Part shown: one piece after another, positions 1 to 64,000 of the stretch | How the letters are laid out: every line of letters begins with the position of its first letter | Position numbering within the stretch: position 1 is the stretch's first letter | IMG/VR virus record: IMGVR_UViG_3300032116_000057 | Location: 1-64,000 of that record | Origin: a virus | Strand: one strand, 5' to 3' | Length of the DNA: 64,000 nt | Made by a program: the position numbers and the translations under genes | Notes under the pieces: model-generated | Seen by the model: the letters and a program-made list of their open reading frames with translations, nothing else | Database searches by the model: none | What the model was told of the DNA's origin: nothing

Positions 1-159
1 TGTTGGTCCTGTCGGCCCGACTGGTCCTGTAGGTCCTAAATCTCCTTGAACACCTTCTGAAATAAGAAGGCGCCAAACAGAGCCGTTCCAATACCAGGTC
101 GTCTCACCAACAGTGAACTGTTGATCGATAACTGGGGAGTCAGGAAAGTCTATGGCCAT
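1..159 (-). CDS. Collagen-like tail fibre protein, N-terminus (runs off window edge)
   Basis: Manual translation [50 protein letters not shown]; Gly-X-Y repeats; TATACT box just upstream. Confidence 0.8.
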   Translation of the reverse strand, partial: MAIDFPDSPVIDQQFTVGETTWYWNGSVWRLLISEGVQGDLGPTGPVGPTGPT

Positions 160-197
160 AGTAAGACAGTATAGGGTTATTTACGTAGTTTTTTACC

Positions 198-731
198 TTA
201 AGCGTGTGCCCACCAGTCCTCATAAGGTTTTCTAGGGTCATTTTTTAAACACACATCTTCTCTATATAGGAGATATCCATGGCTTAAAAATATTTCCTGA
301 GATTCTCGTTTAATGGCGTCATTTTCCTTCATAACGTATAGGTCATGTTCAAAGGTAACGGCTTTGAATATATAACCTGTTTTTAACAGCATTTTTAAAG
401 CTTGTAGAGTCTGCCAAGCAGGCTCTATATCTAAAGATAGGTAGTCTATTTCTTTTGGGAATCCCTCACTCTCTAAAAGGGCTAGATAGTCAAGAGTTAA
501 AGCATCTGATTTTATACATTTATTAGACCTGTTTGAATTAAACTCAAGCACTCTTTTTTCATATTTGTCTACCGATAGGCCTGTCCAGCCATAATCTTTT
601 TCTAAAACGTGTGTATTAGAGTTCGATTGAGAATGTCCTGCGCCTATCTCTAAGTAAGTACCCTCGGTTTTAAAGTTAGATATGTTTAAAGCAAATAAGT
701 CTTGTCCGGCATCACTGTAAAATCTACCCAT
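198..731 (-). CDS. FkbM-like SAM-dependent methyltransferase
   Basis: SDAGQD..YLEIGAG..SNT..LEK..GWTGLSVD..IDYLSLDIE..FEHD motif series; start moved to MGRFYS. Confidence 0.75.
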   Translation of the reverse strand: MGRFYSDAGQDLFALNISNFKTEGTYLEIGAGHSQSNSNTHVLEKDYGWTGLSVDKYEKRVLEFNSNRSNKCIKSDALTLDYLALLESEGFPKEIDYLSLDIEPAWQTLQALKMLLKTGYIFKAVTFEHDLYVMKENDAIKRESQEIFLSHGYLLYREDVCLKNDPRKPYEDWWAHA

Positions 732-1395
732 GTTCTTTAAACCCTTTAGATACAAAATCTTTACGAAGATCTTCACCTATAAAAGTTTTTCTGGGAGTCC
801 ATACATGCTCAAACACTGCTACGTTTACGTTAATTTCTATGGGAATTTCAGCTTTTTCTACAGCCCTACAAAAGTTTATATCTTGAGTCATAGGGCCGTT
901 TTCATCGGCACTTGAATAAAAATATAAGGGAATCTGTTCAACTATGTCTTCTTTAACAAGATTTGCTTTTATAACAAAATCATAAATTCTAGTAAATACT
1001 TCTTTTTTAATTTTAATAAAATCTAAATCAATAATTTTTGCATTTACGGATCCCTCTAGATCCTCTTTGATTTCATTTAATATAACCTTATAGTATTGTT
1101 GCGGAGAGTATAGGTTTTTTGTTGGTACGCCTTCTATTAAGGAGTCATTTTTTAATATGGATATCAAGTCTTCGGCTACCCATTGAAGATGGGGTTTTAT
1201 AAACACTACGGAGTCACAATCGTTATTTATAGCTAGTTCTGCTGCTTCGTTACGAAAAGAAAATTCGTCTGGGGACCAAAGAAAAATAAATTCAATATCT
1301 TCTTTTGCTCCAGCGGCGTATGTTTCAGCCATACTTTTAGCAAAAAAACTAGATAGTTGGGGGGTTGGAGAAGAGGTTGCTAATAATACTTTCAT
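724..1395 (-). CDS. Glycosyltransferase-like (GT-A fold) protein
   Basis: RN..A..A....D.V.FI pattern and QDINFCRAVEKA (EDxxFC-like) motif; start MKVLL with GGAG SD; canonical DxD not evident. Confidence 0.5.
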   Translation of the reverse strand: MKVLLATSSPTPQLSSFFAKSMAETYAAGAKEDIEFIFLWSPDEFSFRNEAAELAINNDCDSVVFIKPHLQWVAEDLISILKNDSLIEGVPTKNLYSPQQYYKVILNEIKEDLEGSVNAKIIDLDFIKIKKEVFTRIYDFVIKANLVKEDIVEQIPLYFYSSADENGPMTQDINFCRAVEKAEIPIEINVNVAVFEHVWTPRKTFIGEDLRKDFVSKGFKEHG

Positions 1396-1412
1396 TTTAT
1401 GCTCCAAATAAA

Positions 1413-1439
1413 ATAGGCGGGCCATATAGACCCGCCTAT
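1413..1439 (-). terminator. Intrinsic terminator
   Basis: ataggcggg/cccgcctat inverted repeat followed by T-rich run on minus strand. Confidence 0.6.
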
Positions 1440-1454
1440 CTTATCAGTATTTGT

Positions 1455-1724
1455 TTACTCTTCGGAAGGTTCCTCTAGAGCGGCAAGTGCTTCGGCTGCC
1501 TCTGCTTCAAATGCTGCCGTTTTAGCAGCCTCATCAGCAGCACGAGCAGCAATCTCTGCCTCATCAGCTGCAACCCATGCTTCTGCCCAAGCTTGGGCAT
1601 CAGCATTAGATGCAAACGGTGTGAATCCATCTTTGCTTGGGTCAAAGGACTGTGTCAAATAGACTCCGCCCTCTTCTGTTTTAATGGTTACAATTTTATT
1701 TGTAACATCAATAGTTTTAGCCAT
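1455..1724 (-). CDS. Hypothetical protein (possible fibre assembly chaperone)
   Basis: Small acidic ORF directly after large fibre gene. Confidence 0.5.
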   Translation of the reverse strand: MAKTIDVTNKIVTIKTEEGGVYLTQSFDPSKDGFTPFASNADAQAWAEAWVAADEAEIAARAADEAAKTAAFEAEAAEALAALEEPSEE

Positions 1725-1727
1725 TTA

Positions 1728-4574
1728 TTACACTTCCTTTGATCTGACAATATAGTATACGTTATTTCTCCAAGTACGTACGCCATCTGACTCAGAACCA
1801 CCGGCAATGATCTCTACTCCACCAAGACAAGCCTTGTTGTAGGAGAAGTTAGACCAGTTAGATCCGATTGTTCCTGAGTTTGCAGTTTGATACGCTGGGG
1901 TTGGACGAGCGTTAATAGGGATGTGAGATGAGATAATTTTTGGTTCTGCCCCAAGATTATCCATATCAAACACATAATATCCAGTTCCGTCTGGTTTTTC
2001 ACAGACTGCATAACGACCGTCATACCATACGTGAGGAGAACGAGTCATTGTTGTATCTTGTGACCAGTAAGGACTTGAAGTGGTGTGCAGACGACGCCAT
2101 CCTGTCTGAGCAGCTGTAAACGGTGCTACACCAGACTCTTGGCTGTACTGAAGTAGAGAACGTCCATCCCAGAAAATAGTACCTTCTGGAATACCTGTAC
2201 GACTAACTCGACCTGAACCAAACTTAACAACCTGAACATATGCATTGTTAATTGCGTCATGTCCAAAGGTATAAGTTTGTGGGTTAGATCCATTACCCTG
2301 CCACTGAGAGCTAACCCAGTTATAGCTTACGAAACGTTGAGCAAACCCATACTCCCAGTTAAATAAGTTCCAGATGTTATAAACCTCAAAATGGTTTGCA
2401 TCATATGGACGAATAAAGTGTAGACCTGGGCGATATGCTCTTCCTTGAGAATAAATTGTTAGTTCACCTGGGTTAGCAGATGAAGAAGTACCTGGCTGAC
2501 CTGCGTTCCAGCCTCTTGTTGCGGCTCCACCAATATCATCGCTAGTTTGATTGTAGTCCATATACCAGAATCGTCCGGTATCTTCTTCTACAATTGCCGA
2601 GACTTGACGCCAAGGGCTCTGGTTATAGGTTGAAAATTCGTAGTTACCGTCGTTCCATAAAAAGCCCAAACGAGATGGCATAAACCCAGTGAGGTAATAT
2701 CTACGCATCTGTGGATCATATACAGCTTGAATAATTGCCATTTCATGCAGCACTGGATAGACTTCACCAGCAGTAGTAATTAGCTCTGCACCCCATGTTT
2801 CAAAACCATGGCGGTTTCTGGCTGTGGTGTCTGTAGTAGATGATGTAGTTCTTCCTCCACGAATTTCAGCATCCCACTGTTGTTGGCCATAGCTTGCCCA
2901 AATAACAGGCTGTGCAAAAGGGTTTCTGTGGAAACCAAAAGCAAGAACGGTATTTAAACCTACAGACATTTCGCCACGTGCACGATAAGCGCCAATCATG
3001 TCTACTTTCTTTGGCTTTGTAACATCTACATAGTCGTGGTTATAACGAGCTAACGCAGAACCACCATAGTTGTTGCGGAAACGCCAGAAGCGACCGTTCC
3101 AAGAAGTACCTTTTGGTTGCCAAATAAAGGTTGATCCATAAGTATCATTTCCTGGGCGCATTGCTAGTGGGTAGAAGTCTTCCATTTCTGAAGATTTATC
3201 TAACCAGCGATCAAGAGATTGAGTAGCAGTGTCATAAATCCATAGACGACGACCCCAATAACGATCTCCATTTGAAGGTGTAGCGTTGTCAGTTGTATAA
3301 GTACGACGACCAATAACACCAAAAGAAGTGGCGTTATAACGGAAGATCTGTCCCCCACGGAACCAAGTTGATGCCTCATTTAGGCGTGATGGAGGAGTTA
3401 CCTTTGCCCATACGTTGTTAGTTGGATCATAAATCTGATAGTCAGTTGTACCACCATCAGTATTACCAATACCTTGGGTTGGGCTAGCAAGGAAGTAATT
3501 GTTTACATAAGAACCTTCGTTCCAAGTATCAGCAGCTGCGGTAATTGCTTCACGAACACCTGTTGAAACGTTGTAACGAATAAATCCATTACCGGAACGC
3601 TCAAACTGCCAGTTGTAGAAGTACTTAACTCCAGAAATTTCATGTACAAAACACATCTGTGGACCATCAACATATGACGCATAGCCGGCAGTACCTAGGT
3701 TCCAAGCACCTCGGAAAGTCCAAGTTGTTGCTGTCTTATCATAGGTATACAAATAAGTATCTGCGCTGGTATACGATACAGAGTTTATTGTTTGAGTTCT
3801 AGAGCTTGAGCAACGGAACCATACATACAGTTCATTACCTTCGTCCCACATTACTGCACGACGTAAACGCTGCTCTTCAAATGTTGTTCCATCTGTACCT
3901 GACATTGGTGGAAGAGGAACATCAGTTAGGCGAGTCCAAGTATTAGTTGTGTTACTTAAAGCCTTGTAGAAGAAGTTTCCAGCAATACCTGAGAAGGTTG
4001 TTGAAGAAGTTCCAATACCTTGACCTGCAGACGGGGTGTTACGGAAACGATATACGCCAGTTCCTTCTGAGTCATATGTCCAAGCAACCCAAGCTGCAGT
4101 ATTTGCAGTTCCATCAAGACGAGCAGTCATAGATGAGCGGCTTGTATTTTGTCCATAACCCTCATAAGCAAACCAGTCTGAGTGCTTTTCAGTATGTGCG
4201 TATACTTCGCCAAGACCATCAATTGCAGATCCAGTACGAGCTGGAATAGATGAGCTGTACTTAATAATTAAAAGAGTAGAACCAGTACCTGCGGTGTATC
4301 CACCACTAGTCGCATTTAGAATACGAATACGAGCAATAGTTCCATTGTGTGTAAACGCTTTTCCTTTTACAAGAGAAATTGTTTCAATAGGAGTAGTTAA
4401 GTTTCCTACCGCATAAATGGCAACTGTAATTGGCTCTTCTTGAGCACGAAATTCATAAATACTACTAGCATTAAGCTCTGTAGTGTTGTATTCGGCTCCA
4501 GGAACAGCAGCAAAGCTATAGGTTAACGCACCTACGCCTTGACCAGAAGTTGAAGGATATACTAGTGCACCCAT
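1728..4574 (-). CDS. Large virion protein with Kelch/beta-propeller-like repeats (putative receptor-binding)
   Basis: Repeated YD...TW / IYDPTNNVW motifs; S/T/G/W-rich; fibre cluster. Confidence 0.6.
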   Translation of the reverse strand: MGALVYPSTSGQGVGALTYSFAAVPGAEYNTTELNASSIYEFRAQEEPITVAIYAVGNLTTPIETISLVKGKAFTHNGTIARIRILNATSGGYTAGTGSTLLIIKYSSSIPARTGSAIDGLGEVYAHTEKHSDWFAYEGYGQNTSRSSMTARLDGTANTAAWVAWTYDSEGTGVYRFRNTPSAGQGIGTSSTTFSGIAGNFFYKALSNTTNTWTRLTDVPLPPMSGTDGTTFEEQRLRRAVMWDEGNELYVWFRCSSSRTQTINSVSYTSADTYLYTYDKTATTWTFRGAWNLGTAGYASYVDGPQMCFVHEISGVKYFYNWQFERSGNGFIRYNVSTGVREAITAAADTWNEGSYVNNYFLASPTQGIGNTDGGTTDYQIYDPTNNVWAKVTPPSRLNEASTWFRGGQIFRYNATSFGVIGRRTYTTDNATPSNGDRYWGRRLWIYDTATQSLDRWLDKSSEMEDFYPLAMRPGNDTYGSTFIWQPKGTSWNGRFWRFRNNYGGSALARYNHDYVDVTKPKKVDMIGAYRARGEMSVGLNTVLAFGFHRNPFAQPVIWASYGQQQWDAEIRGGRTTSSTTDTTARNRHGFETWGAELITTAGEVYPVLHEMAIIQAVYDPQMRRYYLTGFMPSRLGFLWNDGNYEFSTYNQSPWRQVSAIVEEDTGRFWYMDYNQTSDDIGGAATRGWNAGQPGTSSSANPGELTIYSQGRAYRPGLHFIRPYDANHFEVYNIWNLFNWEYGFAQRFVSYNWVSSQWQGNGSNPQTYTFGHDAINNAYVQVVKFGSGRVSRTGIPEGTIFWDGRSLLQYSQESGVAPFTAAQTGWRRLHTTSSPYWSQDTTMTRSPHVWYDGRYAVCEKPDGTGYYVFDMDNLGAEPKIISSHIPINARPTPAYQTANSGTIGSNWSNFSYNKACLGGVEIIAGGSESDGVRTWRNNVYYIVRSKEV

Positions 4575-4576
4575 GA

Positions 4577-4879
4577 TTAGTTAATCTCCATCCCTGAGAT
4601 GTGAAGCTTCAAACCAGCAGCTGATCCATCAGCATTTATAGTTTCTGATGCATCTAGAACTTGCTTAAGGTCTAGAGCAAAAATACCATTTGCAGGTACT
4701 GTTACTGCGGATAGCACTTCATGTGTTGCTAGCTTTACTGTACCAGTTAATACGTTAGCTGTTGTATTAGTTAGCACAATGTTAGTTACTACAGCAGTTG
4801 TTGCTGCAGGAACTGTGTATACGTCAGCTGCTGAGGTAGCTACGCTTCCTCGGAACAGCTTCTTTACTGTATTTGCCAT
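4577..4879 (-). CDS. Small virion fibre-associated protein
   Basis: MANT..VYTVPAATTAVV..I.LTN..ISGMEI pattern typical of fibre-adjacent phage proteins. Confidence 0.6.
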   Translation of the reverse strand: MANTVKKLFRGSVATSAADVYTVPAATTAVVTNIVLTNTTANVLTGTVKLATHEVLSAVTVPANGIFALDLKQVLDASETINADGSAAGLKLHISGMEIN

Positions 4880-4923
4880 TTATTTGTTACCTCCTAAGTA
4901 ACTATTAGTTCTTACCCGGTGGG

Positions 4924-6300
4924 TTAGAAAATCCCCATAACTTGAGCTAGTTCGTTCTGAGAACGTTGAGTATCTACGTATAGTTTTGTTGTTGCATTAT
5001 CATTTGCAATTGGAGCAGAGACAAGCACTATTTGATCTAGCTTAAGCTTGTCATAGACAAGTCCAGCTTGAGAGTAGTTAATTGTTGTGCTTGGCTTTGT
5101 TGTGATATTTGATACTAGTGACCAAACTCCTGTGTCCGCATCCTTTGAGAATGCTGTCCACTTGTCTGATCCACCAACATTGTATTCACCAACAAAAGCA
5201 AAATCAAGAAGATTTGATGGGTTGTCCTGTGCGGTAAAGATCATAGGAGCAACGATAGAAATATTTTCAGTTTCAACAGTTGTGCCACCACCAGTAAAGG
5301 AGATAGTACCCGTAATATTTACGTCACCGCCAATATTTACGTCACCGGTAACGCCCATACCACCAGCTACTACAAGAGCTCCGGTGGTTGTAGATGTCGA
5401 TTGTGTTGCAATCTCAACATGTACTGTTTGATCTGGAATAATAACCATCTGTGTATTGTCAGACGCAAGACCGCCAGCAGCAAATATAATCTTATTTTCA
5501 GTACCGTTATCTGAAGTAGCAAATACAAGGTTACCCTTACCAGTTGTACCGGCCACTGCATTACCTGCAGGTGATACTCCTAAGAAGGTTACGTCACCAT
5601 TTGTTTTAGCATAAGTAAAACTAGTTGTTGTTGGAATAGATGCAATTGTGTAGGTTCCGTTAAAAATACCATCTACACCAGTAATAACTACAGGCATACC
5701 AACACGGAATCCGTGTGCGGTTGGAGTAGTAAGGGTTGCTACGTTATTTGTTAAAGATTTTCCGTTAACAGTCGATGTTAAAACTCTTGGAGCTTCGAAG
5801 AATATGTAACCGTCGTTTGGCCCAGTAATAGTAAAGTCTGGGTCTGCAAATGCTCCAGACGTAATACCCATGTCGATGTATCCGGAGTCATCAGTTCCGT
5901 TGTTAGCGTAGGCAATAAAGTCTGTAGATGAGTTTGCTGCTCCACCCTTATTTTGGAAAGCAATCTGTGCATAGTCTGGAGTATCAATACTTGCAATAAT
6001 TGCTGGATCTTGAAGACCGGCTGAAGTTTCAAAGCTTTGCGCTTCTGCACCAACGTACAACTTACCTACGTTAGCTGGAGCAGTTCCGTCTAAAATTGCT
6101 TCAAGTTGATCATTCAAAGCATCTTGAGCATCGGCTGAGGCAGCTACTAGGTCGTTAATGCCAAGTAGATTGCCAAGTGTCTCAAGCGTCTTGGCAATAT
6201 ATACCAAGTCTTGAGCAGTATAGGTGCTTGCAGCAAGAGAAGCAGTAATTTCGGACTTTACTGCATCTATTTGCGTATTAAGCGCTGAGTAGGATGGCAT
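4924..6300 (-). CDS. Tail fibre-like protein
   Basis: STSTTTGALVVAGGMGV repeat, E1-FCCH-like VATLTT..AHG...G..V.ITGV segment, NATTKLYVD motif. Confidence 0.7.
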   Translation of the reverse strand: MPSYSALNTQIDAVKSEITASLAASTYTAQDLVYIAKTLETLGNLLGINDLVAASADAQDALNDQLEAILDGTAPANVGKLYVGAEAQSFETSAGLQDPAIIASIDTPDYAQIAFQNKGGAANSSTDFIAYANNGTDDSGYIDMGITSGAFADPDFTITGPNDGYIFFEAPRVLTSTVNGKSLTNNVATLTTPTAHGFRVGMPVVITGVDGIFNGTYTIASIPTTTSFTYAKTNGDVTFLGVSPAGNAVAGTTGKGNLVFATSDNGTENKIIFAAGGLASDNTQMVIIPDQTVHVEIATQSTSTTTGALVVAGGMGVTGDVNIGGDVNITGTISFTGGGTTVETENISIVAPMIFTAQDNPSNLLDFAFVGEYNVGGSDKWTAFSKDADTGVWSLVSNITTKPSTTINYSQAGLVYDKLKLDQIVLVSAPIANDNATTKLYVDTQRSQNELAQVMGIF

Positions 6301-6365
6301 TAGTTATCTCCTTCGAGGGCGGTACCCAGTAAGCTAGTATAGGTAGAATTCTTCATTTTAAATCC

Positions 6366-7079
6366 TTAACTTCCTGAACTTGGCCCAAATATGTTTAGGC
6401 CAAGCCAACGGTCGTTTCTTAAGAAATTGATCTGGTTGGTTACGTCTCCAGAGGCGCTAACAGCGGCTACTGCAGCATCTCTTGCGGTATTAATAGCCGA
6501 AATTGAGGATGTCTGCTGGGTAGTTAGGGCTGTCAAGGCTGTGTCTCTGGTATCAGTAATATTGCCAATAGCGGAGGTTCCAGTAGTTGAGATGACAGTT
6601 ACTGCATCAGACTGAGCTTGAGTTATGGTAGAGGTGGCGTTATTAGCTGCGGTAGTGATTTGACCTAAAGAAGCGGTAACAAGATCGATAATATCTTGTG
6701 TATTGGTTTCTCCTAGATCAGCAAGCAGTTCATTGATAGTTGCAATGACGGGGGTCGCTACATCATTAAAGTCATCGATTGCATTTGTTGCTGCGGTGTT
6801 TAAGTTTGTTGTTGCTGTAGATACGATGTTGTTTAAGTTTGTTTGGGCGGTTGTTACACCAGCATTTAAAGTTGTAATGGCTGAGGTTGCACTGTTAGTT
6901 ACCTGACCTTGTTGGTAAGTACCCTCGGCAATAACCCTAGTCAATGCTAGGTTTGCTACTGCAGCTTCAAGAGCCTTCATCTGAATTAGAAGGTCTTTAT
7001 TATCAATGTTAGTAGCTACGGACTCTACTTTTGCTGTAATAATGGCTTCTAGAGCAGAGAAGTCGGGATTAATCGGCAC
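6366..7079 (-). CDS. Virion structural coiled-coil protein
   Basis: A/T-rich helical ORF in fibre cluster; GTG start. Confidence 0.55.
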   Translation of the reverse strand: MPINPDFSALEAIITAKVESVATNIDNKDLLIQMKALEAAVANLALTRVIAEGTYQQGQVTNSATSAITTLNAGVTTAQTNLNNIVSTATTNLNTAATNAIDDFNDVATPVIATINELLADLGETNTQDIIDLVTASLGQITTAANNATSTITQAQSDAVTVISTTGTSAIGNITDTRDTALTALTTQQTSSISAINTARDAAVAAVSASGDVTNQINFLRNDRWLGLNIFGPSSGS

Positions 7080-7089
7080 TATTGTCTCC

Positions 7090-9294
7090 TCACAAAGCCG
7101 CTAAGGCTACTGCTTCAATAAACGCAACATCGGAAATGATGCGTACTTCTTCTGATGCTTCATCATAGGTTACTGTAAGGCCTTGATGATTCGCATGGTC
7201 AAAGGCAGAAACAATAACTGGAATAATGTCTTGAATAGGACCCGCAGGTCCTGTAGGTCCGGTAGGTCCTAGAGGAGCCGCACCAACCTCAATCCAATAA
7301 TTATCATACCAGATATACGCAGAACCATCTGTAGGGTTAAACCAAGCATCTCCATTTGCTGCACCAACAGGCGGTGTTTCTGAAGTATATGCAAACTTAC
7401 CTGTTGGTCCGGTAGGACCTGAAACACCTTCTGGACCAGTTGGACCTGTAGGACCTGTTGGCCCCACTACTTGTCCTATGTCATCAAACTCTGTTCCATC
7501 CCATACCCAAAGATGTCCACCATCTTCTTGTACTACATAGGCGTCTCCTAAAATATTCCCTGTAGTAGGAAGATCTGCTATTAAACTTAAAGTCCCTCTT
7601 ACTACAAAAGACTTACCTTCAGGTCCTGTTGGTCCAGTTGGTCCAACTTCACCTTGAGGTCCCGTAGGTCCAAGATCTCCCTGTGGACCAGTAGGTCCAA
7701 TATCTCCAGTTAGACCGGTTGGTCCTGTTGGACCTGCATCTCCTTGCGGACCGGTTGCACCAGTCTCACCTTGTGCACCTGTTGCGCCTAAAAATAGTGA
7801 CCAATAAGGACTTCCTTCATATGGTGGATAGCCTGGGTTTGCTTCACCAATACGAATCCATAAAAATCCTGAATATGAAACAACCATGCCAGGGTAATAA
7901 TCAGCACCATTGTCATACGCACCAACATAGTTAAATGGCATTGGACCAGTAGGTCCGGTAGGTCCAGCCGCACCTTGTGGACCAGTTGGTCCGACTTCAC
8001 CTTGTGGACCTTGATCACCTTCAAGACCTGCTAAACCTTGCTCACCTTGTGGTCCAGTAGGACCAATAAGTCCAGTTTCACCTTGTGGTCCAGTAGGTCC
8101 TATATCACCTTGCGCTCCTGTTGGACCAGTAGCCCCTTCAATTCTTCCTACGTTTACCCAAGAAGAAGAGTTGCTACTCCAAACATATAAATCTCCAGAG
8201 ATAATGTACGCATCTCCTGGACTACCTGATGCAGGTAATTCACCAGAGTTGTTTAATGCACCTAAAACATTTAAGCCTTGACCAGTTGCACCGGTAGGTC
8301 CAGTAGGTCCGACCTCACCTTGTAAACCTTGTGGGCCAGTAGGACCGGTTTCTCCTTGAATACCTTGTTCACCTTGAAGTCCTTGAATACCCTGTACACC
8401 AGGTAAACCTGTTTCACCCGTAGCACCAGTAGGACCTGTAGGTCCAGGAACATTAGATGCGGCACCTGTTGGTCCTTGTGCTCCCGTAGGACCAGTTGCG
8501 CCTTGTGGACCAGTTGGTCCAAGCTCTCCAGTTAGACCCTGCTCACCTTGAGGACCTGTTGGTCCTGGAAGACCAGTTGCGCCTTGTGCACCTGTAGGTC
8601 CAGTAGGTCCTTGTGCGCCAGTTGCACCAGCTAAACCTTGAAAACCTTGAAGACCTTGTGGACCTGTTGCGCCCGTTGCTCCTTGTGGACCAGTAGGTCC
8701 TTGAATATTTCCAACATTTTCCCAGATGGTATTTGCATTATCCCAAACGTAAAGATCACCATCGATTAAATATGCATCTCCAGGCAAACCAACTTCTGGA
8801 AGTTCACTTTCATTGGGAAGTGTTCCCTGAATAGTAACTCCAGTACCGGCAGGACCAGTTGGTCCTTGAATACCTTGAGATCCGGTTGGACCTGTTGCAC
8901 CTCTAGAACCTGTCGGTCCAGTTGCCCCCATAGGTCCTTGAATACCTTGTGGGCCAGTAACTCCTTGTTCACCGGCAGGTCCTGTTGCACCAATTGGGCC
9001 AGTAGGTCCTTGTGGACCAGTAGATCCTTTAGGACCAGCAGGACCAGTAGCTCCTTGCGGACCAGTGGGACCCACAACTGTGCTTGCAGCACCTGTTGGT
9101 CCTGTTGCACCAGTAGCTCCCATAGGACCAGTTGCACCAGTTGCTCCAGTAGGTCCAGTTACAGTTGATGCTGCTCCTGTCGGTCCTGTTGGACCAGTAG
9201 GTCCCATAGCTCCTGCAGGACCAGCTGTATCAGGACCAAAGACTACAATTTCAGGGCTTTGCTCAATAATTTGTATGATCTCTGGATCTGTCAC
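7090..9294 (-). CDS. Collagen triple-helix repeat fibre protein
   Basis: Long GPT/GPQ/GAT repeats interrupted by three GDAY..LYVW modules and one carbohydrate-binding-like module. Confidence 0.9.
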
Positions 9295-9296
9295 GA

Positions 9297-10373
9297 TTAC
9301 TCCGAAATCTGAGGCTTAGTAAACACTTTGCCTTCTAGATAGGTTTTAACAGCTCCAGTTGAATTATTTGTCAATTGAATGTCGTAATATGCGGTACGTG
9401 GAAGAGCATCTGTTTGGGCGCTAGTTAGGGATAGGGTCAGTGTATCTAGTGGACCACCGACAATGGAAGCACTTTTTACGATGGTAAAGGTAGCAAGAAT
9501 AATTGGCCCAACTTGATTGTTTGGATAAGTTGGGAATAAACGAATCTGTGAAAGCGGAGTGTAACCAGCAAGATCCACAGAGAATTTAAGCTGAATACTA
9601 AAGTTATCTCCAGAGTAAAGAGATAGATCTCTGTTTACTACGGGGCTTGCAGGAGTAATATCTCCGTAATCTGGCATAGCCAGATATACACGTTGTGGAA
9701 GTGATCCGTCATCTATTTCTTGTGGACGATAGATAGGTACGTAACGGTTTGTACGACGACTAATACGACGTAAATTAAACACGTCGATTTTATAAAGACC
9801 AGTTCCAAGCAACATAGAGAGTTCACGGTATTGTTCTTTGCGTTGCGCAATAATGTCTGAAAGCTGCCTAAAACGTTCTGAACGAGGGATAGAAACCCCA
9901 TCCGGAGAAATAATATCAATATCAAATGCTGAGTCAGTGGCTAAGGTATATAAAGCCATAGTTGACGCTAAAAGCACCACCGGATATTCATCAATACCTG
10001 CCATAGTAGCTATGGTTACTCTAGAACCGCTGCTATCTGTAGCACGAGCTGAATGCTCTACAAACGCGGTATTAACATAATATTGAATTTCAGCATCTGT
10101 AAAATATTTATGTGCAATTCCGGAAATAATCACGGATGCGTCTACTGGAGGTATTGATCCTAAAGTGACCATACCCATAACTTCTTCAACACTAGCTGCG
10201 TTTGATACTTCAACTCCATTTACTTTGATAGATAGGGAAGTAGCATTTACTGGAGCTTCGGTAAGCTGAAAACGCTTGTTAACCCCGTCTCCACGAAATT
10301 CTTCGACAAAGGTCCTGTTTATATCGCCTATCTCTACCCGTAGACGATCACTAAGTCCTGATAACGTCGCCAC
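9297..10373 (-). CDS. Head-tail adaptor-like virion protein
   Basis: [16 protein letters not shown] adaptor-like motifs; C-terminal [14 protein letters not shown] BppU-like segment; position after capsid. Confidence 0.55.
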
Positions 10374-10449
10374 TTGTCCTCGTATCTATCCAATAAAACC
10401 GGCAACCTATAATCTCAAAGAGACCGAAAATATACAGGGTAAATAAAGA

Positions 10450-10488
10450 CCCACTCCGACTAGGAGGGCGTGTCTTCGTCGGAGTGGG
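10450..10488 (-). terminator. Terminator-like hairpin with 17-nt loop
   Basis: cccactccgac/gtcggagtggg followed by TCTTTATTT on minus strand. Confidence 0.6.
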
Positions 10489-10503
10489 CACTCTTATATT
10501 AGA

Positions 10504-10872
10504 CTAGAGACGTTCGTACAAATAACCCTTTTCTTGAAGGTGTTGTGCCACATGCTTAGGCACTTTGTACTTTTGTCCAGCTTTAAAGGAATAGTGCTTT
10601 CCTACGCCGATAGTTACGTGCTCTAGATCTTCTGCCAAACGAACGATCTGCGTATCATCAGCCATGCTGACTCCTACAGATTCAATCTCATCAATTACTG
10701 TTGGTGTATCTGGGTTTTTACTTACATCTACCACTTCAGTCTCAAGACGAGCTGCTGCGGTAGCAGTTGCCATAGACATCTCATTAGCACGTTGTGCTAG
10801 TTCTTCTGCGTGAGCTTTTAGTTGCTCTTCGCGTTGACGTCCAGTGACGTCAGTTACTTTTGCTTTTGCCAC
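10504..10872 (-). CDS. Hypothetical head-associated protein
   Basis: ORF with AGGAG SD immediately downstream of capsid gene. Confidence 0.6.
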   Translation of the reverse strand: MAKAKVTDVTGRQREEQLKAHAEELAQRANEMSMATATAAARLETEVVDVSKNPDTPTVIDEIESVGVSMADDTQIVRLAEDLEHVTIGVGKHYSFKAGQKYKVPKHVAQHLQEKGYLYERL

Positions 10873-10899
10873 GATTATTGTTCTCCTATAGGTTTTAAG

Positions 10900-10923
10900 T
10901 GGGGGCGGGTTTCCCCGCCCCCA
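10900..10923 (-). terminator. GC-rich GAAA-tetraloop hairpin after major capsid gene
   Basis: gggggcggg-GAAA-cccgccccc on minus strand; no U-tract, so stabiliser or partial terminator. Confidence 0.5.
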
Positions 10924-10936
10924 TGTGTTGCTTAAA

Positions 10937-12013
10937 TTAGTTGGTTTCTGCCAAGACTACAGACTGGTCAGTAATAAGACCAAGACCGTAGATAGCATAC
11001 CAAGCAAGAGCGTGCTCACGGCCGAAGTCAAGAATACCGCCATCGCGGAGTTCGACTGGAAGTGAGATCGCGTGACCAAATGCATTGTCACCGATGAAGA
11101 TAGCTGTATAGCGATCCTTGTTACCGTTACCAGTCTTTGTTACTGGAGATGTATAACCTCCACCAGTTGGGTAAACAATTGAGCCTGCAGCTACTGCAGT
11201 GTCGGTAGTGTAACCAGCACCAGCACCATTTGTGACCTTCTCAATCTGAGTGGTCTCAATGAATACTGTGTCATATAGACGGCCGATTTCACCGAGCATG
11301 AAGTTACCAGGAGCAGCGTACTTAGTTACCTCAATGAACTCTGGGAGGTCACGAAGCTTACGGCTCTGGTGTGGGTGAACGAATGCCACGTAGGTCTCGC
11401 CAAGCCGTGGAATGTTCTTGGTTGATAGTGTCTCGACAGCGTCCTTAACAACAGCGGTTGTAAGGTTGAAGTTACCGGTAAGAGAAGCACGTGAAGTACC
11501 TACTGTACCGTTTGTATACCAGTCGTTAACAGCAACGTTAGCAGAACGATCATAACCGTAAATAACGGAAGACGCTGCCATGAGGGTGTCACGAGCCTGG
11601 CCATCGAGATAAAGGGCCATGTTACGGCCAAGAAGACGTGAAGCAGAAGCCATCACGTCATCGAATGATGCATTGAGTAGAAGTTCAGAAACAGCAATTG
11701 CATAGCCATGCTCTGCGACTGTGATTGAGAACTGCTGTGCTGTCAATGCATTGGTCTGCATACGAACACCTTCAACAAGTGCTCCTGCAAAACCAAGGTT
11801 GTTATAACGCATAAAGTTGATCTGGAGACCAGGTGCAACGCCAAGCTCTGTCTTCTTAACAGCGAACTGTTCGAAGCGGAGGATTGGCATCGACTGGAAA
11901 AGAATTTCCTTAGACCAGATCGTCTGGATTGCTTGCGTTAGCTGGCTGTTAGAGCCAGAGTACGCTGTAGGTGCGGCAGCTAAATTGCCGGTACCTGTTA
12001 CGGCTGATGCCAT
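10937..12013 (-). CDS. Major capsid protein (N4-gp56 family, HK97 fold)
   Basis: PILRFEQFA..G..INFMRY, EHG.A..VSE, YVAFVHPHQ..LR, GEIGRL...FIET, DFGR....AWY motifs. Confidence 0.92.
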   Translation of the reverse strand: MASAVTGTGNLAAAPTAYSGSNSQLTQAIQTIWSKEILFQSMPILRFEQFAVKKTELGVAPGLQINFMRYNNLGFAGALVEGVRMQTNALTAQQFSITVAEHGYAIAVSELLLNASFDDVMASASRLLGRNMALYLDGQARDTLMAASSVIYGYDRSANVAVNDWYTNGTVGTSRASLTGNFNLTTAVVKDAVETLSTKNIPRLGETYVAFVHPHQSRKLRDLPEFIEVTKYAAPGNFMLGEIGRLYDTVFIETTQIEKVTNGAGAGYTTDTAVAAGSIVYPTGGGYTSPVTKTGNGNKDRYTAIFIGDNAFGHAISLPVELRDGGILDFGREHALAWYAIYGLGLITDQSVVLAETN

Positions 12014-12056
12014 AGTCGGTTTTCTCCTTAGTTATTAAGTTGTTATTGGGGATTTA

Positions 12057-12830
12057 CTATCCGAAGATTCCCTTATTTCGATCGTTAGCTGCTTTTCCAA
12101 GAAGCTTAGATCTGTGTTTTGCGTATTCGGTAACCGACATGGCAGAGATTTGTTCTGCCGTTAACTGATTTTGCTCCAAATTAGTGTCCATCGGTCCGGT
12201 AGGCGGCGCGGTTACCCGGCTGCCAGTCATTTCTTTGCGTGCAGTCTGCATAGCAGATTGCGCCGATTCCAGAATCCGTGAAGATCTTTCACGCAACCCT
12301 GTAATACTATTTTCAATCTCATCAGGAGTATTTCCTGAGATTAGGTCTACGAGCTCTGGGATGATGTTGTCCCGCTCTTCTTCGAGGCGGCGATTGCGAT
12401 ACTCAGTGAGTTCTGCATACTGACGCTCTCGTTGGAGTAGTGCAAATGTGCGTTCACGCTCTAGTTTTTCTTCTTCGAGCTTTTGCGCCCACTCTTTTTC
12501 CTTAGCTTCAAGAAGTTGGCGTACATCCATTTCTGACTCAGCTTTGCGCTTTGCTTCAGCCTCTGCTTCAGCCTTTGCACGTTCTGCTTCTGCCAATCGC
12601 TCTTCTCGTTCCTTCTTAAGCAAGGTGAGCTCTTCTTTAAGCGAATCAATTTGAGGGTAAAGCTTGGATTTCTCCTGCTCACGAACCTTCTTCAAATCTA
12701 CTTCGGTATATGTTTTTTCCGTAACTTGATCAATTACGGGTTCTGCTTTACTTTCCGTTGCTGCTGGAACGTCAGCCAAGAATGCTTCTTGAACTGCCGG
12801 GGCATCAACGATATTCGTTGTTTCTGCCAT
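12057..12830 (-). CDS. Capsid scaffolding protein
   Basis: E/K/R-rich coiled coil between portal and capsid; C-terminal MSVTEYAKHRSKL. Confidence 0.8.
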   Translation of the reverse strand: MAETTNIVDAPAVQEAFLADVPAATESKAEPVIDQVTEKTYTEVDLKKVREQEKSKLYPQIDSLKEELTLLKKEREERLAEAERAKAEAEAEAKRKAESEMDVRQLLEAKEKEWAQKLEEEKLERERTFALLQRERQYAELTEYRNRRLEEERDNIIPELVDLISGNTPDEIENSITGLRERSSRILESAQSAMQTARKEMTGSRVTAPPTGPMDTNLEQNQLTAEQISAMSVTEYAKHRSKLLGKAANDRNKGIFG

Positions 12831-12939
12831 GATTGTCCCTTAGGTTTTGGAGGTCGTTGTCCGATTTAGTGCCACGATGACCTGCGGATTTATTGGTGGT
12901 AGTAGGCTGGCAAATTTTTTATAGTTTGTCTGCCTAAAG

Positions 12940-14646
12940 CTACTCTGGCTTATCTGAATCAGGTGTACGACGCTGCGGCATCTTAGTGCCATAAGCTTCG
13001 GTTACTAATTCAGCTTGAACCTGAGCAAGCTCTTCTAACACAGCGCCTTCCATAGGGCTTATGACCCCCGGTTGACCGAATGGACCAGGTCCAACTCCGT
13101 CTCCTGGAGTAGCTCCTGGAGGAGCCTCCCCCCCTGGAAGTATGCCGGTTAATGAGGCAATTGAAGCTGCAATCTGGTTCTTCACCAATTGGATAGCTCC
13201 ATCTGCCTTTGCATCCGAAATAAGTTCGGATCTAATTTCTTCTAGCTTTTCGTCTGGGAATTCCTCACCAAGTTGACGCAAAGCACCTTCTCGACTTTCA
13301 AGTCCCATCTGCATCTTTTGTGCAATTTCACTCAAAACAATGAGCTTATCTAAAGGCAATGGTTGTGGGAAATGAACGGTTGATTCAAAAGTTACTGGGC
13401 TATTAAGATCTAATACAGGAAGTTGATAGTTTTTGATAGGTCCGTTTACTACAGGGTTGTACACAAATACTTCAGGTTCTTTAAACGCTAAAGTTTTAAG
13501 AACTAGGCTATTGATTTTTTGCAGACCCTCGCCGTATTGAATTAGCTTCTGGTGATAGCGATTCATCAATGGCTGGTATTGAATTGCAAGCGCAACACCA
13601 GAAGTATTAGAAATCGGCTGAACTTGACCAAGAGCTGTTTCTGGGACACCGACCATTTCATGCATAGCTCTTTTAACGGTCTCTAGATACTGTAATCCTC
13701 CCGCTAAGCCCTGTCCGCCACCTTCTAGATTAAATACCTGTGCATCCTTAGGAAGGCCGCCCCAAACCTTCTTAGGGCCCTTTTCTAAGGCGGAGGCTTT
13801 AGCACCAGTAATAACCGTAACTGGCGCAGCGTGGTAGTTAATGATATCCGCAATATCTGTAGCTACTTCATTGTAGTTTCTATTTAAAACGATAATATCG
13901 TGGCAATCTGCCAATCCCCAAGGGGATCCAGAAATACGTACGTTTGGAATATGTACGATAGGCACTACGCCAATAGGATTAGGACGAGAATCAATCATCT
14001 CATCGTTGATATATTCTTCAATACGATCGTCTGTAAGAATTTCTGTGTAGGTATATACCTGACGTGTTCCCTCTGCTGAAGTTCCCCAAAAACGATACTT
14101 CAATTTAAAACGAATAAGGCGGGAACGGTCGTGTGGGTGAAATTCTGGAAAACAAAATGATGAGTTTAAAGGAAGGATACGAACCTTGCCTGGATTAGGA
14201 CGACCAACAGGATCTACATATGCTTCTTCATATGCTACCTTAACAAAGCAATCCCCAGAAACTCCGCCTTGTTGTCCCATTTCCCAAAGGATAGAAGCCT
14301 TGTCATTATCTACTTCCCATACACGTTTTAATACGTCGGGGATAATTGCCTCAGTAGATGCTGGGCTTCTAAATTGCACGCCTCTGCCAAAAGTAAAATT
14401 AATAATGTAATCTGTAAATGCTCGGTAATAGTTATACACCATCTGAGCTTCGCCAATCTCACGACGATATGACCAGTGATGACCTAAATACATTGCCCAA
14501 TTAAGAGAGTAGCGATTTAGACGTGGGCCGTGAACTTCAAATTCTTCGTCTGCTAACTCCACTAATCCAAGTGGAGAAATAGAGATTGTTAAGTCAGAGG
14601 ATGCTGCTCTATAACTCGGGGGTGAAAAATCTATTCCGCCAGCCAT
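12940..14646 (-). CDS. Portal protein (SPP1 gp6-like)
   Basis: NYYRAFTD, GD.FVKV, NPIGVVPIVHIPN, SGVAL motifs. Confidence 0.88.
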   Translation of the reverse strand: MAGGIDFSPPSYRAASSDLTISISPLGLVELADEEFEVHGPRLNRYSLNWAMYLGHHWSYRREIGEAQMVYNYYRAFTDYIINFTFGRGVQFRSPASTEAIIPDVLKRVWEVDNDKASILWEMGQQGGVSGDCFVKVAYEEAYVDPVGRPNPGKVRILPLNSSFCFPEFHPHDRSRLIRFKLKYRFWGTSAEGTRQVYTYTEILTDDRIEEYINDEMIDSRPNPIGVVPIVHIPNVRISGSPWGLADCHDIIVLNRNYNEVATDIADIINYHAAPVTVITGAKASALEKGPKKVWGGLPKDAQVFNLEGGGQGLAGGLQYLETVKRAMHEMVGVPETALGQVQPISNTSGVALAIQYQPLMNRYHQKLIQYGEGLQKINSLVLKTLAFKEPEVFVYNPVVNGPIKNYQLPVLDLNSPVTFESTVHFPQPLPLDKLIVLSEIAQKMQMGLESREGALRQLGEEFPDEKLEEIRSELISDAKADGAIQLVKNQIAASIASLTGILPGGEAPPGATPGDGVGPGPFGQPGVISPMEGAVLEELAQVQAELVTEAYGTKMPQRRTPDSDKPE

Positions 14647-14731
14647 TACCTCATCCTTATTTATTAAATATTAGTAGGGCCCCAGCCCCGGAGAAGGGAA
14701 TACGAGGCTGGGGTACCCGTAGTCTACTGTA

Positions 14732-15139
14732 TTAGTCAGCTACCTGTGCAGGGTTTACACGCTGATAGCGAGCACCTGAACGAATAGCTTCTTCAATTTC
14801 GACCTGAGAATGATCTCCATAGCCGCCTTGTGAAAATTCAGCGACATATACTGGAGCTTCTACCCATGCGGCTGAGCCGACGTGAGCACGTTGCTTCATT
14901 GTCTCCTCAGGATATTTTTCCATAACGTTCATGTTGTGGTTAGGACGTCCGGCTGGTACGTCGTAGCCTTGATCCAATCCTACTTGAAAGTCATTTGGGA
15001 TATCCGTGTCTGTTGCAACACCTTCTTCAAAGCGTAGCGGACCACGCATTCCTGGAGTTGCAGGAGACATTTTGCGCTCATAATTTGCGCCAACCTTCTC
15101 AGGGAACTGAGGGGCTGGTGCGATGTTATTCACTGCCAT
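14732..15139 (-). CDS. Hypothetical virion protein
   Basis: Strong SD; between terminase and portal. Confidence 0.6.
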   Translation of the reverse strand: MAVNNIAPAPQFPEKVGANYERKMSPATPGMRGPLRFEEGVATDTDIPNDFQVGLDQGYDVPAGRPNHNMNVMEKYPEETMKQRAHVGSAAWVEAPVYVAEFSQGGYGDHSQVEIEEAIRSGARYQRVNPAQVAD

Positions 15140-15221
15140 ATTATTTCTCCTATAGGGTTTTGAGTTGAGGTTCCTCAGGTAAAAGTATCGACCTATTTAG
15201 GTCATTTAGGTATCTAAACCT

Positions 15222-16808
15222 TTAAAAAAACGGCGAAGAGCTAACCTCTACCGTAGGCATAACCATATCCTGTGTTAAAGAGCATGCAAGGGCTAAAGAA
15301 TCCACAAAATCATCGTGGGCATGGGCCTCATCAGGAGCTGCCACCGTGAAATTAGCCCCCTTATATTTCACCTCAGCGTCCGACATTTGCTGGTAAAACT
15401 TCTTCCATATTCTCAACCGTCGTGTTTTTGCATGGGACGGCCAAGAAACCATTTGACGTTGAATTAAAGCCTGTAGGTGCTTCCAGCGCCTAGACTGCTC
15501 GGTAGCGCTAGAAGAAATAGATATAACCTCAGCCCTAGGCATCAAGATCTTCATACGCTGTGCAACTGCATCTCCAACACCGTTGGCATCTACGCCAATA
15601 GCCAATACATCGTAATTTTCTAAAAAGTTTACTATCTGAAAATACTGTTCTTCCCAGTCGTCACCCTGTAGCTCTAACCAATTAAGAACACGATGATCAT
15701 AATAACCAAATTCATCAGGCCTATCCCAATCGACCCAGACAACAGTAACAACTGTAGAGTCCATCTTTCTTGCGGGGTCGATTCCGACCACCACCGGTGA
15801 ACGATGCCAGCTTTTAACCAATTCTTGGGACGTGTCACCAAGGTTGTCCATAATAGACGAGGTAACAAACATGCCCCTTTCCAAAAGCCATTTGCAATTG
15901 TACGATAGCTGGAACTCATCTGAGTCCTCCCCGATTCTTAGTATCTCTTTCTTAATGAACTTTTCATAGTTGGCGTTGAACTTTGCTACGTCTTTCCAAT
16001 CCCATTGAAAATGGTTTTGCTTAGCAGATCGGCTAGTTTGACGACGTTTGTTTAGCTGAATAGCTTTATAAAAGTTATTTTTACTAGTTGTTGGTGTTCC
16101 AGTCTTAACTAAAGTAGCGTTGTAGTATGCACCCATAGGTGCAATAGACTTAGATACTACAAAGTCATCTGCGTCTTGGCACTCATCAATAATAATTAGA
16201 TGAAAAGATTTAGATTCAATCTTTGCACGAGGGTTTGCTGTCATCATCATTAGGGTGGAGCCAGAATTCTTTAACTTTATGTTTTTAACAATACCTGGAG
16301 TCTTTGTAGGTATGTCATCAATTTCTGGGTCCCCCAAAACTTCTAGTGCACGTGGACTAGTCAATCTAGAAACAGTGCGGCCATAAAGGGTTTCAACCTG
16401 GGATTGAATGGGAGCAAACATACCTACCCAGATTCCATCACCAAACTTACCAAGTAGATCTGGGTACATCTTTGCAAGTCTAGGAAGAATAACCATCAAG
16501 GTTGCAACCGTATTTGCAATTGTTTCTGATTTACCTGACTGACGAGCTGCTAAGGCAGTAACTTCTTCACCATCGTTTATGATTACAGATTCGATTACCC
16601 TGCGAGCTAGTGGCATTTGGTATGGGTGTAAAGTATGTCCCACCAACATTTCCATAAATTGGATTATTTTTTCTATTAGGGCGTTTACAAACTCCCTAGA
16701 CAACTCATCTAGTTCTTCCTCTTCTTCAGGAAGATCGCCGCCATCTTCTTCGTCTTCAAACTCTTCTTCAAGCTCCTCAAAACGCTCATCATCTTCAAAA
16801 TTTTGCAT
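15222..16808 (-). CDS. terL: Terminase large subunit
   Basis: ARQSGKS Walker A, LIIIDE Walker B, GTP coupling motif, VGIDPA and HDDFVDS nuclease motifs. Confidence 0.95.
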   Translation of the reverse strand: MQNFEDDERFEELEEEFEDEEDGGDLPEEEEELDELSREFVNALIEKIIQFMEMLVGHTLHPYQMPLARRVIESVIINDGEEVTALAARQSGKSETIANTVATLMVILPRLAKMYPDLLGKFGDGIWVGMFAPIQSQVETLYGRTVSRLTSPRALEVLGDPEIDDIPTKTPGIVKNIKLKNSGSTLMMMTANPRAKIESKSFHLIIIDECQDADDFVVSKSIAPMGAYYNATLVKTGTPTTSKNNFYKAIQLNKRRQTSRSAKQNHFQWDWKDVAKFNANYEKFIKKEILRIGEDSDEFQLSYNCKWLLERGMFVTSSIMDNLGDTSQELVKSWHRSPVVVGIDPARKMDSTVVTVVWVDWDRPDEFGYYDHRVLNWLELQGDDWEEQYFQIVNFLENYDVLAIGVDANGVGDAVAQRMKILMPRAEVISISSSATEQSRRWKHLQALIQRQMVSWPSHAKTRRLRIWKKFYQQMSDAEVKYKGANFTVAAPDEAHAHDDFVDSLALACSLTQDMVMPTVEVSSSPFF

Positions 16809-17043
16809 TTTGTCTCTTTGCTATTGTTTCTACTATTGTGTACACCACTTCAGCGTTCATTCTGGCTTCTTCTAAATAAACTTCTTCATTAGATTTTTGC
16901 CAAGATGATAAGTTTCTTCCAATTGGGTATAGAGCTTGTTCTGCCCATTGTAGAAGTTCAGATGTAGGTAAAGAGTCGACTCTTTTCTCTACTCTAGTCT
17001 TCTGACGTTCCTGTTTGATCTTTTTGCCCCCCAAACCGAACAT
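16795..17043 (-). CDS. Hypothetical protein
   Basis: Overlapping operon ORF upstream of terL. Confidence 0.55.
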   Translation of the reverse strand: MFGLGGKKIKQERQKTRVEKRVDSLPTSELLQWAEQALYPIGRNLSSWQKSNEEVYLEEARMNAEVVYTIVETIAKRQNAKF

Positions 17044-17302
17044 AATCCCAATCCACCTCGTCTTCCATCATCATTCTGCCACGTATGGCATTAGTTAGTG
17101 CTTGACTTTCACTAAAACGTGATCGCCACTTTCCAACCACTAAAGCAACTCTAGTAAGCGGTAATCTTACCGCATATCCCTTTCCAAAGCGATACGGCTC
17201 TTCAATCTCCTGTGTTTCTGCAGGTTCCCACAATACTGGCGGCTTTATAGGATAGATAAGCGGGTGCCAGTATACAGATTTGATACTACGCGGTTTCGCC
17301 AT
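16994..17302 (-). CDS. Hypothetical protein
   Basis: Operon ORF, start MAKPRSIK. Confidence 0.55.
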   Translation of the reverse strand: MAKPRSIKSVYWHPLIYPIKPPVLWEPAETQEIEEPYRFGKGYAVRLPLTRVALVVGKWRSRFSESQALTNAIRGRMMMEDEVDWDYVRFGGQKDQTGTSED

Positions 17303-17561
17303 TATCAACCTGGCAGATGTGCTCATGAGTCTCCCGTTCGGTCATTACTTCCTGACAATCTCTGCATTTAAAATATTTTAACGGAGTAAAATTATTTTGA
17401 ACGGTTCCGCCTACAGCTGTTTCGCTTCCACCATCATAGGGCTCATAATCTACTACAACTTCAGGTCTTTGAAATAGTTCCTGAGGAAAAGGTCCTTTAG
17501 CATAAGAAGCTGCTTCAGGAACCGGATGTCCCTGTTTTGTAGCAATACGTTCAATTCTCAT
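17286..17561 (-). CDS. Hypothetical Zn-finger protein
   Basis: C-terminal CxxC..HxC. Confidence 0.55.
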   Translation of the reverse strand: MRIERIATKQGHPVPEAASYAKGPFPQELFQRPEVVVDYEPYDGGSETAVGGTVQNNFTPLKYFKCRDCQEVMTERETHEHICQVDNGETA

Positions 17562-17600
17562 TAATCATAGTCCATTTTCTATAACGATTCGATAAATAAT

Positions 17601-17648
17601 ATTATATCGGGTTGCAGTTGACAGTACGTGTGTATTTACTGGTATGGT
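17601..17648. promoter_or_regulatory. Divergent sigma70-type promoters
   Basis: Plus: TTGACA 17618-23 and TGG-TATGGT extended -10 17640-48 (19-nt spacer); minus: TATAAT 17601-06. Confidence 0.5.
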
Positions 17649-17655
17649 AGTCCCT

Positions 17656-17790
17656 ATGGCCAGAGAAATCTGGCCATCAGCACCTCCGTAACAAAAGGGT
17701 TGCAGACCGAACTTGGCAGAAAGAGGCCAAGTTGCTTAGTATAGGTGACAGGTATACGAAGTTAGGACTGGCTCTCTAGCCTAGGAGAAC
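17656..17790 (+). ncRNA. Structured 5' leader of lytic transglycosylase gene
   Basis: Hairpins atggccaga-GAAA-tctggccat, aacttggc/gccaagtt, and one abutting the AGGAG SD. Confidence 0.45.
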
Positions 17791-17792
17791 GA

Positions 17793-18326
17793 GTGCAGAA
17801 ACATGAAAAACACCGCTATATAGCACCTTGGATAGCAGCATTGCTGCTAGCAGGTATACCTGCAGCATTAGCAAACCAAACAGATGGGGCTACAGTGACA
17901 GTAGCTACTACTGTAGATCCACTAGATAAATACAGAAACGCTAAAGAGCTCTCAGACAAAGAGCTTGTTGAGGTATTGTCTTTAGTTGGGTTTGAGGGAA
18001 AAGCTCTTAAGATAGCTTGGGCCGTAGCTAAAAAAGAGTCTAATGGACGACCAAAGGCGCACAATGACAATATCTCTACGGGAGACGATTCTTATGGGAT
18101 ATTCCAGATTAATATGCTTGGTTCTTTGGGAGAAGACCGCAGAAAAAAATTCGGCATAAAAAAGAATACTGAGCTATTCGATCCAGTAGAAAACGCTAAA
18201 GCAGCCTTCTATATGACGGCTAAAGGCACTAACTGGGGTTCTTGGGGATATGGTCCCAACGCCTATGATGGCAGTTCTTCAGAACCTAAAATTGAACAAT
18301 GGCTGGATAAATTCCCGCAACAATAG
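17793..18326 (+). CDS. Secreted lysozyme-like / lytic transglycosylase (SLT-like)
   Basis: Signal peptide; AVAKKES (catalytic Glu), SYGIFQINM, LFDPVENAKAA motifs. Confidence 0.85.
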   Translation: MQKHEKHRYIAPWIAALLLAGIPAALANQTDGATVTVATTVDPLDKYRNAKELSDKELVEVLSLVGFEGKALKIAWAVAKKESNGRPKAHNDNISTGDDSYGIFQINMLGSLGEDRRKKFGIKKNTELFDPVENAKAAFYMTAKGTNWGSWGYGPNAYDGSSSEPKIEQWLDKFPQQ

Positions 18327-18328
18327 AA

Positions 18329-18356
18329 AAGGGCCCGGGTTACCGGGCCTTTTTTC
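18329..18356 (+). terminator. Intrinsic terminator
   Basis: gggcccgg-gtta-ccgggcct followed by T run. Confidence 0.7.
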
Positions 18357-18639
18357 TTGCTCTACGTTTATTCTCTTTAGCAGTATTCTTGCCGTGTCTT
18401 AACGGCCTTAAATTTCCATCACGATCATCATCGTGGTTATTATTCTTGTGATCTACGTCAGTATCTCTAGAAAGTTTGCCGTGTTTCTTTTGGTACTTGT
18501 AGCGAGCAGCATTGTGGGAAGTAGTACGCCAATGACCTTTTGAATCTTTGTAGTGCTCTACGATAATCTTGCGACCACCGTTTTGTTTAGAGCCTTCGTA
18601 CTCTTTACCCTTAGCTACGACTTTTTTCTTAGTGGCCAT
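18340..18639 (-). CDS. HNH endonuclease-like protein
   Basis: DVDHKNNNHDDDRDGNL..L.HGKN HNH motif. Confidence 0.7.
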   Translation of the reverse strand: MATKKKVVAKGKEYEGSKQNGGRKIIVEHYKDSKGHWRTTSHNAARYKYQKKHGKLSRDTDVDHKNNNHDDDRDGNLRPLRHGKNTAKENKRRARKKAR

Positions 18640-18769
18640 GTTTTTTCTCTCTAGGGTATTTTTCAAGCTTAGCGGCTATAGTGCCGTTTTTACGTAAGCG
18701 CACAACCCAGCCATCTTTAATTTGAGTTTTATTAAATGGATGCTTAGTTTTGTACTTGCCAGAACTCAT
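18629..18769 (-). CDS. Small basic hypothetical protein
   Basis: Manual ORF MSSGKYKTKHPFNKTQIKDGWVVRLRKNG.., overlapping both neighbours. Confidence 0.55.
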   Translation of the reverse strand: MSSGKYKTKHPFNKTQIKDGWVVRLRKNGTIAAKLEKYPREKKHGH

Positions 18770-18918
18770 ATTGACCACCATCCTTGTAATTCCGCTTTAC
18801 CGCTTGCAATCCAATCTCTGTGAAGTTGATGCTGGTATTCCCAGTTTGTGCGATGAGTGTCTTTTCCGCACTTTGGGCAAATATCTGCACCCATATCTTT
18901 ATAGACGTGCTCGCACAT
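18766..18918 (-). CDS. Small Zn-ribbon hypothetical protein
   Basis: Manual ORF MCEHVYK..ICPKCG.., TAATG coupling to upstream gene. Confidence 0.55.
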   Translation of the reverse strand: MCEHVYKDMGADICPKCGKDTHRTNWEYQHQLHRDWIASGKAELQGWWSI

Positions 18919-19178
18919 TAGCAATCCCATTTACGTAAGGCCAATGCCTTACGAGTTGGTCGTCCTTTAGCATCTTTCATAGGACCAGGCATACCACCCA
19001 TACGAGCACAGAAAGATTTGCGGCGTGCCGCTGCTTTTTTAGACTTTTTTGCTTGCTTAGCTGATACCGGTGGTTTTAAATTATGTCCTTGTGCTTTAGC
19101 AGAAGCACGACCTTTAGCATTTAGGCCTCCTTCTGGGTTCTGACCTTCTTTACGTTGCCAAGCTGCTGTTTTAGCCAT
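18918..19178 (-). CDS. DUF6321-like basic phage protein
   Basis: MAKTAAWQRKEGQNPEGGLNAKGRAS..RRKSFCARM..ALRKWDC. Confidence 0.75.
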   Translation of the reverse strand: MAKTAAWQRKEGQNPEGGLNAKGRASAKAQGHNLKPPVSAKQAKKSKKAAARRKSFCARMGGMPGPMKDAKGRPTRKALALRKWDC

Positions 19179-19473
19179 TGTTTTCTCCACAAGTGCATAG
19201 GAATTTGTCTGACGGGTTTTTTGCGAACCCAACGAGTTTATCGCATGATCCGCAGGTATGTCTGTCTTTTGCTTCCAGATCTCCACGACCTTCAAGCATA
19301 TTTTCAAATCTAGCTACTTCTTTGTAACTTCCAAAAGAAACCCCATGAGTAATAGAGGCGTCTACTACACCTTTATGGTTCCAAGGTCTAGCTTCTTTAG
19401 AAGTTCTATCTACAATTACCTGCCGTAAAGCTCTAGTACCGTAATAAGTAGGTTTTCTTTTTCCACGTGGCAT
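19171..19473 (-). CDS. Hypothetical protein with Zn ribbon
   Basis: CGSC..CTC. Confidence 0.55.
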   Translation of the reverse strand: MPRGKRKPTYYGTRALRQVIVDRTSKEARPWNHKGVVDASITHGVSFGSYKEVARFENMLEGRGDLEAKDRHTCGSCDKLVGFAKNPSDKFLCTCGENNG

Positions 19474-19652
19474 TAATTGCTCGATTCGCCATTCATGCCT
19501 CGGCCTGGAGTACGAACCTCAATATCTTTGTCGTATTTTGGGGTATAAGGAATACCGCTGATGTATTCAGCGGCTTCCCTAGCATTATTCCGTAAAGACT
19601 TAAAAACCGAGGGCTTCGAAGCTTTTTGTTTAAAGCTTGACTTTCTGCTCAT
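19473..19652 (-). CDS. Small basic hypothetical protein
   Basis: Manual ORF MSRKSSFKQKASK.., start/stop overlaps on both sides. Confidence 0.5.
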   Translation of the reverse strand: MSRKSSFKQKASKPSVFKSLRNNAREAAEYISGIPYTPKYDKDIEVRTPGRGMNGESSN

Positions 19653-22465
19653 CAGCTTCTCTTCTTGCCAGCATTTCTTTCGTTACGAACAGATTCTTTA
19701 GGCCCCTTAAGTCGTCGTACAGCGGTGTCTCCAGTTTTTTTATCACTACCTACAACTGCAATACCTTCTTGACCAGTTTCAACATCTCCACTACGAACCA
19801 GTCTTTCACCTTTATTAACCTGAGGTGCGGTACCAGAACTAGGTGGGGTTTGTTGAGTAGGACGATCTTTAATACCTCGTGGGTTCATACCACGAACGGT
19901 ATTCCAACCGCTCTGTTCAACAGAGGCTTCTGCATCTGTTAGAGGACGAATAGTTCCCCCAAGTAACTGACGACTAATCATAGCGCCAGGTTTTGCAGGA
20001 TCTTGGAAATTAAACATGTATTGTCCAGGAAGTGGAGCTCTTGACTCATCAGCTTTTGCTCTAGCTGCTTTGACAGCGGCGTCTGCCTCGTCTTCTCTTT
20101 GCTGTCTAGCAGTAATTTGCTTAAACTCTTTTTGACCGATAGCCCCAGTAGGAACTTTATTCTCTTCCTTTTCTCGCTCAGGTAATTCCGGCATGTAGGT
20201 TACTTTTCCATACGTTGGGTCTTGAACACTATTCCTAATAGTTGCACTCGTTGATTGTGGAATTGGTTCTGTAACCAATTCTTTTTTATCAGAATTTCCA
20301 ACATATTTTTCAAAATATCCGGTACCACCAGTAGCTGCCTGCTCCATATTGTATTGAACTCTACTAACAGGTCCCTCTACTATTTGTCTTACTATGTCTG
20401 GTGCGGTACGCTTTGATTCACCTAATGAAAGATTAGCAGTTCCAAAGTCAATAACCTCTTGTTTTGGTGGTGGACCCATAAACGCTCTTCCAGTAGGTGC
20501 TGGTGGTTGAACTAGTTGTCTAAACTGTTGACTTCTATTTCCCTTTAAAATTTCTTCAGCAACTTCATTTTGTCCAACAAGCACTTCTGCAGAAGATTCT
20601 GCAGCAGACCTCATAGAAGTTTGTAAACCTGTTTGTCTTACTAGCACAGCACGTCTTTGTGATCGCTTTCCAGTTTCTGGGTCAACGATTACGGTAGTGC
20701 CGCCACGACGTCCTGCACGAGGAGGTAGTGGTACTGGGTTATTGGCATCATCAAAGCCTGCAGGTATGCCTTCACCCTTTAGTCCAACAATTGCGCCTTT
20801 TTCTTTTTTCTTTCTAGGCTTCTTAAACTTTTCTTCTACGTATTCAGTTTCGTTAGTAAATCCTGGACCAGGCACGCTTGTAGAAGGAATATTAACCCCT
20901 TGAGCCTGCCCTCTTTTAGCAACACCTTCAGCATCTACTCTAAAACCTTCTGGAGAGGTATAGAACATGCCACCTACTGGACCTTCTTTAGGGGCTCCTC
21001 GTGTTACTGATCGGAATAAACGACGTTTTCTGCTGCGATCGCCTTCAGTTTCAATTTCATCATCGTTTTCTTTACTAATAGTTAATTCGCCACTAGACCT
21101 CTTTGGTTTTTCGGCAGTACCTAAATCAACAGAGCCTTTATATCCTTGACGAACTCGTTCTACAAGATTTATAACGTTTGGGGTAATGCCACTTCCAAGC
21201 ATTGTAATGTGATCAGATTTAATACCTTCAATAGAAGAATCTTCTCCCCAACCCGGAGGTGGAGCTTGGAATCTCCAAGTTTCTGCATTTCTTGGGCCTG
21301 ACTTAACGTGACCAAAACGGTTAATTACTGGAGAAGCAGTTCCAGAAGCAGCGGATCCGGTTACACCTTCAAAGTCTGCATTTCCACTGTGTCCGCCCCA
21401 TCCGGATGGATGCGTTAATTCTTTTACCATGTCCGGGTGCATGTCAGAAACTCGATAGGTTTTTTTGACATCTAATCCGTTTACTTTTACGGTTTCAGTT
21501 GGATGTTGCCAATATTGATTGTCTGCATCTGGAGTAGCTGTGAAAGAGCCATCATTGTTGCGTACAAGTCCCATCTCACGTGTTACGTCATGTTTTTGAC
21601 GAGAACGGTGGAACTGCATAACAGTTTCGTGAAGGGTACCCAAACGGGTTCTTCCTTCGCGTTCATTTTTACCCATGTAATTAAGAATGTCATCGTGAGA
21701 AAGACCTGTGTAAGCCATAACTCTTGCTTTTTGTTCGTGCGAGGTGTTGTTAACTAACTCTGAAGTAACATTCTCATCTGTAGGCTCAACACCGTTATCA
21801 ATTAGTGATCCTTTTGCAAGACGACGTGCAGTAGAGTTAATTACGTTAGTTTGACCTTCTCCTTGACTTACAGCTAGGGGAGGGTTTTGTAGATTAGCTC
21901 CGCGCCCTGCACGTGCAGTAAATTTTCCAATTAAACCAGGAGTTGCTGGCTTTTGTTCTGGTGGGGTTGCAGGTAAAAACCTGTAATCAATATTGCCTGT
22001 GCCCGTATTTCCACCACGTTGGCTTTCTTGAATGCGTTCTTGACCTGGGGTAGGTTCTGGAAAATCTCCTCGATTAGCTTGTGCTTCAACTCCAGCAACA
22101 GCTTCTTCAAGAGGAACTACTCTAGAGCTTTCAGCAGCTTTTTGTTGTCTACGTCGTCCCTGTACAAGTGCAGTAAGGGTTGGGTTTACTGTAGGTGGTT
22201 CTGCTTCAAGTTTTTTAACGGTTGCAACATCTGCAGCATCGGCGGCTACATCTCTAGGATCTAAACCGGTTTCTCCACGTTCAGTTTGTGGAACTAAAGT
22301 ATTCCCGTAACCTAAAGGTCTAGGATCGTTAAGTTTAGCTTCAAGACCAGTGTTGTCTCTTACTACTTCTGGTTTCTCAACTTTTGGTTTATTACTAAGA
22401 CTCTTTGCAACTCTTTTTTGTGCAGTAGCTGCAGCCTTCTTAGTTATTCTTTTCTTTTTTGCCAC
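19652..22465 (-). CDS. Large, largely disordered hypothetical protein (possible internal virion protein)
   Basis: 937 aa, P/G/R/E-rich, no Cys, basic termini. Confidence 0.6.
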   Translation of the reverse strand: MAKKKRITKKAAATAQKRVAKSLSNKPKVEKPEVVRDNTGLEAKLNDPRPLGYGNTLVPQTERGETGLDPRDVAADAADVATVKKLEAEPPTVNPTLTALVQGRRRQQKAAESSRVVPLEEAVAGVEAQANRGDFPEPTPGQERIQESQRGGNTGTGNIDYRFLPATPPEQKPATPGLIGKFTARAGRGANLQNPPLAVSQGEGQTNVINSTARRLAKGSLIDNGVEPTDENVTSELVNNTSHEQKARVMAYTGLSHDDILNYMGKNEREGRTRLGTLHETVMQFHRSRQKHDVTREMGLVRNNDGSFTATPDADNQYWQHPTETVKVNGLDVKKTYRVSDMHPDMVKELTHPSGWGGHSGNADFEGVTGSAASGTASPVINRFGHVKSGPRNAETWRFQAPPPGWGEDSSIEGIKSDHITMLGSGITPNVINLVERVRQGYKGSVDLGTAEKPKRSSGELTISKENDDEIETEGDRSRKRRLFRSVTRGAPKEGPVGGMFYTSPEGFRVDAEGVAKRGQAQGVNIPSTSVPGPGFTNETEYVEEKFKKPRKKKEKGAIVGLKGEGIPAGFDDANNPVPLPPRAGRRGGTTVIVDPETGKRSQRRAVLVRQTGLQTSMRSAAESSAEVLVGQNEVAEEILKGNRSQQFRQLVQPPAPTGRAFMGPPPKQEVIDFGTANLSLGESKRTAPDIVRQIVEGPVSRVQYNMEQAATGGTGYFEKYVGNSDKKELVTEPIPQSTSATIRNSVQDPTYGKVTYMPELPEREKEENKVPTGAIGQKEFKQITARQQREDEADAAVKAARAKADESRAPLPGQYMFNFQDPAKPGAMISRQLLGGTIRPLTDAEASVEQSGWNTVRGMNPRGIKDRPTQQTPPSSGTAPQVNKGERLVRSGDVETGQEGIAVVGSDKKTGDTAVRRLKGPKESVRNERNAGKKRS

Positions 22466-23091
22466 TATGCGCCCGCCTTAGGTGCTTTTGGTTTTTTAGC
22501 TTTTGGTGTTTTAGCTACAGGGTTTTGAAGATTAGGTTGATCTGCTTTTGCTGGATCATTAAAAGATGGGCCATCATTAAATGGGTCTAGTCCTGCATTG
22601 CGATTAGGTGGGGTTGTTGGAGTATTGTTAACTGTAGGTGGGGTAACACCAGTTGGAGGGTTTGTTGCTGCACCTCCGGCTCCACCAGCAGCACGGGCCA
22701 ATGCAGCTCGCTCACCTGCACGAGATCCCCAACGAGCGTTTAATGGATCTTCAGCAGGACCAAAATCAACAAGATCTGGATAGTTAAACTCACCTGTTTT
22801 TTTATTTTTAGATGTGCGCTTTCTTTCAAACGCAAACGCAGCATTTCTTTTATTTGCTAGCGACATTTTTTCACCAACGACTTTACCTGCGGCTTGAGCT
22901 GCAGCTCTATTGGTATCTCGTTTACCCATCTCTTCGGTAATAAGACCTTGCTGCCAAGCAAATCTATCTCGTGCTAACATTTCATAACTGCGGGCGTTGA
23001 CCATTCCAAATAGTTTACCAAGCCAACCGCCTCGACTACCACCACCCCCGGAGTTTGGGGTTACTGGCATATTGTTAACCGTGTTCTTCAT
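22465..23091 (-). CDS. Hypothetical low-complexity protein
   Basis: G/P/A-rich with KAPK tail. Confidence 0.55.
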   Translation of the reverse strand: MKNTVNNMPVTPNSGGGGSRGGWLGKLFGMVNARSYEMLARDRFAWQQGLITEEMGKRDTNRAAAQAAGKVVGEKMSLANKRNAAFAFERKRTSKNKKTGEFNYPDLVDFGPAEDPLNARWGSRAGERAALARAAGGAGGAATNPPTGVTPPTVNNTPTTPPNRNAGLDPFNDGPSFNDPAKADQPNLQNPVAKTPKAKKPKAPKAGA

Positions 23092-23107
23092 AGTAAAAAC
23101 TCCGCTC

Positions 23108-23305
23108 TTAAAATGTACTCAGAAGTTTAGCAATACCGCCGCGATCTGTAAGCGCTTTAGAGTTCTTATTGTAATGGTGTAGGCAAAACCATAGGGTTCC
23201 AAAGGGTAAATCAACCCTAACCCCAGCCCTAGCGGAACATCCATCGCAAAGCTCTACCGCAGCAACCTCTACCAAAACCCCAGAAGTTTCTTCAATCGTT
23301 GTCAT
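23108..23305 (-). CDS. Actinobacterial-type small CxxC..FCxHH protein
   Basis: CDGCSARA.VRV..G.LWFCLHH; GGAGG SD before MTTIEE. Confidence 0.65.
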   Translation of the reverse strand: MTTIEETSGVLVEVAAVELCDGCSARAGVRVDLPFGTLWFCLHHYNKNSKALTDRGGIAKLLSTF

Positions 23306-23378
23306 AGGGATATCCTCCCACAAATGCCAAAGGCCGGGGAGATAAACTCCGCCGGCCTCTGCGCTATTAAGTTGTGGC

Positions 23379-23900
23379 TTACGGTGCGACGTAAGCGTAT
23401 TTGACAAGAGCAACAGACGCACCAAGGTTTGCAACTGTCGCAGCTGCTGGTGTCTGGGTCTTGACAAGTCCATCGTTTTCTGCAGTTGCTCCAGATGCAG
23501 TTGTAGTAACTGCGCCTTTAACAAAGCCAGCTGCAACAAGTGCAGAGTTAGCTGCGGATTCAGAAAGACCAACAACGTTTGGAAGCGCTGCCTGATCTGT
23601 AGTATCCAAGTATGGGGCTTCTGGAGTGTAATCTGGATAACCGTTCCAGTTGTTTAGAGCAACGCTGTGGTTGTTCCCAACTGAAGATGTTAATCCACCG
23701 CTAAGTGTTACATCGATAGCGGTCTTTGTAAGAGCAGGGCTTGCCTTCTTTGAGTAGCCGCTCCATTGCTTATTCTGCGTTGCATTGTTTGCAACGATTA
23801 CTGTTGCGTTTCCGTCTCCGGTACGCTCAGTATCAGGTTGCATCGGTAGGTTACCCCACACGAAGTCAACCTTGATGTTGCCTGATGTGTCTAGTGCCAT
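23379..23900 (-). CDS. PASTA-domain protein
   Basis: LPNVVGLSESAANSALVAAGF..G.V..QTPAA..G.SV.L. Confidence 0.8.
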   Translation of the reverse strand: MALDTSGNIKVDFVWGNLPMQPDTERTGDGNATVIVANNATQNKQWSGYSKKASPALTKTAIDVTLSGGLTSSVGNNHSVALNNWNGYPDYTPEAPYLDTTDQAALPNVVGLSESAANSALVAAGFVKGAVTTTASGATAENDGLVKTQTPAAATVANLGASVALVKYAYVAP

Positions 23901-23962
23901 TAAAGTTCCTTCACTTGATCAAGGTGATTGTTCGGGTTTGAACCCACATATGGTGACATATA

Positions 23963-24529
23963 TCAGGCCATCTGTATGTATGTATATATTTTTCCACCAG
24001 AATAGATATCGTGTTTGCAGGCAATCTCAATAGATTTCTTTAAAATCTTCTCAGCAGCCTCAGGAGTTTTCACAGTTGAGTAGTTTAGTGCCTCCATAGC
24101 CCCAAGAGCTACATCCCCACCACTGCCAGCATAGTAAACGCGGCGGGCCTCTCGATCCCAAGAGTAATCGTTAAATATCGGATATATCACTCCACGAACA
24201 ACAATAAGCAAGTTAGAGTCTTGCCAAGCAGAGTCGCCATCTTCTTTACCATCATAGCCAGCCTCAATAAAAGCTTTACGCATTGAAGGAATAAAACGGC
24301 GGGTGATGAAGTGATCTAAATTATCACTAGATCGGGGTTTGGGAGCTTTCCAACCAAGTTGCGCAATGTTGCCACCTCGGGATGCACCAGATACTGCAAT
24401 TAAAGTTCCATTGTTCTCTATGATCTTAGAGTTTGCTAATTCCATATAACGACCACCTTCATCAGATGCTCGTGAATCGCAACCTATTACGGCCCAACCG
24501 TCACCTTGTATTGCAGCAAGTGTTGTCAT
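23963..24529 (-). CDS. Proteasome beta/HslV-like Ntn-hydrolase
   Basis: N-terminal MTT, DSRAS, KI, AGSGG..ALGA, DIYSGG. Confidence 0.85.
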   Translation of the reverse strand: MTTLAAIQGDGWAVIGCDSRASDEGGRYMELANSKIIENNGTLIAVSGASRGGNIAQLGWKAPKPRSSDNLDHFITRRFIPSMRKAFIEAGYDGKEDGDSAWQDSNLLIVVRGVIYPIFNDYSWDREARRVYYAGSGGDVALGAMEALNYSTVKTPEAAEKILKKSIEIACKHDIYSGGKIYTYIQMA

Positions 24530-24603
24530 TTAAGCCCTTCAGACTTTCGCGGGGGCCCGGGGTGGTGTAATACACCCTACAGGCTACGACAATCCTACCA
24601 GAG

Positions 24604-25074
24604 CTAGCGACCTTCTTCGCTACCGTACTGCATATTCTCAGCTGGCTTGCGGGGGAGCATGCCAGGTTGGTTAGTTACATCTTCCCAGGGGATATCATCA
24701 ATGCCGGAATACTTCAAGTATTTGCCTGTGGAGTCAGATACTCGTAGATCTTCCCACATATCGACTGGGATGGGCTCTGAGTACATGATCCACTTACCAT
24801 CCCTAAAGATGATTACTAAGGTCTCTGTGCTCCTGTTATAGCCCATTACACGGGCTCTAGGAAAGCTCATATTAGTCGTAGGAGCAACAACTACCTCATA
24901 CCCTGGTCCAAATGGGTTATAGCCTGCATTTCCCTGATCAAGCAGGTTTGTAGGGGCGCCCATGCGATCCGCGATAGCTTGTTGTATATTAAAAGTTCTC
25001 TGGCCTTGTTGCTCTTCCGCCTCTTGCCTACGACGAAAATAGCTTGAATCTGTATTCATATTACGTCTGGCCAT
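24604..25074 (-). CDS. KTSC-domain protein
   Basis: MGYN...ETLVIIFRDG...Y...P...WEDL..SDSTGKY. Confidence 0.7.
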   Translation of the reverse strand: MARRNMNTDSSYFRRRQEAEEQQGQRTFNIQQAIADRMGAPTNLLDQGNAGYNPFGPGYEVVVAPTTNMSFPRARVMGYNRSTETLVIIFRDGKWIMYSEPIPVDMWEDLRVSDSTGKYLKYSGIDDIPWEDVTNQPGMLPRKPAENMQYGSEEGR

Positions 25075-25185
25075 GAAAAATATGATACTCCCCCGGCTAC
25101 TGCCTGAAATGCTAAGACCCTGGAGTTATCCGGCCACTGCCTTGTGTTTTAGGTCGTAGCAGTTTGTTTTACCTGCCCGAAAGGT

Positions 25186-25213
25186 GGGAAGTTGGGGCGC
25201 TAAGGGTGGGGGG
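25186..25213 (+). other. Canonical G-quadruplex-forming motif at divergence point
   Basis: GGG-aagtt-GGGG-cgctaa-GGG-t-GGGGGG. Confidence 0.45.
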
Positions 25214-25265
25214 TGGCAAATCGATTTCTAAGGGGGTCGGTTCAGCAAACGCCAAAAGTTCAGGT

Positions 25266-25348
25266 TAGGTAGCCCTACTGCGTGGAGCACCTCGACAGCA
25301 TTTGTAGCATTGGTCGGGGTGCTCACTAGCCTATACACCTCGTATAGG
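25266..25348 (+). ncRNA. Structured leader of first early gene
   Basis: gagcacctcgac/gtcggggtgctc (G-U) and cctatac/gtatagg hairpins. Confidence 0.45.
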
Positions 25349-25369
25349 TGAAGACAGAAAGGATTTGAG

Positions 25370-25876
25370 ATGAAATCTCAAATAGAACTACTTCGCGACA
25401 TGGTTGCTGGCTCTACTACTCTCGTTATTGAGAATGTAGCCTCCGCCTTTACAAGCGAACTCGTTACCCACCCCAACTACCTTCTCCCTGAGAAGCCAAA
25501 CGCTTCCCAGCGTGGTCGTGCGTGGGCGGGTTATTACAACTCATTAGGCGTTAGTGCTGAGTTCCTAAAGACCAACATTACGCTTATCGGTCGTTATTTC
25601 GAGCGCATTGATGTTAGTGACCCAACTACTATCCTTGCTCAACTCGACGCTTTCCGTAAGGAAGACCTCGCTTCTAAGTTATTGAAGCAGAAGCAAAAGG
25701 AAGCCGACGGGTCAGCACTTACCTCCCGTTTGGAGAACTTGTCCGAAGTAATCAAAGAAATCGAGGAAAACCTCATTTCGCCAACTACCACGCAAAAGCA
25801 AGCGTATGCCGAAGCGTTGGATAGATTGACGGCACTACAAGAGTCATTCATGGCGAAAGAGTTAGCAGTAGCGTAA
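25370..25876 (+). CDS. First early gene, hypothetical helical protein
   Basis: AGAAAGGA SD; 168 aa. Confidence 0.75.
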   Translation: MKSQIELLRDMVAGSTTLVIENVASAFTSELVTHPNYLLPEKPNASQRGRAWAGYYNSLGVSAEFLKTNITLIGRYFERIDVSDPTTILAQLDAFRKEDLASKLLKQKQKEADGSALTSRLENLSEVIKEIEENLISPTTTQKQAYAEALDRLTALQESFMAKELAVA

Positions 25877-25880
25877 TAAT

Positions 25881-25896
25881 CGTGATGTAAATCACA
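25881..25896. promoter_or_regulatory. CRP/GlxR-like binding site
   Basis: CGTGA-tgtaaa-TCACA matches (T/C)GTGA-N6-TCACA. Confidence 0.45.
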
Positions 25897-25924
25897 TGGC
25901 AGGGGGAGTCTAGGCTCTCCCTGC

Positions 25925-26076
25925 CCCTATCTATGCTCATAGTTAGCATTTGGCTACTGCTTCTAGCGAACTCTCATCATTGAGAGTAAGAGCAGGTCTA
26001 GAGATTACCGCTTTCGCTATTAGCAGATAGTTCGCCTACTCCGATAGTCGGCGGATAACTATGGGTATAGATAGGG
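25925..26076 (+). ncRNA. Candidate structured ncRNA A (152 nt)
   Basis: 21-bp closing stem 25925-45/26056-76 with two G-U; inner ggcta-ctgct-tagcgaa/ttcgcta-agcag-tagtt and ctctca/tgagag. Confidence 0.7.
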
Positions 26077-26194
26077 AGTGACCTAAACAATGCGAATTGC
26101 CTTTATTGGTAAGAGTAGCCTTGTCGGTCTGCTTTTCTCCCTTCGTATGTAGGCTACCTAAACCTTATCTTGTGTCTTCTGTCTAAGTAGAGAG

Positions 26195-26235
26195 CACGCC
26201 CCCGCCGACCCCTTTCATTTGTCGGTTGGGGCGTG
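26195..26235 (+). ncRNA. GC-rich hairpin with C/U-rich loop
   Basis: cacgcccc-c-gccgac / gtcggt-t-ggggcgtg, loop ccctttcattt. Confidence 0.5.
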
Positions 26236-26246
26236 TATCTCTATAC

Positions 26247-26366
26247 CTTATGGCTTAGAGCATACATAGGAAGAACCCCCTTTCCTGTCGGCTATAACAC
26301 TTGGGTTTACACCTTTCTACCCTTGTTGGAACAACGCCTATTCCTGTGTATGCTCTTGGCTATAAG
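26247..26366 (+). ncRNA. Candidate structured ncRNA B (120 nt)
   Basis: 26-position closing stem (one U-U, three G-U) cttatggct-t-agagcatacataggaa / ttcctgtgtatgctct-t-ggctataag, ending in the next SD. Confidence 0.65.
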
Positions 26367-26379
26367 AAAGGAGGTCGTT

Positions 26380-26589
26380 ATGCCAAAAGGCACGACTAAT
26401 AGCCAACGCAAGAATGGTAAAGCGTTCAAGAAGAACCCTGGACCAGCCCAACCCCCAAAGACTAACTTCACCCATGTAAATGGGCGTAGCCCTGAGGCTC
26501 ATGCTAAGCGTGAGGCTTGGAAAGCCATTGGCGGTAGAGCAGATAGTAATCACATTCCCCATTGGAAGACAGGAGTAGTCAATGCTTGA
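26380..26589 (+). CDS. Small basic early protein
   Basis: AGAAAGGAGG SD then MPKGTTNSQRK.. Confidence 0.75.
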   Translation: MPKGTTNSQRKNGKAFKKNPGPAQPPKTNFTHVNGRSPEAHAKREAWKAIGGRADSNHIPHWKTGVVNA

Positions 26590-26716
26590 GTTTGTTTTAT
26601 TTGGCGGTGCTGTATGTATCGCCTATCTTACAATCCTCAATCTTATTCGCCTTCGTCGGTATAACCGAGAGCGCATTGAGAGAGTTGAACCGGGTCTTTA
26701 TGACCTAACTGACTAA
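26582..26716 (+). CDS. Small single-pass membrane protein
   Basis: Manual ORF MLEFVLFGGAVCIAYLTILNLIRLRRYNR.., AGGAG SD. Confidence 0.65.
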   Translation: MLEFVLFGGAVCIAYLTILNLIRLRRYNRERIERVEPGLYDLTD

Positions 26717-26766
26717 TGTAATGACCAACAAGGTCCCCGCGAAGTTTTTGCTGCGCAATGGGGAAG

Positions 26767-26821
26767 AGCCCCTTCAATTTATAGTTGCTCGACTATAAGT
26801 TGAAGGGGCTTATTTTTTTTT
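26767..26821 (+). terminator. Strong intrinsic terminator ending first early unit
   Basis: 20-bp stem agccccttcaatttatagtt/gactataagttgaaggggct then T9. Confidence 0.85.
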
Positions 26822-26874
26822 GTTTTTCCCCGACTTTCCCCATAAGATGAAGAACTAACAGAAAGGAGAACACA

Positions 26875-27141
26875 ATGGAGGATTCAAATCCTGTCGTATC
26901 TGTTATTAGATGCGGAACCATTTTACAAGGTAAGGGTGTATCTGAAGGAGCGACAGTCTTGTTATTCAAGCCTGTTCAAAACGATCCAATGAACACAATT
27001 ATCTTGTGCCATGCACCTATGTCTACACATCACCCCTATGTTGTATGGACATACAACGAAATTACAGGCTCTTGTTCAACAGGAGATTATTTCGACAACC
27101 AAGTTGAAGCAGCAGAAAGATTTGCTGGGAGGACTTGGTAA
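26875..27141 (+). CDS. Hypothetical early protein
   Basis: AGAAAGGAG SD; PYVVW...GDYF....A...F motif. Confidence 0.7.
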   Translation: MEDSNPVVSVIRCGTILQGKGVSEGATVLLFKPVQNDPMNTIILCHAPMSTHHPYVVWTYNEITGSCSTGDYFDNQVEAAERFAGRTW

Positions 27142-27353
27142 TGAAAACACAACTAGAAATAAAAGCCTCTGTTGAAGGTGAGATTAGCCTTCAGCAGCTG
27201 GCTTTTATACATTCTAAGTTAGAAGCGGAGATACACCGCTTTCTTGTATCAATAATAACAAATAAGCAAATCAAGGGAGAACCATGCTCTGTGACTCATG
27301 TGGTGAGCCAGTTGCCCCAGAAAGATGGGACCTTGGCTACACCTATTGCATGA
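27141..27353 (+). CDS. Hypothetical early protein
   Basis: TAATG coupling, GGAGG SD. Confidence 0.5.
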   Translation: MKTQLEIKASVEGEISLQQLAFIHSKLEAEIHRFLVSIITNKQIKGEPCSVTHVVSQLPQKDGTLATPIA

Positions 27354-27490
27354 AGAAACAATGCTTCAATAATCGCCCATCAGAACTAACCGAACGCATG
27401 TGTTTGATACTAGTTCCTAAACAGGGCTACACAATAGTAAATAAAACAGACCCTTTTGTTTACACAGGGGGTAGGTCAAGTGGAAGATAG
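27284..27490 (+). CDS. DksA/TraR-like C4 zinc-finger protein
   Basis: CDSCGEPVAPERWDLGYTYC....C. Confidence 0.55.
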   Translation: MLCDSCGEPVAPERWDLGYTYCMKKQCFNNRPSELTERMCLILVPKQGYTIVNKTDPFVYTGGRSSGR

Positions 27491-27567
27491 TTGGACAGGG
27501 CATCACAGGCTTTCCTGTGTTGCTCTGTCTGTCTGTGTTTCATAACACAGGCAGAAGAAAGGCAAAC

Positions 27568-28314
27568 ATGGAAGTTGAAAATGAAAACAAACTTCCTACG
27601 TTAGCAGAGGTAGAACGTGAGTTCTTGAATGGTCGTTCGTATGGTTGGTCTCGTAGATCAATTAGTGAATACCATAAAGTTTCTGCAACAAGCGAATGGT
27701 ATAAATACCGAAACTATCTTCTAGAGTATCCCGGAACGTTGAAGGATGAAGATGTTAATTGGTGTATTAAAACTATTGGTTGCGGCAAACGTCATAGATC
27801 AGACACCTTGTTGCTTTATCGTATTGTTCCTTTAGATTACGTAAGAGAAAAGAGTTACAACTTTTCTTGGACTTCTCGTTTTGCGAGAGATGAAGAAAAC
27901 GATTGCTTCTACGAAATAAGTAGAATAGAAGCACGTTTTTTTATTGAAGAAGGAGCGTCTACGTATGACAAGCACTTTGCTGCGTGGCATAGAGACAGCA
28001 TGATGAAAGCCCATGGACTAGTAAAAGAAAGGAAGGTGACAGAAGAAATGTGTCCAAAAGGATGTCGCCCATCGTATTGCTATTGCAAACGTGAATGCGA
28101 CGATAAAAACCTCAAATATGAAATAAATGAGCATAGTATGGAAGTCGAAGTAACGGTCGGGTTCCGCACTATTTCATTGACTCTTGATGAGGCAGCAGAA
28201 TTAGCCTCATTCTTGGCAACAGCCAAAGAAGAAATCAAGAAGAAGAAAATTGCTGCGTTAGAGGCACAGCAAGACGAACTCAAGAAGCAACTTGAATCAG
28301 TAAAAGGTATGTAA
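27568..28314 (+). CDS. Hypothetical early protein
   Basis: AGAAAGG SD before MEVENENK; preceded by two hairpins 27493-27552. Confidence 0.7.
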   Translation: MEVENENKLPTLAEVEREFLNGRSYGWSRRSISEYHKVSATSEWYKYRNYLLEYPGTLKDEDVNWCIKTIGCGKRHRSDTLLLYRIVPLDYVREKSYNFSWTSRFARDEENDCFYEISRIEARFFIEEGASTYDKHFAAWHRDSMMKAHGLVKERKVTEEMCPKGCRPSYCYCKRECDDKNLKYEINEHSMEVEVTVGFRTISLTLDEAAELASFLATAKEEIKKKKIAALEAQQDELKKQLESVKGM

Positions 28315-28403
28315 ATCTTCCGCACACACGAATAGGCTATCCATGAGAGGTAGATGTGTGGTTGGTCTTTTTAGTCGGTTACCTGAGGTAATAACGCGAC
28401 TCG

Positions 28404-28435
28404 TCACCTAAGCATGTGAAGGGATAAACTGCTTA
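28404..28435 (+). ncRNA. Small H-type pseudoknot motif, copy 1
   Basis: tcac-CTAAGCAT-gtga..AAAC-TGCTTA; loop taagca pairs with tgctta. Confidence 0.65.
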
Positions 28436-28459
28436 TCAACTACAAAAGAAAGGACACAA

Positions 28460-28825
28460 ATGCACGAAGGTAGAACAATCATGGATTATCCCGATGTGGA
28501 TAGTTTCTTTGATGATGTTGAACAAAACATGAAAGATAATGCTATTCCTGGGTTCAAGTTTTATCGTCTTTATGACCCATACAACGGCCGAGGTTTTGCG
28601 TTTCACTTTACAACCAAGGCTAAATATGATTATGGTTTTGAAATCATGCTTGGATTTACAGACAGTTTATTCAAGTTAGATTTGGATTTATCAACTCCAT
28701 TTGATGCTCGTTCATGGAATACAAAAGGTAACGAAGAGTCTGACCATTTGTATCCATTGCATCAAATTGGATTCAAAATCGCTGCATTCTTTACGCAGTT
28801 TTCTGTTGCTTTCAACAGACAGTAA
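28460..28825 (+). CDS. Hypothetical early protein
   Basis: AGAAAGGA SD. Confidence 0.7.
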   Translation: MHEGRTIMDYPDVDSFFDDVEQNMKDNAIPGFKFYRLYDPYNGRGFAFHFTTKAKYDYGFEIMLGFTDSLFKLDLDLSTPFDARSWNTKGNEESDHLYPLHQIGFKIAAFFTQFSVAFNRQ

Positions 28826-28975
28826 TTCCGCCTAGTAGATGCATGCATCGAAAGGAAGGGAGTCGTAACCAACGACTATAAATAAGGGGTAAACGGGAAT
28901 GGGAATTGCCCGGCTACCAATAAGTGCGTTACATTCCTATTACAGACAGTAATAGATGTTATTGCATGGGGCGAA
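28826..28975 (+). ncRNA. Candidate multi-stem ncRNA C
   Basis: cgcct/gggcg closure, agtcgt/acgact, ggta-cggg/cccg-tacc, acat-ctattac/gtaatag-atgt. Confidence 0.45.
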
Positions 28976-28979
28976 TGCC

Positions 28980-29013
28980 TGAGTCCTGAGCATGACTCAC
29001 TAAAAACTGCTTA
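28980..29013 (+). ncRNA. Small H-type pseudoknot motif, copy 2
   Basis: tgagtc-CTGAGCAT-gactca..AAAAAC-TGCTTA. Confidence 0.65.
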
Positions 29014-29019
29014 TAGATT

Positions 29020-29288
29020 CTTGGAGACACATTGAATAGGCTGTTGATTATCACCGAGAGCTGAGTATGTATTCGGGAGACTATGTCTGAATACAAAGGG
29101 GGCGAAGAAGCATAAGGGTACGAACTATGGGGTCAGAGGCACCCAGTGGGTCACGTTAGTCCTCCCATAATGAGCGTAGATGCATAGTAAGAGACGCGAC
29201 CGAGACTATGTATGTAATTCTACAACGCAACAGAGGCCACGTTGTGAGTCTCACGATAATACCTTCAGTAATTCAATGTGTTTCCAAG
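29020..29288 (+). ncRNA. Candidate large structured ncRNA D (269 nt)
   Basis: 18-bp closing stem 29020-37/29271-88 (one G-U); internal attatc/gataat, tgtattcgg/ctgaataca, tatggg/cccata, gtaga-tgcatagt/actatgta-tctac, caacg/cgttg; no long ORF. Confidence 0.7.
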
Positions 29289-29295
29289 TTCAAGT

Positions 29296-29430
29296 TGGAT
29301 GGCAGCACGAACACTGCGTGTTCACGATTGTCCATACCCAATAACTGGGCTAGCAGTCTAATCTAGTCCGCCAATGTAGATGTCAAAGTTTACATTGGCA
29401 CGCTCGTGTTATCCATAGTGGGTAGCACGT
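29296..29430 (+). ncRNA. Tandem hairpin array
   Basis: gaacac/gtgttc, gggctag/ctagtcc, gccaatgtag/ttacattggc, cgtgttatcca/tgggtagcacg. Confidence 0.5.
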
Positions 29431-29445
29431 GGCAGAAAGGCACAC

Positions 29446-29739
29446 ATGATACTGAGAAAGAAGAAAGTTCTCAAACTGATTGAAGACATGATGCTTCGTT
29501 CTGAGATAGATGCTCAGGACTTAGACGACATGCACAGTCGTGCCTACCACTCTGGAGTCATTGACGGAATGGGAGACATTCTCTATGCTCTATCACCAAA
29601 TAGAGCAAGAAGGTTCCCCATTTCTATTCATTGGTTCGAAGAAGACGAGCAAGTATCCAAAAAAGAACTTGCCCGCATTCGAGAAGCAGAGAGGGAACGC
29701 ACGTTCGAGTATCTCAATCGTGAGAAAGAGGTAATCTAA
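29446..29739 (+). CDS. Hypothetical early protein
   Basis: AGAAAGG SD. Confidence 0.7.
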   Translation: MILRKKKVLKLIEDMMLRSEIDAQDLDDMHSRAYHSGVIDGMGDILYALSPNRARRFPISIHWFEEDEQVSKKELARIREAERERTFEYLNREKEVI

Positions 29740-30452
29740 TGATTATCAATACCTATCAAGAAGCGGTCGACTGGTTAGCAGGCGGTCGCAAAAAGTGGGA
29801 ACGCCCACTTTACACTCGTGGACTACGGCTTCGCAAAACCCAAGCAAATCCAAAAGACATCGAAGTCTTTTATCCTTGGACTAATCAAGCAGTTGTCGTA
29901 TTCCATCCAGATGACACAATAACAATACAGGCTGGACTTGGACGAACAAGGTGGGGTGGGTATTACAACCCCCTCTATTCTTGGAGTGTTCGAGAAGTAA
30001 TTCGAATGTATTCAGGAATTACTAGTTTGTATCAAAGAAACAATAAGTTTCACATTGTGTTAGCTGATGCAACAAGAAAACCACCAAAGATACAAAAGTG
30101 CAGGCGCTGTCATGGCGCTGGACTTGTCGATGGCTATTGCACTATTCCGTATTGTCATTCGCTGGGCTCTGAAGAGTGCGATAAAACAACTCTCATGCCC
30201 GCTACAATTTCAAAACTGAATGGCGGATGGCACAGACACAAGTGTGTTCATGGTTTAAGTACAAACCATTACACAACAAAAACAGAGAAGTGCTTTGGTT
30301 GTAACGGTTATGGTAAGAAAGACTATGGCAGTCAGTTAGTAACTATGCTATGGGACGGAACACCTTTGCGATTACAACACGGCACTCTTGTTAATAACAA
30401 ACCAAGCGAACTAGAGAAAGCGATAGCAGCATATGTCCCAAACATCAGTTGA
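29739..30452 (+). CDS. Hypothetical protein with DnaJ-like CxxCxGxG zinc-binding repeats
   Basis: CRRCHGAG and CFGCNGYG. Confidence 0.65.
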   Translation: MIINTYQEAVDWLAGGRKKWERPLYTRGLRLRKTQANPKDIEVFYPWTNQAVVVFHPDDTITIQAGLGRTRWGGYYNPLYSWSVREVIRMYSGITSLYQRNNKFHIVLADATRKPPKIQKCRRCHGAGLVDGYCTIPYCHSLGSEECDKTTLMPATISKLNGGWHRHKCVHGLSTNHYTTKTEKCFGCNGYGKKDYGSQLVTMLWDGTPLRLQHGTLVNNKPSELEKAIAAYVPNIS

Positions 30453-30996
30453 GTTTGATCCGATAACTTCTGGAGTTCAAATCTATGAATTACCTTTGAA
30501 CAATCCAGAAACATCATCAGCTCAAGAACTTGTAACGGAATGCACTAACATCATTGTCTACAGCAATACTATGCCTAAAGGTTTTGTAGCATTGTCTGAA
30601 GCAAGCAAGTCATTTCGTGAAGCAGTAACAGCAGAAATCATTACAGAAGTATTGGAGTCAGTAAATAATGGCAACGATACCGCTATTGATGATTTGTTTT
30701 ACACTTTTGCCGCATGGTTAAGAAGCACACCAGATGGAAGCAGCACGCTCAAAACTCTTACAGAGTATGCAGCGTCAATTGCTTTTGCTTTGGAACGCAA
30801 AGACTTTGCAGTAAAAGTAATCAAACGCTCTAAACCAGCGGAAGTAGGCGCAACCATTTGGACTATTGTTGATGCGATAAAGAAAGGCATGCCTGGAGTT
30901 ATCTATCAACAATTAGTTTTAAACAACAAATTGGTAGCAATGCACACGCTGAATGCAGCAAAAGAAAATGGACAACTCAGTCTATTTCTAAAGTAG
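30433..30996 (+). CDS. Hypothetical helical protein
   Basis: Operon ORF. Confidence 0.6.
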   Translation: MSQTSVEFDPITSGVQIYELPLNNPETSSAQELVTECTNIIVYSNTMPKGFVALSEASKSFREAVTAEIITEVLESVNNGNDTAIDDLFYTFAAWLRSTPDGSSTLKTLTEYAASIAFALERKDFAVKVIKRSKPAEVGATIWTIVDAIKKGMPGVIYQQLVLNNKLVAMHTLNAAKENGQLSLFLK

Positions 30997-31008
30997 AAAG
31001 GTAGAACC

Positions 31009-31305
31009 ATGTCATACTTTGATAAGTTCAACATGGACGACTTCATCAATAACAATAAAGATGAAGGAAATTGTGAACACGATGACTGCAGTTCATTGGT
31101 GGACACAGCCAGAATAGTAATGTCTCATTTACGAGATAATTACGGCGATAGAGAGCACAAGGAAATGATTCCCGCCTGTGTTATCTGCGTTACGTTCCAC
31201 ATTGCCAACATGATGGGTATAACGATAGCCCTTCGTCACCCAGAAGAGTTGCCCCTTGAACTGAGACGATCAGTTCTTGCGGAAGAATTCCCCGACCCAT
31301 TCTAA
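31009..31305 (+). CDS. Hypothetical protein
   Basis: AGAAAGG SD; CEHDDC..CVIC. Confidence 0.65.
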   Translation: MSYFDKFNMDDFINNNKDEGNCEHDDCSSLVDTARIVMSHLRDNYGDREHKEMIPACVICVTFHIANMMGITIALRHPEELPLELRRSVLAEEFPDPF

Positions 31306-31314
31306 ATAGGGTTA

Positions 31315-31560
31315 TGTATGACGAGAAGCACTCGAGGTTACTGAGACCCTTGCCCCAACAGCTAAAATCAACCTAATCTATAGATGAACGGACCAGAGGT
31401 GAACCCAAGACCTTGTTTCGATACACCACGTGGAACTATCCAAATGACTCCCTAAAGGAGAGTGTGCTAACGAACATGCAGTTGTCTTGTCCAAAAGTCG
31501 CAGAGGTTGTGATGCTAAGTAGCGCTCAAGTCTCCCCCTCCTTCGTGCGTAACTCATACA
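31315..31560 (+). ncRNA. Candidate large structured ncRNA E (246 nt)
   Basis: Nested pairings tgtatga/tcataca, gcac/gtgc, gagg/cctc, gagac/gtctc, caacct/aggttg, ggac-caagac/gtcttg-tcc, actc-cct/agg-gagt. Confidence 0.6.
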
Positions 31561-31596
31561 AAACAACAGGTGGTTAGCATATGCACCCACCTTACA

Positions 31597-31774
31597 CAGG
31601 AGACAGAGGCGAGCGTGGGTTCCCTGATACATGGGGAAATCCGACTAAAATTATCGCAGCCAGTCCTTTCCGCATTGAAGGTTAATGCGAAGGCGCACGG
31701 TTCTTCATCACCGATGAAGCTAAGTTGATAGGCCTATCGGCATGTATTTATACCCCACGCCCTCTGTTCTCTTG
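31597..31774 (+). ncRNA. Candidate rod-like ncRNA F (178 nt)
   Basis: caggaga-cagagg-gcgtggg / cccacgc-cctctg-tctcttg, atacatg/catgtat, ccga/tcgg, cgcatt/aatgcg, cttcatc/gatgaag. Confidence 0.65.
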
Positions 31775-31784
31775 CACATAGATT

Positions 31785-31824
31785 TCCGGCACGGTGCCGG
31801 AGACTGTAAGCAAATTGCTTACAG
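31785..31824. repeat. Two adjacent perfect inverted repeats
   Basis: tccggcac-g-gtgccgga and ctgtaagcaa-a-ttgcttacag. Confidence 0.7.
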
Positions 31825-31856
31825 CAACGAATCCACATACCGAGAAGGGGTAGGAA

Positions 31857-33263
31857 ATGGATATCGCTATATTCACAGAATCCTACGAGCCAATAATGGG
31901 AACGAAACGCCGTCAAGTTCTTGTTACGCCACATGGCGAGCTCGTACGAATCTATACACGGGTCACTGATGGGACTAAGGGTCCTCACAATAAATGGGAG
32001 GAAACTGAATACGACACACTCGTGGGACAGATCGGCACAGCCGAGCAACTTACACGAACTCCAGTCGGCGTATATGTTACGCCTGCTGATGAGCGTGCTA
32101 TGACTGACAAGGGTTATTCCCCTGTCTTGGGCACTAAAGCGTGTCAGGCTCATACCAAAGCAACACTATCTACAGATACTTTGAGTAATATCCTTCCGGA
32201 TATTTACTCACAAGTAAGCGAGCGCGATGATTCACTCGATGACTATGTTCTCGATAATCGTCGTCAAGCTGGCTCTGTAGTTCCGGTGGCAATGGGGGCT
32301 GTGCCAACACAAACAATCGCCACGCCAATCGAATCAACACCTGTGGTAACACCGACACCAGCGTATGTTGCGCTAGCAGTCGTGCCACCAATGGAGTTGG
32401 CTAAAAAGTATGTGCATAGGCAGGTATTTGGCAAAGAAGACTTTGCTATCTACGACTATGCCCGTTCTAACAACATCAACGTGCTTCTATACGGTCCAAC
32501 AGGTCCCGGCAAGACAACATCTGTCGAAGCTTGGGCTGCTGAACGTATGCTCAGACTTGCGTTGGTATCTGGCAATGCATCATTGGAGCCAAGCCAAATG
32601 TTTGGCAAAATGACTCAGATTGATGGCAAGTGGGTTTGGATTGATGGTCCAGTCACCGATGTTATTCGCAACGGTGGTGTGTTGCTCCTCGACGAGGTCA
32701 ACTTCATCAACCCTAAAATCTACACAACTCTATACACATTGTTGGCAGGACAGCGTTCGATATCACTACTAGATCACATGGGTGAAGTAATCAAGGCTCA
32801 TAAAGACTTGACTATCTTTGCAACAATGAATCCAGATTATATCGGCACTACACCGCTCAACTTCGCGTTTCGTAATCGCTTTGATATCCAAATTCCTTGG
32901 GATTACGATGACAAGGTCGAGTCTAAATTGGTTAGTTCCAAGTCTCTGTTGAATCTTGCTAAGCAACTTCGCGTTGAAGCTGCTAAAGGTCAATACGAAA
33001 CCCCAATCTCAACCAATATGTTGATTGAGTTCGTTCAGTTCGTGGGTGACTTGAGTTATGAGTTTGCAGTTGAAAACTTCATCGCTCACTTTTCCCCAGA
33101 AGAAGCAGCGTCAGTTCGCCTTATCTTCCAAACTCACGAACACAACATTAAGACTGACTTCGGTATAGAAGTGCCTGTCACTGTTACACAGCCTGAAGAA
33201 TCGTTAACTCCTGAACAAGAACTTGAACAGTGGGTTAATGGTTTTGTCCCAACTTCTGTTTAG
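31857..33263 (+). CDS. MoxR/CbbQ-type AAA+ ATPase with N-terminal extension
   Basis: GPTGPGKT, LLLDEVN, ATMNPDYIGT..LN.AFRNRF. Confidence 0.9.
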   Translation: MDIAIFTESYEPIMGTKRRQVLVTPHGELVRIYTRVTDGTKGPHNKWEETEYDTLVGQIGTAEQLTRTPVGVYVTPADERAMTDKGYSPVLGTKACQAHTKATLSTDTLSNILPDIYSQVSERDDSLDDYVLDNRRQAGSVVPVAMGAVPTQTIATPIESTPVVTPTPAYVALAVVPPMELAKKYVHRQVFGKEDFAIYDYARSNNINVLLYGPTGPGKTTSVEAWAAERMLRLALVSGNASLEPSQMFGKMTQIDGKWVWIDGPVTDVIRNGGVLLLDEVNFINPKIYTTLYTLLAGQRSISLLDHMGEVIKAHKDLTIFATMNPDYIGTTPLNFAFRNRFDIQIPWDYDDKVESKLVSSKSLLNLAKQLRVEAAKGQYETPISTNMLIEFVQFVGDLSYEFAVENFIAHFSPEEAASVRLIFQTHEHNIKTDFGIEVPVTVTQPEESLTPEQELEQWVNGFVPTSV

Positions 33264-33274
33264 AAAGGATAAAC

Positions 33275-35239
33275 ATGCCATTGATTGATGGACTGAGAGA
33301 TGAAGAAAACTCTTGGTATATCAAGGAGGCTAGGGATGAAGATTTGCAGGAACGTGCACTACAACTAGGAACTCTATGTCGTGTGTATGAACAAGCAGAT
33401 CGTGTTCTAACTGGCGATCCGATTGTTGTGAATGTTGTAAATCAAGGCCCGGCTCCAGCCTGGTCTGACGGTGCAACAATCACATTTAATGCTTCCGAGA
33501 TTCAAGACATGGACTTGGAAACATTGACACAAGTTACCGGCCTCAACTACCATGAGCTTTGTCATCAACTGTATACGCCTCGCAAAGGCACAGAAATGGT
33601 GAAATGGGTTATAGAAAATCAACTTATGGAGAGCATGAATATTCTCGAGGATCAACGAATCGAGACCCTATTTACTGCTCGCTACCCATCTGTTATTCCA
33701 TACCTATCATCTACCTGTGCTCGCTGGCTTTCAGAAGATGAATCAGATGTCTCTGGAACCTATTTGGCGATACGTGGTCGCAGATACTTGCCGGTAGAAG
33801 TTCGAGAAGCATATCGAGATGAGTTTGCTTTTCCAGAACTAATACCTACATTGGCTAGAATCATTGATGAGTATCGGCTGTTAGTATTTCCTCGAGATTA
33901 TGAACGAGCCAAAGAATTGATTCAACAATTCAATGACTATGTTCTACAACCAACAGGAATACTGGACCAAATTAGAGCACAAGTTAGTGCATACAACTAC
34001 AATCCAGAAGATGGTGGATGCACTCTCGGTGGTCCTACAGGCTGTGGGGGTCGTGCTCCCATGGCTAAAGGAAGACCAGAACCTGGCAAAGCACAGGAAC
34101 GTGATGCTGCTCGAGCTAAAGGTCAAGGCGTAGGAGAATCTCCTTACACCTACAAACCAAAAGTAAAAGGAGCCGGTAATCAAAAGCCTAGTGGTAAGCA
34201 AGATAAACCACAAGACGATGATGGAGGTAGTGGTGGTGGAAAAAACATTACAAACCACCGCACTCAAGATGAAGCACTAGATATACGCGAGAGTAATCTA
34301 GATACACCACCAGACATTGGTGTTGGTCATACTCCCAGCGTAGGTGGTGTTCCTAATCACATTGGAAACATGCTAGATGATATTGTCTTTGATACTTTGA
34401 ACAACAAAGATGTTATATCTGACATCAAAGCCAAACAAAAAGTAATTGTTGGTGGCGATGGTAGGTATGAAGATCAAAGTAAACGAGGCAAGTTTGATAG
34501 GACTCAGATTCCTGCAGAAGCAATAGTAAGTTATCGCAAGTTTGCGAAAGAACTACAACGCTTGCGTGATGAATCCGAACCATCATGGATTAGAGAAACT
34601 CCCTCTGGCAAATTAAACTTCAAACGAGTTATGGCTGGGTGTGAACCCGACGTAGCGTTTGATAGATGGGATGAAGGCGATGATGGATGTGACATCGAGG
34701 CTGTTATCTGTGTTGACAGGTCAGGCTCTATGTCATTCCAAAGCAATGATAGAAAGGCATCTATAGCGTGTTGGACTATTAAGCGAGCGTTAGAACACAT
34801 AGGCGCACCAGTTACTGTGTATGCCTTTGATGATCAAAACGAAGTTGCCTACAACAGAGCGGAGAAAGCCGATCGTCTCCAGTATAAGTTTATATACGGT
34901 GACGGCGGAACTAATCCCTATACCGCATTGCTTGAGGCAGAACAATTACTCATGTCCTCACGCAAGAAGAATAAGATGCTGTTCATAATTACTGACGGTG
35001 AGTTTAACCACGACCCTAATGATGATTTGATTGAACGCATCTCTAAGCGAGGTATTCTTACTTCGCTTGTCCTAATCATGGACGCTAAATCATTTGATAA
35101 TCACTACAGCAACAAGGATATGAAGAAGGTAGCCCACAGAACAGAAATCTTTGGTCGTATCTCTCATGCTGGCGAGTTACTATCGTTTGCCAAAGCGGTG
35201 GTAGTTGGTGCTATCAAAAAGCGTTCTCGTAGACGGTAG
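33275..35239 (+). CDS. vWA-domain protein with N-terminal HExxH metallopeptidase-like domain (CobT-like partner)
   Basis: HELCH..NILEDQRIE; MIDAS DRSGSM, GGT, ITDG. Confidence 0.88.
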   Translation: MPLIDGLRDEENSWYIKEARDEDLQERALQLGTLCRVYEQADRVLTGDPIVVNVVNQGPAPAWSDGATITFNASEIQDMDLETLTQVTGLNYHELCHQLYTPRKGTEMVKWVIENQLMESMNILEDQRIETLFTARYPSVIPYLSSTCARWLSEDESDVSGTYLAIRGRRYLPVEVREAYRDEFAFPELIPTLARIIDEYRLLVFPRDYERAKELIQQFNDYVLQPTGILDQIRAQVSAYNYNPEDGGCTLGGPTGCGGRAPMAKGRPEPGKAQERDAARAKGQGVGESPYTYKPKVKGAGNQKPSGKQDKPQDDDGGSGGGKNITNHRTQDEALDIRESNLDTPPDIGVGHTPSVGGVPNHIGNMLDDIVFDTLNNKDVISDIKAKQKVIVGGDGRYEDQSKRGKFDRTQIPAEAIVSYRKFAKELQRLRDESEPSWIRETPSGKLNFKRVMAGCEPDVAFDRWDEGDDGCDIEAVICVDRSGSMSFQSNDRKASIACWTIKRALEHIGAPVTVYAFDDQNEVAYNRAEKADRLQYKFIYGDGGTNPYTALLEAEQLLMSSRKKNKMLFIITDGEFNHDPNDDLIERISKRGILTSLVLIMDAKSFDNHYSNKDMKKVAHRTEIFGRISHAGELLSFAKAVVVGAIKKRSRRR

Positions 35240-35251
35240 AAAGGAGTAACT

Positions 35252-35476
35252 ATGTGCGCAGAAACTATGTGCGTAGTTTGGGATGCTGTGACAGAGACCA
35301 TAATCGGTCCCTTCAATTCACACGATGATGCCCAAATGTTCGTGCTACATGCATCAGACATACTGATTGATGGCAATGTTTCCGAACTAACCATCGAACC
35401 TGTGTCAGACCCACAAGACTGGGCTCTTGACAACGCCTATGACGGTTCGCTATTTTCTACCCAGGAGGCTAACTAA
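35252..35476 (+). CDS. Hypothetical protein
   Basis: AGAAAGGAG SD; IGPFNS..DA motif. Confidence 0.65.
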   Translation: MCAETMCVVWDAVTETIIGPFNSHDDAQMFVLHASDILIDGNVSELTIEPVSDPQDWALDNAYDGSLFSTQEAN

Positions 35477-35637
35477 TGGCTATACCAAAGCAGGAACTAT
35501 ACATGACAGCATACCGGTTCAAAGAACAGGAGGATGCACGTTATGAAGAGGATAAAAAAACAGTTGTTAAACTCTTCATCAAACATAAACAAGAAGACCT
35601 ACTACCAATGTTAGGGTTGGAGGTGAATAATGATTAA
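35476..35637 (+). CDS. Small hypothetical protein
   Basis: Manual ORF MAIPKQEL..DLLPMLGLEVNND; AGGAGG SD. Confidence 0.6.
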   Translation: MAIPKQELYMTAYRFKEQEDARYEEDKKTVVKLFIKHKQEDLLPMLGLEVNND

Positions 35638-35800
35638 CCTTGCAAATATGGAAGAAGTCCAAGCTATTATTAATGATAAGAGTTTAGACTTCGTAGGTGT
35701 AAAGAAAAAGATTGAAACTTTACATCCTGATTACATTGTGTTTAGAACTCCAACAGGAGTATCTGTCCAGCATAAGGATGAGGTGAGTATCGATTGGTAA
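35630..35800 (+). CDS. Small hypothetical protein
   Basis: Manual ORF MINLANMEEV..; GGAGGTG SD. Confidence 0.55.
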   Translation: MINLANMEEVQAIINDKSLDFVGVKKKIETLHPDYIVFRTPTGVSVQHKDEVSIDW

Positions 35801-36252
35801 ACACATTCTTACCTTGGCCTGACATGGAAAGATCAGCTAAGGCTCTAGACAACAAACGATTAGGTAAGCAACGAGTTGAAGCACTGCAGATACTCAGAGC
35901 AAACTTAGGACTAACTAAAGGCTGGAGAAATCATCCGGCTGCGGTTATGTGGCGAGGTCACGAAGGTTATCTATATCTATACACAAATGCTATGTGCATG
36001 GAATGGAGACAACGGGGCTTCGTCGATAATGTTCAAGGTCAGCTTCAAGATATATATGCAAAGTTTGACCTAGAAGGGTGGGAGCCACCGTGGTGGTGGA
36101 ACAACAATGAGTTCCATAAATCTCACCGATCTAATCTCAAACGTAAAGATCCGATTTGGTATCGGTTTCGAGTGCGAGATAACCTGCCGTATAAATGGCC
36201 CAAGCCAGATGGAACTCTGGCAATAACACAAAAGAAGGGAAAAGGTAAATGA
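35794..36252 (+). CDS. Pyrimidine dimer DNA glycosylase / endonuclease V family (MSMEG_6728-like)
   Basis: TFLP..SA..LD..RLGKQRVE.LQI..GWRNHPA..MWRG, SHRSNL.RKDP..Y. Confidence 0.85.
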   Translation: MVNTFLPWPDMERSAKALDNKRLGKQRVEALQILRANLGLTKGWRNHPAAVMWRGHEGYLYLYTNAMCMEWRQRGFVDNVQGQLQDIYAKFDLEGWEPPWWWNNNEFHKSHRSNLKRKDPIWYRFRVRDNLPYKWPKPDGTLAITQKKGKGK

Positions 36253-36286
36253 AACCAATATCAAGAAGAAAAGAAAGAGGAGATTG

Positions 36287-36937
36287 ATGCCTAATTGGTG
36301 CAGTAATACTGTCATCATTCAGGGCGAGCCTGGAGAGGTCCAACAACTTCTAGATTCAGTAGAGGATAGCGGGACCGCATTCAGTCTTGATAAGGTCATA
36401 GCAATGCCAAATGCATTGCGTGGTCAGTCAGCGCCTGAACGTGATGAAGATGCCGCATCTACTAACATGAAACTCTACGGAGCTAAAGACTGGTATGACT
36501 GGTCTAATCTCAATTGGGGGACTAAATGGAATGTAGATGCAAATATTGTCTACGATAACGGCAAGAACAATCCGTTATTAAATCAGAATAGAACTGTTCG
36601 TATTCAGTTTGAATCTGCGTGGGCTCCACCCTTGCCGGTGTATGAAGTGTTGGCTGCAAGGTGGCCCAACACAAACATTTACGTCGCCTATGATGAACCC
36701 GGTTCAGATTTTGCCGGATACGTCATGTATACCAAAGGGCGAGCAGTTAAGGAGGGAAACTTCTCATCTCCAAGTGGCCAAATGAACTATGTAGATCCTC
36801 CAAGTGAGGAGGACGTGTTCACGTGGTTTCCAGATGAAGAAAATTATGAGGAGGTGGGAAGTTATGTAGAAGCGGCCAAAATTCAACACCATGCTATGAA
36901 AGCAAGGCTAGAAGCAATGGCTAGTAAGTTAAGATAA
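36287..36937 (+). CDS. DUF1281 / YubB ferredoxin-like domain protein
   Basis: MPNWCSN..DWYDW...NWGTKW..FESAWAPP..Y.EPG. Confidence 0.85.
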   Translation: MPNWCSNTVIIQGEPGEVQQLLDSVEDSGTAFSLDKVIAMPNALRGQSAPERDEDAASTNMKLYGAKDWYDWSNLNWGTKWNVDANIVYDNGKNNPLLNQNRTVRIQFESAWAPPLPVYEVLAARWPNTNIYVAYDEPGSDFAGYVMYTKGRAVKEGNFSSPSGQMNYVDPPSEEDVFTWFPDEENYEEVGSYVEAAKIQHHAMKARLEAMASKLR

Positions 36938-36955
36938 CAACAGAAAGGGGTAGCC

Positions 36956-37207
36956 ATGGATAAAGAAATGTACTACAACATAGTTGTATCATTTCATATG
37001 CAAGTTGCAAAATGGCGCGTTGATGACCCCACCAACAAAGATAACTGGGAGTATTCCCTTGAGATCTATGATCGTAATCAAGGTAGGTGGATAAACATCA
37101 ATGACCTTAAAAGACCGGGCGAGTTTAGCTACGTATATGACGTTAAACTCAATCCGGTACAAGAAGTAAAACCTCCGGGAGCACCGGAGGTTCTAGACGG
37201 AGAGTAG
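36956..37207 (+). CDS. Hypothetical protein
   Basis: AGAAAGG SD. Confidence 0.6.
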   Translation: MDKEMYYNIVVSFHMQVAKWRVDDPTNKDNWEYSLEIYDRNQGRWININDLKRPGEFSYVYDVKLNPVQEVKPPGAPEVLDGE

Positions 37208-37241
37208 CCTATTAGAGCTTACTCCGCTAGTATACAGCAGT

Positions 37242-37490
37242 ATGAAGGGAGATAGGAACATGCTGTATATGCAAGTTAGAGACAAGCATATCCAAAAGCT
37301 AGTTAAAGCTCTTGAAGATGCGGGTCTCGAGGTATCCAGAACCAAAGGTAAGCAGCACGTTAGAGTGCGTAATCCAAAGACGGGTAAAATTGTCTTCTTT
37401 GGCGCTGCTTCACTTGGTGATTGGAGAGCCTCAAAAAACATCCTACGTGACCTAAAGCATGTAGGATATAACAGTAATAAACTCGGATAA
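37242..37490 (+). CDS. HicA-like toxin / dsRBD-fold RNase (start may be 37260 or 37269)
   Basis: KLVKALEDAG..V.RTKG..H.RV.NP..G..V....S.GDWRA.KNI.RDL. Confidence 0.65.
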   Translation: MKGDRNMLYMQVRDKHIQKLVKALEDAGLEVSRTKGKQHVRVRNPKTGKIVFFGAASLGDWRASKNILRDLKHVGYNSNKLG

Positions 37491-37504
37491 GAATAGGAAA
37501 CACA

Positions 37505-37786
37505 ATGCCACGAAAAGTAAAACAACGTGTCAAAGTAAACCTACGCCAAAATCTTGAAAAAGGTGGCGCATGGTTATGTGAAATCCTGTTTCTAGATGAA
37601 ACAGATACCACAGTCTCAGTAAATATGACAGCATGGAAAAATGCGTCTGCTGCTAAACGCCATATCAAATCTATCATCTCTACATCTACACCTAGAAAGA
37701 GCATCAAGCTTTTAGGAAGTGTTGTAGACGAGAAAGGTAAGCCTACGTATTTCGCAGGTGATATGACTTACTCAGTGGCGGCATAA
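37505..37786 (+). CDS. Hypothetical basic protein
   Basis: ORF with AGGA SD. Confidence 0.6.
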   Translation: MPRKVKQRVKVNLRQNLEKGGAWLCEILFLDETDTTVSVNMTAWKNASAAKRHIKSIISTSTPRKSIKLLGSVVDEKGKPTYFAGDMTYSVAA

Positions 37787-37788
37787 CC

Positions 37789-37890
37789 ATGACTAAAACA
37801 GAATGCACACTGTGCTACGGGAAAGGCTACACTGGTTGGACATCCCCCGATGGAGATTACTCTATTGAAACCTGTGAATGCCAAAACTAA
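37789..37890 (+). CDS. Tiny Zn-finger peptide
   Basis: Manual ORF MTKTECTLCYGKG..ETCECQN. Confidence 0.55.
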   Translation: MTKTECTLCYGKGYTGWTSPDGDYSIETCECQN

Positions 37891-37923
37891 AATCTTCTCC
37901 TGATAGCCCTGTCTAAATAATTA

Positions 37924-37948
37924 AGCCCCCGCCTTTATGGCGGGGGCT
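37924..37948. terminator. Bidirectional terminator at convergence of early and replication blocks
   Basis: agcccccgcc-tttat-ggcgggggct. Confidence 0.75.
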
Positions 37949-37972
37949 AATGTTTGTGTTGGCGATTTTTGC

Positions 37973-38110
37973 CTAGTCTTTATGGAACTCTTCAAACTCG
38001 TCTTCTAAGTCTTCCAAATCTTCTAAATCTTCAATATCCCCTAATTCATCAGGCCATTCATCTTCAAATTCATCTTCAAATAGATCTGGATCTAGGTTAT
38101 CTTCTTGCAT
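37973..38110 (-). CDS. Very acidic 45-aa protein
   Basis: Manual ORF MQEDNLDPDLFEDEFEDEWPDELGDIEDLEDLEDLEDEFEEFHKD; AAGGAG SD. Confidence 0.65.
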   Translation of the reverse strand: MQEDNLDPDLFEDEFEDEWPDELGDIEDLEDLEDLEDEFEEFHKD

Positions 38111-38121
38111 GTGCTCTCTCC

Positions 38122-40155
38122 TTATTTTGTATTATCTTTGATTAGTTTTACTTCGCAAGCATCTGTGGTGCAGTATGCTTCACCAACGGCGTCTGCCGCC
38201 ATGCCAGCATATACTCCCGCAAAGTCTATAGGAAATAATGTCATAGTTGCTTCATCATACTCTTCTTTTGTAATTTGAGTATAAGGCATCTGTGGGTATA
38301 CAGAATTACCTGACGGGAGGAACGAGACTGTCTTCAGCTGGCCATCGTACATATGCAATACTGTGCCTATGTGATTACTTTCAGTTTCGGGGTCAAAGCT
38401 GATAGTTACAGATACCGAGTTATCAGACCAATGCCTTTGGGCTGTAGCCGCTAATCCAATTTTCTCATAGATAGAGACTTCTTTCTCTGACCTGACTGCA
38501 TTTGACTCAATTGGGAAGAATACAACGGACGTTGTGTCTGGTGATTCTGATGCGGGCTCAACCCTATACATTGCCATCTTAAATAGTGGGAGCATAGGGT
38601 CTGAGTTGGCAAATCTTATGGCTCTTAAGAAGTACTTTCCACCTACTGGCCAGTGAACTCCCGGAGATTCTCCTGCTAAAATACTGACTGTTCCTGACGG
38701 CTTAACCGTGGTCATTTTAATTGACTCTCGGATACCTAACCATTCTGAATATGATTGATCATAGTTCTTAATTACTTCATATCCCGCATCCATCCAGGAT
38801 CTGAGCTCCGGTAAACCTTTATTGTCCGCAAAGTTGGCGACTCCACTTATAGATGTTCCAATACGACGATTGCGCTGCATAATTGCATTTGTCTCTTCCC
38901 AGTGAGTAGGGAGTAGAGTTACGGTCTTAGCATAGAGATACGCAAACTTAAGGGTTCTCTTAAAGTCTTCTAAACTCTCGTGACGATTTAGGTACGTTTC
39001 TACCAATGTACAGCATTCAAAAGATTCTAAAGACTGTTCGGCACAAGGGTTATAGCCTGCTGCTCTCCAGTCTTTATTGTTGATTGGGTCTGATAAACGA
39101 CCATATTGTCTAGTTACGTCCATCCAGACTACACCTGGCTCACCGTTACGAGCAATACCATCAATGATGGGAGATAAGTCTTGTCCTACAGAGACTTCCA
39201 CAGAGTTATTAGACATCCATGCCCAACCCGGTTTAGCCGGATCATAGCTATTACGTTCTGGATAAACTTCTGCATTCTTTAAGTTGAGAAAATCAGGGTC
39301 GTCAATACGACCAATAAGAAGTTCAGCGCTACGACGTACGTTACCGCTAACGACGCAAACGCCAATTAGATTACCAATATCAGCAATATCTTTGCGAGTG
39401 AGTTTTTCACCGGCTCTTCCATTAAATATACTGTGGATATAGTTATGTAGTTTTTCTAACGGTTCGTGTCCCGCCGCTGTTCCGCCAAAAGTCTTAATTG
39501 GCGTTCCCGCTGGGCGAATCTCTTTGTAATCAAATACTGGAGCCGACGAATCTGGTCTGAGGTAGGAATTGATAAGGAGGCTGACTGACTCAACCCATCC
39601 TTCTCTGGTGTCTGATACGACATATTGTTCTCCTTGCTTAGGGGCGTAGATTGTAAAGTCCTTATCCGCTCCTTTGTCGTCAAACCCCACACCAACTCCA
39701 AGCATTGATGCTTCCATTAAAAATGCAAATGGTCTAGATGGATCGACTTTCGTCATAGATAGGGTAGACACGAATGCGCAGTTCTGAAGCGCGGCAGAGT
39801 TTCGGTATTGATTTACTATGGGTGTTCCCATTACCCATAGTCCACGTCCCGGTGGAGTCCACTTTAAGTTCCACAAACGGTCAAATGCTTCTTTAGCCGA
39901 TGCTTGAGCCTTAGCGTCATTCCACGGAAGACGATTAGTTTTGGCATGCTCTTTCTGGAGAGAATACATACCGTTGATGACTCGCTCACAAACGTCTACC
40001 CATGTTTCTTTGGTTCCGTCTGTTTTTAATCTTGAGTATGTTCTTAAAAAGGTTATCTCTCCCACCGAGTTACCTGCGGCATCTTTATAGCCCCAAGGTA
40101 CTGACTTTCCTCTATATCCATTAACAAAGTCTTCGGTTAACTTAAATGAAAACAA
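38122..40155 (-). CDS. nrdJ: Class II adenosylcobalamin-dependent ribonucleotide reductase (monomeric RTPR type)
   Basis: RTYSR, PPGRGLW, NCAF, GNVRRSA, NPCAEQ, TTVKPSGTVS, C-terminal C..DAC. Confidence 0.93.
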   Translation of the reverse strand: MFSFKLTEDFVNGYRGKSVPWGYKDAAGNSVGEITFLRTYSRLKTDGTKETWVDVCERVINGMYSLQKEHAKTNRLPWNDAKAQASAKEAFDRLWNLKWTPPGRGLWVMGTPIVNQYRNSAALQNCAFVSTLSMTKVDPSRPFAFLMEASMLGVGVGFDDKGADKDFTIYAPKQGEQYVVSDTREGWVESVSLLINSYLRPDSSAPVFDYKEIRPAGTPIKTFGGTAAGHEPLEKLHNYIHSIFNGRAGEKLTRKDIADIGNLIGVCVVSGNVRRSAELLIGRIDDPDFLNLKNAEVYPERNSYDPAKPGWAWMSNNSVEVSVGQDLSPIIDGIARNGEPGVVWMDVTRQYGRLSDPINNKDWRAAGYNPCAEQSLESFECCTLVETYLNRHESLEDFKRTLKFAYLYAKTVTLLPTHWEETNAIMQRNRRIGTSISGVANFADNKGLPELRSWMDAGYEVIKNYDQSYSEWLGIRESIKMTTVKPSGTVSILAGESPGVHWPVGGKYFLRAIRFANSDPMLPLFKMAMYRVEPASESPDTTSVVFFPIESNAVRSEKEVSIYEKIGLAATAQRHWSDNSVSVTISFDPETESNHIGTVLHMYDGQLKTVSFLPSGNSVYPQMPYTQITKEEYDEATMTLFPIDFAGVYAGMAADAVGEAYCTTDACEVKLIKDNTK

Positions 40156-40167
40156 TTTACGTCCCTT

Positions 40168-41661
40168 CTAATCTTCGATATGGTCTGAGATAATCTTACT
40201 AGTTTCTGACTCGGATAGCCCATCGCCAGGCAGTTGTCTGAGGGTGTTGGCTCTGTCTCCAAATAGGGCAGACATAACACCTCCAGAGGTCTGTCTTTCG
40301 ACGGTCATCCGGACAAACTCTCGATTGTCCTCCAGTTCTTTCAGTTGCTTTACGATCTTAAATAGTCGATCAATTTCCTGCCCAGTATTGGGATCTGGAT
40401 ACCCGCCGTTTAATTCTTCGGCGTAACGAGAGAAGGCAACTCTAGCACCTTGCATCTCGATGATGGCATTGAGCAATCCCTTCAATTGGTCTTTAGTCTT
40501 AACCTCTACTGGAAGGTTGAATGCACAAGCATTATTTTCCTTAAATGCGGGGCAATTTGCTGCAACAAAACATGTATTACATTGACGCAATGAAGACTGG
40601 TTAGTTCCGAGCACATTTACGTCTCTTATCAGGTCCCTTCCATCTTCATCTTTATCTATAACTCTCTTCGTAGATACTGAAAATACGGGTAAATTCATAG
40701 TTTCTGATGGGTCTCTAGGAACTATTTTCATAGTTGCTGGGGTGTTTTCTTTCCGCATATCTAAGTCCTTGTTATCAGGTTCCAACCCTAGTGTTTCCGC
40801 AGAACCGGGAGTATCTATGTCATCACTGTTATCAGATAACAATCTTAAATGTGGTGGTTTTTTCTTGTCCAAAGATTCCTCCAGCTGCAGGTAGCTCCAA
40901 ATAGCGAGGCGAGTTACCTCGTTACTATCATCATTAATAATCTTATCGAAATCCAAACCTGCCCGTTCAATAACAGCTTTATAACGTGGCCGTGCCTGGT
41001 CTTTTTGTTTCTTTTGGTATCGTACTAGTTTAGTTCCATCCCAGACAATAGTTTCTCCTCGCATCATGGGGGATAGCCACGAGAGGGTGCTGGCGGTGGA
41101 TAGAGGCACTTGTCTTAGATTGTCTGGCTTGGCACAACCCAAACCATGGAAGTTAGTACCAAACTGCCCTTGTAGGGCCCTGGTTCTTCCGGATAACGTA
41201 GCGTCGTCTTCTATAGTATCTCCCAGAATAGCTATGTTAGCCCACTGCTCTGCTAAAGCCATTAAAGTTGGGTGCCCATGTTGTGAGTGCCATACTGGCC
41301 AGTATTTATCCCCAAGTTCAAATCCAAGAGTTTTTCGTTGCTGGGCAATCCAGTCATGACCAAGGGCAGGGGCATCAAACTCTACAACACCAGATATACG
41401 ATCATAGTTAATTGCAACCCAATCCTCGAAGTTAGCCGCATGTTCTTCTAGCTCAGCCTTACTTAGGTTGGGATTAGATCCGGCACCGGCTACATAAATC
41501 TTTACATCATCAGGATATTTCTCTGATAATAGATAGTCTTTAGTTTTAGGTAAACCGCGTTTAGCTAGGCCCCAGTAACTAACGCCTATATGTTTTACTC
41601 CACTATCAATCAAAAGAAGTCTATGAGAGGGGACTTCTCCCCCAAGAAATACTATATTCAT
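40168..41661 (-). CDS. TGT/DpdA-like TIM-barrel protein with Cys4 C-terminal domain, catalytic Asp apparently lost
   Basis: VSY, PVWH, IAILG, FHGLG, STLSW motif order; CNTC....NCP......C. Confidence 0.55.
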   Translation of the reverse strand: MNIVFLGGEVPSHRLLLIDSGVKHIGVSYWGLAKRGLPKTKDYLLSEKYPDDVKIYVAGAGSNPNLSKAELEEHAANFEDWVAINYDRISGVVEFDAPALGHDWIAQQRKTLGFELGDKYWPVWHSQHGHPTLMALAEQWANIAILGDTIEDDATLSGRTRALQGQFGTNFHGLGCAKPDNLRQVPLSTASTLSWLSPMMRGETIVWDGTKLVRYQKKQKDQARPRYKAVIERAGLDFDKIINDDSNEVTRLAIWSYLQLEESLDKKKPPHLRLLSDNSDDIDTPGSAETLGLEPDNKDLDMRKENTPATMKIVPRDPSETMNLPVFSVSTKRVIDKDEDGRDLIRDVNVLGTNQSSLRQCNTCFVAANCPAFKENNACAFNLPVEVKTKDQLKGLLNAIIEMQGARVAFSRYAEELNGGYPDPNTGQEIDRLFKIVKQLKELEDNREFVRMTVERQTSGGVMSALFGDRANTLRQLPGDGLSESETSKIISDHIED

Positions 41662-42122
41662 TCAAATCTCTTTACCTTGCTGCCCAAATCAGCATCTAAC
41701 AGAGCCAATCGTTGACGCTCTACTTCTGCAGATAATTCTTTCCAGGGCCTTACCGGACGGGTAGTTCTAACAAACTTTGGTGCAGAAAATAACAATGTAG
41801 GTACATTGTTGGCGAGCGCATAGGCACATCTATCTACATCTGGATCTATAAAAAGCTCTACTCTGCCTTGAGATCTGGCAACATCTAGCTGACGCATGCG
41901 TAGATCTTTACCCTCAAAAGCACATCTATCATCATAGATTTGGGCATAACCAACTATGAGATTAGATTTAAGCCAATGTTCTGTAAGTTCTGGGTTTTGA
42001 TCTGACCCAATAGTCATGCGGTAGTTTTGTGCTAGTACTCTATATAGTTTAATACCGTCTGGGATTGGATCCCCAACTTCGGTACACAGCACGCCTTCTA
42101 ACGATATTAACGCTGTATTCAT
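41658..42122 (-). CDS. HAD-fold protein with degenerate motif I
   Basis: LISLEGVL in place of DxDGVL; LFIDPD motif IV. Confidence 0.55.
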   Translation of the reverse strand: MNTALISLEGVLCTEVGDPIPDGIKLYRVLAQNYRMTIGSDQNPELTEHWLKSNLIVGYAQIYDDRCAFEGKDLRMRQLDVARSQGRVELFIDPDVDRCAYALANNVPTLLFSAPKFVRTTRPVRPWKELSAEVERQRLALLDADLGSKVKRFE

Positions 42123-43049
42123 CTATGGCCTTAGAGCTCTTCTGACCATAACACTTGCATCAGGGAGCTCTACGCCATACTGCTCTAGTTGACTTGCTTC
42201 TTCTGCTGCCTTTTTGTGGTCCTTAATTGTTCTTAGTGCTTGTATTACCCCAGTTCGTTTTCCAGCTTGCCATCTATAGTTATTAAAATCAGAATAGCCT
42301 TCGCCAATACGACTAAAGGCAACTTTTCTTCCAGAATGTATTTCATCAAAGAAAGCTTCAGCTTGCTCTGCAGCAAGTTTTAGTTTAGATTCGGCATTAA
42401 CTCTGTGTGCGGGGTTTTGTGCACTTCTAACCTCATTGAGCGCAGAAGAATACCTGTCTACAAGTTCTGAACCTTGTTGATAATCTCTATTAGCTTTCAA
42501 ATCCCATTCTGCATTGCGTGGCGGTGTTTCATACTTAGGCTCAACAGTCCAGTCATCTAGAATTAAATCATAGGCGGCATATGGGTTAATATTTCTAATA
42601 TCGGACTGCTCATTTACATAAAAAGTTAATTCAAATCCGTGCCAGTTTTTTGTTTTTGGAGCCAAAGCGTTATAAAACCCTTCATTTATTTCTTTGGCAA
42701 TCTCTGCGTCTGAGAATCCTATATAGTTTTTATTAGACTCTCTAAAGCTAACGTAATCTACCCCCACCAAACAATCTAAATCTCCGGGAAGCCGTGCCGC
42801 CTCCCATTGATAGGAAACCCCAGATCCGGCTAACCATGCCCTAGTCCAACTATGAGCATTGTTAAACCTTCCATCAAGGAAAGTCATTAGTAGCGTTAGA
42901 ACACCTGTTCGAATAAACGGGTGAAGCTTTTCGCCCACATCAAATAGCTTTGGGTCCAACATAGGGGATGGTGCGCTGAAATAAGAGGTAGATGCCGGTG
43001 AAATCGCGGGAATAGGTCCGCTCTTGGCTATAGCATCAATGTAACTCAT
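42123..43049 (-). CDS. Pol-beta superfamily nucleotidyltransferase
   Basis: LAGSGVSYQW...GDLDCLV, ELTFYV, AYDL..D.W. Confidence 0.7.
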   Translation of the reverse strand: MSYIDAIAKSGPIPAISPASTSYFSAPSPMLDPKLFDVGEKLHPFIRTGVLTLLMTFLDGRFNNAHSWTRAWLAGSGVSYQWEAARLPGDLDCLVGVDYVSFRESNKNYIGFSDAEIAKEINEGFYNALAPKTKNWHGFELTFYVNEQSDIRNINPYAAYDLILDDWTVEPKYETPPRNAEWDLKANRDYQQGSELVDRYSSALNEVRSAQNPAHRVNAESKLKLAAEQAEAFFDEIHSGRKVAFSRIGEGYSDFNNYRWQAGKRTGVIQALRTIKDHKKAAEEASQLEQYGVELPDASVMVRRALRP

Positions 43050-43088
43050 AGCCCTATTCTTTCACTGAGTGTGCAGGTACGTCTTGGT

Positions 43089-43334
43089 TTATTCTGCTTC
43101 AGCAGACTTTTCTAGCTGTTTAATACGGAGCACAGTATATTCAGCAGCGGCCTGTGCCTGAAGATCGCTGACGATCTCCGAGCAGAACCGGCGTACCTCC
43201 ACAAGGGAAGCTTCTCTATCTAAGTCAATAGAGAAAATCTCTGGGTTTCGTTCAACAAACATATCGCCGTTTTCATTCACTAATACGGCAAATCCGGTCT
43301 TCATCTTTGGCTTGTTTTGTGTTTCTTCAGTCAT
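43089..43334 (-). CDS. Hypothetical protein
   Basis: AAGGAG SD. Confidence 0.6.
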   Translation of the reverse strand: MTEETQNKPKMKTGFAVLVNENGDMFVERNPEIFSIDLDREASLVEVRRFCSEIVSDLQAQAAAEYTVLRIKQLEKSAEAE

Positions 43335-43342
43335 GATGCTCC

Positions 43343-43927
43343 TTATTTGTATAGGCCTTTGTCTTCACGTTGTCTTGTTACATAATATGTCTTTACTGGG
43401 CAGAAATCACAAAGATATACGTTGGTACTAGCAGACTGTGCTGCGGACTGTAAACCAACTTCTTTGCGAAGTTCTGCAGTGCTTTTAGGAATTAGACGCT
43501 TTTTGCTGTCTCTCCAATCCCCACAAGCTCCTACGGGACGCATATGTAAGTTGTAACACTTCATTGCGTCATCATAGAAAGTTGCTTTAGTTGTGTAGTA
43601 GTCTGGATCTAGATCCGCTAAACCCCCACCAACTCTAGTTCTTAAATTCTTTATGATCTCTTTTTTAAACTTTTCTTGAGACCATATTTTTACTCCGATC
43701 TTAGATAGAAAACCTGTGTGGGGAACGCCAGCGGACTGATGTTTTTCAACTAACAGCTCTAGCAGCGTATCATCTTCTGGACGACCTTCAAAGTCTGGCA
43801 ACTCTTCTATGGTCTTACAGTTAAAGCAATAGAGTAGACGAATCTTTGGACCGTCATCACGAACCTCGGTGTATGTTCCTTGGTCGGCAGGCGTGTTTCC
43901 ACTACCTAAAATAGGAATATCAGACAT
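43343..43927 (-). CDS. Hypothetical Zn-binding protein
   Basis: CFNC, C..H....C, CDFC; TAGGAT box 6 nt before ATG. Confidence 0.65.
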   Translation of the reverse strand: MSDIPILGSGNTPADQGTYTEVRDDGPKIRLLYCFNCKTIEELPDFEGRPEDDTLLELLVEKHQSAGVPHTGFLSKIGVKIWSQEKFKKEIIKNLRTRVGGGLADLDPDYYTTKATFYDDAMKCYNLHMRPVGACGDWRDSKKRLIPKSTAELRKEVGLQSAAQSASTNVYLCDFCPVKTYYVTRQREDKGLYK

Positions 43928-43948
43928 GGGCCTATCCTAGCAGGTAAT

Positions 43949-45130
43949 TTACTCGCCCCTGGTATTCCTGCGTGGTTTGCTCTGTACGGGGGCTGGAATA
44001 GCTGGTGTTGCAAGCTGAGATGTCTCGGTAAGCATCCTTTGCTCATCTGTTTCTCTATCAGAAATGGGAGTTAATCCGGCAGAAGCGGCTAGCTCGTTAA
44101 CTCTTGCCGGTCCAAAGAACTCTTCTTCAGCCACTTTTCTAAACTGAGTAGTTGGTGGAGCAGGTGGAACAAAAGAATCTGTTTTATGGACGCGTTTATG
44201 GTGGGCAATTGCTGGAACTATTAAAGATCTTGCTTCAGTACCCTCTAACCCTAAATTTTTGGCGTGATAATAGTAGGCTTCAGCACTGGGCTGCACGCTC
44301 CCATCATCTGCGGTAGACAATGATCTTAAAAGAGCTTGGTGAGCTAAATGTAGGCGGGATTTGCCGCCAGTAGCTCTAGATATAACATCAGGAATTGCAG
44401 GCAATGTGGCTTTCCACCCCGCATCAACTAAATCTTTAAAGTCTTTTTCTGAAAGCACGTCTTGAGCTTTAGGTTTTGGAGCTCTTCCTGGACCATGAGT
44501 AAGTTTTTTTCTACCCGTCCAAGGTTGAGCACCGGCTTGTTGTGCAAAACTTTCGTCTCTAAATTCACCTAATTTTTTATGTCTAGCTCTATGCACTCGA
44601 AATGCAAGTCTGTCGTCCTTTGTGATCGGATAGCTAGCAAACTCTTCTCCGCCCATATACTCAGACGCGGGAGTTGGTTCCATAGAAACTGCTGTTTCAT
44701 CCCTACTTAGTTTTAGAGCTTTTAGATGCCTATCACATACGGGCATGTGCATTTCTTGACCCGGAACTTTTATAAAGTGTCTGGCATAACCCGCATGTCT
44801 AGAACCTGGAGCATCACATTGCAATGGTTTGTGTGCTTCCGGTCTATTTCTAAATAATTTTTCTAAATAGTCAAAAGTAGGTTCATCTAATTCGCCTGTA
44901 TACGCATCTACCTGAGTTTCTTCAGGTATGCCAATTACTCTACGACGATATCCGCCAGGATGAAACTCTTCACTGAGGCCAACCTCAACGTGACCCCCAG
45001 ATTTTTCAATATCTGTTTTACCTGGTTTAATGGTATCTGGAAGCGCCTCAAACTTATCGGGAGATATGTCTGGGCCTTGTCGTTTGGCCGGTACATTACC
45101 ACCAGAACCTGGGACAACATCGTTAGCCAT
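43949..45130 (-). CDS. Hypothetical protein
   Basis: 393-aa ORF in cluster of low-complexity genes. Confidence 0.6.
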   Translation of the reverse strand: MANDVVPGSGGNVPAKRQGPDISPDKFEALPDTIKPGKTDIEKSGGHVEVGLSEEFHPGGYRRRVIGIPEETQVDAYTGELDEPTFDYLEKLFRNRPEAHKPLQCDAPGSRHAGYARHFIKVPGQEMHMPVCDRHLKALKLSRDETAVSMEPTPASEYMGGEEFASYPITKDDRLAFRVHRARHKKLGEFRDESFAQQAGAQPWTGRKKLTHGPGRAPKPKAQDVLSEKDFKDLVDAGWKATLPAIPDVISRATGGKSRLHLAHQALLRSLSTADDGSVQPSAEAYYYHAKNLGLEGTEARSLIVPAIAHHKRVHKTDSFVPPAPPTTQFRKVAEEEFFGPARVNELAASAGLTPISDRETDEQRMLTETSQLATPAIPAPVQSKPRRNTRGE

Positions 45131-45359
45131 TTTTCTTTCGCTTCTTGCCTTTGGTAAGTGCGGTAGCGTTATCTCTTAATTCTCTGTTATCACGAATTCC
45201 CATAGTTCCGGTAAACTCATTATCATCAATTGCATAGTCTGGATGATCTTTTGGTAGGGCAGCACGACGAGCAATATCTGCATTTATTTCTGCTATTAAA
45301 TCTCTCTTTTTAGGAGCAAAACTAGGACGACTGTTGTCGCGACGTGGAACATTACTCAT
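45123..45359 (-). CDS. Small basic-tailed hypothetical protein
   Basis: MSNVPRRD.. Confidence 0.6.
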   Translation of the reverse strand: MSNVPRRDNSRPSFAPKKRDLIAEINADIARRAALPKDHPDYAIDDNEFTGTMGIRDNRELRDNATALTKGKKRKKNG

Positions 45360-45735
45360 CTTGTTTCGTCATCCTTTTCATATCACGTTCTTCTTTAAAT
45401 TTACCCATTGATATTACATTATTATTGGATTCGTCTGCACCAACCATTAGATTAGCTAAACGACCCTTCCCAGCTAAACCATTTAGTACATCTGCAGTAG
45501 TATTTGGTCCAGCCTTTTTAACTCCGAATCCCATGTCATTTGCTACTAAATGCGAAGTGTCTTCTGGTTCGTAGTCGTCATCATAACTAGATTCACCAGT
45601 TACTTCGTTAATGCCTTGTTCTTTACCTAGTATGTGCTCAAAAAACGCATTTTTTCCTAAACGAAAACGCGCTTGAATATCGCCAGGACCTCTTCTAATA
45701 GGTACGACGTTAGACGGAGTGTCCTTCTCGTCCAT
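45352..45735 (-). CDS. Hypothetical protein
   Basis: Operon ORF. Confidence 0.55.
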   Translation of the reverse strand: MDEKDTPSNVVPIRRGPGDIQARFRLGKNAFFEHILGKEQGINEVTGESSYDDDYEPEDTSHLVANDMGFGVKKAGPNTTADVLNGLAGKGRLANLMVGADESNNNVISMGKFKEERDMKRMTKQDE

Positions 45736-45738
45736 GGA

Positions 45739-46011
45739 CTAGTAGGTTGGCCCCATAGTATCTTCATAAGAGTTAGAAACTCTTTGAGAAGACGATGCAG
45801 CTTTTGTAGCTAATGGGTTTACCTTAGTGGAATCTTCTTGATCAATATAATCATAGTTCCAATAAGGATGTAAGTCTTGACGGTTAGCTCTTACTAGTTC
45901 GTCGCCCTTGCCTGCAGCTACAGTTGTATTCGGACGTACCTTACGATACTTTCCATCAGTAGCGCCTTCGTTTAGGCTTTGGTTTAGTGAGCGTGATTCG
46001 TTAGTTGCCAT
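45739..46011 (-). CDS. Hypothetical protein
   Basis: Operon ORF. Confidence 0.6.
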   Translation of the reverse strand: MATNESRSLNQSLNEGATDGKYRKVRPNTTVAAGKGDELVRANRQDLHPYWNYDYIDQEDSTKVNPLATKAASSSQRVSNSYEDTMGPTY

Positions 46012-46223
46012 TAGTTATCCTTTTTCTTAGGTGCGGTTACTTGTACAGAAGGCATTGGTTCACGATATGGCTCGTTCTTTTTTGCGCCACCACTTGTCCA
46101 AGGATCTGCTGCACGGGCATCGTTATCCTTTTTAGCAGCGCTAGTAACGCTAGCTAAAAGAGCAAGTCCATTAGGTGATTTAAATCCCTTACGTATTTTA
46201 TCTCTACGAGGTACAAAACTCAT
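46011..46223 (-). CDS. Small basic hypothetical protein
   Basis: MSFVPRRDK.. Confidence 0.6.
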   Translation of the reverse strand: MSFVPRRDKIRKGFKSPNGLALLASVTSAAKKDNDARAADPWTSGGAKKNEPYREPMPSVQVTAPKKKDN

Positions 46224-46381
46224 TTTTTGCCCGCTTTCTTTTTCTTTTTGGCCTGTTTTTCCCGCTCTTTATCCGACATAGTCTTTACCTTTAAAGGTAC
46301 GATCTTTGTTTTTTTAAGTGGGCTATCCACGTCTATAGTATTACGTGTAAATACCCTTTTATCTCGTCTAACGCCCGCCAT
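46220..46381 (-). CDS. Small Lys-rich hypothetical protein
   Basis: Manual ORF MAGVRRDKRVF..KKKKKAGKK, coupled both sides. Confidence 0.55.
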   Translation of the reverse strand: MAGVRRDKRVFTRNTIDVDSPLKKTKIVPLKVKTMSDKEREKQAKKKKKAGKK

Positions 46382-46653
46382 TATGACTTCACATCCCGTC
46401 TGACTTGCTTTCTAACCCTAGGTCTGATTACTTTTCGGGTTCTAGACCTCTGTCCAGTAGCTCTATAAATACGGCGTTGTGCAGCGCTTTCTGAACCTGG
46501 GTTTAGTGTAGTAGATTGTTTACCTACCCAACGCCCAGAGGGTCTTTTCTCCCAACTATCGCCAACAGATTGGTATTTAACGCCGGTCTTAGTTTTAGGT
46601 TTGCGAGCTACGGCAGGTTTATAAGCTTTTACAGTCTTAGGTTTTTCAGCCAC
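46381..46653 (-). CDS. Very basic hypothetical protein
   Basis: K/R-rich. Confidence 0.55.
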   Translation of the reverse strand: MAEKPKTVKAYKPAVARKPKTKTGVKYQSVGDSWEKRPSGRWVGKQSTTLNPGSESAAQRRIYRATGQRSRTRKVIRPRVRKQVRRDVKS

Positions 46654-46813
46654 CCATAGCCCCTTTCCTTGCAGATTCGTACTTTAAATTTCTACATGTT
46701 GGGCAAACCTTGCCGTCACCATACATGACAACTACCGGATCCATAACTTCCCTGCACTTACGACAAATTCTACTACCATCATAGATAGTAAGGGTACTGA
46801 TTTCTTCTACCAT
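46646..46813 (-). CDS. Small Zn-ribbon protein
   Basis: Manual ORF ..CRKC..CPTC.. Confidence 0.55.
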   Translation of the reverse strand: MVEEISTLTIYDGSRICRKCREVMDPVVVMYGDGKVCPTCRNLKYESARKGAMGG

Positions 46814-47154
46814 ACGGACTCAGTTACGTTTCTGGAAGTACCCTGGTAAGAAGTTGGAGACTGTGAGTAGTCAGTTCTAGTTGGCTGGTACTCAATATTG
46901 ACATCTACTATGTCCATAATAGTAAGCTCTTCAGTTCTATAGCCGAACTTAGGACGAAATAGCTGGATCTGAGGTAGGTTAGGACGCACAATATCTTGAA
47001 TCATAGCTGCCGGCAAAGTTACAGACATAATTGCACGACTAATTAAGGCATCCTGGGTATCTTCAAAAGGACCCATGTAGTCATAACGGATTTTAGGACC
47101 GTTATCTACAATTTCACGGGGCTTACTGTGATCGTATACGCCGTCTTGCATCAT
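46807..47154 (-). CDS. Hypothetical protein
   Basis: Operon ORF. Confidence 0.6.
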   Translation of the reverse strand: MMQDGVYDHSKPREIVDNGPKIRYDYMGPFEDTQDALISRAIMSVTLPAAMIQDIVRPNLPQIQLFRPKFGYRTEELTIMDIVDVNIEYQPTRTDYSQSPTSYQGTSRNVTESVW

Positions 47155-47837
47155 GGTTTTCTCTTTGGTAATCGACTCATCTTTTTACCTACACTTTTTG
47201 ATGAAGCCAAAGCATCAGTAATATTTGATGTTATAAGCGGCTCATCATCGTTACTTGTTGTGCCGCCAGAAGGGTTAACTTGACGACCTTGTGGAAACCA
47301 ACGAAGTCTGTCTCGTAAATATTCATGTCTTGGATGTGGATTATCAAAAGTATGTACAGTCTCTCCGGCAGCACGTTTAGCACGTACGCCTGATCTTTCT
47401 TCGTCTCTTCTTCTTTTTAGCGGTTTAGAAAGATCGCCAAAGGGGTCCTCTTCATCCATATATCTAATGACGTCTTCCATTCTATGCCAAGTTCTTGTAC
47501 CACGCTGTAAACGATCTTCACCGCTACTACCCATACCCTTACGCTCAACGTAATGTGGCATGTTTCTGGTGTGTGTCCATTTTTTGACGGTATCTGGATG
47601 AACGCCGTAAACTCTCGAAAGCTCTGAGTTACTTAAAAGAGATAAGCCCTCATTATCAACAGGAACTGGTGCTGCAGTTGAGGGGCGTGTATATTCCTTA
47701 GACATAACTTCATCAAAATGTTCTTTGCTTTGAATAGGCTGAGCCTTAGGCATATCGTCTCTGGGATCGGCCACTGCTTCAAACTTTTTGACCTGGGGGG
47801 TTTTTTTATTATTGTCTTTTTTTGCCATTATTGCCAC
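47151..47837 (-). CDS. Protein with MerR/excisionase-like HTH
   Basis: LSNSELSRVYGVHPDTVKKW....MP..R....EDV. Confidence 0.55.
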   Translation of the reverse strand: MAIMAKKDNNKKTPQVKKFEAVADPRDDMPKAQPIQSKEHFDEVMSKEYTRPSTAAPVPVDNEGLSLLSNSELSRVYGVHPDTVKKWTHTRNMPHYVERKGMGSSGEDRLQRGTRTWHRMEDVIRYMDEEDPFGDLSKPLKRRRDEERSGVRAKRAAGETVHTFDNPHPRHEYLRDRLRWFPQGRQVNPSGGTTSNDDEPLITSNITDALASSKSVGKKMSRLPKRKP

Positions 47838-48370
47838 CTAGGTTTTAGGTGTTCAAAATGTCCAGCAAGCTTTGTATTAAACTCTAGAGGTACGTTGGCA
47901 GATATATTAGCCTTACCATCATTGATTAAACGTGGTGCTGGAGCTAAAGTAGACTTAGGGGCATTGCGTTTAACCATAAAAGCAACTCCCCCCTCATTAT
48001 CTATAAGCTTAGCTTGAGCTTTAATTCTACGGTCAGGCTCTAGTCCTTCTGGCCAAACATATTCACCAAGGTCTATGCGTTCGCCCTTATGAACACCGCG
48101 TTGGTATCCACGTTGATTCTGACGTGCCTTAAGGGAGTCAAGTACAACATCTGATACCGCGTAAGGCTTTCCTCTATCGTCACGGCGAGAACGAATAGTG
48201 CCTAAATAGCCGTCAGGGTATTCAGCAGACGGCGTTTTTCCTACACCAATACGCAATGAATCCATTACGCTGCGAGTAACTACAGGCGTACCTCCACCAC
48301 CAGTAGTGGTGTAAGCTCCAATATACCCGCTAGCGCCCAGGTATTGCCAGTTTTGATGTGAGGATGGCAC
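47828..48370 (-). CDS. Hypothetical protein
   Basis: AEYPDGYLGTI.SRRDDR..YQRGVHKGERID block. Confidence 0.6.
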   Translation of the reverse strand: MPSSHQNWQYLGASGYIGAYTTTGGGGTPVVTRSVMDSLRIGVGKTPSAEYPDGYLGTIRSRRDDRGKPYAVSDVVLDSLKARQNQRGYQRGVHKGERIDLGEYVWPEGLEPDRRIKAQAKLIDNEGGVAFMVKRNAPKSTLAPAPRLINDGKANISANVPLEFNTKLAGHFEHLKPRWQ

Positions 48371-48372
48371 GA

Positions 48373-48657
48373 TTATTTCTCCTCAGTAGTCTCTTTAACT
48401 TCTGCTTTCTTTTTTACTGCTGCTTTTGGTTCTTCAACCACTTTTGGTTCTTCAACCACTTTTGGTTCTTCAACTACAGGCTCTTCAACAACAGGCTTTG
48501 AAATAGCGGGGGTAGGTAAAGAAACTTCAAAGATCTTTACGTTTAGATCTCTACTTAGTTTTATAAACCATGGCAAGTGAGAAGCACAATAAAATTGAGA
48601 CGTTGGTTTTTGTCTCAGTTCGTATACAGCAACACTTGAACAGTTATCGCACTTCAT
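48373..48657 (-). CDS. Zn-finger protein with VEEPK repeats
   Basis: CDNC..C..H; 18-bp tandem repeat about 48424-48490. Confidence 0.6.
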   Translation of the reverse strand: MKCDNCSSVAVYELRQKPTSQFYCASHLPWFIKLSRDLNVKIFEVSLPTPAISKPVVEEPVVEEPKVVEEPKVVEEPKAAVKKKAEVKETTEEK

Positions 48658-48917
48658 TATTTTTTCTTTTTCTTCTTTGACTCTGCCACGATTGATTCAA
48701 GTTGTTTTTCAATCTCTGGAAGAACAGCTTTGACAATACCAAATGCTGGGTCTTTTGGATTAAATGCACGTGCTGCTACGGGTACAACAGCTGCAAGTCC
48801 TGCGGCAATAATTCCTTTTGGATCTGTAATTTCTCCAGTTTGCCATACGGCTAAAGCTGCTGCAATAAAAGAGCGACCGTATGAGGCTAACATAGCCTGT
48901 AGTTGTTTCTTGTCCAT
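48657..48917 (-). CDS. Holin-like membrane protein
   Basis: ASYGRSF.AA.LA...AA.VPV..RA.NPKD.AFG, two hydrophobic helices, basic tail. Confidence 0.6.
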   Translation of the reverse strand: MDKKQLQAMLASYGRSFIAAALAVWQTGEITDPKGIIAAGLAAVVPVAARAFNPKDPAFGIVKAVLPEIEKQLESIVAESKKKKKK

Positions 48918-48981
48918 ATTTATCCTTTCTAGGGAGGGTCCTAGACTACCAATAGTGCCCTAAAAGGGGTGTAACGTCAGG

Positions 48982-49230
48982 CTAATCCCGGCCTTCTTTG
49001 AGGTGCTGATCTAATCTGCCCTTCATTTCAGCCACATCAGCCCGGATCTCGGACAACAAGGGGAGGATCTCCAACTTAACTTTGTCAGAAAGACTTGATC
49101 CACCGTTAGGTTTTAATTCACTTAAGTATTCTTTAACAAGATATTGATTAAACTTTTTAATTCCAATTCCGAGTGATGAAAGAATTGCAATTAGTCCTGT
49201 AATTACTCCAACCCAATCAAGTACTGACAT
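48982..49230 (-). CDS. Membrane protein (ELKPNGGSSL.D type, holin-associated)
   Basis: N-terminal TM helix followed by coiled coil. Confidence 0.6.
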   Translation of the reverse strand: MSVLDWVGVITGLIAILSSLGIGIKKFNQYLVKEYLSELKPNGGSSLSDKVKLEILPLLSEIRADVAEMKGRLDQHLKEGRD

Positions 49231-49410
49231 TTAAACTCCCAAGCGATATTAAGTTGTAAGTGCAAACTATGATACATGTAACACAATCTGTCATGGTAAA
49301 GTACGCTTACAAGATAGGAGATTACCGTAAATACACTGCGTATATTCGCAGCACTAATTGGTCTCTATAAAAGAATAACATTTGCCCTAGGAGTAGGGTT
49401 TTTTTTCGTA

Positions 49411-52137
49411 TTGCTAACTATTTCTTCTGCCTACGCTGAAGGGGAAGGGTCAACAACCACAGGAGAAACAACCCAACAGCCCACACAAAGTCCAGAACCA
49501 TCTCCTAGTCCTTCCACAACGTCTTCGAGCGAAGCGACTCCAACTCCGACTCCAACTCCAGAACCCTCGCCTGCAACTTCGGACCCTCAAACTTCCAGTA
49601 CGACATATTCCACTGAGGCGCCTCCATCCCAGACGAGTGGGACTGCGTCAACTTCTGGTTCATCCGAGCCAAGTCCGACTCCTGCGCCTTCACCTTCGCC
49701 TGAGCCCAGCGCAACTCCTCTTCCAACATCAGAACCCGCTCCATCTTCTGAACCGAGTCCAACTCCAACACCGACTCCAGAGACTTCACCTTCCGTAACA
49801 ACGGCTCCTTCGTCTGAACCCAGCCCACAACCCAGCCCGCAAGAAACGACAACAACGGTAGCCACAACTCCAGAAACATCAACGGTTACCTCCGTTCAAA
49901 ATAAAATTGAGAGCGCAACTGTAACATTAAACACGGCTGTTCAAGCCGCTAGTTCAGAACAACAATCTGCTGCCGCTACTCCGGTTGCAGAAGCTCAGAC
50001 AGCTATTGCAGCCGCCGAATCTGCCACCGTAATAGCTGTAGCAGCGCAAACTGCCGTTGATTCTCAAACTGTTGTGGTGTCTACGGCAGCAAGTAACGTG
50101 TCTACTGCTCAAGAGCAATTGGCTACTCTTCAGGGTGCCCCAGAAAACACAAAAGTTTTTACAACAGATGGGTATGTAGCTCCGGTAGCTCCTGAAAGCC
50201 CTACGGTAACTACTACTACTCTTCCTATTATGTATGATGCTGCAACTAAGATTCAAACACCATTTGACATTAAAATGGGTGATACCGTCTATAACGGTCA
50301 AGGAACAGCTAGCCAGATCTATGTAACTTCTAAAGCAACTATTACCTTTGGTACTGGCGACTTTAACTGGTGGGATTTTCCTAATGGTCCAAGCATCTCA
50401 GTGTTTGCAAGTGACTACCAGAATGCTGGTCCTGGGGCATCGACTGTAGTCACTACTACAGAAACTACTCTGGAAGTTGATTGGACCCTCCATAAGTTTG
50501 CAGATCCAAATGGACCGTTAACAAATGTTAATTGGAAGATGACGGTAAACCCTGAAACTGGGGAATGGACAGGAATCGGTAAGATTTCTGGAAACACTAC
50601 TGGCTTGTGGAATGGGCCTAGAACAGGAGTAAGAGAAGCTGTAGGAGAACCAGTTAAACCAATGACTGCCGTAACTTCTGAGACCATTGCTGCAGCTGAA
50701 ATTGTTGTAACAACAGCTCAAACTACTTTATCAACTGAGCAAACAACCCTAACTACACTAACTGAAACAGCTACTGCAACTATTGCTGCTGCGGATCAGT
50801 TGGCAACTGTTGCTGTTGAGAAGGTTGCGACTGCAGTAACTGCGCTCTCAGCACCTGTAACTTCGCCAGAGACTCAACAGCCGTCTGTGTCGCCAAGCGA
50901 ACCGACTCCTGAACCTGCTCCCTCTCCAACTCCTCCTGCTCAAGAATCTTCTCAATCAACAAATCCTCAGAGCCCTCAGCCATCCACTCCTCAACAATCT
51001 GACGCGCCTTCGCAATCTCAAGATTCCACAACAACTCAAACTGATGCTGGTCCATCTACTTCTCCTTCTGACACTGGCAATTCTGGCACTGACACGGCTC
51101 CAGAACCTCAACCCGAGACTCAACCTCAACCAACTTCTCCTGAGCCTCAGCCTGAGCCAACCTCTCCATCAGAACCTGAGTCTGAGGATCCTCCAGTAAC
51201 TCCTGAATCGCCGTCTGAACCTCAGGACGAACCTGTAGAACCAGAGCCAACTCCTCAAGAGCCTGAACAAGAACCTTCTGAAGAGGAAACACAAAATCCG
51301 GAAGAGGTTGATCCGGTTGATACTCCAGATGACAATCCTTCAGACACTCCAGACGATTCAGAGAATCCTCAAGAAGATTCTGAAGCTTCCAATGATCAGT
51401 CCACAGAAACGGATTCATCTACTGAGTCGCCCACAGAAGAACAATCAGAGCCCACAGAATCCCCAACAGATACGGAAGATACTTCATCGGAATCCGAAGA
51501 AACTTCGGAGCCTCCATTGGAAGATGGCGCAGCTGAGGAAGAAGAATCACAACAGCAGTCACAAGAGCAAGAGCAAGAAAATCAGTCCACAGAATCATCC
51601 TCTAATACTACACCTTCTGTAGAAGAAGCTGTCACAGAGGCGCTAGCAGATGGAAAACTAACGGAAGCTGAGAAAGAGGTTGTTGCTGAAGCTTTAATTG
51701 AGGCTGCTAATGGCGGTCCAGTATCTGCTGAAGCCATAAAAGAAGCAGGTATTGAATATAAAGATCTTCCTGCCGAGACTCCAGTTGAGGTTAGGAAGGA
51801 TGAAAACGGTAACGAAGTTATAATTACAGCAGACGTTGCTGCGGCTCTCGTTTTATTAGAGAACCCATCTGAATTAGTTGGCGCAATATTTAGCGACCCC
51901 GGGGAAGCACTACAAGCACTTGGAAGTATCGGTGCTGATATGTCCCCTGAAGAAAGAGAAGAAGCAGAAAAAATGGTAGTTGCTGCCGTCATTGCAGGCA
52001 ATGCTGCAATCAATGCTGTAGCAGTTGCTGGCGCTGCTGGAGGAACCACCACCGGTGGTAGCTCTAGTGGTGGAGGAAGTTCTGGAGGCGGAGGAGCCTC
52101 TGGAGAATCAAAAGGATATAGGAGACGCAAACCTTGA
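49411..52137 (+). CDS. Large secreted/surface P-S-T-E-rich protein (true start probably about 49327)
   Basis: AYA-E signal cleavage, mucin-like repeats, central beta domain, C-terminal hydrophobic segment then G-rich linker and RRRK. Confidence 0.8.
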   Translation: MLTISSAYAEGEGSTTTGETTQQPTQSPEPSPSPSTTSSSEATPTPTPTPEPSPATSDPQTSSTTYSTEAPPSQTSGTASTSGSSEPSPTPAPSPSPEPSATPLPTSEPAPSSEPSPTPTPTPETSPSVTTAPSSEPSPQPSPQETTTTVATTPETSTVTSVQNKIESATVTLNTAVQAASSEQQSAAATPVAEAQTAIAAAESATVIAVAAQTAVDSQTVVVSTAASNVSTAQEQLATLQGAPENTKVFTTDGYVAPVAPESPTVTTTTLPIMYDAATKIQTPFDIKMGDTVYNGQGTASQIYVTSKATITFGTGDFNWWDFPNGPSISVFASDYQNAGPGASTVVTTTETTLEVDWTLHKFADPNGPLTNVNWKMTVNPETGEWTGIGKISGNTTGLWNGPRTGVREAVGEPVKPMTAVTSETIAAAEIVVTTAQTTLSTEQTTLTTLTETATATIAAADQLATVAVEKVATAVTALSAPVTSPETQQPSVSPSEPTPEPAPSPTPPAQESSQSTNPQSPQPSTPQQSDAPSQSQDSTTTQTDAGPSTSPSDTGNSGTDTAPEPQPETQPQPTSPEPQPEPTSPSEPESEDPPVTPESPSEPQDEPVEPEPTPQEPEQEPSEEETQNPEEVDPVDTPDDNPSDTPDDSENPQEDSEASNDQSTETDSSTESPTEEQSEPTESPTDTEDTSSESEETSEPPLEDGAAEEEESQQQSQEQEQENQSTESSSNTTPSVEEAVTEALADGKLTEAEKEVVAEALIEAANGGPVSAEAIKEAGIEYKDLPAETPVEVRKDENGNEVIITADVAAALVLLENPSELVGAIFSDPGEALQALGSIGADMSPEEREEAEKMVVAAVIAGNAAINAVAVAGAAGGTTTGGSSSGGGSSGGGGASGESKGYRRRKP

Positions 52138-52304
52138 AGCTACTTAGAGACATGATAGATCAGCTTTGGACACTATTAGGCATGTTTATTGCCTGGGTTG
52201 TCCTAGACGGTAGTGCTAAGACTGTTGTAGGCTACGCAATAGTAGGCACCTTGCTGGCGTGGGCAATCACATACCCCTTGAGGAACCCAAAGGATGAAGA
52301 ATAA
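52134..52304 (+). CDS. Small 2-TM membrane protein
   Basis: Manual ORF (TTG)KLLRDMIDQLWTLLGMFIAWVVLDGSAK..; AGGAG SD. Confidence 0.65.
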   Translation: MKLLRDMIDQLWTLLGMFIAWVVLDGSAKTVVGYAIVGTLLAWAITYPLRNPKDEE

Positions 52305-52497
52305 GAGTAAGCTATTCCTTGCAGGAATGTCCCTGGTCTTTTTAACAGGCTGCGGATATGATGGACATTTTAGATATCCGTGTCAAGATCCAGCAAACTG
52401 GGAAGCAGCAGAATGCAAGCCACCAATTTGCACAGCTAGTGGAACTTGTCCAGAAGACTTAGGCAAACCAGAACAAGAAGGAACACAAAATGGCTAA
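52294..52497 (+). CDS. Small Cys-rich lipoprotein
   Basis: LTGC lipobox; RYPCQDP.NW...CKPP.C...G.C. Confidence 0.75.
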   Translation: MKNKSKLFLAGMSLVFLTGCGYDGHFRYPCQDPANWEAAECKPPICTASGTCPEDLGKPEQEGTQNG

Positions 52498-52900
52498 AGA
52501 AAGACTTACCCCCCAAGAACTAGATGCTCGCCTTAAGTTTATTTTAGGCATAACACTAGGCTCTATTTTATTTTTTACCGCTATAGGTATTCTCTATGGC
52601 CTTTTATTTGTTACTCAACCTATTGGGGCTCAGTCTGAAAATGACAAGATGTTCTTTAACGTTCTTGGAAGCGTAGCAACATTTATCACCGGAACCCTTG
52701 CTGGCCTTCTTATCGGTCAATCAGGCGCTAAAGATATTATGGCAGCACAGCTTGCTAATAAAGAGATGGATGCTAAGAACACTCAAGCCGACAAGAAGCT
52801 TGAAGCGGAGATTGATGATGCTAAAGCCCGTAGATTGGCAAAACCAGACGGCGCTATGCCAGAACCACAACCAGTAGATGAGGAATGGGATAAAGACTAA
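52490..52900 (+). CDS. 2-TM membrane protein (holin candidate)
   Basis: Two hydrophobic helices; coupled to endolysin. Confidence 0.65.
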   Translation: MAKERLTPQELDARLKFILGITLGSILFFTAIGILYGLLFVTQPIGAQSENDKMFFNVLGSVATFITGTLAGLLIGQSGAKDIMAAQLANKEMDAKNTQADKKLEAEIDDAKARRLAKPDGAMPEPQPVDEEWDKD

Positions 52901-53472
52901 TGGCTGAAATGGGAACAGCAGCAAAGCTCATTGAAGTAGCTACTGCGGAGATTGGAACCGTAGAAGGTCCTAAAGATAACGAAACTAAGTATGGTGCTTT
53001 TACCAAGGCTAACTTTCAGCCATGGTGTGGCTCATTCGTTATGTGGTGCGCTGATCAAGCTGGAGTAAAAGTACCTAATACTGTTTACACTCCAGGTGGA
53101 GCACAAGCATTTAAGAAGAAGAACTCTTGGATTGATGGAGACCTAGCTGATCCAGAACCAGGCGATATTGCGTATTTTGATTTCCCATCCGATGGAGTAG
53201 ACCGTATTTCGCACGTCGGCATTGTTGTTAAGGACAATGAAGACGGCACCGTATGGTGCATAGAAGGAAATACCTCTGGAGATTCCAAAGGTAGTCAACG
53301 TAACGGAGGAGAGGTCTGCAAAAAACTACGTGCATACAAGAAAAATAAAAAGAATGTACAAATCTCTATCGTTGGATTTGGTCGCCCAAAGTTTAAAGGG
53401 GCAGCTAAATCATCTCCGTCTCCAGCTGCTGAAACTCAGGAGACATGCCATTGTTGTGGTAAACCTAAATAA
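52900..53472 (+). CDS. CHAP-domain endolysin/amidase
   Basis: PWCGSFVMWC, PGDI..F, SHVGIV, IEGNTS. Confidence 0.9.
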   Translation: MAEMGTAAKLIEVATAEIGTVEGPKDNETKYGAFTKANFQPWCGSFVMWCADQAGVKVPNTVYTPGGAQAFKKKNSWIDGDLADPEPGDIAYFDFPSDGVDRISHVGIVVKDNEDGTVWCIEGNTSGDSKGSQRNGGEVCKKLRAYKKNKKNVQISIVGFGRPKFKGAAKSSPSPAAETQETCHCCGKPK

Positions 53473-53495
53473 TTAGGATGTGATCCTTATCTAGG

Positions 53496-53527
53496 ACGGG
53501 GAGCCGAAAGGCTCCCCGTTCTTATTT
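53496..53527 (+). terminator. Terminator at convergence
   Basis: acggggagcc-GAAA-ggctccccgt then TCTTATTT. Confidence 0.8.
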
Positions 53528-54686
53528 ATAAGACTACTAGCTCCCTGCGTGGATCTATACCATCCCCTACGACTAAAGAAACAAGACCTGGGGCGCTTTC
53601 AAGACCGGACTTATTTCTAAACCAAGCGGAGCCATTATCCATTGCAGGGTTCTGTATAAATAACCTAGGGCCTACGCTTTGAACATGGTAGTGATGAAAG
53701 TGACCAACATTTAGAATGTCAGCTTGAGCGACGGAGCAACGTCCCATAGCTTGTCCCATCCACCACTTAATAAGATCCCTAGCTTGATGGCCATGAGCCA
53801 TGCCATATAGGGTTCCACTTAAATCTACTGCAATAGTTGAATCGTCTGCAGCAGGATACCTAAACTCAACTCGATCACGAAGGAAATCATTTTCTTTACA
53901 GATATCTTCTACTGAAGCAACAATATCAATCTGCCAAGAATCTTCCGGCCTACCTACAAGAAACCTTTGTACCTCATCATGATTACCAGGAACTACAGGA
54001 ATAATAATTTTAGATGTTAGTTGAGACATGGCTTTAATCTGTGAAATAAGCATGCGTCGTCCTACACGAACTTGTTCTGATACTCCTATATCATGACGTC
54101 CCATGACTTTACCTTTTTGGCTAGTCATGCCTTCGATGCAATCGCCTAACTGTGGTAATGCGATCTGACCAATAGAATATTTTTTAGTTAGTTCTTGATG
54201 GCGTTCTACTGATGCATCAAAACCTTTTAACACTCTATCAATAATAGCTGGGGTATCGTCTTTACCGTATTGTGTGTCGCCAATGCTATATACGGCTGTT
54301 AAATCTCCAGTTGTATCTACAGACTTGTTTGGTGTCCACTTGCTTATACCCTCCAACAACTGCTCTAAGTCATAATCTTTTTTAACCGAATCAGTAACTG
54401 GAACTACGTTAACTCTAAACGACTCTAACCAATCACCGTTGTATGTTTGCCAACGAGATCTACGATGGGATACGACTGCCCACTCTTCTGGGTTTAGATT
54501 TGCTTCACGCAGAATATCTTCTGCACCTGGCGTATTACCATCTGGTCTAGGTGTTGAAACAACAAATCCACCATCAGTGCCAATCTCTGATCTAGGACGC
54601 CAAGCATCCGGAATACTTTTATTTAACTTATCTGATCCTTGATTACCGGCTTGAATTATTGCATCGTAATCATCTGCTAAGGACAT
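53526..54686 (-). CDS. Calcineurin-like metallophosphoesterase (Mre11/SbcD-like)
   Basis: GDTQ, GD..EG, GNHD, HGH, GHFHH. Confidence 0.85.
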   Translation of the reverse strand: MSLADDYDAIIQAGNQGSDKLNKSIPDAWRPRSEIGTDGGFVVSTPRPDGNTPGAEDILREANLNPEEWAVVSHRRSRWQTYNGDWLESFRVNVVPVTDSVKKDYDLEQLLEGISKWTPNKSVDTTGDLTAVYSIGDTQYGKDDTPAIIDRVLKGFDASVERHQELTKKYSIGQIALPQLGDCIEGMTSQKGKVMGRHDIGVSEQVRVGRRMLISQIKAMSQLTSKIIIPVVPGNHDEVQRFLVGRPEDSWQIDIVASVEDICKENDFLRDRVEFRYPAADDSTIAVDLSGTLYGMAHGHQARDLIKWWMGQAMGRCSVAQADILNVGHFHHYHVQSVGPRLFIQNPAMDNGSAWFRNKSGLESAPGLVSLVVGDGIDPRRELVVL

Positions 54687-54910
54687 CCGCATGCTCCATT
54701 TCTATGGGTGAGCAGGGATGACAAACCAAATGTTGCTCCTGCTTTTTGGTATAAACGAAAAAGACTTCTCGTTGAGAAGTCTGCGTCATTAATCGAAGTA
54801 TCAAATGCAGCTCTATCATTTTCTGCAAGAGAAGCTGCCCATTGTCCTACAACACAATAGTTGAGGATCTTGTTATTTTCTTTAGCCTCTTCGTAGAGGT
54901 TTTGTAACAT
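54677..54910 (-). CDS. Hypothetical protein
   Basis: C..G..HR.G.C.C pattern; coupled to phosphoesterase gene. Confidence 0.6.
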   Translation of the reverse strand: MLQNLYEEAKENNKILNYCVVGQWAASLAENDRAAFDTSINDADFSTRSLFRLYQKAGATFGLSSLLTHRNGACGCP

Positions 54911-54979
54911 GTGTTTGCTCCGTATGTTGGTCCGTATTGCCTAGCCCCAATTCTGAGGCTAGGCATATACTACACGAAA

Positions 54980-55330
54980 TTAGTACGAAGCGGAAGTTCC
55001 GCCGTCAAAGTTAATTCGAGTACGCTTTGTAGCTGTACGAATAATGACGCCGTTACGTTGGGTCTCACCTGAAGCTGGGTCTACCTGCTTTGTATATCTA
55101 GCGGTAGTAGGTGAATAAGCTGCGCCATTTCGCTCAGCTGCTGAAGGCAACGCGTTCTTACGATTTGCTTTAGTACCGTAAGCGCTTGGGTCTCCAGACT
55201 GTGCACCCTGCTTCTTAACTAACTTACCAGCTTTTGGTGTAGCCGTAGAAAACTTAGTGCCTTCACGTCCCATAGGGGTGCGGCCTTGCTTTGCCATTCC
55301 GGCTAAAGCTTCTGATGTTGCATCTGCCAT
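54980..55330 (-). CDS. Hypothetical basic protein
   Basis: ORF. Confidence 0.6.
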   Translation of the reverse strand: MADATSEALAGMAKQGRTPMGREGTKFSTATPKAGKLVKKQGAQSGDPSAYGTKANRKNALPSAAERNGAAYSPTTARYTKQVDPASGETQRNGVIIRTATKRTRINFDGGTSASY

Positions 55331-55373
55331 TTTAATCCTAACCCTTGTTAGATCTCTTAATGATAAGAATACC

Positions 55374-55652
55374 CTAAGAGACTTGTATAGTAAAGACTAT
55401 CGCAGAGATTTGTCCATCTCTTGAATCTACCGTAGTAAATCCAGGTCTGCAAGTAAGATCAAGCCCTCTTGGGGCAACATATCCACGAGCTATTGCAATA
55501 GCTTTGACAGCCTGGTTGACAGCGGATGCGCCTACGGCTCTTAATTTAACTTGAGGAGCCTCATAGAGAGCGTGGGCGATAGCCGAACCAACCGACTGTG
55601 CATTAGATCCAGCGCTTACACGCAGGAATTTATCTTCAGTTTCTTCTGCCAC
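55374..55652 (-). CDS. spoVS: SpoVS family (Alba-like) nucleic-acid-binding protein
   Basis: LRVSA.S...SV..AIA....AVGA.AVNQAVKAIAIARGYVAP.G.DL...P.F. Confidence 0.9.
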   Translation of the reverse strand: MAEETEDKFLRVSAGSNAQSVGSAIAHALYEAPQVKLRAVGASAVNQAVKAIAIARGYVAPRGLDLTCRPGFTTVDSRDGQISAIVFTIQVS

Positions 55653-55711
55653 GTTTAGTAGTCCTTCGGTTTCGAATAGTGGAAGCCCTCCGAAGGTAAA
55701 CGGTACGATAT

Positions 55712-56062
55712 TTATGGGGTTAAGTCAGCGTATCCTGCCGCCTTTAATAGCTTAATTAGGTCGTCTAACCTAAGAACTGCTGGCCAGTCTCCCACGGTAG
55801 CTGGTCCCTGGCCATTCAGTCGGAGGACGGCTACAGGCAACAGGTCGTCCGCACTTCTTTCCTTTAGCTGCTTTATAGCTGCACTTGGATTAAAATCTTT
55901 GCGAGCTTTTACTTCCCAATCTATGCCGATAGTTCCTGTAACGTCAGTACCTGATCTACCCGCACCAGTAGACTTTGCATAAGGCCAGCCTTCAGACACT
56001 AACTTGTTGGCAAGAATGTCCTGGGATTTGTACCCGCGATGCTTTCTAGATTGCGATGGCAT
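55712..56062 (-). CDS. Holliday junction resolvase-like PD-(D/E)xK nuclease
   Basis: RKHRG, G.DV.G, EVKAR. Confidence 0.75.
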   Translation of the reverse strand: MPSQSRKHRGYKSQDILANKLVSEGWPYAKSTGAGRSGTDVTGTIGIDWEVKARKDFNPSAAIKQLKERSADDLLPVAVLRLNGQGPATVGDWPAVLRLDDLIKLLKAAGYADLTP

Positions 56063-56645
56063 CGTTCATCCTAATTTTAATTAGGAGTTCTAAGTCTTCT
56101 AAAGTTCCCCCATTGACAATGGTATGGTCTGGAGTAAATCCGTCCAACTCAGTCTCTGATATGTGAGAATTTACTGCTTCTACTCCAGGGCGTACAACTC
56201 TCCAGAGCTGCCCCTCAAACCGCTCAATATAATTTGCTTCGTTGGTAAAACGAACATCAGTAACAACGATTCTTTCTGATGGGTGCATGTCAGATAAGGC
56301 GGCTTGAATCCAAAAGTCTTCATTAAAAACTTTACGGGCAGATACTCCCAAGTCTTGTAATAAACGCCTTACTTGATTCTCCTGCTTAGCTTTATCCCAA
56401 CCAACAAGATCTACTAAGTCTTTTAGATAACCTGTTGGGCTGCAAGCAACCAGGGGATTTACGTCGTACAAAAACTCTCTGATCTTATCTGCAAAAGCGA
56501 CACGTCTATATCCATACTTCTCTACAAGAATGTTTGCTACAGTATCTTTACCCGACTGAGCATAACCTGTTAGTCCAATTAACTTATAGGATCTTCTAAT
56601 ACCAAGCTCTTCATCAGTAAATAAAGCCATTTGTTCCCAAGTCAT
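56046..56645 (-). CDS. Deoxynucleoside monophosphate kinase
   Basis: IGLTGYAQSGKDT, FADKIR, RRLLQ.LG, DVRF.NE, H.SE. Confidence 0.9.
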   Translation of the reverse strand: MTWEQMALFTDEELGIRRSYKLIGLTGYAQSGKDTVANILVEKYGYRRVAFADKIREFLYDVNPLVACSPTGYLKDLVDLVGWDKAKQENQVRRLLQDLGVSARKVFNEDFWIQAALSDMHPSERIVVTDVRFTNEANYIERFEGQLWRVVRPGVEAVNSHISETELDGFTPDHTIVNGGTLEDLELLIKIRMNDAIAI

Positions 56646-56653
56646 GTGTCCTC

Positions 56654-57151
56654 CTAAGGTAATAGCCAGGTACTTCTACCTGCAGCTTTGTTTATATTAA
56701 CTCTACGAGTAATCTCTCTATTGATTAGAGCAATATCTTTTGATAAGCGGTCAGAGATAATCTTTATAAGGCCGCAATAATTTGATAGTTCTTGCAAAGC
56801 ATCCGCTTTGTTTCGGTACTCCTCATCCAACTCAATCTCTGCGTCAATCATGGCCACTGCCTTGCCAGAACCCTTGAGGGATAATTTTTTTTCAGCCCTA
56901 ACTATGCTAAGAACTTTTTCGCCTTCTGCTTTATCTACTTCTGCACACCAAAGCTGTAGGTTTATAAACTCTAAATAAGCAACATACTTTGTGTATAAAT
57001 CCATAACTTCTTCTTCCATCATACCTGTGATGTCTGATGGTAATGCTGGAGCGTCATAACCAAAACGTTCGTTAACTAATAAGCCTTGATTCTTTAACGC
57101 CTGAATAGTTCTACTACTGGCCTCAGCTACCTTTAATTCAATAGGGCTCAT
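56654..57151 (-). CDS. UvsY-like recombination mediator (tentative)
   Basis: Helical protein with AEIELDEEY motif near RecA. Confidence 0.4.
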   Translation of the reverse strand: MSPIELKVAEASSRTIQALKNQGLLVNERFGYDAPALPSDITGMMEEEVMDLYTKYVAYLEFINLQLWCAEVDKAEGEKVLSIVRAEKKLSLKGSGKAVAMIDAEIELDEEYRNKADALQELSNYCGLIKIISDRLSKDIALINREITRRVNINKAAGRSTWLLP

Positions 57152-58029
57152 GCTTCTCCTCCTCTAAAAGGTGCACATCTCTTACACCCAACTACTGGGT
57201 TAATACTACACACTGGTGGTCGGTTGTTGTCAACTGCCCAGGAAACATCCATAGCCTTATCAAAAATATCTTTGGTGTACTCGGGGTTATATTGAACTGT
57301 AAATTCTTTATAGTCTTGACTTGATTTAAGTTCATAGATAAATACAATCTCTGTTGGCGCAGAATCTAAAAGACCTTCTGCAACCATTAAATGACATAAA
57401 TGTAGGTATACCTGCCCCTGCAACTGGTGGCTTCTAAATGGAGACTTGATATTCTTCCAGGCTTTTTCTACATCTCCGTCGGCCTCTGCTAGTAAATACG
57501 GGGCTTCAAAACGAAGAGTCCCAGGACCTATTGATTTAATCTCAATAAGAAAATCGGGCCCTAATCCCTTAACCCAACCATCTGCTTTTCCAGAAATCTT
57601 ATGCTTAGCGCTGTGTAGAGGAACTTCTGCATAGTCAACACTTGGGTGAATATCTTTTGATAAAGCCCAACTTGTTCCAGTTTTATCTTTCCACGTACCG
57701 TACAAGTTTCCCATTTCGGCAATCCATGTTTGCCATTTAGTGTGAATGTAGTTACCTTCAGCAAAAATAGATGCCTGTCTAAGAGTTAACTTATCCCGCA
57801 CTTCTACATAATTTCCACGTAGTGCGTGATAAGCAGCTAAGGCACACCACTCTATCTTTACTAGATCAGATGGGTGAAGTACGTCATGATTACGTTCATC
57901 AAAAGGCTTTGCAAGTATGTGGCGCTCTAAAGCACCTACAAGCTTTGTTTCTCGCTTCTTTGTATTAAGGAAGCTTTTTAGCTCCTTGTTTTGTATCGCC
58001 TTTTTTACCACGTTTGTCCTCCGAATCAA
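57148..58029 (-). CDS. Cas4-like / RecB-family exonuclease
   Basis: HPS..C, G..IH, G.ADG, IEIKS, Q...Y, C-terminal C..C..C. Confidence 0.85.
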   Translation of the reverse strand: MIRRTNVVKKAIQNKELKSFLNTKKRETKLVGALERHILAKPFDERNHDVLHPSDLVKIEWCALAAYHALRGNYVEVRDKLTLRQASIFAEGNYIHTKWQTWIAEMGNLYGTWKDKTGTSWALSKDIHPSVDYAEVPLHSAKHKISGKADGWVKGLGPDFLIEIKSIGPGTLRFEAPYLLAEADGDVEKAWKNIKSPFRSHQLQGQVYLHLCHLMVAEGLLDSAPTEIVFIYELKSSQDYKEFTVQYNPEYTKDIFDKAMDVSWAVDNNRPPVCSINPVVGCKRCAPFRGGEA

Positions 58030-58330
58030 GCCACTGGTCTAAGCTTAAACCCTTGGCGGTATACCGACGCTTAGCTGCATTTCTTTCTCTATGAGACATG
58101 CCGCCAAAAATTCCATGTAGTTCATCATTAATGATAGCTTCCTTTAAACATTCTCTACGTACAGGGCACGGAGGTCTCCCATCTTTGCCCCAGCAAATAG
58201 CCTTAGCTTTGTCTGCTATCTCTTTATATAAAGTTTTGTCTCGTGGCGGAAAAAATATTTCCGTATCTTCTCCTCGGCACTTAGCCTCATATCTCCACGC
58301 CCAAGACACTCTGTCCTGGTATTCGTCCAT
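57965..58330 (-). CDS. whiB: WhiB family Fe-S transcription factor
   Basis: W...AKC...D.EIFFP, AKAIC..CPVRREC, GIFGG.S..ER. Confidence 0.93.
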   Translation of the reverse strand: MDEYQDRVSWAWRYEAKCRGEDTEIFFPPRDKTLYKEIADKAKAICWGKDGRPPCPVRRECLKEAIINDELHGIFGGMSHRERNAAKRRYTAKGLSLDQWLDSEDKRGKKGDTKQGAKKLP

Positions 58331-58647
58331 CAGTCTCCCACTATTAAGTTGTGCAGCTCAAAAAAATCCTCCTCTAATAGGACTACATAATTCTCACCGT
58401 CTAGGTGTAATCCTAGCACTGGTTTACGACTATCCAGGATCGCCTCTTTGGTGATCTTCTTGAGCACTTCAGACTTAATGGTGACCTGTTTTTTTCCAGT
58501 CCACTTATGCTCTATGAGGAGGCTGTCGTTTCTTACATCCCCTTTACGAGACCAAAACGCCCCCGAAGCAGCACTGCGTTGCCCGCCTATTTTTTTGGCT
58601 AGCCTCTTCTCGTGCTTTAGGGACTCTTTTTTACCCCTACTCTCCAT
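58330..58647 (-). CDS. PD-(D/E)xK nuclease (resolvase-like)
   Basis: HEKR, ASGA...KGDV, IEHK. Confidence 0.7.
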   Translation of the reverse strand: MESRGKKESLKHEKRLAKKIGGQRSAASGAFWSRKGDVRNDSLLIEHKWTGKKQVTIKSEVLKKITKEAILDSRKPVLGLHLDGENYVVLLEEDFFELHNLIVGD

Positions 58648-59692
58648 CGAGCATCAAGATTGGCTTGGTCTTAAGAGTATCCATAACAGCCCGGCTAATC
58701 TCCTGCTGTAGGTCAACTTCTTCTCGCAGAGAGTCTAGGAGGGCTTGGGTACCCTGCCACTTACGCTCTCCGTAATACATCCAACCTCCACGGCGGTCTA
58801 CGATCCCATTTAGAATCGATAAAGCAACAATCTCTTTAGCAGAATCATAATGACCTGCATCGATTGCCCCACCGTCCGAAAAATAAAAGTCTAGGTACGC
58901 CGTTTGTTGCGGTGGAAAGGTTTTGTTTTTGATGGTCCGAACGCGAATAGTTTGTCCAACACGTCGCTTATCTTGTCCAGTACCGACTTCGAGCCACTCG
59001 TCTCGTTTGACTTCACAACGAATCGAGTATGCGTAGTCTTTGCCGAGTCCTCCCGGCGTTGTACGCGGGTCACCGTGCATCACTCCGATCTTCATTCTAT
59101 ATTGGTTGATCATAATTCCTAAGATTGGGCGTTCGTCTTCGACGAGATCGCGCTTTGTAGCAGCTGCAACCTTACGGAAGAACTTATTTGTAAGCATAGC
59201 TCCGCGTCCGACCGTAAACTCCTCCATAGTTTTCTCATCCTCAGCCGAGGGTACAAGAGCAGGTAAAGAGTCGATGACAACCATGTCAACAGACTTAGAC
59301 TCACAAAACTGAATAACAGCGTCAAATGCATCCTCCATACTATTTGTTTCTACAATCAGTACCCTAGAGGTATCGACTCCGCACATCTGTGCGTATTCTG
59401 CGTCAAAGTTTTCAGCAGCTACCCATACAGCAGTAAAGTCTGCATTTGCTTTTTGATTAGCTGCAATAGTTTTCAGCGCAATAGCTGTCTTGCCGTGAGA
59501 TGCCTCACCAACTACTTCAACCCAATGATTCATAGGCCAGCCCCCACCTAGAACTACGTCAAGTGTAAGAGAACCGGTAGTAATTCTTTTAGGTAATCTC
59601 ATTTCTGAGGCAGTAACTACGGTGTTGTTTCCTAGTTTTTTGTTAATAGATGCCGCAATTTTTAGTGCATCTGAATTAATTGTCATGGTCAT
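58637..59692 (-). CDS. recA: RecA-like recombinase
   Basis: TGSL.LD..LGGG.P, GEASHGKT, VIDS, INQ.R.KIGVM.GDP.TTPGG. Confidence 0.95.
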   Translation of the reverse strand: MTMTINSDALKIAASINKKLGNNTVVTASEMRLPKRITTGSLTLDVVLGGGWPMNHWVEVVGEASHGKTAIALKTIAANQKANADFTAVWVAAENFDAEYAQMCGVDTSRVLIVETNSMEDAFDAVIQFCESKSVDMVVIDSLPALVPSAEDEKTMEEFTVGRGAMLTNKFFRKVAAATKRDLVEDERPILGIMINQYRMKIGVMHGDPRTTPGGLGKDYAYSIRCEVKRDEWLEVGTGQDKRRVGQTIRVRTIKNKTFPPQQTAYLDFYFSDGGAIDAGHYDSAKEIVALSILNGIVDRRGGWMYYGERKWQGTQALLDSLREEVDLQQEISRAVMDTLKTKPILMLDGE

Positions 59693-60078
59693 TACCCGAT
59701 CCTATCTACGATTACAGTGGGGTTGAATCCGCTTCCTTGTGCTGGTTGTTTTGCTGGAGTTACTGGACCTTCGGACCCGGTACCACCAACACCGCTACCA
59801 GCTTGAACTAATGGGTAGCCGCAATCATAGCAGCGTTTACGTTGAGTGCCTTGAGGCGCCATGTAATTTCCTGATGTACAGTTTGGACAACGTTCAGTAT
59901 CTCTTGCGCTAGCAGCTCTAGTAACTAGCTGATCTTGGTTTGGATCGTAAGAAACTTGAACGTTAGGTTGCTGGGTAGTGGGGCGGTATACATTGCCCGG
60001 CAATGGACTTGTTGGAGGTGTAGTAGGTACGGCGTTTGGATTACCTAATTTTTTGTTCCACCAATTTGCATTACTCAT
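59692..60078 (-). CDS. Zn-ribbon hypothetical protein
   Basis: CPNC.SGNY..RCYDCGYP. Confidence 0.65.
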   Translation of the reverse strand: MSNANWWNKKLGNPNAVPTTPPTSPLPGNVYRPTTQQPNVQVSYDPNQDQLVTRAASARDTERCPNCTSGNYMAPQGTQRKRCYDCGYPLVQAGSGVGGTGSEGPVTPAKQPAQGSGFNPTVIVDRIG

Positions 60079-60520
60079 AGTCTTCCTCATCTACTAATAG
60101 CTTTGAGTCAATTAATCCTAATGAAAATAGAGTTGATACGCAAGAGACCGCAGCCGATAGAGATACCAGTCTAAATAATTCGTGAAGTTGGGCTGCATCC
60201 TTTTCGCTCAAAGCGTCAGGATCTCCTGAGGAATCATCCAACATATACGCTGCAGTAGTTATCTTTGCACATAAATCTGCATGAGAATCAATTAGGGGCA
60301 GTAGTGCTCCCATCCTAGAAAGTCTAGCTTGACTATCTTGTTCTTCCATTTCTGAGACTTCGTCGGAGATGGGAGGTAGGCCCATTGCATCAGCTATACC
60401 TTCAGGAGGAGTAAGCATAGTGTCGTAAATAACTTGTCGCATAAGCACTGGAAGAGGAACCTGCGTTACTGTAATCCTTTTCTTCTTACGTCTAAATAGC
60501 CTCACTTTGCCTCTCCCCAT
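60071..60520 (-). CDS. Hypothetical protein
   Basis: Operon ORF. Confidence 0.55.
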   Translation of the reverse strand: MGRGKVRLFRRKKKRITVTQVPLPVLMRQVIYDTMLTPPEGIADAMGLPPISDEVSEMEEQDSQARLSRMGALLPLIDSHADLCAKITTAAYMLDDSSGDPDALSEKDAAQLHELFRLVSLSAAVSCVSTLFSLGLIDSKLLVDEEDYE

Positions 60521-62478
60521 CTATTTACTACCTTTACATCTGCTAACAAAGGTATGTTCAATGCTTTGATGCCTTCCATAGCTTGACGAATTGCTTCAGC
60601 TGTTTGCTCAGCAACATCTGCTGGCGTTACTGTAACTAACTCATCGTGTACCGTAAGAATAAGGCCTGCCCCTTCCGGGATCATTTTGTTAGCCCTAATC
60701 ATAGCAAGTTTAATTAGGTCAGCTGCCGACCCCTGTATAACCGTGTTAAAAGCTTGACGTTCAGCACGAGAACGCTTCCAAATTTCTGAGGATCTAAGAT
60801 CAGGCAAATACCTGCGCCTCTTTAAAAGAGTGCTGGCGTAAGGTATGGGAGACTGACGCTTGCTTTCAGCTATAACTAGTCGTTTATACCTAGAAACAGA
60901 GGGAAACTTTCTGGAAAACTCATCAAGTAATTCTTTTGCTTCCGATAAAGAACACCCAATCGATGTAGAGATTTTATCTGGGCCAACACCGTAAGCTAGG
61001 GATAAGACAAGAACCTTTCCAGCTTTTCTATCTACACCCATAGTATCTCCGATAGTGGTATAGATATCCTCCCCGTTAAGATATGCCTCGCACATAATAC
61101 GGTCCCCACTAAAGGATGCAATAACTCTAGGCTCAATCTGACTATAGTCAGCAACAACTAGCTGATGACCTTCTGGCGCTACAAACAGATTTCTAATAGC
61201 TTTTCCATTGGCGGTGTGTGGTGCTGGCACATTTTGTAGGTTTGGATTTCTACTAGAAAATCGACCTGTCTCTGCCCCATACTGAACAAAGTCTGTATGA
61301 ATTCGGCCTTTATTAAGCAAAGCCTTCTTAGCAACAATCTTTGATTTGCCGCCTAAAGTTCTAGTTATATCCCCACCAAGGTAGGGAATCACATAGGTAG
61401 TCAACAACTTATTTAAATCAGAGTACTGAATAAGGCTATCTACTAACTCATCCTTACCAGCAAAAGCCTGTAGAGCCGGCTCAGCAACTGAGTAGTCGGC
61501 AACTGTTGGTGTAAGACCCTGATCGATTCTCTTCTGTCCTGCCGGAGTTAATACCTTTGGCTTTAGTCCTCGTCCCCCAACTGTTTTGGGAGAATACAAA
61601 AGCTTTTGTTTTTCTGGAACACTGTTGATATTAAAAGCTTTGCCGGCATTTTTATATATATCTGCCTTAGTTTGTTCTAGCTGCTCTTCTAAGTTAATCT
61701 TAAGAGAAGAAAGCTCACTAACATCGATGTCTGCTCCCCGCAGCTCCATGTTGCAAATAACCTCTAGTACGTCCATCTCTAAAGCAAAAATACCTTGTAA
61801 TCCATCAATTTTTAAACGATCTGAGTAGTTTAAGTAAAGCTTCCAGGTCCACTCGGCATCCAAGGCTGAGTATTTAGCAACCTCATCAAAGCTGTGAGAC
61901 TCTACGTGAGCTCCGACTCCCTTAACCATATTGTATTTAAACTCACGCTCAAGGCAATCGTCAAGACCTAAACTGTTGCGAACTTGGTTATCTAATATAA
62001 ACGCTGCATTAAGGGTACAAGCGTAAGGCTGTGCAGGTAACTGCCCCAAATACTTTGTAATGCTTTGTAGATCAAACTTTAAGTTATGACCGACTTTAAT
62101 CTTGTCACTTAAAAATAATGGTTTCAATGCTGAAAAGACTTCAGCTGGAGTTAATTGCTTGGGTGGCTCACTAAAGATGCGCTTAGCCTTACGTTCATCT
62201 TTACTGTAATCGATAGGACGAAGCTCTAGTCCTTTAAGCACTCGTGCGTGTGCGGAAGGCAGTAGTGGATATTCAACACGCAAAAAATCTCCGTTGGGAT
62301 GTCCCATAGGTATGACATCTACTCTGTCATGTGTTGCTAAAGATATCCATACAACAACGTTTTGTCGTGGATCTCCTCTGTGATCGCCCATGCTCTCGAC
62401 GTCAAATGCAAAAGCATCTACTTGTTCATAGGCTGAAACTAATTCTTGTAACTGTTTAGTGGTCGTAATAATATTCAT
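60502..62478 (-). CDS. polA: Family A DNA polymerase with 3'-5' exonuclease
   Basis: FDVE, HNLKFD, Y...D exo motifs; TGRFSS..PNLQN, DYSQIE.R, R..GK.L..SL.YG, VHDE. Confidence 0.95.
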   Translation of the reverse strand: MNIITTTKQLQELVSAYEQVDAFAFDVESMGDHRGDPRQNVVVWISLATHDRVDVIPMGHPNGDFLRVEYPLLPSAHARVLKGLELRPIDYSKDERKAKRIFSEPPKQLTPAEVFSALKPLFLSDKIKVGHNLKFDLQSITKYLGQLPAQPYACTLNAAFILDNQVRNSLGLDDCLEREFKYNMVKGVGAHVESHSFDEVAKYSALDAEWTWKLYLNYSDRLKIDGLQGIFALEMDVLEVICNMELRGADIDVSELSSLKINLEEQLEQTKADIYKNAGKAFNINSVPEKQKLLYSPKTVGGRGLKPKVLTPAGQKRIDQGLTPTVADYSVAEPALQAFAGKDELVDSLIQYSDLNKLLTTYVIPYLGGDITRTLGGKSKIVAKKALLNKGRIHTDFVQYGAETGRFSSRNPNLQNVPAPHTANGKAIRNLFVAPEGHQLVVADYSQIEPRVIASFSGDRIMCEAYLNGEDIYTTIGDTMGVDRKAGKVLVLSLAYGVGPDKISTSIGCSLSEAKELLDEFSRKFPSVSRYKRLVIAESKRQSPIPYASTLLKRRRYLPDLRSSEIWKRSRAERQAFNTVIQGSAADLIKLAMIRANKMIPEGAGLILTVHDELVTVTPADVAEQTAEAIRQAMEGIKALNIPLLADVKVVNRWGEAK

Positions 62479-62494
62479 GGGTCTCCTGTTTAAG

Positions 62495-62546
62495 TGTTAG
62501 GAGCCGGGGAAGAGAAAGGAGGTTAAACAAAACCCGGCTCCTAACA
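62495..62546 (-). promoter_or_regulatory. 14-bp hairpin with anti-SD loop upstream of polA
   Basis: tgttaggagccggg / cccggctcctaaca; loop contains ACCTCCTTTCT on the mRNA strand. Confidence 0.55.
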
Positions 62547-62557
62547 ACGATGATTGG

Positions 62558-63268
62558 TTATGCCTGTCCAGCTAGTTCTCGAGCTACCTCTTCCAACTCG
62601 GACTTACTCGGGATGTAGAGGGCATCCGGGCCAAGTGGCTTGAGGGGTTTAATTAGCTCTGCAGCTGCGACAGGGTCGATGTCCCAGTCATCAGCAAGAT
62701 CGCGCTCTTTAACAGGAGTAATAGAGTACGCGGTCTTGGTTCCAGTACCAGACTTGCTCACTGCCCAGTAAAGATCTGAGCGGTCAAGTGGTCCAGTCTT
62801 TTTATCCATGTGCAACTTCTCAAGTTGTCCACATAGACGAACGCCAACAATCATCAACTGAAGTTGTGGTTCTTCTTCAGATAGATTTAGAACAGTAAAA
62901 GCAAACTTCTGTGAAGGTACGCTTCCTACTGCGATTAATGGATCTCCTTCTCCAATACTAATGAATGATTTTTTTCCTTGACGATTTACCCAATGCTGCA
63001 TAAAAGTCATTGGCTCTCCAGAAATAAATTTGATTAGCTTAACGTCTTCTTCAAATCTAAAATCAGTAGCGTACTTCTGATTAGATTTAGCTACTGCTTT
63101 CTTTGCAGCAGCCCAACCACTTTGGATTGAAGAAGAGCGATTAGTTGTATCGTTTTCATCTTCTTGGGTAAAAATTTCCTCCAGCTCAGATGCTGAAGGT
63201 GTGTGAGGTTGTGCGTCAACATAACTGTCTAAGTTAGGTGTTTCTGTCTTTTCAATTCGAATACCCAT
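62558..63268 (-). CDS. Single-stranded DNA-binding protein (gp32-like, tentative)
   Basis: IKF....P..F.QHWV, SK.G.G.KT.Y; adjacent to polA. Confidence 0.65.
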   Translation of the reverse strand: MGIRIEKTETPNLDSYVDAQPHTPSASELEEIFTQEDENDTTNRSSSIQSGWAAAKKAVAKSNQKYATDFRFEEDVKLIKFISGEPMTFMQHWVNRQGKKSFISIGEGDPLIAVGSVPSQKFAFTVLNLSEEEPQLQLMIVGVRLCGQLEKLHMDKKTGPLDRSDLYWAVSKSGTGTKTAYSITPVKERDLADDWDIDPVAAAELIKPLKPLGPDALYIPSKSELEEVARELAGQA

Positions 63269-63319
63269 TCTGGGGTACTCCTTTCATAGGATCATAGGAT
63301 CATTGGTCATAGGTCAAAT

Positions 63320-63790
63320 TCAAGAAACGGCTGTTTCTTGAGAGTGAATCTTACTCCATTTTTCCATCAACTCAATTGATAGATCTGGATATCGATTCCA
63401 ATCAACCCGAGGGGCTCCTAAGAGCTCTCTAGATTGAAAGCTTTCAATGGTGGTTTCAATAATTGCTCTGCTGTACATCCGCCATCCTGGCTTCTTTACA
63501 CCATCTACAATCACTGACTTAAGTCTATAGGGTGCACGAGGTATGTACCCCTTACGTTCCCACAACCTAAGCGTAACCAGCGGTCTGTTTAGCGCCAGGG
63601 ACAGAGCCCCGGCACTGAACAATTCTATACTCTTTCCGTTAGGAAGAGTCTTCAGTTGGGGCTCTGAATCCCAGGCAGTAGACAGCTGTTTTACAGGTTT
63701 AGCGTTAGGGTTTGGTTCCCGACGCTTACGTTTTGATCCCGGATAGTAATCGTCCAGGTCACTAAACAGTTTGTCTACTTCGTCGCTCAT
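63320..63790 (-). CDS. MerR-like HTH DNA-binding protein
   Basis: FSAGALSLALNR..VTLRLWERKG.IP...R.Y. Confidence 0.75.
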   Translation of the reverse strand: MSDEVDKLFSDLDDYYPGSKRKRREPNPNAKPVKQLSTAWDSEPQLKTLPNGKSIELFSAGALSLALNRPLVTLRLWERKGYIPRAPYRLKSVIVDGVKKPGWRMYSRAIIETTIESFQSRELLGAPRVDWNRYPDLSIELMEKWSKIHSQETAVS

Positions 63791-64000
63791 GATTTACTTG
63801 TAATAAACGCCCACGTAATTTTCTTTGGAAACATAGCGTCCACATCTTCCTCTGTGAGTTTTCCCTCATAGAGTGCAGCCATAACCTCATCCTCAGCAAC
63901 TGTTGGGATAGGCTTGATACAGCGATCTGCTAATCCTTTTTGAGTAAGAATTAGAATTGCTGCATCCATATCAAGACTTTGTGAAACTCTGCGTTCCCGC
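63787..64000 (-). CDS. Hypothetical protein, C-terminal part
   Basis: Frame open to window edge; EDEVMAALYEG.LTEEDVD.MF. Confidence 0.55.
   Translation of the reverse strand, partial: RERRVSQSLDMDAAILILTQKGLADRCIKPIPTVAEDEVMAALYEGKLTEEDVDAMFPKKITWAFITSKS

What the first reader, a model, noticed from the sequence alone, without database searches (positions are those of the whole stretch)
25140..26821. Palindrome-free leading cassette: probable first-injected anti-restriction unit
Seen (manual scan): between about 25140 and 26685 there is no GATC, AGCT, TGCA, GTAC, GGCC, CCGG, TTAA, ATAT or ACGT. That is 9 of the 16 four-base palindromes, each expected about 6 times by chance and common in the flanking late genes. 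Some gaps run longer (GTAC to about 29118, GGCC to about 28585, ATAT to about 28115, TTAA to about 27755), so the depletion fades gradually. It starts at the strand switch and covers one transcription unit (three unknown ORFs plus structured RNAs) closed by a 20-bp terminator. Established: T5 and T7 deplete restriction sites in first-entering DNA and encode anti-defence factors there. Inference: the physical genome end is near 25.1-25.2 kb, and ORFs 25370-25876, 26380-26589, 26582-26716 and/or RNAs A and B protect the rest of the genome.
Basis: partly seen in the sequence, partly recalled or inferred. Interest (0 to 1): 0.85.

Follow-up and report, generated by a model that had tools for sequence, protein, structure and literature searches.

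The report
Restriction-site-free leading end of phage
An uncultured 104-kb lake phage of actinobacteria, like all its relatives, has purged a specific set of four-letter restriction-enzyme words from about 10 kb next to its probable genome end, completely in the first 1.6 kb and less with distance. This is the sequence pattern expected of DNA that enters the cell first and must work before host restriction is disarmed.

Summary
Window 25140-26685 lacks exactly the nine listed 4-bp palindromes: about 55 sites expected, none seen, and the next-longest free gap in the genome is 361 bp. This cassette is the head of a 10.4-kb block (25133 to about 35560), the only depleted block in the 104,454-bp genome.

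- **Selection, not composition:** permuting synonymous codons gives z = -10 to -11 for block genes and 0 for 21 control genes. Non-coding DNA in the block is depleted too.
- **Specific words:** the avoided words are AGCT, GATC, GGCC, GTAC, TTAA and ATAT. CATG, TCGA, CTAG and interrupted palindromes are not avoided.
- **Conserved shape:** eleven non-redundant relatives show a step at a conserved non-coding boundary, then gradual recovery over about 11 kb.
- **Genome end:** the genome is collinear with Streptomyces phages BRock and LuckySocke. Their 221- and 344-bp terminal repeats sit at the equivalent strand switch, which supports a physical end near 25.13 kb. This is an inference, because read mapping was not available.
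- **Protective factor:** none was identified. ORF1-3 and a conserved, highly structured 503-nt RNA region have no known relatives.

The concept is known from T5 first-step-transfer DNA and from Murciavirus, but T5 and T7 show far weaker positional signals. The scan noted a similar island in another lake phage (e1-5742902).

The parts
25075..25369 (+). Divergent intergenic boundary with conserved non-coding motifs: GGCTACTGCC (25095), GGCCACTGCC (25132, where depletion begins), TAAGGGTGGGGGGTGG (25200-25216). Candidate genome terminus or short terminal repeat.
   Evidence: Alignment A1 of 11 relatives. Motif counts: GGTGGGGGGT is unique in this genome and in G005, and in BRock occurs only in the terminal repeat. 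Comparison with the BRock and LuckySocke junctions. The last palindromes before the gap are at 25130/25132.
25370..25876 (+). ORF1, 168 aa, all-alpha, fast-evolving. First gene of the site-free cassette; function unknown.
   Evidence: Shine-Dalgarno sequence plus ATG. Homologues at 28-35% identity in L004 and L005 with 28 invariant residues. AF2 mean pLDDT 81. No family or fold match. Zero of the nine words against 13.8 expected by codon permutation.
25877..26379 (+).
   Evidence: MFE -209 against -146 kcal/mol for shuffles, z = -11. Arms I1 and I3. The L005 counterpart has z = -10.4. Sequence is far better conserved with L004 than the neighbouring ORF1. No Rfam or tRNA hit. Zero nine-word sites against 15.9 expected.
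26380..26589 (+). ORF2, 69 aa, pI 11.2. Conserved small basic protein, a lineage hallmark.
   Evidence: 87 homologous clusters, all unnamed. Invariant KREAWK..GGR..PHWKTG. AF2 model mostly disordered with one helix.
26582..26716 (+). ORF3, 44 aa, small protein with a hydrophobic N-terminal segment; overlaps ORF2 by 8 nt.
   Evidence: 70% identical counterpart in the same arrangement in L004.
26766..26821 (+). Intrinsic terminator (20-pair stem, then a T-run) closing the first transcription unit.
   Evidence: (I5). Equivalent strong hairpin plus T-run at +1.7 to +2.0 kb from the boundary in L004, L005, L006 and L019.
26822..35560 (+). Second tier of the depleted block: small, variable unknown genes, then conserved genes including an AAA_5 ATPase (31857-33263), a VWA protein (33275-35239) and an acidic 74-aa protein (35252-35476). 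Depletion fades with distance.
   Evidence: Pfam. Synteny. The maximum-likelihood right edge is 35560, and genes from 35476 onward are not depleted.

Best explanation
Window 25133 to about 35560 is the leading end of a linear, non-permuted phage genome with a short terminal repeat, as in its Streptomyces-phage relatives. This end enters the actinobacterial host first, and all its genes read inward, away from the end. While this DNA is exposed and host restriction enzymes are still active, any recognition site in it is lethal. Selection has therefore removed the words cut by common 4-bp type II enzymes: AGCT, GATC, GGCC, GTAC and TTAA, plus ATAT and, more weakly, ACGT and TATA. Removal is total in the first transcription unit (25133-26821: ORF1, structured RNA, ORF2, ORF3, terminator). 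It weakens over the next 9 kb or so, in proportion to how long each segment is exposed before an early phage function neutralises restriction or the rest of the genome follows. Shown: the depletion, its specificity, its origin in selection, its uniqueness in the genome, its conservation and graded shape in relatives, the co-orientation of the genes, and the collinearity with phages that have terminal repeats at the equivalent junction. Inferred: that restriction enzymes are the selective agent, that this end enters first, that entry is staged or progressive, and that a product of the block protects the remaining 94 kb, which carries these words at normal density.
For: - **Magnitude and uniqueness:**. 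Five core words occur at 4.5 per kb inside the block against 18.5 per kb outside.
- **Selection at DNA level:** codon permutation gives z = -10.2 to -11.2 for block genes against 0 for controls. Non-coding parts have 22 sites against 66.9 expected, while control intergenic DNA has 179 against 184.
- **Word specificity typical of type IIP enzymes:** 8 of the 9 most avoided of 136 4-mers are palindromes. Fourteen interrupted 5-nt palindromes, and CATG, CTAG, TCGA and TGCA, are not avoided.
- **Position is what is conserved, not gene content:** every relative has one block at the same place. The pooled profile is 1.0 upstream, then 0.35, 0.26, 0.41, 0.56 ... 0.70, then 0.84-0.90. Meanwhile the leading genes are hypervariable or shuffled, and GTAC avoidance varies between lineages from 0.2 to 0.9.
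- **Genome end:** the genome is collinear with BRock (TerL 52%, capsid 73%, portal 54%). BRock's 221-bp and LuckySocke's 344-bp exact terminal repeats lie at the equivalent divergent junction, next to an 11-12 kb block of small genes reading away from the end. There is a shared boundary motif. BRock has a near-consensus inward promoter at 663-691.
- **No self-methylation route:** no DNA methyltransferase family was found in the genome.
- **Precedent:** only motifs in the early-injected region matter in Murciavirus, and an EcoRI site in the T5 first-step-transfer region confers sensitivity (PMC12455610).
Against: - Termini were not mapped, and the terminal-repeat argument rests on relatives with only about 52% TerL identity.
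- The boundary similarity to BRock is a single 14-nt motif; the overall local alignment is not significant (p about 0.07).
- Contig ends of relatives do not pile up at the boundary.
- BRock itself shows no depletion of 4- or 6-bp palindromes in its terminal block, so the architecture does not by itself produce the signal.
- Tier 2 still holds 47 core sites, each in principle cleavable, so protection there can only be kinetic.
- ATAT has no known cognate enzyme (my knowledge). AT-only words in general are about 35-40% rarer in the block, so a second pressure may be contributing.
- No anti-restriction homologue was found.
- The host and its restriction enzymes are unknown.
Confidence: 0.6

Rival explanations
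1. Restriction-proof bootstrap unit without staged entry. The whole genome enters at once, but an early operon that cannot be cut still expresses functions such as end protection, ligation or recombination, or restriction shut-off. These rescue cut genomes or co-infecting genomes, so selection against sites is concentrated on the earliest-needed genes and weakens with time of need.
For: The same data on depletion, specificity and gradient fit this reading. The right edge of depletion coincides with a gene boundary and a promoter-like site at 35427-35456, which suggests a transcription or temporal class rather than a physical limit. Tier 2 is only partly depleted.
Against: A double-strand cut anywhere normally inactivates a linear genome. 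The sharp step lies in non-coding DNA at the conserved boundary element, not at a start codon. Non-coding DNA upstream of ORF1 is also site-free. The architecture matches phages whose physical end is at that very junction.
Confidence: 0.15
2. The block is a collapsed long terminal repeat (T5- or SPO1-type, about 10 kb) that holds pre-early host-takeover genes and is transferred in a discrete first step.
For: The block is about 10% of the genome, like the 10.2-kb T5 repeat that comprises the first-step-transfer DNA. The T5 first-step-transfer region shows a weak depletion of the same kind (AGCT 25 against 55, GTAC 14 against 30). Metagenome assemblers collapse such repeats.
Against: Cultured collinear relatives have 221- and 344-bp repeats, not 10 kb. 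There are no A1/A2/dmp homologues. No repeat-rich stop signal lies at the right edge. The profile is graded rather than a plateau.
Confidence: 0.1
3. The words are avoided for a reason other than host restriction. Candidates are escape from the phage's own DNA-modifying enzyme (the PHROG 'queuine tRNA-ribosyltransferase'-like protein), from AT-binding xenogeneic silencers of actinobacteria (Lsr2-type), or from spurious promoters, so that host RNA polymerase can read the early block at once.
For: A phrog_887 protein is encoded at 40168-41661. The scan reported word-free early cassettes in DpdA-carrying phages (e1-5769485, e1-5988923). AT-only words (AAAA, TAAA, AAAT, AATT, TATA) are also rarer in the block, and the first 1.5 kb has a higher G+C content (0.48).
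Against: The most avoided words are G/C-containing palindromes together with TTAA. A guanine modifier cannot explain TTAA or ATAT, and an AT-binder cannot explain AGCT, GATC, GGCC or GTAC. Palindromy itself points to dimeric type II enzymes. No dinucleotide is banned. The TGT-like label is unverified: there is no Pfam, NCBIfam or PDB match.
Confidence: 0.08
4. Mosaic origin or assembly artefact: the block was recently acquired from a phage with genome-wide palindrome avoidance, or the contig is chimeric.
For: The block's word usage differs from the rest of the genome: CATG and TCGA are relatively enriched.
Against: The same block sits in the same context in more than ten independent assemblies whose proteins are 52-80% identical. 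G+C content and order-2 expectations are like the rest of the genome. A gradient anchored at a conserved boundary is not expected from gene transfer.
Confidence: 0.03

Closest known systems
First-step-transfer (pre-early) DNA of phage T5 and other Tequintavirus
   Same: About 8-10% of a roughly 100-120 kb genome at one end, full of small unknown early genes, enters first. Restriction sites there decide sensitivity while sites elsewhere are tolerated (PMC12455610; PMC8594841; T5 record).
   Different: In T5 the region is a 10.2-kb terminal repeat with an injection stop signal and the A1/A2 proteins. Here the relatives have repeats of a few hundred bp, there are no A1/A2 homologues, and no stop-signal repeats were found. 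T5's 4-mer depletion is weak (0.79-0.94), against 0.0-0.4 here, and it is not graded. The host here is an actinobacterium.
Leading end of T7 and Murciavirus (Autographiviridae): transcription-coupled entry with early anti-restriction
   Same: Short terminal repeat, defined ends, early genes all reading away from the entering end, and selection against restriction motifs concentrated in the early-injected part (PMC12455610).
   Different: In T7 the whole genome is co-oriented; here only the first 12 kb or so is. There is no Ocr or SAM-hydrolase homologue. The documented case concerns one type I motif, not a set of 4-bp palindromes. T7 shows no positional 4-mer effect. The relatives here are contractile-tailed (BRock sheath gene).
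Genome-wide restriction-site avoidance in phages (Rusinov et al. 2018, PMC6286503)
   Same: Under-representation of short palindromic type II sites maintained by selection.
   Different: Here the avoidance is local, about 10% of the genome, and graded. The other 90% carries the same words at expected frequency.
Leading regions of conjugative plasmids (PMC11541004; PMC13478746)
   Same: The first DNA to enter carries anti-defence genes and is under special selection. It is also G+C-richer.
   Different: Plasmid leading regions were reported as not consistently depleted in 4-8 bp palindromes (PMC13478746 abstract). Plasmid DNA enters single-stranded.
Streptomyces phages BRock (Borockvirus) and LuckySocke
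   Same: Collinear genomes: TerL 52%, capsid 73% and portal 54% identity. Both have WhiB and an 11-12 kb block of small genes reading away from one end, with everything else on the other strand.
   Different: There is no sequence similarity within the block, the G+C content is 52%, they carry tRNA arrays, and their terminal block shows no palindrome depletion. LuckySocke has an ArdA-like gene beside its block, which is absent here.

Membership tests
Phage restriction-site (short palindrome) avoidance | Palindromic type II-like words under-represented against Markov and codon-preserving nulls | tested here: met
   Observed/expected 0.38-0.75. Codon permutation z = -10 to -11 against 0 in controls. 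Non-coding DNA is also depleted.
Phage restriction-site (short palindrome) avoidance | Avoidance is word-specific, not a general compositional effect | tested here: met
   Eight of the 9 most avoided of 136 4-mers are palindromes. CATG, CTAG, TCGA, TGCA and 14 interrupted palindromes are not avoided.
Phage restriction-site (short palindrome) avoidance | The avoided words are recognition sites of the host's restriction-modification systems | not testable with these tools
   The host is uncultured and unnamed. Only an actinobacterial host can be inferred (WhiB; actinophage relatives).
T5-type first-step-transfer DNA | Lies at the genome end that enters first | tested here: inconclusive
   Collinear cultured relatives have their ends at the equivalent junction, and there is a shared boundary motif. 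Read termini were unavailable. Entry polarity was not tested.
T5-type first-step-transfer DNA | Contained in a long (about 10 kb) terminal repeat | not testable with these tools
   No read depth is available. Relatives have 221- and 344-bp repeats, which argues against a long repeat.
T5-type first-step-transfer DNA | A1/A2 DNA-transfer proteins and a repeat-rich injection stop signal | tested here: not met
   tblastn with T5 A1, A2 and dmp finds nothing better than E = 0.16. There is no repeat cluster at the right edge.
T7-type transcription-coupled entry with a leading anti-restriction gene | Leading genes all co-oriented, reading away from the entering end | tested here: met
   All called genes from 25370 to 37786 are on the + strand, and the flanks are on the - strand.
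T7-type transcription-coupled entry with a leading anti-restriction gene | Host-type promoters just inside the end | tested here: inconclusive
   No sigma-70 consensus match in 25075-25369, but actinobacterial promoters are not covered by that scan. BRock has an 11-of-12 match at 663-691.
T7-type transcription-coupled entry with a leading anti-restriction gene | Ocr, ArdA or another known anti-restriction protein among the first genes | tested here: not met
   No Ocr or ArdA homologue. ORF1-3 have no family or fold match.
Borockvirus-like actinophage genome architecture | Homologous and collinear head, tail and replication modules, with WhiB | tested here: met
   Forty-two ORFs match BRock in the same order and on the same strand. 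WhiB has Pfam E = 4e-18.

The most novel reading that the evidence does not exclude
The two-tier profile records a checkpointed injection in an actinobacterial contractile-tailed phage. Only the first 1.7 kb or so, up to the very strong terminator, is exposed to fully active restriction. Its products are a fast-evolving helical protein, a conserved basic disordered protein and a conserved, highly structured 0.5-kb RNA. These would form a new, possibly RNA-containing, broad shut-off of type II restriction that licenses entry or survival of the rest of the genome. Graded palindrome depletion would then serve as a sequence-only readout of genome ends, injection polarity and exposure time for uncultured phages.
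Probability: 0.15. Interest if true: 0.85.

Novelty: new variant of a known kind. Interest (0 to 1): 0.62.

Why it matters
A positional rule, that restriction acts hardest on the DNA that enters first, was shown experimentally only for T5 and, in 2025, for one type I motif in Murciavirus. That paper notes that bioinformatic surveys ignored site position. A 2026 survey of plasmid leading regions found no consistent palindrome depletion.

This lineage gives a strong natural example, much stronger than T5 or T7 analysed the same way. It involves several 4-bp words, a sharp origin at a conserved non-coding element, and a gradient over about 11 kb. The lineage is abundant in lakes and infects uncultured actinobacteria.

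If the reading holds, three things follow:
- Genome ends, injection polarity and relative exposure time could be read from sequence alone in uncultured phages.
- The avoided words predict which restriction specificities dominate in the host populations.
- The site-free first cassette is a focused place to look for a new general anti-restriction function, which is also the unsolved part of T5 biology.

Tried and rejected
- **Contig ends as proxies for termini:** the end overlaps of G002 (87 bp) and G005 (123 bp) lie at different genome places. Contigs carrying the boundary motif do not end at it. G001 and G002 break 1-2 kb inside the block, which is more likely a consequence of hypervariability.
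- **DNA search of phage records:** no match.
- **Relatives of ORF1:** none by pattern scan and only two clusters in the protein collection.
- **ORF1 structure:** a confident helical model, but Foldseek found nothing at E <= 0.001, and VIA-align gave only generic coiled-coil rows at Z < 8. The ESM Atlas returned only viral hypothetical proteins.
- **ORF2:** mostly disordered model. The only PDB profile hits are to the uL4 loop at E about 0.5, which is not significant.
- **RNA and gene families:** no Rfam or tRNA hits in 24-38 kb. Pfam, PHROG and NCBIfam gave nothing for the small block genes.
- **Fold stability across the block:** the whole block folds only slightly more stably than controls, so 'an array of structured RNAs' is supported only for 25877-26379.
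- **6-bp palindromes:** their depletion is explained by the embedded 4-mers.
- **Boundary against the BRock junction:** the local alignment is not significant beyond the 14-nt motif.
- **The 50-52 kb dip:** composition, not selection.
- **DpdA idea:** the phrog_887 label could not be verified.
Full report
**What the sequence is.** The window is bases 1-64000 of a 104,454-bp IMG/VR virus record that CheckV rates as complete. It encodes a T4-type large terminase, an SPP1-type portal, class II ribonucleotide reductase, WhiB and SpoVS-like proteins. The closest cultured relatives are actinophages: TerL is 52% identical to that of Streptomyces phage BRock, and the AAA_5 ATPase is closest to Brevibacterium and Gordonia phages. 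With 43% G+C, a WhiB gene and many lake-metagenome relatives, the host is most likely a freshwater actinobacterium; this is an inference. The contig begins inside collagen-like repeats, so its ends are assembly breaks.

**Checking the observation.**
- About 55 sites are expected from the density outside the block, so P(0) is about 8e-25.
- The free gap (25132-26690, 1558 bp) is four times longer than any other in the genome.
- For the five most affected words (GTAC, AGCT, TTAA, GATC, GGCC), the gap 25132-26983 spans 1851 bp against a mean spacing of 52 bp.

**The true extent.** A sliding order-2 Markov analysis of the whole genome shows one depleted block only.
- Observed/expected is 0.38 at 25-27 kb, climbs to about 0.75 at 35 kb, and is 0.85-1.1 elsewhere.
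- The maximum-likelihood edges are 25133 and 35560. The five core words occur at 4.5 per kb inside and 18.5 per kb outside.
- Within the block, GTAC occurs 3 times against 36.6 expected, AGCT 15 against 64, TTAA 17 against 69.5 and GATC 16 against 43. CATG and TCGA are relatively enriched.

**Selection, not composition.**
- Permuting synonymous codons within each gene keeps protein sequence and codon usage. It gives 348 palindromes against 555 expected (z = -11.2) for block genes. For the five core words it gives 582 against 582 (z = 0) in 21 control genes.
- Depletion stops between the genes at 35252-35476 and 35476-35637. The dip at 50-52 kb is not significant.
- Non-coding stretches of the block are depleted as well (22 against 66.9), unlike intergenic DNA elsewhere (179 against 184). 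The constraint therefore acts on the DNA.

**Word specificity.**
- Under the codon-permutation null, 8 of the 9 most avoided of all 136 strand-symmetric 4-mers are palindromes.
- Avoidance specific to the block concerns AGCT, GATC, GGCC, GTAC, TTAA and ATAT, and more weakly TATA and ACGT.
- AATT and CGCG are avoided genome-wide.
- CATG, CTAG, TCGA, TGCA and fourteen interrupted 5-nt palindromes are not avoided.
- Loss of 6-bp palindromes is accounted for by the embedded 4-mers.
- A defined subset of uninterrupted 4-bp palindromes is what dimeric type IIP enzymes would select against (AluI-, MboI-, HaeIII-, RsaI- and MseI-like specificities, from my knowledge). AT-only words in general are somewhat rarer in the block, so part of the ATAT and TATA signal may have another cause.

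**Relatives.**
- Twenty-five IMG/VR loci encode the block's AAA_5 ATPase at 52-80% identity, mostly on contigs of about 100 kb. Every one shows the same profile.
- Three relatives read in full have a single depleted block, at the same place.
- Flanking genes (HslV-like, KTSC-domain) and the distal block genes are conserved. The first 4 kb or so is hypervariable or shuffled.
- The intergenic boundary carries conserved non-coding motifs: two GGCYACTGCC repeats and TTAAGGGTGGGGGGTG.
- Aligned at that boundary, eleven non-redundant genomes give a pooled nine-word observed/expected of 1.0 upstream. It is 0.35 and 0.26 in the first two kilobases, then 0.41, 0.56, 0.56, 0.60, 0.66, 0.71, 0.64, 0.69 and 0.70, and 0.84-0.90 beyond 11 kb.
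- AGCT is avoided everywhere, while GTAC avoidance varies between lineages from 0.2 to 0.9.
- What is conserved is therefore the position and shape of the depletion, not the gene content. This rules out recent gene transfer or a chimeric assembly.

**Where the genome ends.**
- Reads could not be obtained, and contig ends are uninformative.
- The genome is collinear with BRock over head, tail and replication modules: 42 ORFs match in the same order and on the same strand.
- BRock's record has an exact 221-bp terminal repeat, and LuckySocke's has a 344-bp one.
- In both, the ends lie at the single divergent strand switch. On one side is the minus-strand region upstream of the terminase. On the other is an 11-12 kb block of small unknown genes reading away from the end.
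- The only equivalent place here is 25.1 kb.
- The motif TAA(G/A)GGT(G/A)GGGGGT lies about 27 nt inside the left end of both cultured repeats. It is unique in this genome (25200-25216) and in G005, and it is conserved among the relatives. On its own this similarity is weak (p about 0.07 for the local alignment).
- A candidate end at 25132, the G of GGCCACTGCC, would coincide exactly with the last palindrome before the gap. This is an inference.

**The first cassette.**
- ORF1 (168 aa) is real: its homologues share 28 invariant residues. It evolves fast. The AF2 model is helical with mean pLDDT 81 and has no informative structural match.
- The 503-nt spacer 25877-26379 folds far more stably than shuffles (z = -11). 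Its counterpart in L005 does the same (z = -10.4). It is much better conserved with L004 than ORF1 is. It has no Rfam match.
- ORF2 (69 aa, pI 11.2) belongs to a well-conserved unnamed family of 87 clusters and is predicted to be largely disordered.
- ORF3 (44 aa) is conserved with L004.
- A 20-pair terminator closes the unit. A similarly strong terminator lies 1.7-2.0 kb from the boundary in four relatives.
- No Ocr, ArdA, T5 A1/A2 or DNA methyltransferase was found anywhere in the genome. The claim that these products protect the genome therefore remains untested.

**Controls with model phages.** Analysed the same way, T7 shows mild avoidance everywhere and no positional effect. The T5 first-step-transfer repeat shows only a weak one: 0.79-0.94 against about 0.97, with AGCT 25 against 55 and GTAC 14 against 30. 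BRock shows none. The signal in this lake lineage is thus much stronger than in the textbook cases.

**Literature.** Site position is known to matter for an EcoRI site in the T5 first-step-transfer region and for a type I motif in Murciavirus. The authors of the Murciavirus study stress that surveys of avoidance ignored location (PMC12455610; PMC8594841; PMC6286503). Plasmid leading regions were reported as not consistently depleted in short palindromes (PMC13478746). Within this scan, a similar restriction-site-free early island was noted in another lake phage (e1-5742902). Other word-free early cassettes were noted in phages with guanine-modifying enzymes. I did not test those.

**Interpretation.** The best reading (confidence about 0.6) is as follows. 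The block is the leading end of a non-permuted genome. It is transcribed inward and is exposed to active type II restriction before the rest of the genome is exposed or protected. The first transcription unit tolerates no sites, and tolerance rises with distance. Whether entry is stepwise (T5-like), transcription-coupled (T7-like), or simultaneous with a restriction-proof early unit cannot be decided from sequence. The co-orientation and the gradient favour progressive entry. What protects the other 94 kb is unknown.

**Verdict.** This is a new and unusually clear variant of a known principle.

Noticed in passing
window 40168-41661 (-): A 497-aa lineage-core protein matches PHROG 887 'queuine tRNA-ribosyltransferase' (E = 1.5e-52) and BRock gp36. 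It has no Pfam, NCBIfam or PDB sequence match, and none of the 120 best homologues listed (of 1571 found) carries a Pfam domain. A DpdA-like DNA-modifying role is possible but unverified.
   Followed up: partly
window 23963-25074 (-): The two genes next to the presumed genome end are an HslV-like peptidase (73-87% conserved in most relatives, about 45% in the most distant) and a KTSC-domain protein. A PASTA-domain protein lies just beyond them (23379-23900).
   Followed up: no
window 35427-35456 (+): A sigma-70-like site (TTGACA, 18 nt, TATTTT) lies exactly where the depletion ends. The same-strand genes after it (35476 onward, including a DenV-like glycosylase) are not depleted. This may mark a different temporal class. 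It is only a consensus match.
   Followed up: no
window 25952, and L005 around 5118: The boundary motif GGCTACTGC recurs inside the structured non-coding region, in this genome and in L005. This hints at a shared protein- or RNA-binding site.
   Followed up: no
whole genome outside 25133-35560: AATT and CGCG are avoided genome-wide under the codon-permutation null (z = -6.6 and -3.9). TCGA and CATG are rarer outside the block than inside it. The two compartments therefore have different avoidance spectra.
   Followed up: partly
window 55374-55652 (-) and 57965-58330 (-): A SpoVS-like protein (Pfam E = 2e-27) and a WhiB regulator (E = 4e-18) are encoded in the phage. A second ORF (67881-68213, outside the window) also matches BRock's WhiB gene.
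   Followed up: partly
window 1-40 and 7090-9294 (-): The contig starts inside GGTCCT-type collagen repeats. A 734-aa protein carries eight collagen triple-helix stretches. This is the likely reason for the assembly break.
   Followed up: no
OR725497.1 (LuckySocke) 101870-102541, locus L055: The cultured relative carries an annotated ArdA-like anti-restriction gene just outside its terminal small-gene block. The lake phage has no ArdA.
   Followed up: partly
window 49411-52137 (+): A 908-aa ORF on the minority strand has no match in Pfam or PHROGs. It has a low palindrome count, which codon permutation attributes to composition.
   Followed up: partly

Follow-up and report, generated by a model that had tools for sequence, protein, structure and literature searches.

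A covarying RNA family and putative mRNA stem-loop modules in the early gene block of an uncultured freshwater actinobacterial phage

In the early region of phage T7, RNase III processing hairpins, R0.3 to R1.3, are located between the genes. The tRNA cluster of phage T4 contains two further stable RNAs, species 1 and species 2, which are processed from a longer transcript and whose role is unknown. To our knowledge, highly structured bacterial and phage RNAs of more than 200 nt are rare, and those of known function are often ribozymes, riboswitch-like sensors or large assemblies. The large structured ncRNAs GOLLD and ROOL are found in phages and prophages and have no known function (10.1101/2024.12.08.627333). 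Furthermore, 10,006 candidate structured RNAs have been obtained from the intergenic regions of IMG/VR (Fremin et al., 2023; PMC10690425).

Here, a stretch of 64,000 nucleotides (the window; positions 1 to 64,000 of IMG/VR record IMGVR_UViG_3300032116_000057) was analyzed, which belongs to the approximately 104-kb genome of an uncultured freshwater actinobacterial phage. The early-gene block of this phage spans 25370-36937 on the plus strand. Its four intergenic stretches, 25877-26379 (IG1, 503 nt), 28315-28459 (145 nt), 28826-29445 (IG3, 620 nt) and 31306-31856 (IG4, 551 nt), sum up to about 1.82 kb, in line with the roughly 1.8 kb given in a preliminary description, which had read them as an array of six early ncRNA modules, A to F. 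The sole convincing intrinsic terminator within the block is located at 26766-26811 on the plus strand, where a 20-bp stem followed by T9 closes the first early transcription unit. Neither an RNase III nor a TROVE (Ro60/Rsr) protein is encoded in the genome, and none of 50,697 phage records was matched in a blastn search with the 7-kb region. We consider it probable that the block contains one bona fide RNA gene, RNA D, amid lineage-specific stem-loop modules of the mRNA, with C and E as spacer.

RNA D (29020-29288, plus strand) is a real structured RNA family with a multi-branched fold and an 18-bp closing helix, P1. Its covariance model, R1, matches the window at 29007-29298 with 245.9 bits and finds 24 related lake-phage loci (23 distinct sequences), the window included; the 23 other loci score 85-332 bits, and members outside the training set 85-127 bits. 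On 10 sequences, RNAalifold yielded 84 pairs, 35 of them compensatory. Across the 23 distinct sequences the structure comprises 83 pairs with 95.1% of the cells paired, and 63 of the 83 pairs have changed on both sides, compared with 12-20 in slid-partner controls. The covariation score of 0.448 stands against values of at most 0.079 in the controls and was reached by none of 500 shuffles. One G-U pair is invariant in 23/23 sequences and four more are retained in 16-19 of them; therefore, the strand of RNA D is the plus strand. The family is 270-295 nt long and displays a long clamp helix, an extension rod, three branch hairpins and conserved purine-rich linkers. Inspection of the alignment and its flanks revealed a clamp of about 26-29 bp in one group of relatives (L006) vs. 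18 bp in the window. A search for additional pseudoknot helices yielded nothing beyond weak competitors of one helix of 4 bp. Its thermodynamic signal is modest and not strand-specific (z of -3.4 on the plus and -4.7 on the minus strand). Compensatory substitutions in combination with a lack of coding potential, as expected for a structured ncRNA gene in general, were found for RNA D only. Here, the homologs have no consistent open frame, since the longest stop-free runs vary in strand and frame and have dissimilar translations.

The genomic setting of RNA D varies between the phages. At least five unrelated gene families are found 3' of it and several different ones 5' of it, while it always lies within an operon on the strand of its flanking genes. 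A canonical intrinsic terminator follows 55-66 nt 3' of RNA D in 10 of the 24 loci; none was detected in the window and 13 other loci. Because the neighbors vary and a terminator follows in these 10 loci, RNA D behaves as a stand-alone RNA gene. The flanking proteins gave no Pfam or PHROG match, and no RNA-binding partner was found. Its core motif and that of a second RNA, H (see below), have no exact match in 185,579 prokaryote genomes, and the covariance models of both gave no hit in the AAA-gene regions of Brevibacterium phage Cantare and Gordonia phage ScarletRaider, the closest cultured actinophages.

That the modules belong to no known family, as had been proposed, was borne out by Rfam 15, in a scan that took in riboswitches, ribozymes, GOLLD, ROOL, raiA, 6S, Y RNA and group I/II introns. 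None of the modules was hit at the gathering score or at E<=5, a level at which the window gave only two chance miRNA matches (27490-27577, outside all modules), and in the relatives nothing overlapped D or H at E<=10. ARAGORN detected no tRNA or tmRNA in the window. Several known RNA types were also rejected for RNA D on other grounds. A group I intron is contradicted by the flanking genes, which are complete ORFs and differ between phages, as well as by the lack of an Rfam intron hit. A retron msr-msd RNA would require a reverse transcriptase, and the 104-kb genome has no RVT_1 match anywhere. For a bacterial Y RNA (Yrl), both a TROVE partner and an Rfam Y RNA hit are missing. The VWA protein encoded at 33275-35239 resembles CobT and forms a pair with an AAA_5 ATPase.

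The relatives also carry a second covarying family, H, of about 235 nt, for which the covariance model R2 was built. Where they carry H, the window retains only a flanking hairpin, and R2 gives a partial match of 19.5 bits at 29351-29467. This site is occupied by the D2 hairpin array (29294-29445, plus strand; z of -4.5 on the plus and -0.3 on the minus strand), which includes the leader of the gene at 29446 and hairpin K (29370-29399), covarying among the window, L002, L004 and L017. True tRNA-Met genes are found near D and H in relatives, and the order in L072 and L073 is D, tRNA-Met, H. Since H and tRNA-Met occur in the same region of this phage group, the RNA-rich early region described previously is real; of the proposed array itself, C and E drop out as unstructured.

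For the remaining modules, folds were scored against shuffled sequences on both strands, with the background that 150-nt windows of coding DNA also get to z < -3. As whole stretches, IG1 reached z of -9.65 on the plus and -7.23 on the minus strand, IG3 -5.2 and -3.1, and IG4 -2.6 on both strands. Module A (25925-26076, plus strand) is a 152-nt fold with z of -7.3 and -5.2 on the plus and minus strand, respectively. The corresponding values are -5.7 and -3.8 for module B (26247-26366, plus strand, 120 nt), -7.2 and -5.6 for hairpin T1 (26190-26246, plus strand), whose stem is rich in G+C, whose loop is rich in C and which lacks a U tract, and -4.5 and -3.4 for module F (31597-31774, plus strand), a lineage-specific fold of 178 nt that is closed by a long stem. 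In A, B, T1 and D2 the z-score is lower on the plus than on the minus strand. The closing stem of A measures 19 bp, that of B 9+16 bp and that of D 18 bp, and their wobbles are G-U pairs on the plus strand, as had been noted; therefore, the plus-strand fold is more stable (-71.0 vs. -58.3 kcal/mol for A, -44.9 vs. -37.9 for B and -58.1 vs. -40.3 for D2).

The low z-scores of A, B, T1 and F persist in the sister phage L002 (-8.2 for A, -7.4 for B and -4.7 for F). Here, 43 of 58 pairs of A are common with the window. In F, 12 pairs are kept through double changes between the two phages and 13 are broken. Since L002 keeps the folds and low scores of A, B, T1, D2 and F, RNA-level selection on the plus strand is thermodynamically plausible for these modules, where A, B and F have one informative relative and structures that rest on energy and a few compensatory changes. 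As a whole, A, B and F are confined to one sister lineage, and T1, one D2 hairpin and the hairpins G are distributed more widely. In a pattern scan of IMG/VR, B and F were found only in the L002/L003 sister contigs, and the only metagenome relatives of B and F were L042, which holds the 3' end of F together with G, and a copy of L003. For T1, the inner hairpin and the sequence of its loop are kept in L002, L004/5, L018, L023, L043, L045, L051 and L057. F was also considered as a diverged H, which was rejected as R2 gave no hit at F. The two G hairpins (31783-31824), perfect 9-bp palindromes just upstream of the AAA_5 gene, have z of -5.5 on the plus and -5.6 on the minus strand, are about 87-88% identical in L002, match L042 with 72.5 bits and may function either as RNA or as DNA elements.

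On the contrary, C and E are plain spacer without significant or conserved structure. Module C (28826-28975, plus strand; z of -2.4 on either strand) is 62% identical to L002 and shares 4 of 42 predicted pairs with it, and module E (31315-31560, plus strand; z of -0.5 and -0.8) has an ortholog in L002 with z of 0.0 and 48% identity. Both are found only in the own lineage of the window. Most relatives carry a gene for an acidic protein of about 80 amino acids at the position of E, which is absent in the window, so that E is probably the spacer left there. Since C, E and 26077-26189 are indistinguishable from shuffles, the statement that the intergenic DNA folds almost end to end was overstated. 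Scores on both strands uphold A, B, T1, D2, F and G and discard C and E, covariation among homologs is strong for D (63/83 pairs) and nil for the conserved core of A, and plus-strand selection on RNA stands for D by covariation and invariant G-U and fails for C and E. Thermodynamic scores alone over-called the array, of whose six proposed modules two are unstructured.

How RNA D might work can be outlined as follows. It would be transcribed together with the neighboring plus-strand genes and might then be released or retained as a stable RNA; in roughly half of the relatives, it is the final element before an intrinsic terminator. A double-strand-specific RNase could plausibly act on the clamp of D (18-29 bp); the closing stems of A, B and D all reach the length of an RNase III site (about 20 bp or more, about two turns). 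RNA D may act in trans through binding of a protein. We infer its processing and stability as well as any trans function, while its structure, strand, conservation and independence from the neighbors are shown by the sequence comparisons. A, B, T1, D2 and F would be processing or stability elements inside the polycistronic mRNA rather than independent trans-acting RNAs.

The original proposal, in which A to F are six trans-acting early ncRNAs excised by RNase III and serving as decoys, anti-defense RNAs or host regulators, draws on the long, near-perfect closing stems with plus-strand G-U in A, B and D, on the very low z-scores of IG1 and IG3 and on D being a genuine RNA. We nevertheless regard it as quite unlikely, as C and E lack a significant or conserved fold, B, C, E and F are limited to one sister lineage, the deeply conserved core of A is without covariation, and only a few bases separate the end of B from the Shine-Dalgarno sequence of the gene that begins at 26380, an arrangement that fits a 5' UTR element. 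Alternatively, D could be a cis regulator, i.e., a sensing attenuator or a processive antiterminator comparable to riboswitches or the HK022 put RNA, which would control terminator read-through into the downstream early genes. The strong terminator closely behind D in 10/24 loci and the constant position of D inside an operon, in the orientation of its neighboring genes, would fit, but 14 loci, the window among them, have no detected terminator, and where present its stem is clear of the clamp, with a separate small hairpin in between. Furthermore, the genes downstream of D belong to unrelated families in different phages. A riboswitch or attenuator, whose closing helix would compete with a terminator in front of a functionally coherent gene set, is therefore not indicated for D; alternative pairings are limited to the weak competitors for a single 4-bp helix, and the size of D far exceeds that of known antiterminator RNAs. 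A cis role in general therefore appears unlikely to us.

A DNA-level origin of the long stems, as inverted repeats of mobile elements, binding sites, promoters or operators, concerns chiefly the core of A and the palindromes G. This core consists of three boxes (box 1, 25952-25960; box 2, around 25993-25996; box 3, 26018-26026), which are ungapped and at fixed spacing in 18 loci; no consensus structure was obtained for these 18 sequences, and a weak one in a subgroup of 12. Because it shows no covariation, the core of A may be a sequence-level site instead of a folded RNA. Further copies of box 1 are located in the divergent control region (25095 and 25132) and next to the starts of leftward genes in relatives, with 7 matches in the genome vs. 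0 for the reversed control, and G folds equally well on both strands with at most one wobble pair. Against this, in the early and control regions box 1 and the complete core are invariably found on the early-gene strand, A and B fold 7-13 kcal/mol better on the plus strand, and for D double compensatory changes and conserved G-U exclude it; even for A and G, we hold the DNA-level explanation to be improbable. Small conserved proteins overlooked by a simple ORF scan would have to be sought in short frames such as 31378-31632 (minus strand, 84 amino acids) and 29180-29344 (plus strand, 54 amino acids). In composition the former resembles an antisense artefact, and it lies in a region 48% identical in L002, the stop-free runs of the D homologs disagree as described above, and tblastn with the small acidic protein of the relatives found nothing in the window, the E region included. 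No conserved small ORF accounts for these regions, and a coding explanation is extremely improbable.

Beyond one bona fide RNA gene amid mRNA modules, one may speculate that D and H form a new class of large RNAs specific to this freshwater actinophage group, being catalytic, self-assembling or decoys of a host polymerase or defense protein, and building together with tRNA-Met an early RNA-gene island that is exchanged module-wise between phages. We see this as an outside chance.

In comparison to the known systems, A, B, T1, D2 and F resemble the RNase III hairpins of T7 as stable stem-loops on the mRNA strand in spacers of an early operon, some of them directly 5' of a ribosome-binding site. 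Each T7 site, however, is one hairpin of about 50-60 nt that contains an internal loop, whereas the stems here close multi-branched folds of 120-270 nt, the likely host is an actinobacterium, and cleavage at the stems is putative. Like species 1 and 2 of T4, D and H are located beside phage tRNA genes, as seen in the order of L072 and L073. In contrast to T4, the window has no tRNA, processing of D is putative, and there is no relation in sequence or structure. With GOLLD and ROOL, D shares a complex covarying multi-helix fold, a phage-borne location near tRNA in some relatives and the lack of a known protein partner. GOLLD and ROOL are much larger than D (270-295 nt) and H (about 235 nt). Moreover, unlike these, D and H match no Rfam model at E<=10. 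Relative to Rfam, both appear to be new. Like those candidates (Fremin et al., 2023), D and H are covarying intergenic motifs of uncultured phages from the same data source, and they represent two families from phages of abundant freshwater actinobacteria, each with a covariance model, clear limits and a defined genomic context.

Judged by comparative analysis, module D (29020-29288) is a real RNA family. Relatives were collected by a search with the AAA_5 ATPase protein, the gene of which begins at 31857. This yielded 25 loci from IMG/VR and 51 from metagenomes, several of them on contigs of about 100 kb, with AAA proteins that are 52-93% identical. Homologues of D were found by nhmmer in 12 loci, and for 10 sequences RNAalifold predicts 84 consensus pairs, of which 35 show compensatory changes. 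In the pair count 94.6% of the cells are paired, and 37 pairs are changed on both sides compared to 5-9 with slid partners, which no shuffle equals. Furthermore, the covariance model of D (R1) picks up more diverged members on which it had not been trained, in L009 (127 bits), L073 (96), L012 and L072 (85 each), as well as members in three further IMG/VR contigs. For 23 distinct sequences 95.1% of the cells pair, both sides are changed in 63 of 83 pairs (12-20 when slid) and the covariation score of 0.448, against at most 0.079, is reached by 0 of 500 shuffles; this alignment is model-fitted and thereby biased in favor of D, and an independent MAFFT alignment agrees.

Across the 23 sequences a single G-U pair never varies, and another four persist in 16-19 of the sequences. 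Since these pairs are retained in the homologues, the RNA strand is the plus strand, and selection at the RNA level on this strand, as proposed in the preliminary description, is borne out for D. The clamp helix is longer in the L006 group, about 26-29 bp as read by eye from the alignment and its flanks. A conserved small ORF would be a rival explanation; here, the stop-free runs of the homologues lie on differing strands and in differing frames, their translations look random and no consistent coding frame is shared.

The genes on both sides of D vary among the phages, those downstream belonging to at least five unrelated families. Of the 24 loci, 10 have a canonical intrinsic terminator (-21 to -31 kcal/mol, T5-T7) 55-66 nt 3' of D, making D the final element of a transcription unit in these loci. 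No terminator follows D in the window, where the sole clear one of the block lies at 26766-26811. In terms of its gene context, D behaves as a stand-alone gene.

A second RNA family, H, was found in the relatives. It spans about 235 nt with a 13-bp closing stem and precedes the homologues of gene 29446 in six relatives (for example L006:5587-5889, L018:5612-5898 and L010:5646-5965, all outside the window). Its consensus, from six sequences alone, is predicted to hold 70 pairs, with compensatory changes in 14. The corresponding covariance model (R2) finds members outside its training set in L008, L004, L037 and L019-L022 and many among the metagenome loci; L021 and L026 match weakly. H is present even in distant relatives without D. 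In the window the match (19.5 bits) covers only hairpin K of the flank (29370-29399) and the leader of the gene. In L009, L012 and L013 the position of H is taken by a WhiB gene, a third one. Genes for tRNA-Met (CAT) lie in the same early region (L072:5111-5185, L073:2793-2867, L019:5309-5383, L024:6873-6947), and the order D, tRNA-Met, H in L072 and L073 marks this region as an RNA-gene island in some phages.

The early region had been described as an array of structured RNAs covering about 1.8 kb. The four intergenic stretches IG1-IG4 (25877-26379, 28315-28459, 28826-29445 and 31306-31856) indeed sum to about 1.82 kb, and in the 8 kb that precede the AAA gene, all relatives with complete loci have 1.3-3.3 kb of DNA without an ORF of at least 60 aa. 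Compared to shuffled sequence, IG1 folds much better (z -9.65 on the plus and -7.23 on the minus strand), IG3 moderately (-5.2 and -3.1) and IG4 barely (-2.6 on either strand). Folding is significant for A (25925-26076), B (26247-26366), hairpin T1 (26190-26246), the D2 hairpin array (29294-29445), F (31597-31774) and the palindromes G (31783-31824), and except for G the plus strand folds better. Energy alone is weak evidence, because 150-nt windows of coding DNA also reach z < -3. The closing stems had been given as 18-26 bp with G-U wobbles on the plus strand; the wobbles were found as described, and the lengths are 19 bp in A, 9+16 bp in B and 18 bp in D. None of the modules has a match in Rfam, nor does the window hold a tRNA or tmRNA, in line with the earlier reading.

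For modules C (28826-28975) and E (31315-31560) the claim of structure does not stand. C has a z of -2.4, which is not significant, is 62% identical to the sister phage L002 and has 4 of 42 pairs in common with it. E has a likewise non-significant z of -0.5, its L002 orthologue (48% identity) one of 0.0. In most relatives a gene for an acidic protein of about 80 aa (motif VLFDLITKWP) lies directly upstream of the AAA gene (L010:7680-7925, L006:7683-7925, L013:7649-7903 and others); the window and L002 are without it, and E and F occupy its place.

All four intergenic regions are common only to L002 and L003 (80% AAA identity), and pattern scans of IMG/VR with modules B and F found nothing besides these two. 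The L002 orthologues fold with z of -8.2 (A), -7.4 (B), -7.2 (T1), -4.7 (F) and -5.1 (G), and the pairs in common are 43/58, 26/37, 18/19, 18/62 and 17/18, respectively. In A, 13 of 115 paired and 13 of 32 unpaired positions are changed, so that the stems vary less than the loops. In F, 12 pairs are retained by double changes and 13 are broken. With this single informative relative, A, B, T1, F and G are plausible, not proven, RNA elements. G consists of two perfect palindromes folding equally on both strands, which could be DNA operators. B ends at the Shine-Dalgarno sequence of gene 26380.

Within A, a core of three boxes at 25947-26030 (GGCTACTGC, CCAGG 41 nt later and TTATCAGG about 25 nt further) is conserved with zero indels across 18 loci, including distant ones without D. 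RNAalifold gives no consensus structure for the 18 loci and a weak, nearly invariant one for a 12-sequence subgroup. The box1 motif GGCYACTGCY matches seven times in the genome (reversed control 0): three copies are grouped where the early block begins, 25095-25104 and 25132-25141 in the divergent control region and 25952-25961, the others being at 7105, 47769, 56852 and G000 68836 (genome coordinate). In relatives, the motif is found next to leftward genes, about 20 nt from their start codons. Since the boxes are conserved without a consensus structure and box1 recurs elsewhere, the core is treated as a sequence-level element, possibly a promoter, operator or RNA recognition motif. By contrast to this core, the closing stem of A (19 bp) is a lineage-specific addition.

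At 25175-25235 the divergent control region also contains a conserved box rich in G, which reads TAAGGGTGGGGGGTGGCAAA in the window; the corresponding stretches are around 2190-2300 in L010 and around 1420-1520 in L017, and some relatives carry tandem, iteron-like CGGACAA repeats in this region. The leader of gene 28460 has a short element (28382-28443), 85-88% conserved in L014 and L007 and 79% in L012, with a look-alike at 28980-29013.

The complete virus record comprises 104,454 bp, and the genes in its first 64 kb include terminase, portal protein, class II ribonucleotide reductase and family A DNA polymerase. The plus-strand genes (25370-36937) are flanked by two minus-strand blocks, and ten small proteins tested from them have no PHROG match. 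An actinobacterial host, guessed in the preliminary description, is likely because, among cultured phages, those of Brevibacterium and Gordonia have the AAA proteins nearest to this one (45-48% identity); the two WhiB-family genes (58076-58297 and G000 67914-68102, both minus strand) point the same way.

No genes for reverse transcriptase, Ro60 or RNase III are present in the 104,454-bp genome. Retron and Y-RNA identities therefore fail, as the first would call for a reverse transcriptase and the second for Ro60. The preferred reading is that D would be a stable RNA acting in trans through a bound protein, while the neighboring modules may serve mRNA processing and stability.

The AAA_5 and VWA genes (31857-35239) form a CobS/CobT-like pair, which is common to Gordonia and Brevibacterium phages and also found in cyanophages. 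D and H belong to no Rfam family. A search of cultured phage records (blastn of the 7-kb region, 50,697 records) found neither, and their covariance models have no hit in the corresponding regions of the phages Cantare and ScarletRaider; their core motifs have no exact match in a collection of 185,579 prokaryote genomes. As a general phenomenon, structured RNAs of this kind are already known, with thousands of candidates in IMG/VR phages (PMC10690425).

What the first reader, a model, noticed from the sequence alone, without database searches (positions are those of the whole stretch)
29020..29288. 269-nt multi-branched RNA D with 18-bp closing helix
cttggagacacattgaat pairs with attcaatgtgtttccaag (one G-U) across 233 nt. 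It encloses an extension stem and at least four hairpins joined by purine-rich linkers (aagggggcgaagaagcataaggg). This size and complexity are typical of functional large ncRNAs. It begins 7 nt after pseudoknot copy 2.
Basis: partly seen in the sequence, partly recalled or inferred. Interest (0 to 1): 0.75.

Follow-up and report, generated by a model that had tools for sequence, protein, structure and literature searches.

The report
New structured RNA in lake phages
The 269-nt stretch is a real, conserved, intricately folded noncoding RNA found only in one group of about 100-kb freshwater phages; it matches no described RNA family and its job is still unknown.

Summary
The 18-bp helix is at 29020-29037/29271-29288. 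Only one other inverted repeat of that quality exists in the window, and none appeared in 20 shuffles.

It is a new RNA family. I found 31 distinct homologs in related uncultured freshwater phage contigs, whose terminase is closest to Streptomyces phage BRock. Conservation starts and stops at the ends of RNA D.

A 63-pair model is 94.7% paired. 47 pairs show double compensatory changes (0 of 500 shuffles reach this; slid controls 31-43% paired). G-U cells outnumber A-C cells 222 to 18, so the + strand folds. No reading frame is conserved. Rfam 15 gives nothing.

- a rod of four helices (P1-P4);
- two stacked three-way junctions with three arms;
- a covarying loop-to-internal-loop pseudoknot;
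- an apical loop whose central tetranucleotide switches between palindromes (CGCG, CAUG, CUAG, UGCA), the signature used for symmetric kissing loops in OLE and GOLLD.

In most relatives P1 is 27-30 bp. There the RNA sits in a cassette (conserved 5' motif, RNA, strong terminator) that occupies different slots among early genes.

Best reading (about 0.45): an early, trans-acting stable RNA that may dimerise. Main rival (about 0.3): a cis-acting controller of downstream early genes. The scan noted a homolog in another genome (e1-5999357).

The parts
29020..29288 (+). RNA D, whole conserved unit in this genome (269 nt)
   Evidence: nhmmer and CM hits in relatives begin and end at these bounds. Single copy in the 104-kb genome.
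29020..29037 (+). P1, 5' strand of the closing helix
   Evidence: 12 inner pairs are in the model; the 6 outer pairs were found by extension.
29271..29288 (+). P1, 3' strand of the closing helix
29040..29059 (+). 5' strands of P2 (29040-43), P3 (29047-50) and P4 (29056-59), which extend the rod
   Evidence: Partners are 29266-69, 29257-60 and 29249-52. P2 has a G-U invariant in 31/31. P3 and P4 have pairs changed on both sides.
29249..29269 (+). 3' strands of P4, P3 and P2
29060..29103 (+). Arm 1: P5 (29060-62/29101-03) and P6 (29068-73/29090-95) with apical loop L6
   Evidence: All 3 P5 pairs and 5 of 6 P6 pairs change on both sides.
29104..29114 (+). Conserved purine-rich joiner (GAAGAAGC...)
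   Evidence: Nearly invariant in alignments A1-A7.
29115..29119 (+). P7 5' strand, the helix that closes the inner three-way junction; partner 29236-29240
   Evidence: Found by covariation between the two joiners. All 5 pairs change on both sides (helix 6). In this genome only 3 of the 5 positions pair.
29124..29171 (+). Arm 2: P8 (29124-32/29162-71) with inner hairpin 29142-44/29148-50 and an invariant GAGG
   Evidence: helices 7 and 8. One C-A mismatch in this genome.
29079..29083 (+). Pseudoknot, L6 side (GACUA); pairs with 29157-29161 (UAGUC) in the 3' internal loop of arm 2
   Evidence: Every homolog has a matching duplex. Compensatory variants occur in L055, L064, L002, L061, L090 and the window. 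Own-partner duplexes average -7.0 kcal/mol against -5.0 for swapped partners and -3.2 for shuffled loops.
29176..29223 (+). Arm 3: P9 (29176-81/29218-23) and variable hairpin P10 (29182-89/29204-11) with a 14-nt loop
   Evidence: helices 9 and 10. In some relatives the middle of P9 is replaced by tandem G-A pairs.
29195..29198 (+). Self-complementary CGCG at the centre of the P10 loop
   Evidence: The same loop position reads CGCG, CAUG, CUAG or UGCA in 28 of 31 homologs.
29283..29299 (+). Possible alternative hairpin: the outermost P1 3' strand (29283-87) with a downstream copy of the 5' strand (29295-99)
   Evidence: 5 bp here and about 10 bp in relatives, where the downstream partner follows changes in P1.

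Best explanation
RNA D is a genuine noncoding RNA gene module of a clade of about 100-kb freshwater tailed phages. It is read from the + strand together with the early genes. It folds on its own into a compact shape. A long rod (P1-P4) brings the two ends together. Two stacked three-way junctions carry three arms. Arm 1 and arm 2 are tied together by a loop-to-internal-loop pseudoknot. Conserved purine-rich joiners line the junctions. Shown here: the fold, its conservation, the strand, the absence of coding, and the cassette-like behaviour in relatives. Inferred: the RNA acts in trans as a stable early product. The long closing duplex (18 bp here, 27-30 bp in relatives) sets it apart from the flanking message and is a likely substrate for a double-strand-specific RNase such as RNase III, which would release it. 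The folded core is a binding surface for a still unknown host or phage partner. The palindromic tetranucleotide in the P10 loop lets two copies pair loop to loop into a symmetric dimer. I put about 0.95 on 'real, selected RNA structure' and about 0.45 on the trans-acting, excised, dimerising reading as a whole.
For: Conservation coincides with the RNA bounds while the flanks diverge. There are 31 distinct homologs at 132-277 bits. 63 pairs are 94.7% paired; 47 show double changes; 0 of 500 shuffles reach this; slid controls are 31-43% paired. G-U/U-G cells number 222 against 18 A-C/C-A. No frame is open across homologs and there is no 3-base periodicity. The pseudoknot covaries. The RNA sits next to different genes in different relatives, which argues against a leader for one gene. 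In most relatives it has its own conserved 5' motif and a strong hairpin-plus-U-tract terminator, the build of an independent unit. P1 reaches 27-30 bp in 29 of 31 homologs. The P10 loop centre switches among four palindromes. The same kind of switch was used as covariation evidence for symmetric kissing loops in OLE and GOLLD (PMC12286853).
Against: No partner was identified: genes that co-occur with the RNA in complete genomes simply follow phylogeny. Three homologs (L012, L017, L010) have no palindrome in the P10 loop and L090 has only a weak, off-centre one, and CGCG alone is weak evidence. In relatives the next gene starts right after the terminator with no room for a promoter, and its Shine-Dalgarno sequence lies between the RNA and the terminator hairpin; this fits a cis role. 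The window copy lacks the 5' motif, the outer P1 and the U-tract terminator. RNase cleavage is pure inference.
Confidence: 0.45

Rival explanations
1. Cis-acting control element of the early operon. The folded RNA governs whether RNA polymerase or ribosomes proceed into the next early gene. It could do this by read-through of the terminator that follows it (put-like processive antitermination or attenuation). It could also do it by bringing an upstream C-rich anti-Shine-Dalgarno tract next to the downstream Shine-Dalgarno sequence.
For: In most relatives the order is: conserved motif ending in UUCCCCGCGAA, RNA D, a downstream copy of the P1 5' strand that can pair with the P1 3' strand, an AGAGAAAGGGG-type ribosome site, a 13-20-bp hairpin with U-tract, then AUG at once. 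The C-run of the motif is complementary to the G-run of the ribosome site, and in the window's RNA-less copy the two are predicted to pair directly. Orientation is always that of the genes. Junction complexity is typical of ligand- or protein-binding aptamers.
Against: The downstream gene differs between relatives (at least five different genes). A P1 of 27-30 bp is far too stable to toggle against a 10-bp alternative. The motif-to-ribosome-site pairing is invariant, so it has no covariation support. The window and its nearest relative L002 lack the motif and the terminator, and L002 also lacks the alternative partner.
Confidence: 0.3
2. Only a processing and stability signal: a long duplex cut by RNase III, as between phage T7 early genes, with the interior a passenger.
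For: A long, nearly perfect duplex lies in a polycistronic early region. After a cut, the outer 3' strand could refold with its downstream partner into a 5' hairpin.
Against: Selection acts on the whole interior: all ten helices, the pseudoknot and the unpaired joiners are conserved or covary. That is far more than a cleavage site needs.
Confidence: 0.1
3. A DNA-level element: a miniature inverted-repeat mobile element, or a single-strand DNA structure used in replication.
For: It has terminal inverted repeats of 18-30 bp. Its position among early genes varies. There is a filled versus empty site: the L005 clade carries RNA D between the motif and the terminator upstream of the 26875-ORF homolog, whereas the window has motif and terminator there with only about 15 nt between them.
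Against: There is one copy per genome. No target-site duplication was seen. G-U outnumbers A-C 222 to 18, and internal helices and a pseudoknot covary, which end recognition by a transposase would not require. No transposase is nearby.
Confidence: 0.05

Closest known systems
OLE, ROOL and GOLLD (large ornate bacterial and phage RNAs that form RNA-only homo-oligomers)
   Same: An orphan, highly structured noncoding RNA. It is phage-encoded, as ROOL and GOLLD often are. It has a pseudoknot and many covarying helices. A hairpin loop has a palindromic core that switches between palindromes, as described for OLE L9.3 and GOLLD L21a (PMC12286853).
   Different: Much smaller (270-290 nt, against about 600 nt by my recollection for OLE and ROOL and over 800 nt for GOLLD). 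No sequence or structure match in Rfam. No tRNA genes anywhere in the genome, whereas ROOL and GOLLD often lie near tRNA islands. Oligomerisation is only inferred.
raiA motif RNA
   Same: Size class (about 200 nt), branched fold, unknown function, abundant in Gram-positive lineages including Actinobacteria (from my own knowledge and PMC12968392 as listed).
   Different: No Rfam match. Phage-borne rather than chromosomal. The long closing rod is absent from raiA as far as I know.
Phage T7 RNase III processing sites
   Same: A long duplex inside a polycistronic early transcript, with a hairpin left on the product.
   Different: T7 sites are simple hairpins of about 50-60 nt (my knowledge). RNA D has a conserved 230-nt core.
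HK022 put RNA and riboswitch or attenuator leaders
   Same: A structured RNA in early transcripts directly upstream of a terminator, orientation-specific. In relatives the P1 strand has an alternative pairing partner.
   Different: put is about 70 nt with two hairpins (my knowledge). Riboswitches have short switchable P1 helices and functionally coherent downstream genes. Neither holds here.
phi29 pRNA
   Same: A phage RNA that multimerises through loop-loop pairing.
   Different: pRNA loops are complementary to each other rather than self-complementary. It works in the packaging motor. No Rfam match.

Membership tests
Any Rfam 15 family (includes ROOL, GOLLD, OLE, raiA, HEARO, 6S, Ms1, group I introns, riboswitches, self-cleaving ribozymes, pRNA) | Covariance-model match at or near the family's gathering score | tested here: not met
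   No match at gathering thresholds in the 64-kb window. Nothing overlapping RNA D with a plausible family at E up to 10 in the window, in the L005 cassette or in the distant homolog L090.
ROOL / GOLLD | Length of about 600 nt or over 800 nt, and frequent position near tRNA islands in phages | tested here: not met
   269 nt here and about 290 nt in relatives. ARAGORN finds no tRNA in the window or the whole genome.
RNA-only symmetric homo-oligomers (OLE-like) | Self-complementary loop whose adjacent central nucleotides covary while staying palindromic | tested here: inconclusive
   Four palindromes occur at the P10 loop centre in 28 of 31 homologs. L090 has only a weak off-centre palindrome and L012, L017 and L010 have none. 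Independent events are few. Assembly itself is not testable here.
6S / Ms1 RNA polymerase decoys | Rod-like duplex with a large central open-promoter-like bubble | tested here: not met
   The conserved structure is branched, with two three-way junctions and a pseudoknot.
Riboswitch or attenuator | Aptamer followed by an expression platform with mutually exclusive pairings | tested here: inconclusive
   Relatives have an alternative partner for the P1 3' strand and a terminator-like hairpin. P1 is 27-30 bp, and the window lacks the terminator.
Riboswitch or attenuator | Functionally coherent downstream genes | tested here: not met
   At least five unrelated downstream genes follow the RNA across relatives.
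Group I intron | Interrupts a gene whose exons join into one frame | tested here: not met
   Flanking ORFs are separate genes that also occur apart from the RNA in relatives. No Rfam intron match.
MITE-like mobile element | Multiple copies per genome with target-site duplications | tested here: not met
   Single copy in six complete genomes. No direct repeat at the ends.
RNase III substrate | About two turns of nearly perfect double-stranded RNA that is cleaved by the enzyme | not testable with these tools
   The duplex length is met (18 bp here, 27-30 bp in 29 of 31 homologs). Cleavage cannot be tested.
Small protein gene | Conserved open frame and codon periodicity | tested here: not met
   Every frame has stops in most homologs. 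Column variability by phase is 0.216, 0.212 and 0.205.

The most novel reading that the evidence does not exclude
RNA D is a compact (under 300 nt) phage RNA that assembles into a symmetric RNA-only dimer or larger complex through its palindromic P10 loop. Made early in infection, it acts as a decoy or sponge for a host factor or small molecule. That would make it a small, tractable relative in kind of the OLE, ROOL and GOLLD assemblies, carried as a movable promoter-RNA-terminator cassette.
Probability: 0.25. Interest if true: 0.8.

Novelty: new variant of a known kind. Interest (0 to 1): 0.62.

Why it matters
Large structured RNAs of phages are few, and none has a known function. This one has several practical advantages.
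- It is small enough for chemical probing and cryo-EM.
- It has a well-determined secondary structure with a pseudoknot.
- It carries a simple, mutable signature of self-association.
- It occurs both as a self-contained cassette and, in this genome, embedded without its own promoter-like motif and terminator, which gives natural variants to compare.

It also shows that the early region of these uncultured actinophage-like lake phages carries RNA genes, not just small orphan proteins.

Tried and rejected
- Rfam at gathering and permissive thresholds gave nothing.
- blastn against GenBank phages gave no match.
- Single-protein locus searches with the two flanking ORFs gave nothing. The AAA+ ATPase gene gave the relatives instead.
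- A pattern scan of 185,579 prokaryote genomes gave one Bradyrhizobium hit, which the CM rejects. No host or prophage copy was found.
- A scan of viral contigs for the 5' motif gave 9 extra places, none with RNA D; these are chance matches.
- A first motif search in genomes used a wrong spacer and found nothing. It was corrected.
- Gene co-occurrence: G000 ORFs present in the 5 other RNA-positive complete genomes (G012-G016) and absent from 6 RNA-negative ones gave a short list, including the ORF just downstream. That ORF also occurs in RNA-negative contigs, so the list reflects phylogeny, not partnership.
- A P10-loop pairing with the CGCG of the 5' motif was rejected, because the motif does not change when the loop does.
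- A GUGA/UCAC mini-hairpin and a GGGGCU/AGUCUC hairpin proposed by RNAalifold were rejected in favour of P4 and P7, which covary.
- GNRA-receptor and K-turn readings were considered by eye and not supported.
- Coding was rejected.

Full report
**Setting.** The window is the first 64 kb of a complete 104,454-bp IMG/VR phage record. It encodes an SPP1-type portal, a terminase, a family A DNA polymerase and a class II ribonucleotide reductase. It also encodes a CobS-like AAA+ ATPase with a vWA partner. The terminase is closest to Streptomyces phage BRock at 52% identity. An actinobacterial host is therefore likely but not shown. RNA D lies in a 620-nt gap (28826-29445) between two small orphan ORFs on the + strand of the early region.

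**Observation.** The 18-nt arms are exactly where stated, with 17 Watson-Crick pairs and one G-U across 233 nt. The window holds only two inverted repeats of this quality within 400 nt, and 20 shuffles held none. The stretch folds at -83.8 kcal/mol, z = -3.3 against dinucleotide shuffles.

**Homologs.**
- Direct DNA and flanking-protein searches failed.
- The ATPase gene recovered 25 related loci from freshwater viromes.
- nhmmer with the whole gap hit 10 distinct contigs. In nearly all of them the match covers only positions 199-463 of the gap, which is RNA D itself.
- A covariance model (R1) and pattern scans of viral and metagenome contigs raised the set, and a locus search with the conserved downstream protein added one distant member, L090. 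The final set is 31 distinct sequences.
- Six complete genomes of more distant relatives lack the RNA. L088, from another complete relative, also shows no match, but only a 14.7-kb locus of it was searched.
- One genome-collection hit was chance.

**Not coding, and strand.** No frame is open across homologs, and variability has no 3-base period. Among 1953 pair cells, 222 are G-U or U-G and 18 are A-C or C-A. The + strand is therefore the folding strand.

**Structure.** RNAalifold on 11 sequences already gave 35 of 68 pairs with compensatory changes. I refined the fold with a helix-level covariation scan and by inspection. I then rebuilt the model (R2) and realigned (A7). The counts are:
- 63 pairs in 10 helices, 94.7% of cells paired;
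- 47 pairs changed on both sides;
- none of 500 shuffles reaching any measure;
- partners slid by 1-3 columns only 31-43% paired.

The architecture in window coordinates is:
- the rod P1 to P4;
- arm 1 (P5 and P6);
- a purine-rich joiner;
- P7, which pairs the two long joiners and closes an inner junction;
- arm 2 (P8 with an inner hairpin and an invariant GAGG);
- arm 3 (P9 and the variable P10).

P7 was not in any automatic prediction. It shows at least six different complementary sequence pairs across the family.

**Pseudoknot.** The apical loop of arm 1 is complementary to the 3' internal loop of arm 2 in every homolog. It reads GUAACUAU with AUAGUUAC in one subgroup and GGCUAA with UUAGUC in another, and GACUA with UAGUC in the window. 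Two-sided changes occur in L055, L064, L002 and L090; L061 and the window differ on one side only, turning a G-U wobble into a Watson-Crick pair. Own-partner duplexes average -7.0 kcal/mol, against -5.0 for swapped partners and -3.2 for shuffled loops.

**Palindromic loop.** The centre of the P10 loop reads CGCG in 20 homologs, CAUG in 6, CUAG in 1 and UGCA in 1. L090 has a weak case, and three others (L012, L017, L010) have none. Adjacent nucleotides cannot pair within one hairpin loop. Conserved self-complementarity through sequence change therefore points to pairing between two molecules. This is the argument used for OLE L9.3 and GOLLD L21a in PMC12286853. The number of independent changes is small, so I treat this as a lead.

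**Context in relatives.**
- The RNA always lies on the gene strand but next to different genes. In most relatives it follows a homolog of ORF 27284. In this genome it follows ORF 28460. In the L005 clade it lies before a homolog of ORF 26875.
- In 29 of 31 homologs P1 continues for a further 13-17 pairs, giving 27-30 bp. The window and L002 have the short form.
- Main-clade copies are preceded by a nearly invariant motif of about 27 nt that ends in UUCCCCGCGAA. It is present once per genome.
- In about nine of the relatives examined, including the L005 clade, they are followed within about 25 nt by a 13-20-bp G+C-rich hairpin with a U-tract.
- The build is that of an independent unit inserted between genes.
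- The window has a degenerate motif and a 20-bp, T9 terminator at about 26719-26812 with only about 15 nt between them. That is the slot that holds RNA D in the L005 clade.
The motif position there (G013:17136-17161) abuts its coordinates.

**Hints of a cis role.** Downstream of P1, relatives carry a copy of the outer 5' strand that can pair with the outer 3' strand. This partner follows sequence changes in P1. Next comes a ribosome-site-like purine run, then the terminator-like hairpin, then AUG immediately after the U-tract. The C-run of the 5' motif is complementary to that purine run. In the window's RNA-less copy the two are predicted to pair. This supports the main rival but does not establish it. 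The pairing does not vary, P1 is too stable to toggle, and the downstream genes differ.

**Partner search.** Comparing complete genomes with and without the RNA gave a list of co-occurring ORFs. The most suggestive one, the ORF just downstream, is also present in contigs without the RNA.

**Verdict.** The family is new to Rfam 15. Function is open. I favour a trans-acting, excised, possibly dimeric early RNA (0.45) over a cis-acting controller (0.3), a mere processing site (0.1) or a DNA-level element (0.05).

Noticed in passing
window 26719-26812: A degenerate copy of the 5' motif that precedes RNA D in relatives, followed after about 15 nt by a 20-bp hairpin with T9. The same slot (upstream of the 26875-ORF homolog) holds RNA D in the L005 clade, so this looks like an empty cassette. 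L002 has the same arrangement.
   Followed up: partly
L005:5692-5718, L006:4874-4900 and about 20 other loci: A nearly invariant motif of about 27 nt (GTAATACACC...TTCCCCGCGAAG), duplicated in part in some loci, directly 5' of P1. It occurs once per genome and is not a repeated phage promoter. It could be a dedicated promoter or an anti-Shine-Dalgarno tract.
   Followed up: partly
L012:3755-3945: In L012 the same motif lies 2.5 kb from RNA D and precedes a different, strongly folding stretch (-51 kcal/mol). This may be another RNA module in the same kind of slot.
   Followed up: no
L043, L052, L061, L064 and relatives, 20-85 nt after P1: The Shine-Dalgarno-like run lies upstream of the terminator-like hairpin, and the AUG of the next ORF (about 166 aa) follows the U-tract at once. 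The folded hairpin would therefore bring ribosome site and start codon together, as reported for T4 gene 38 (my knowledge).
   Followed up: partly
window 29739-30452: A 237-aa protein rich in invariant Cys and His, with no Pfam or PHROG match. It is conserved in all relatives at 35-50% identity and is always preceded by a homolog of ORF 29446.
   Followed up: partly
   Followed up: no
whole genome G000: No tRNA or tmRNA gene in 104 kb, although the closest cultured relatives by terminase are large Streptomyces phages.
   Followed up: yes
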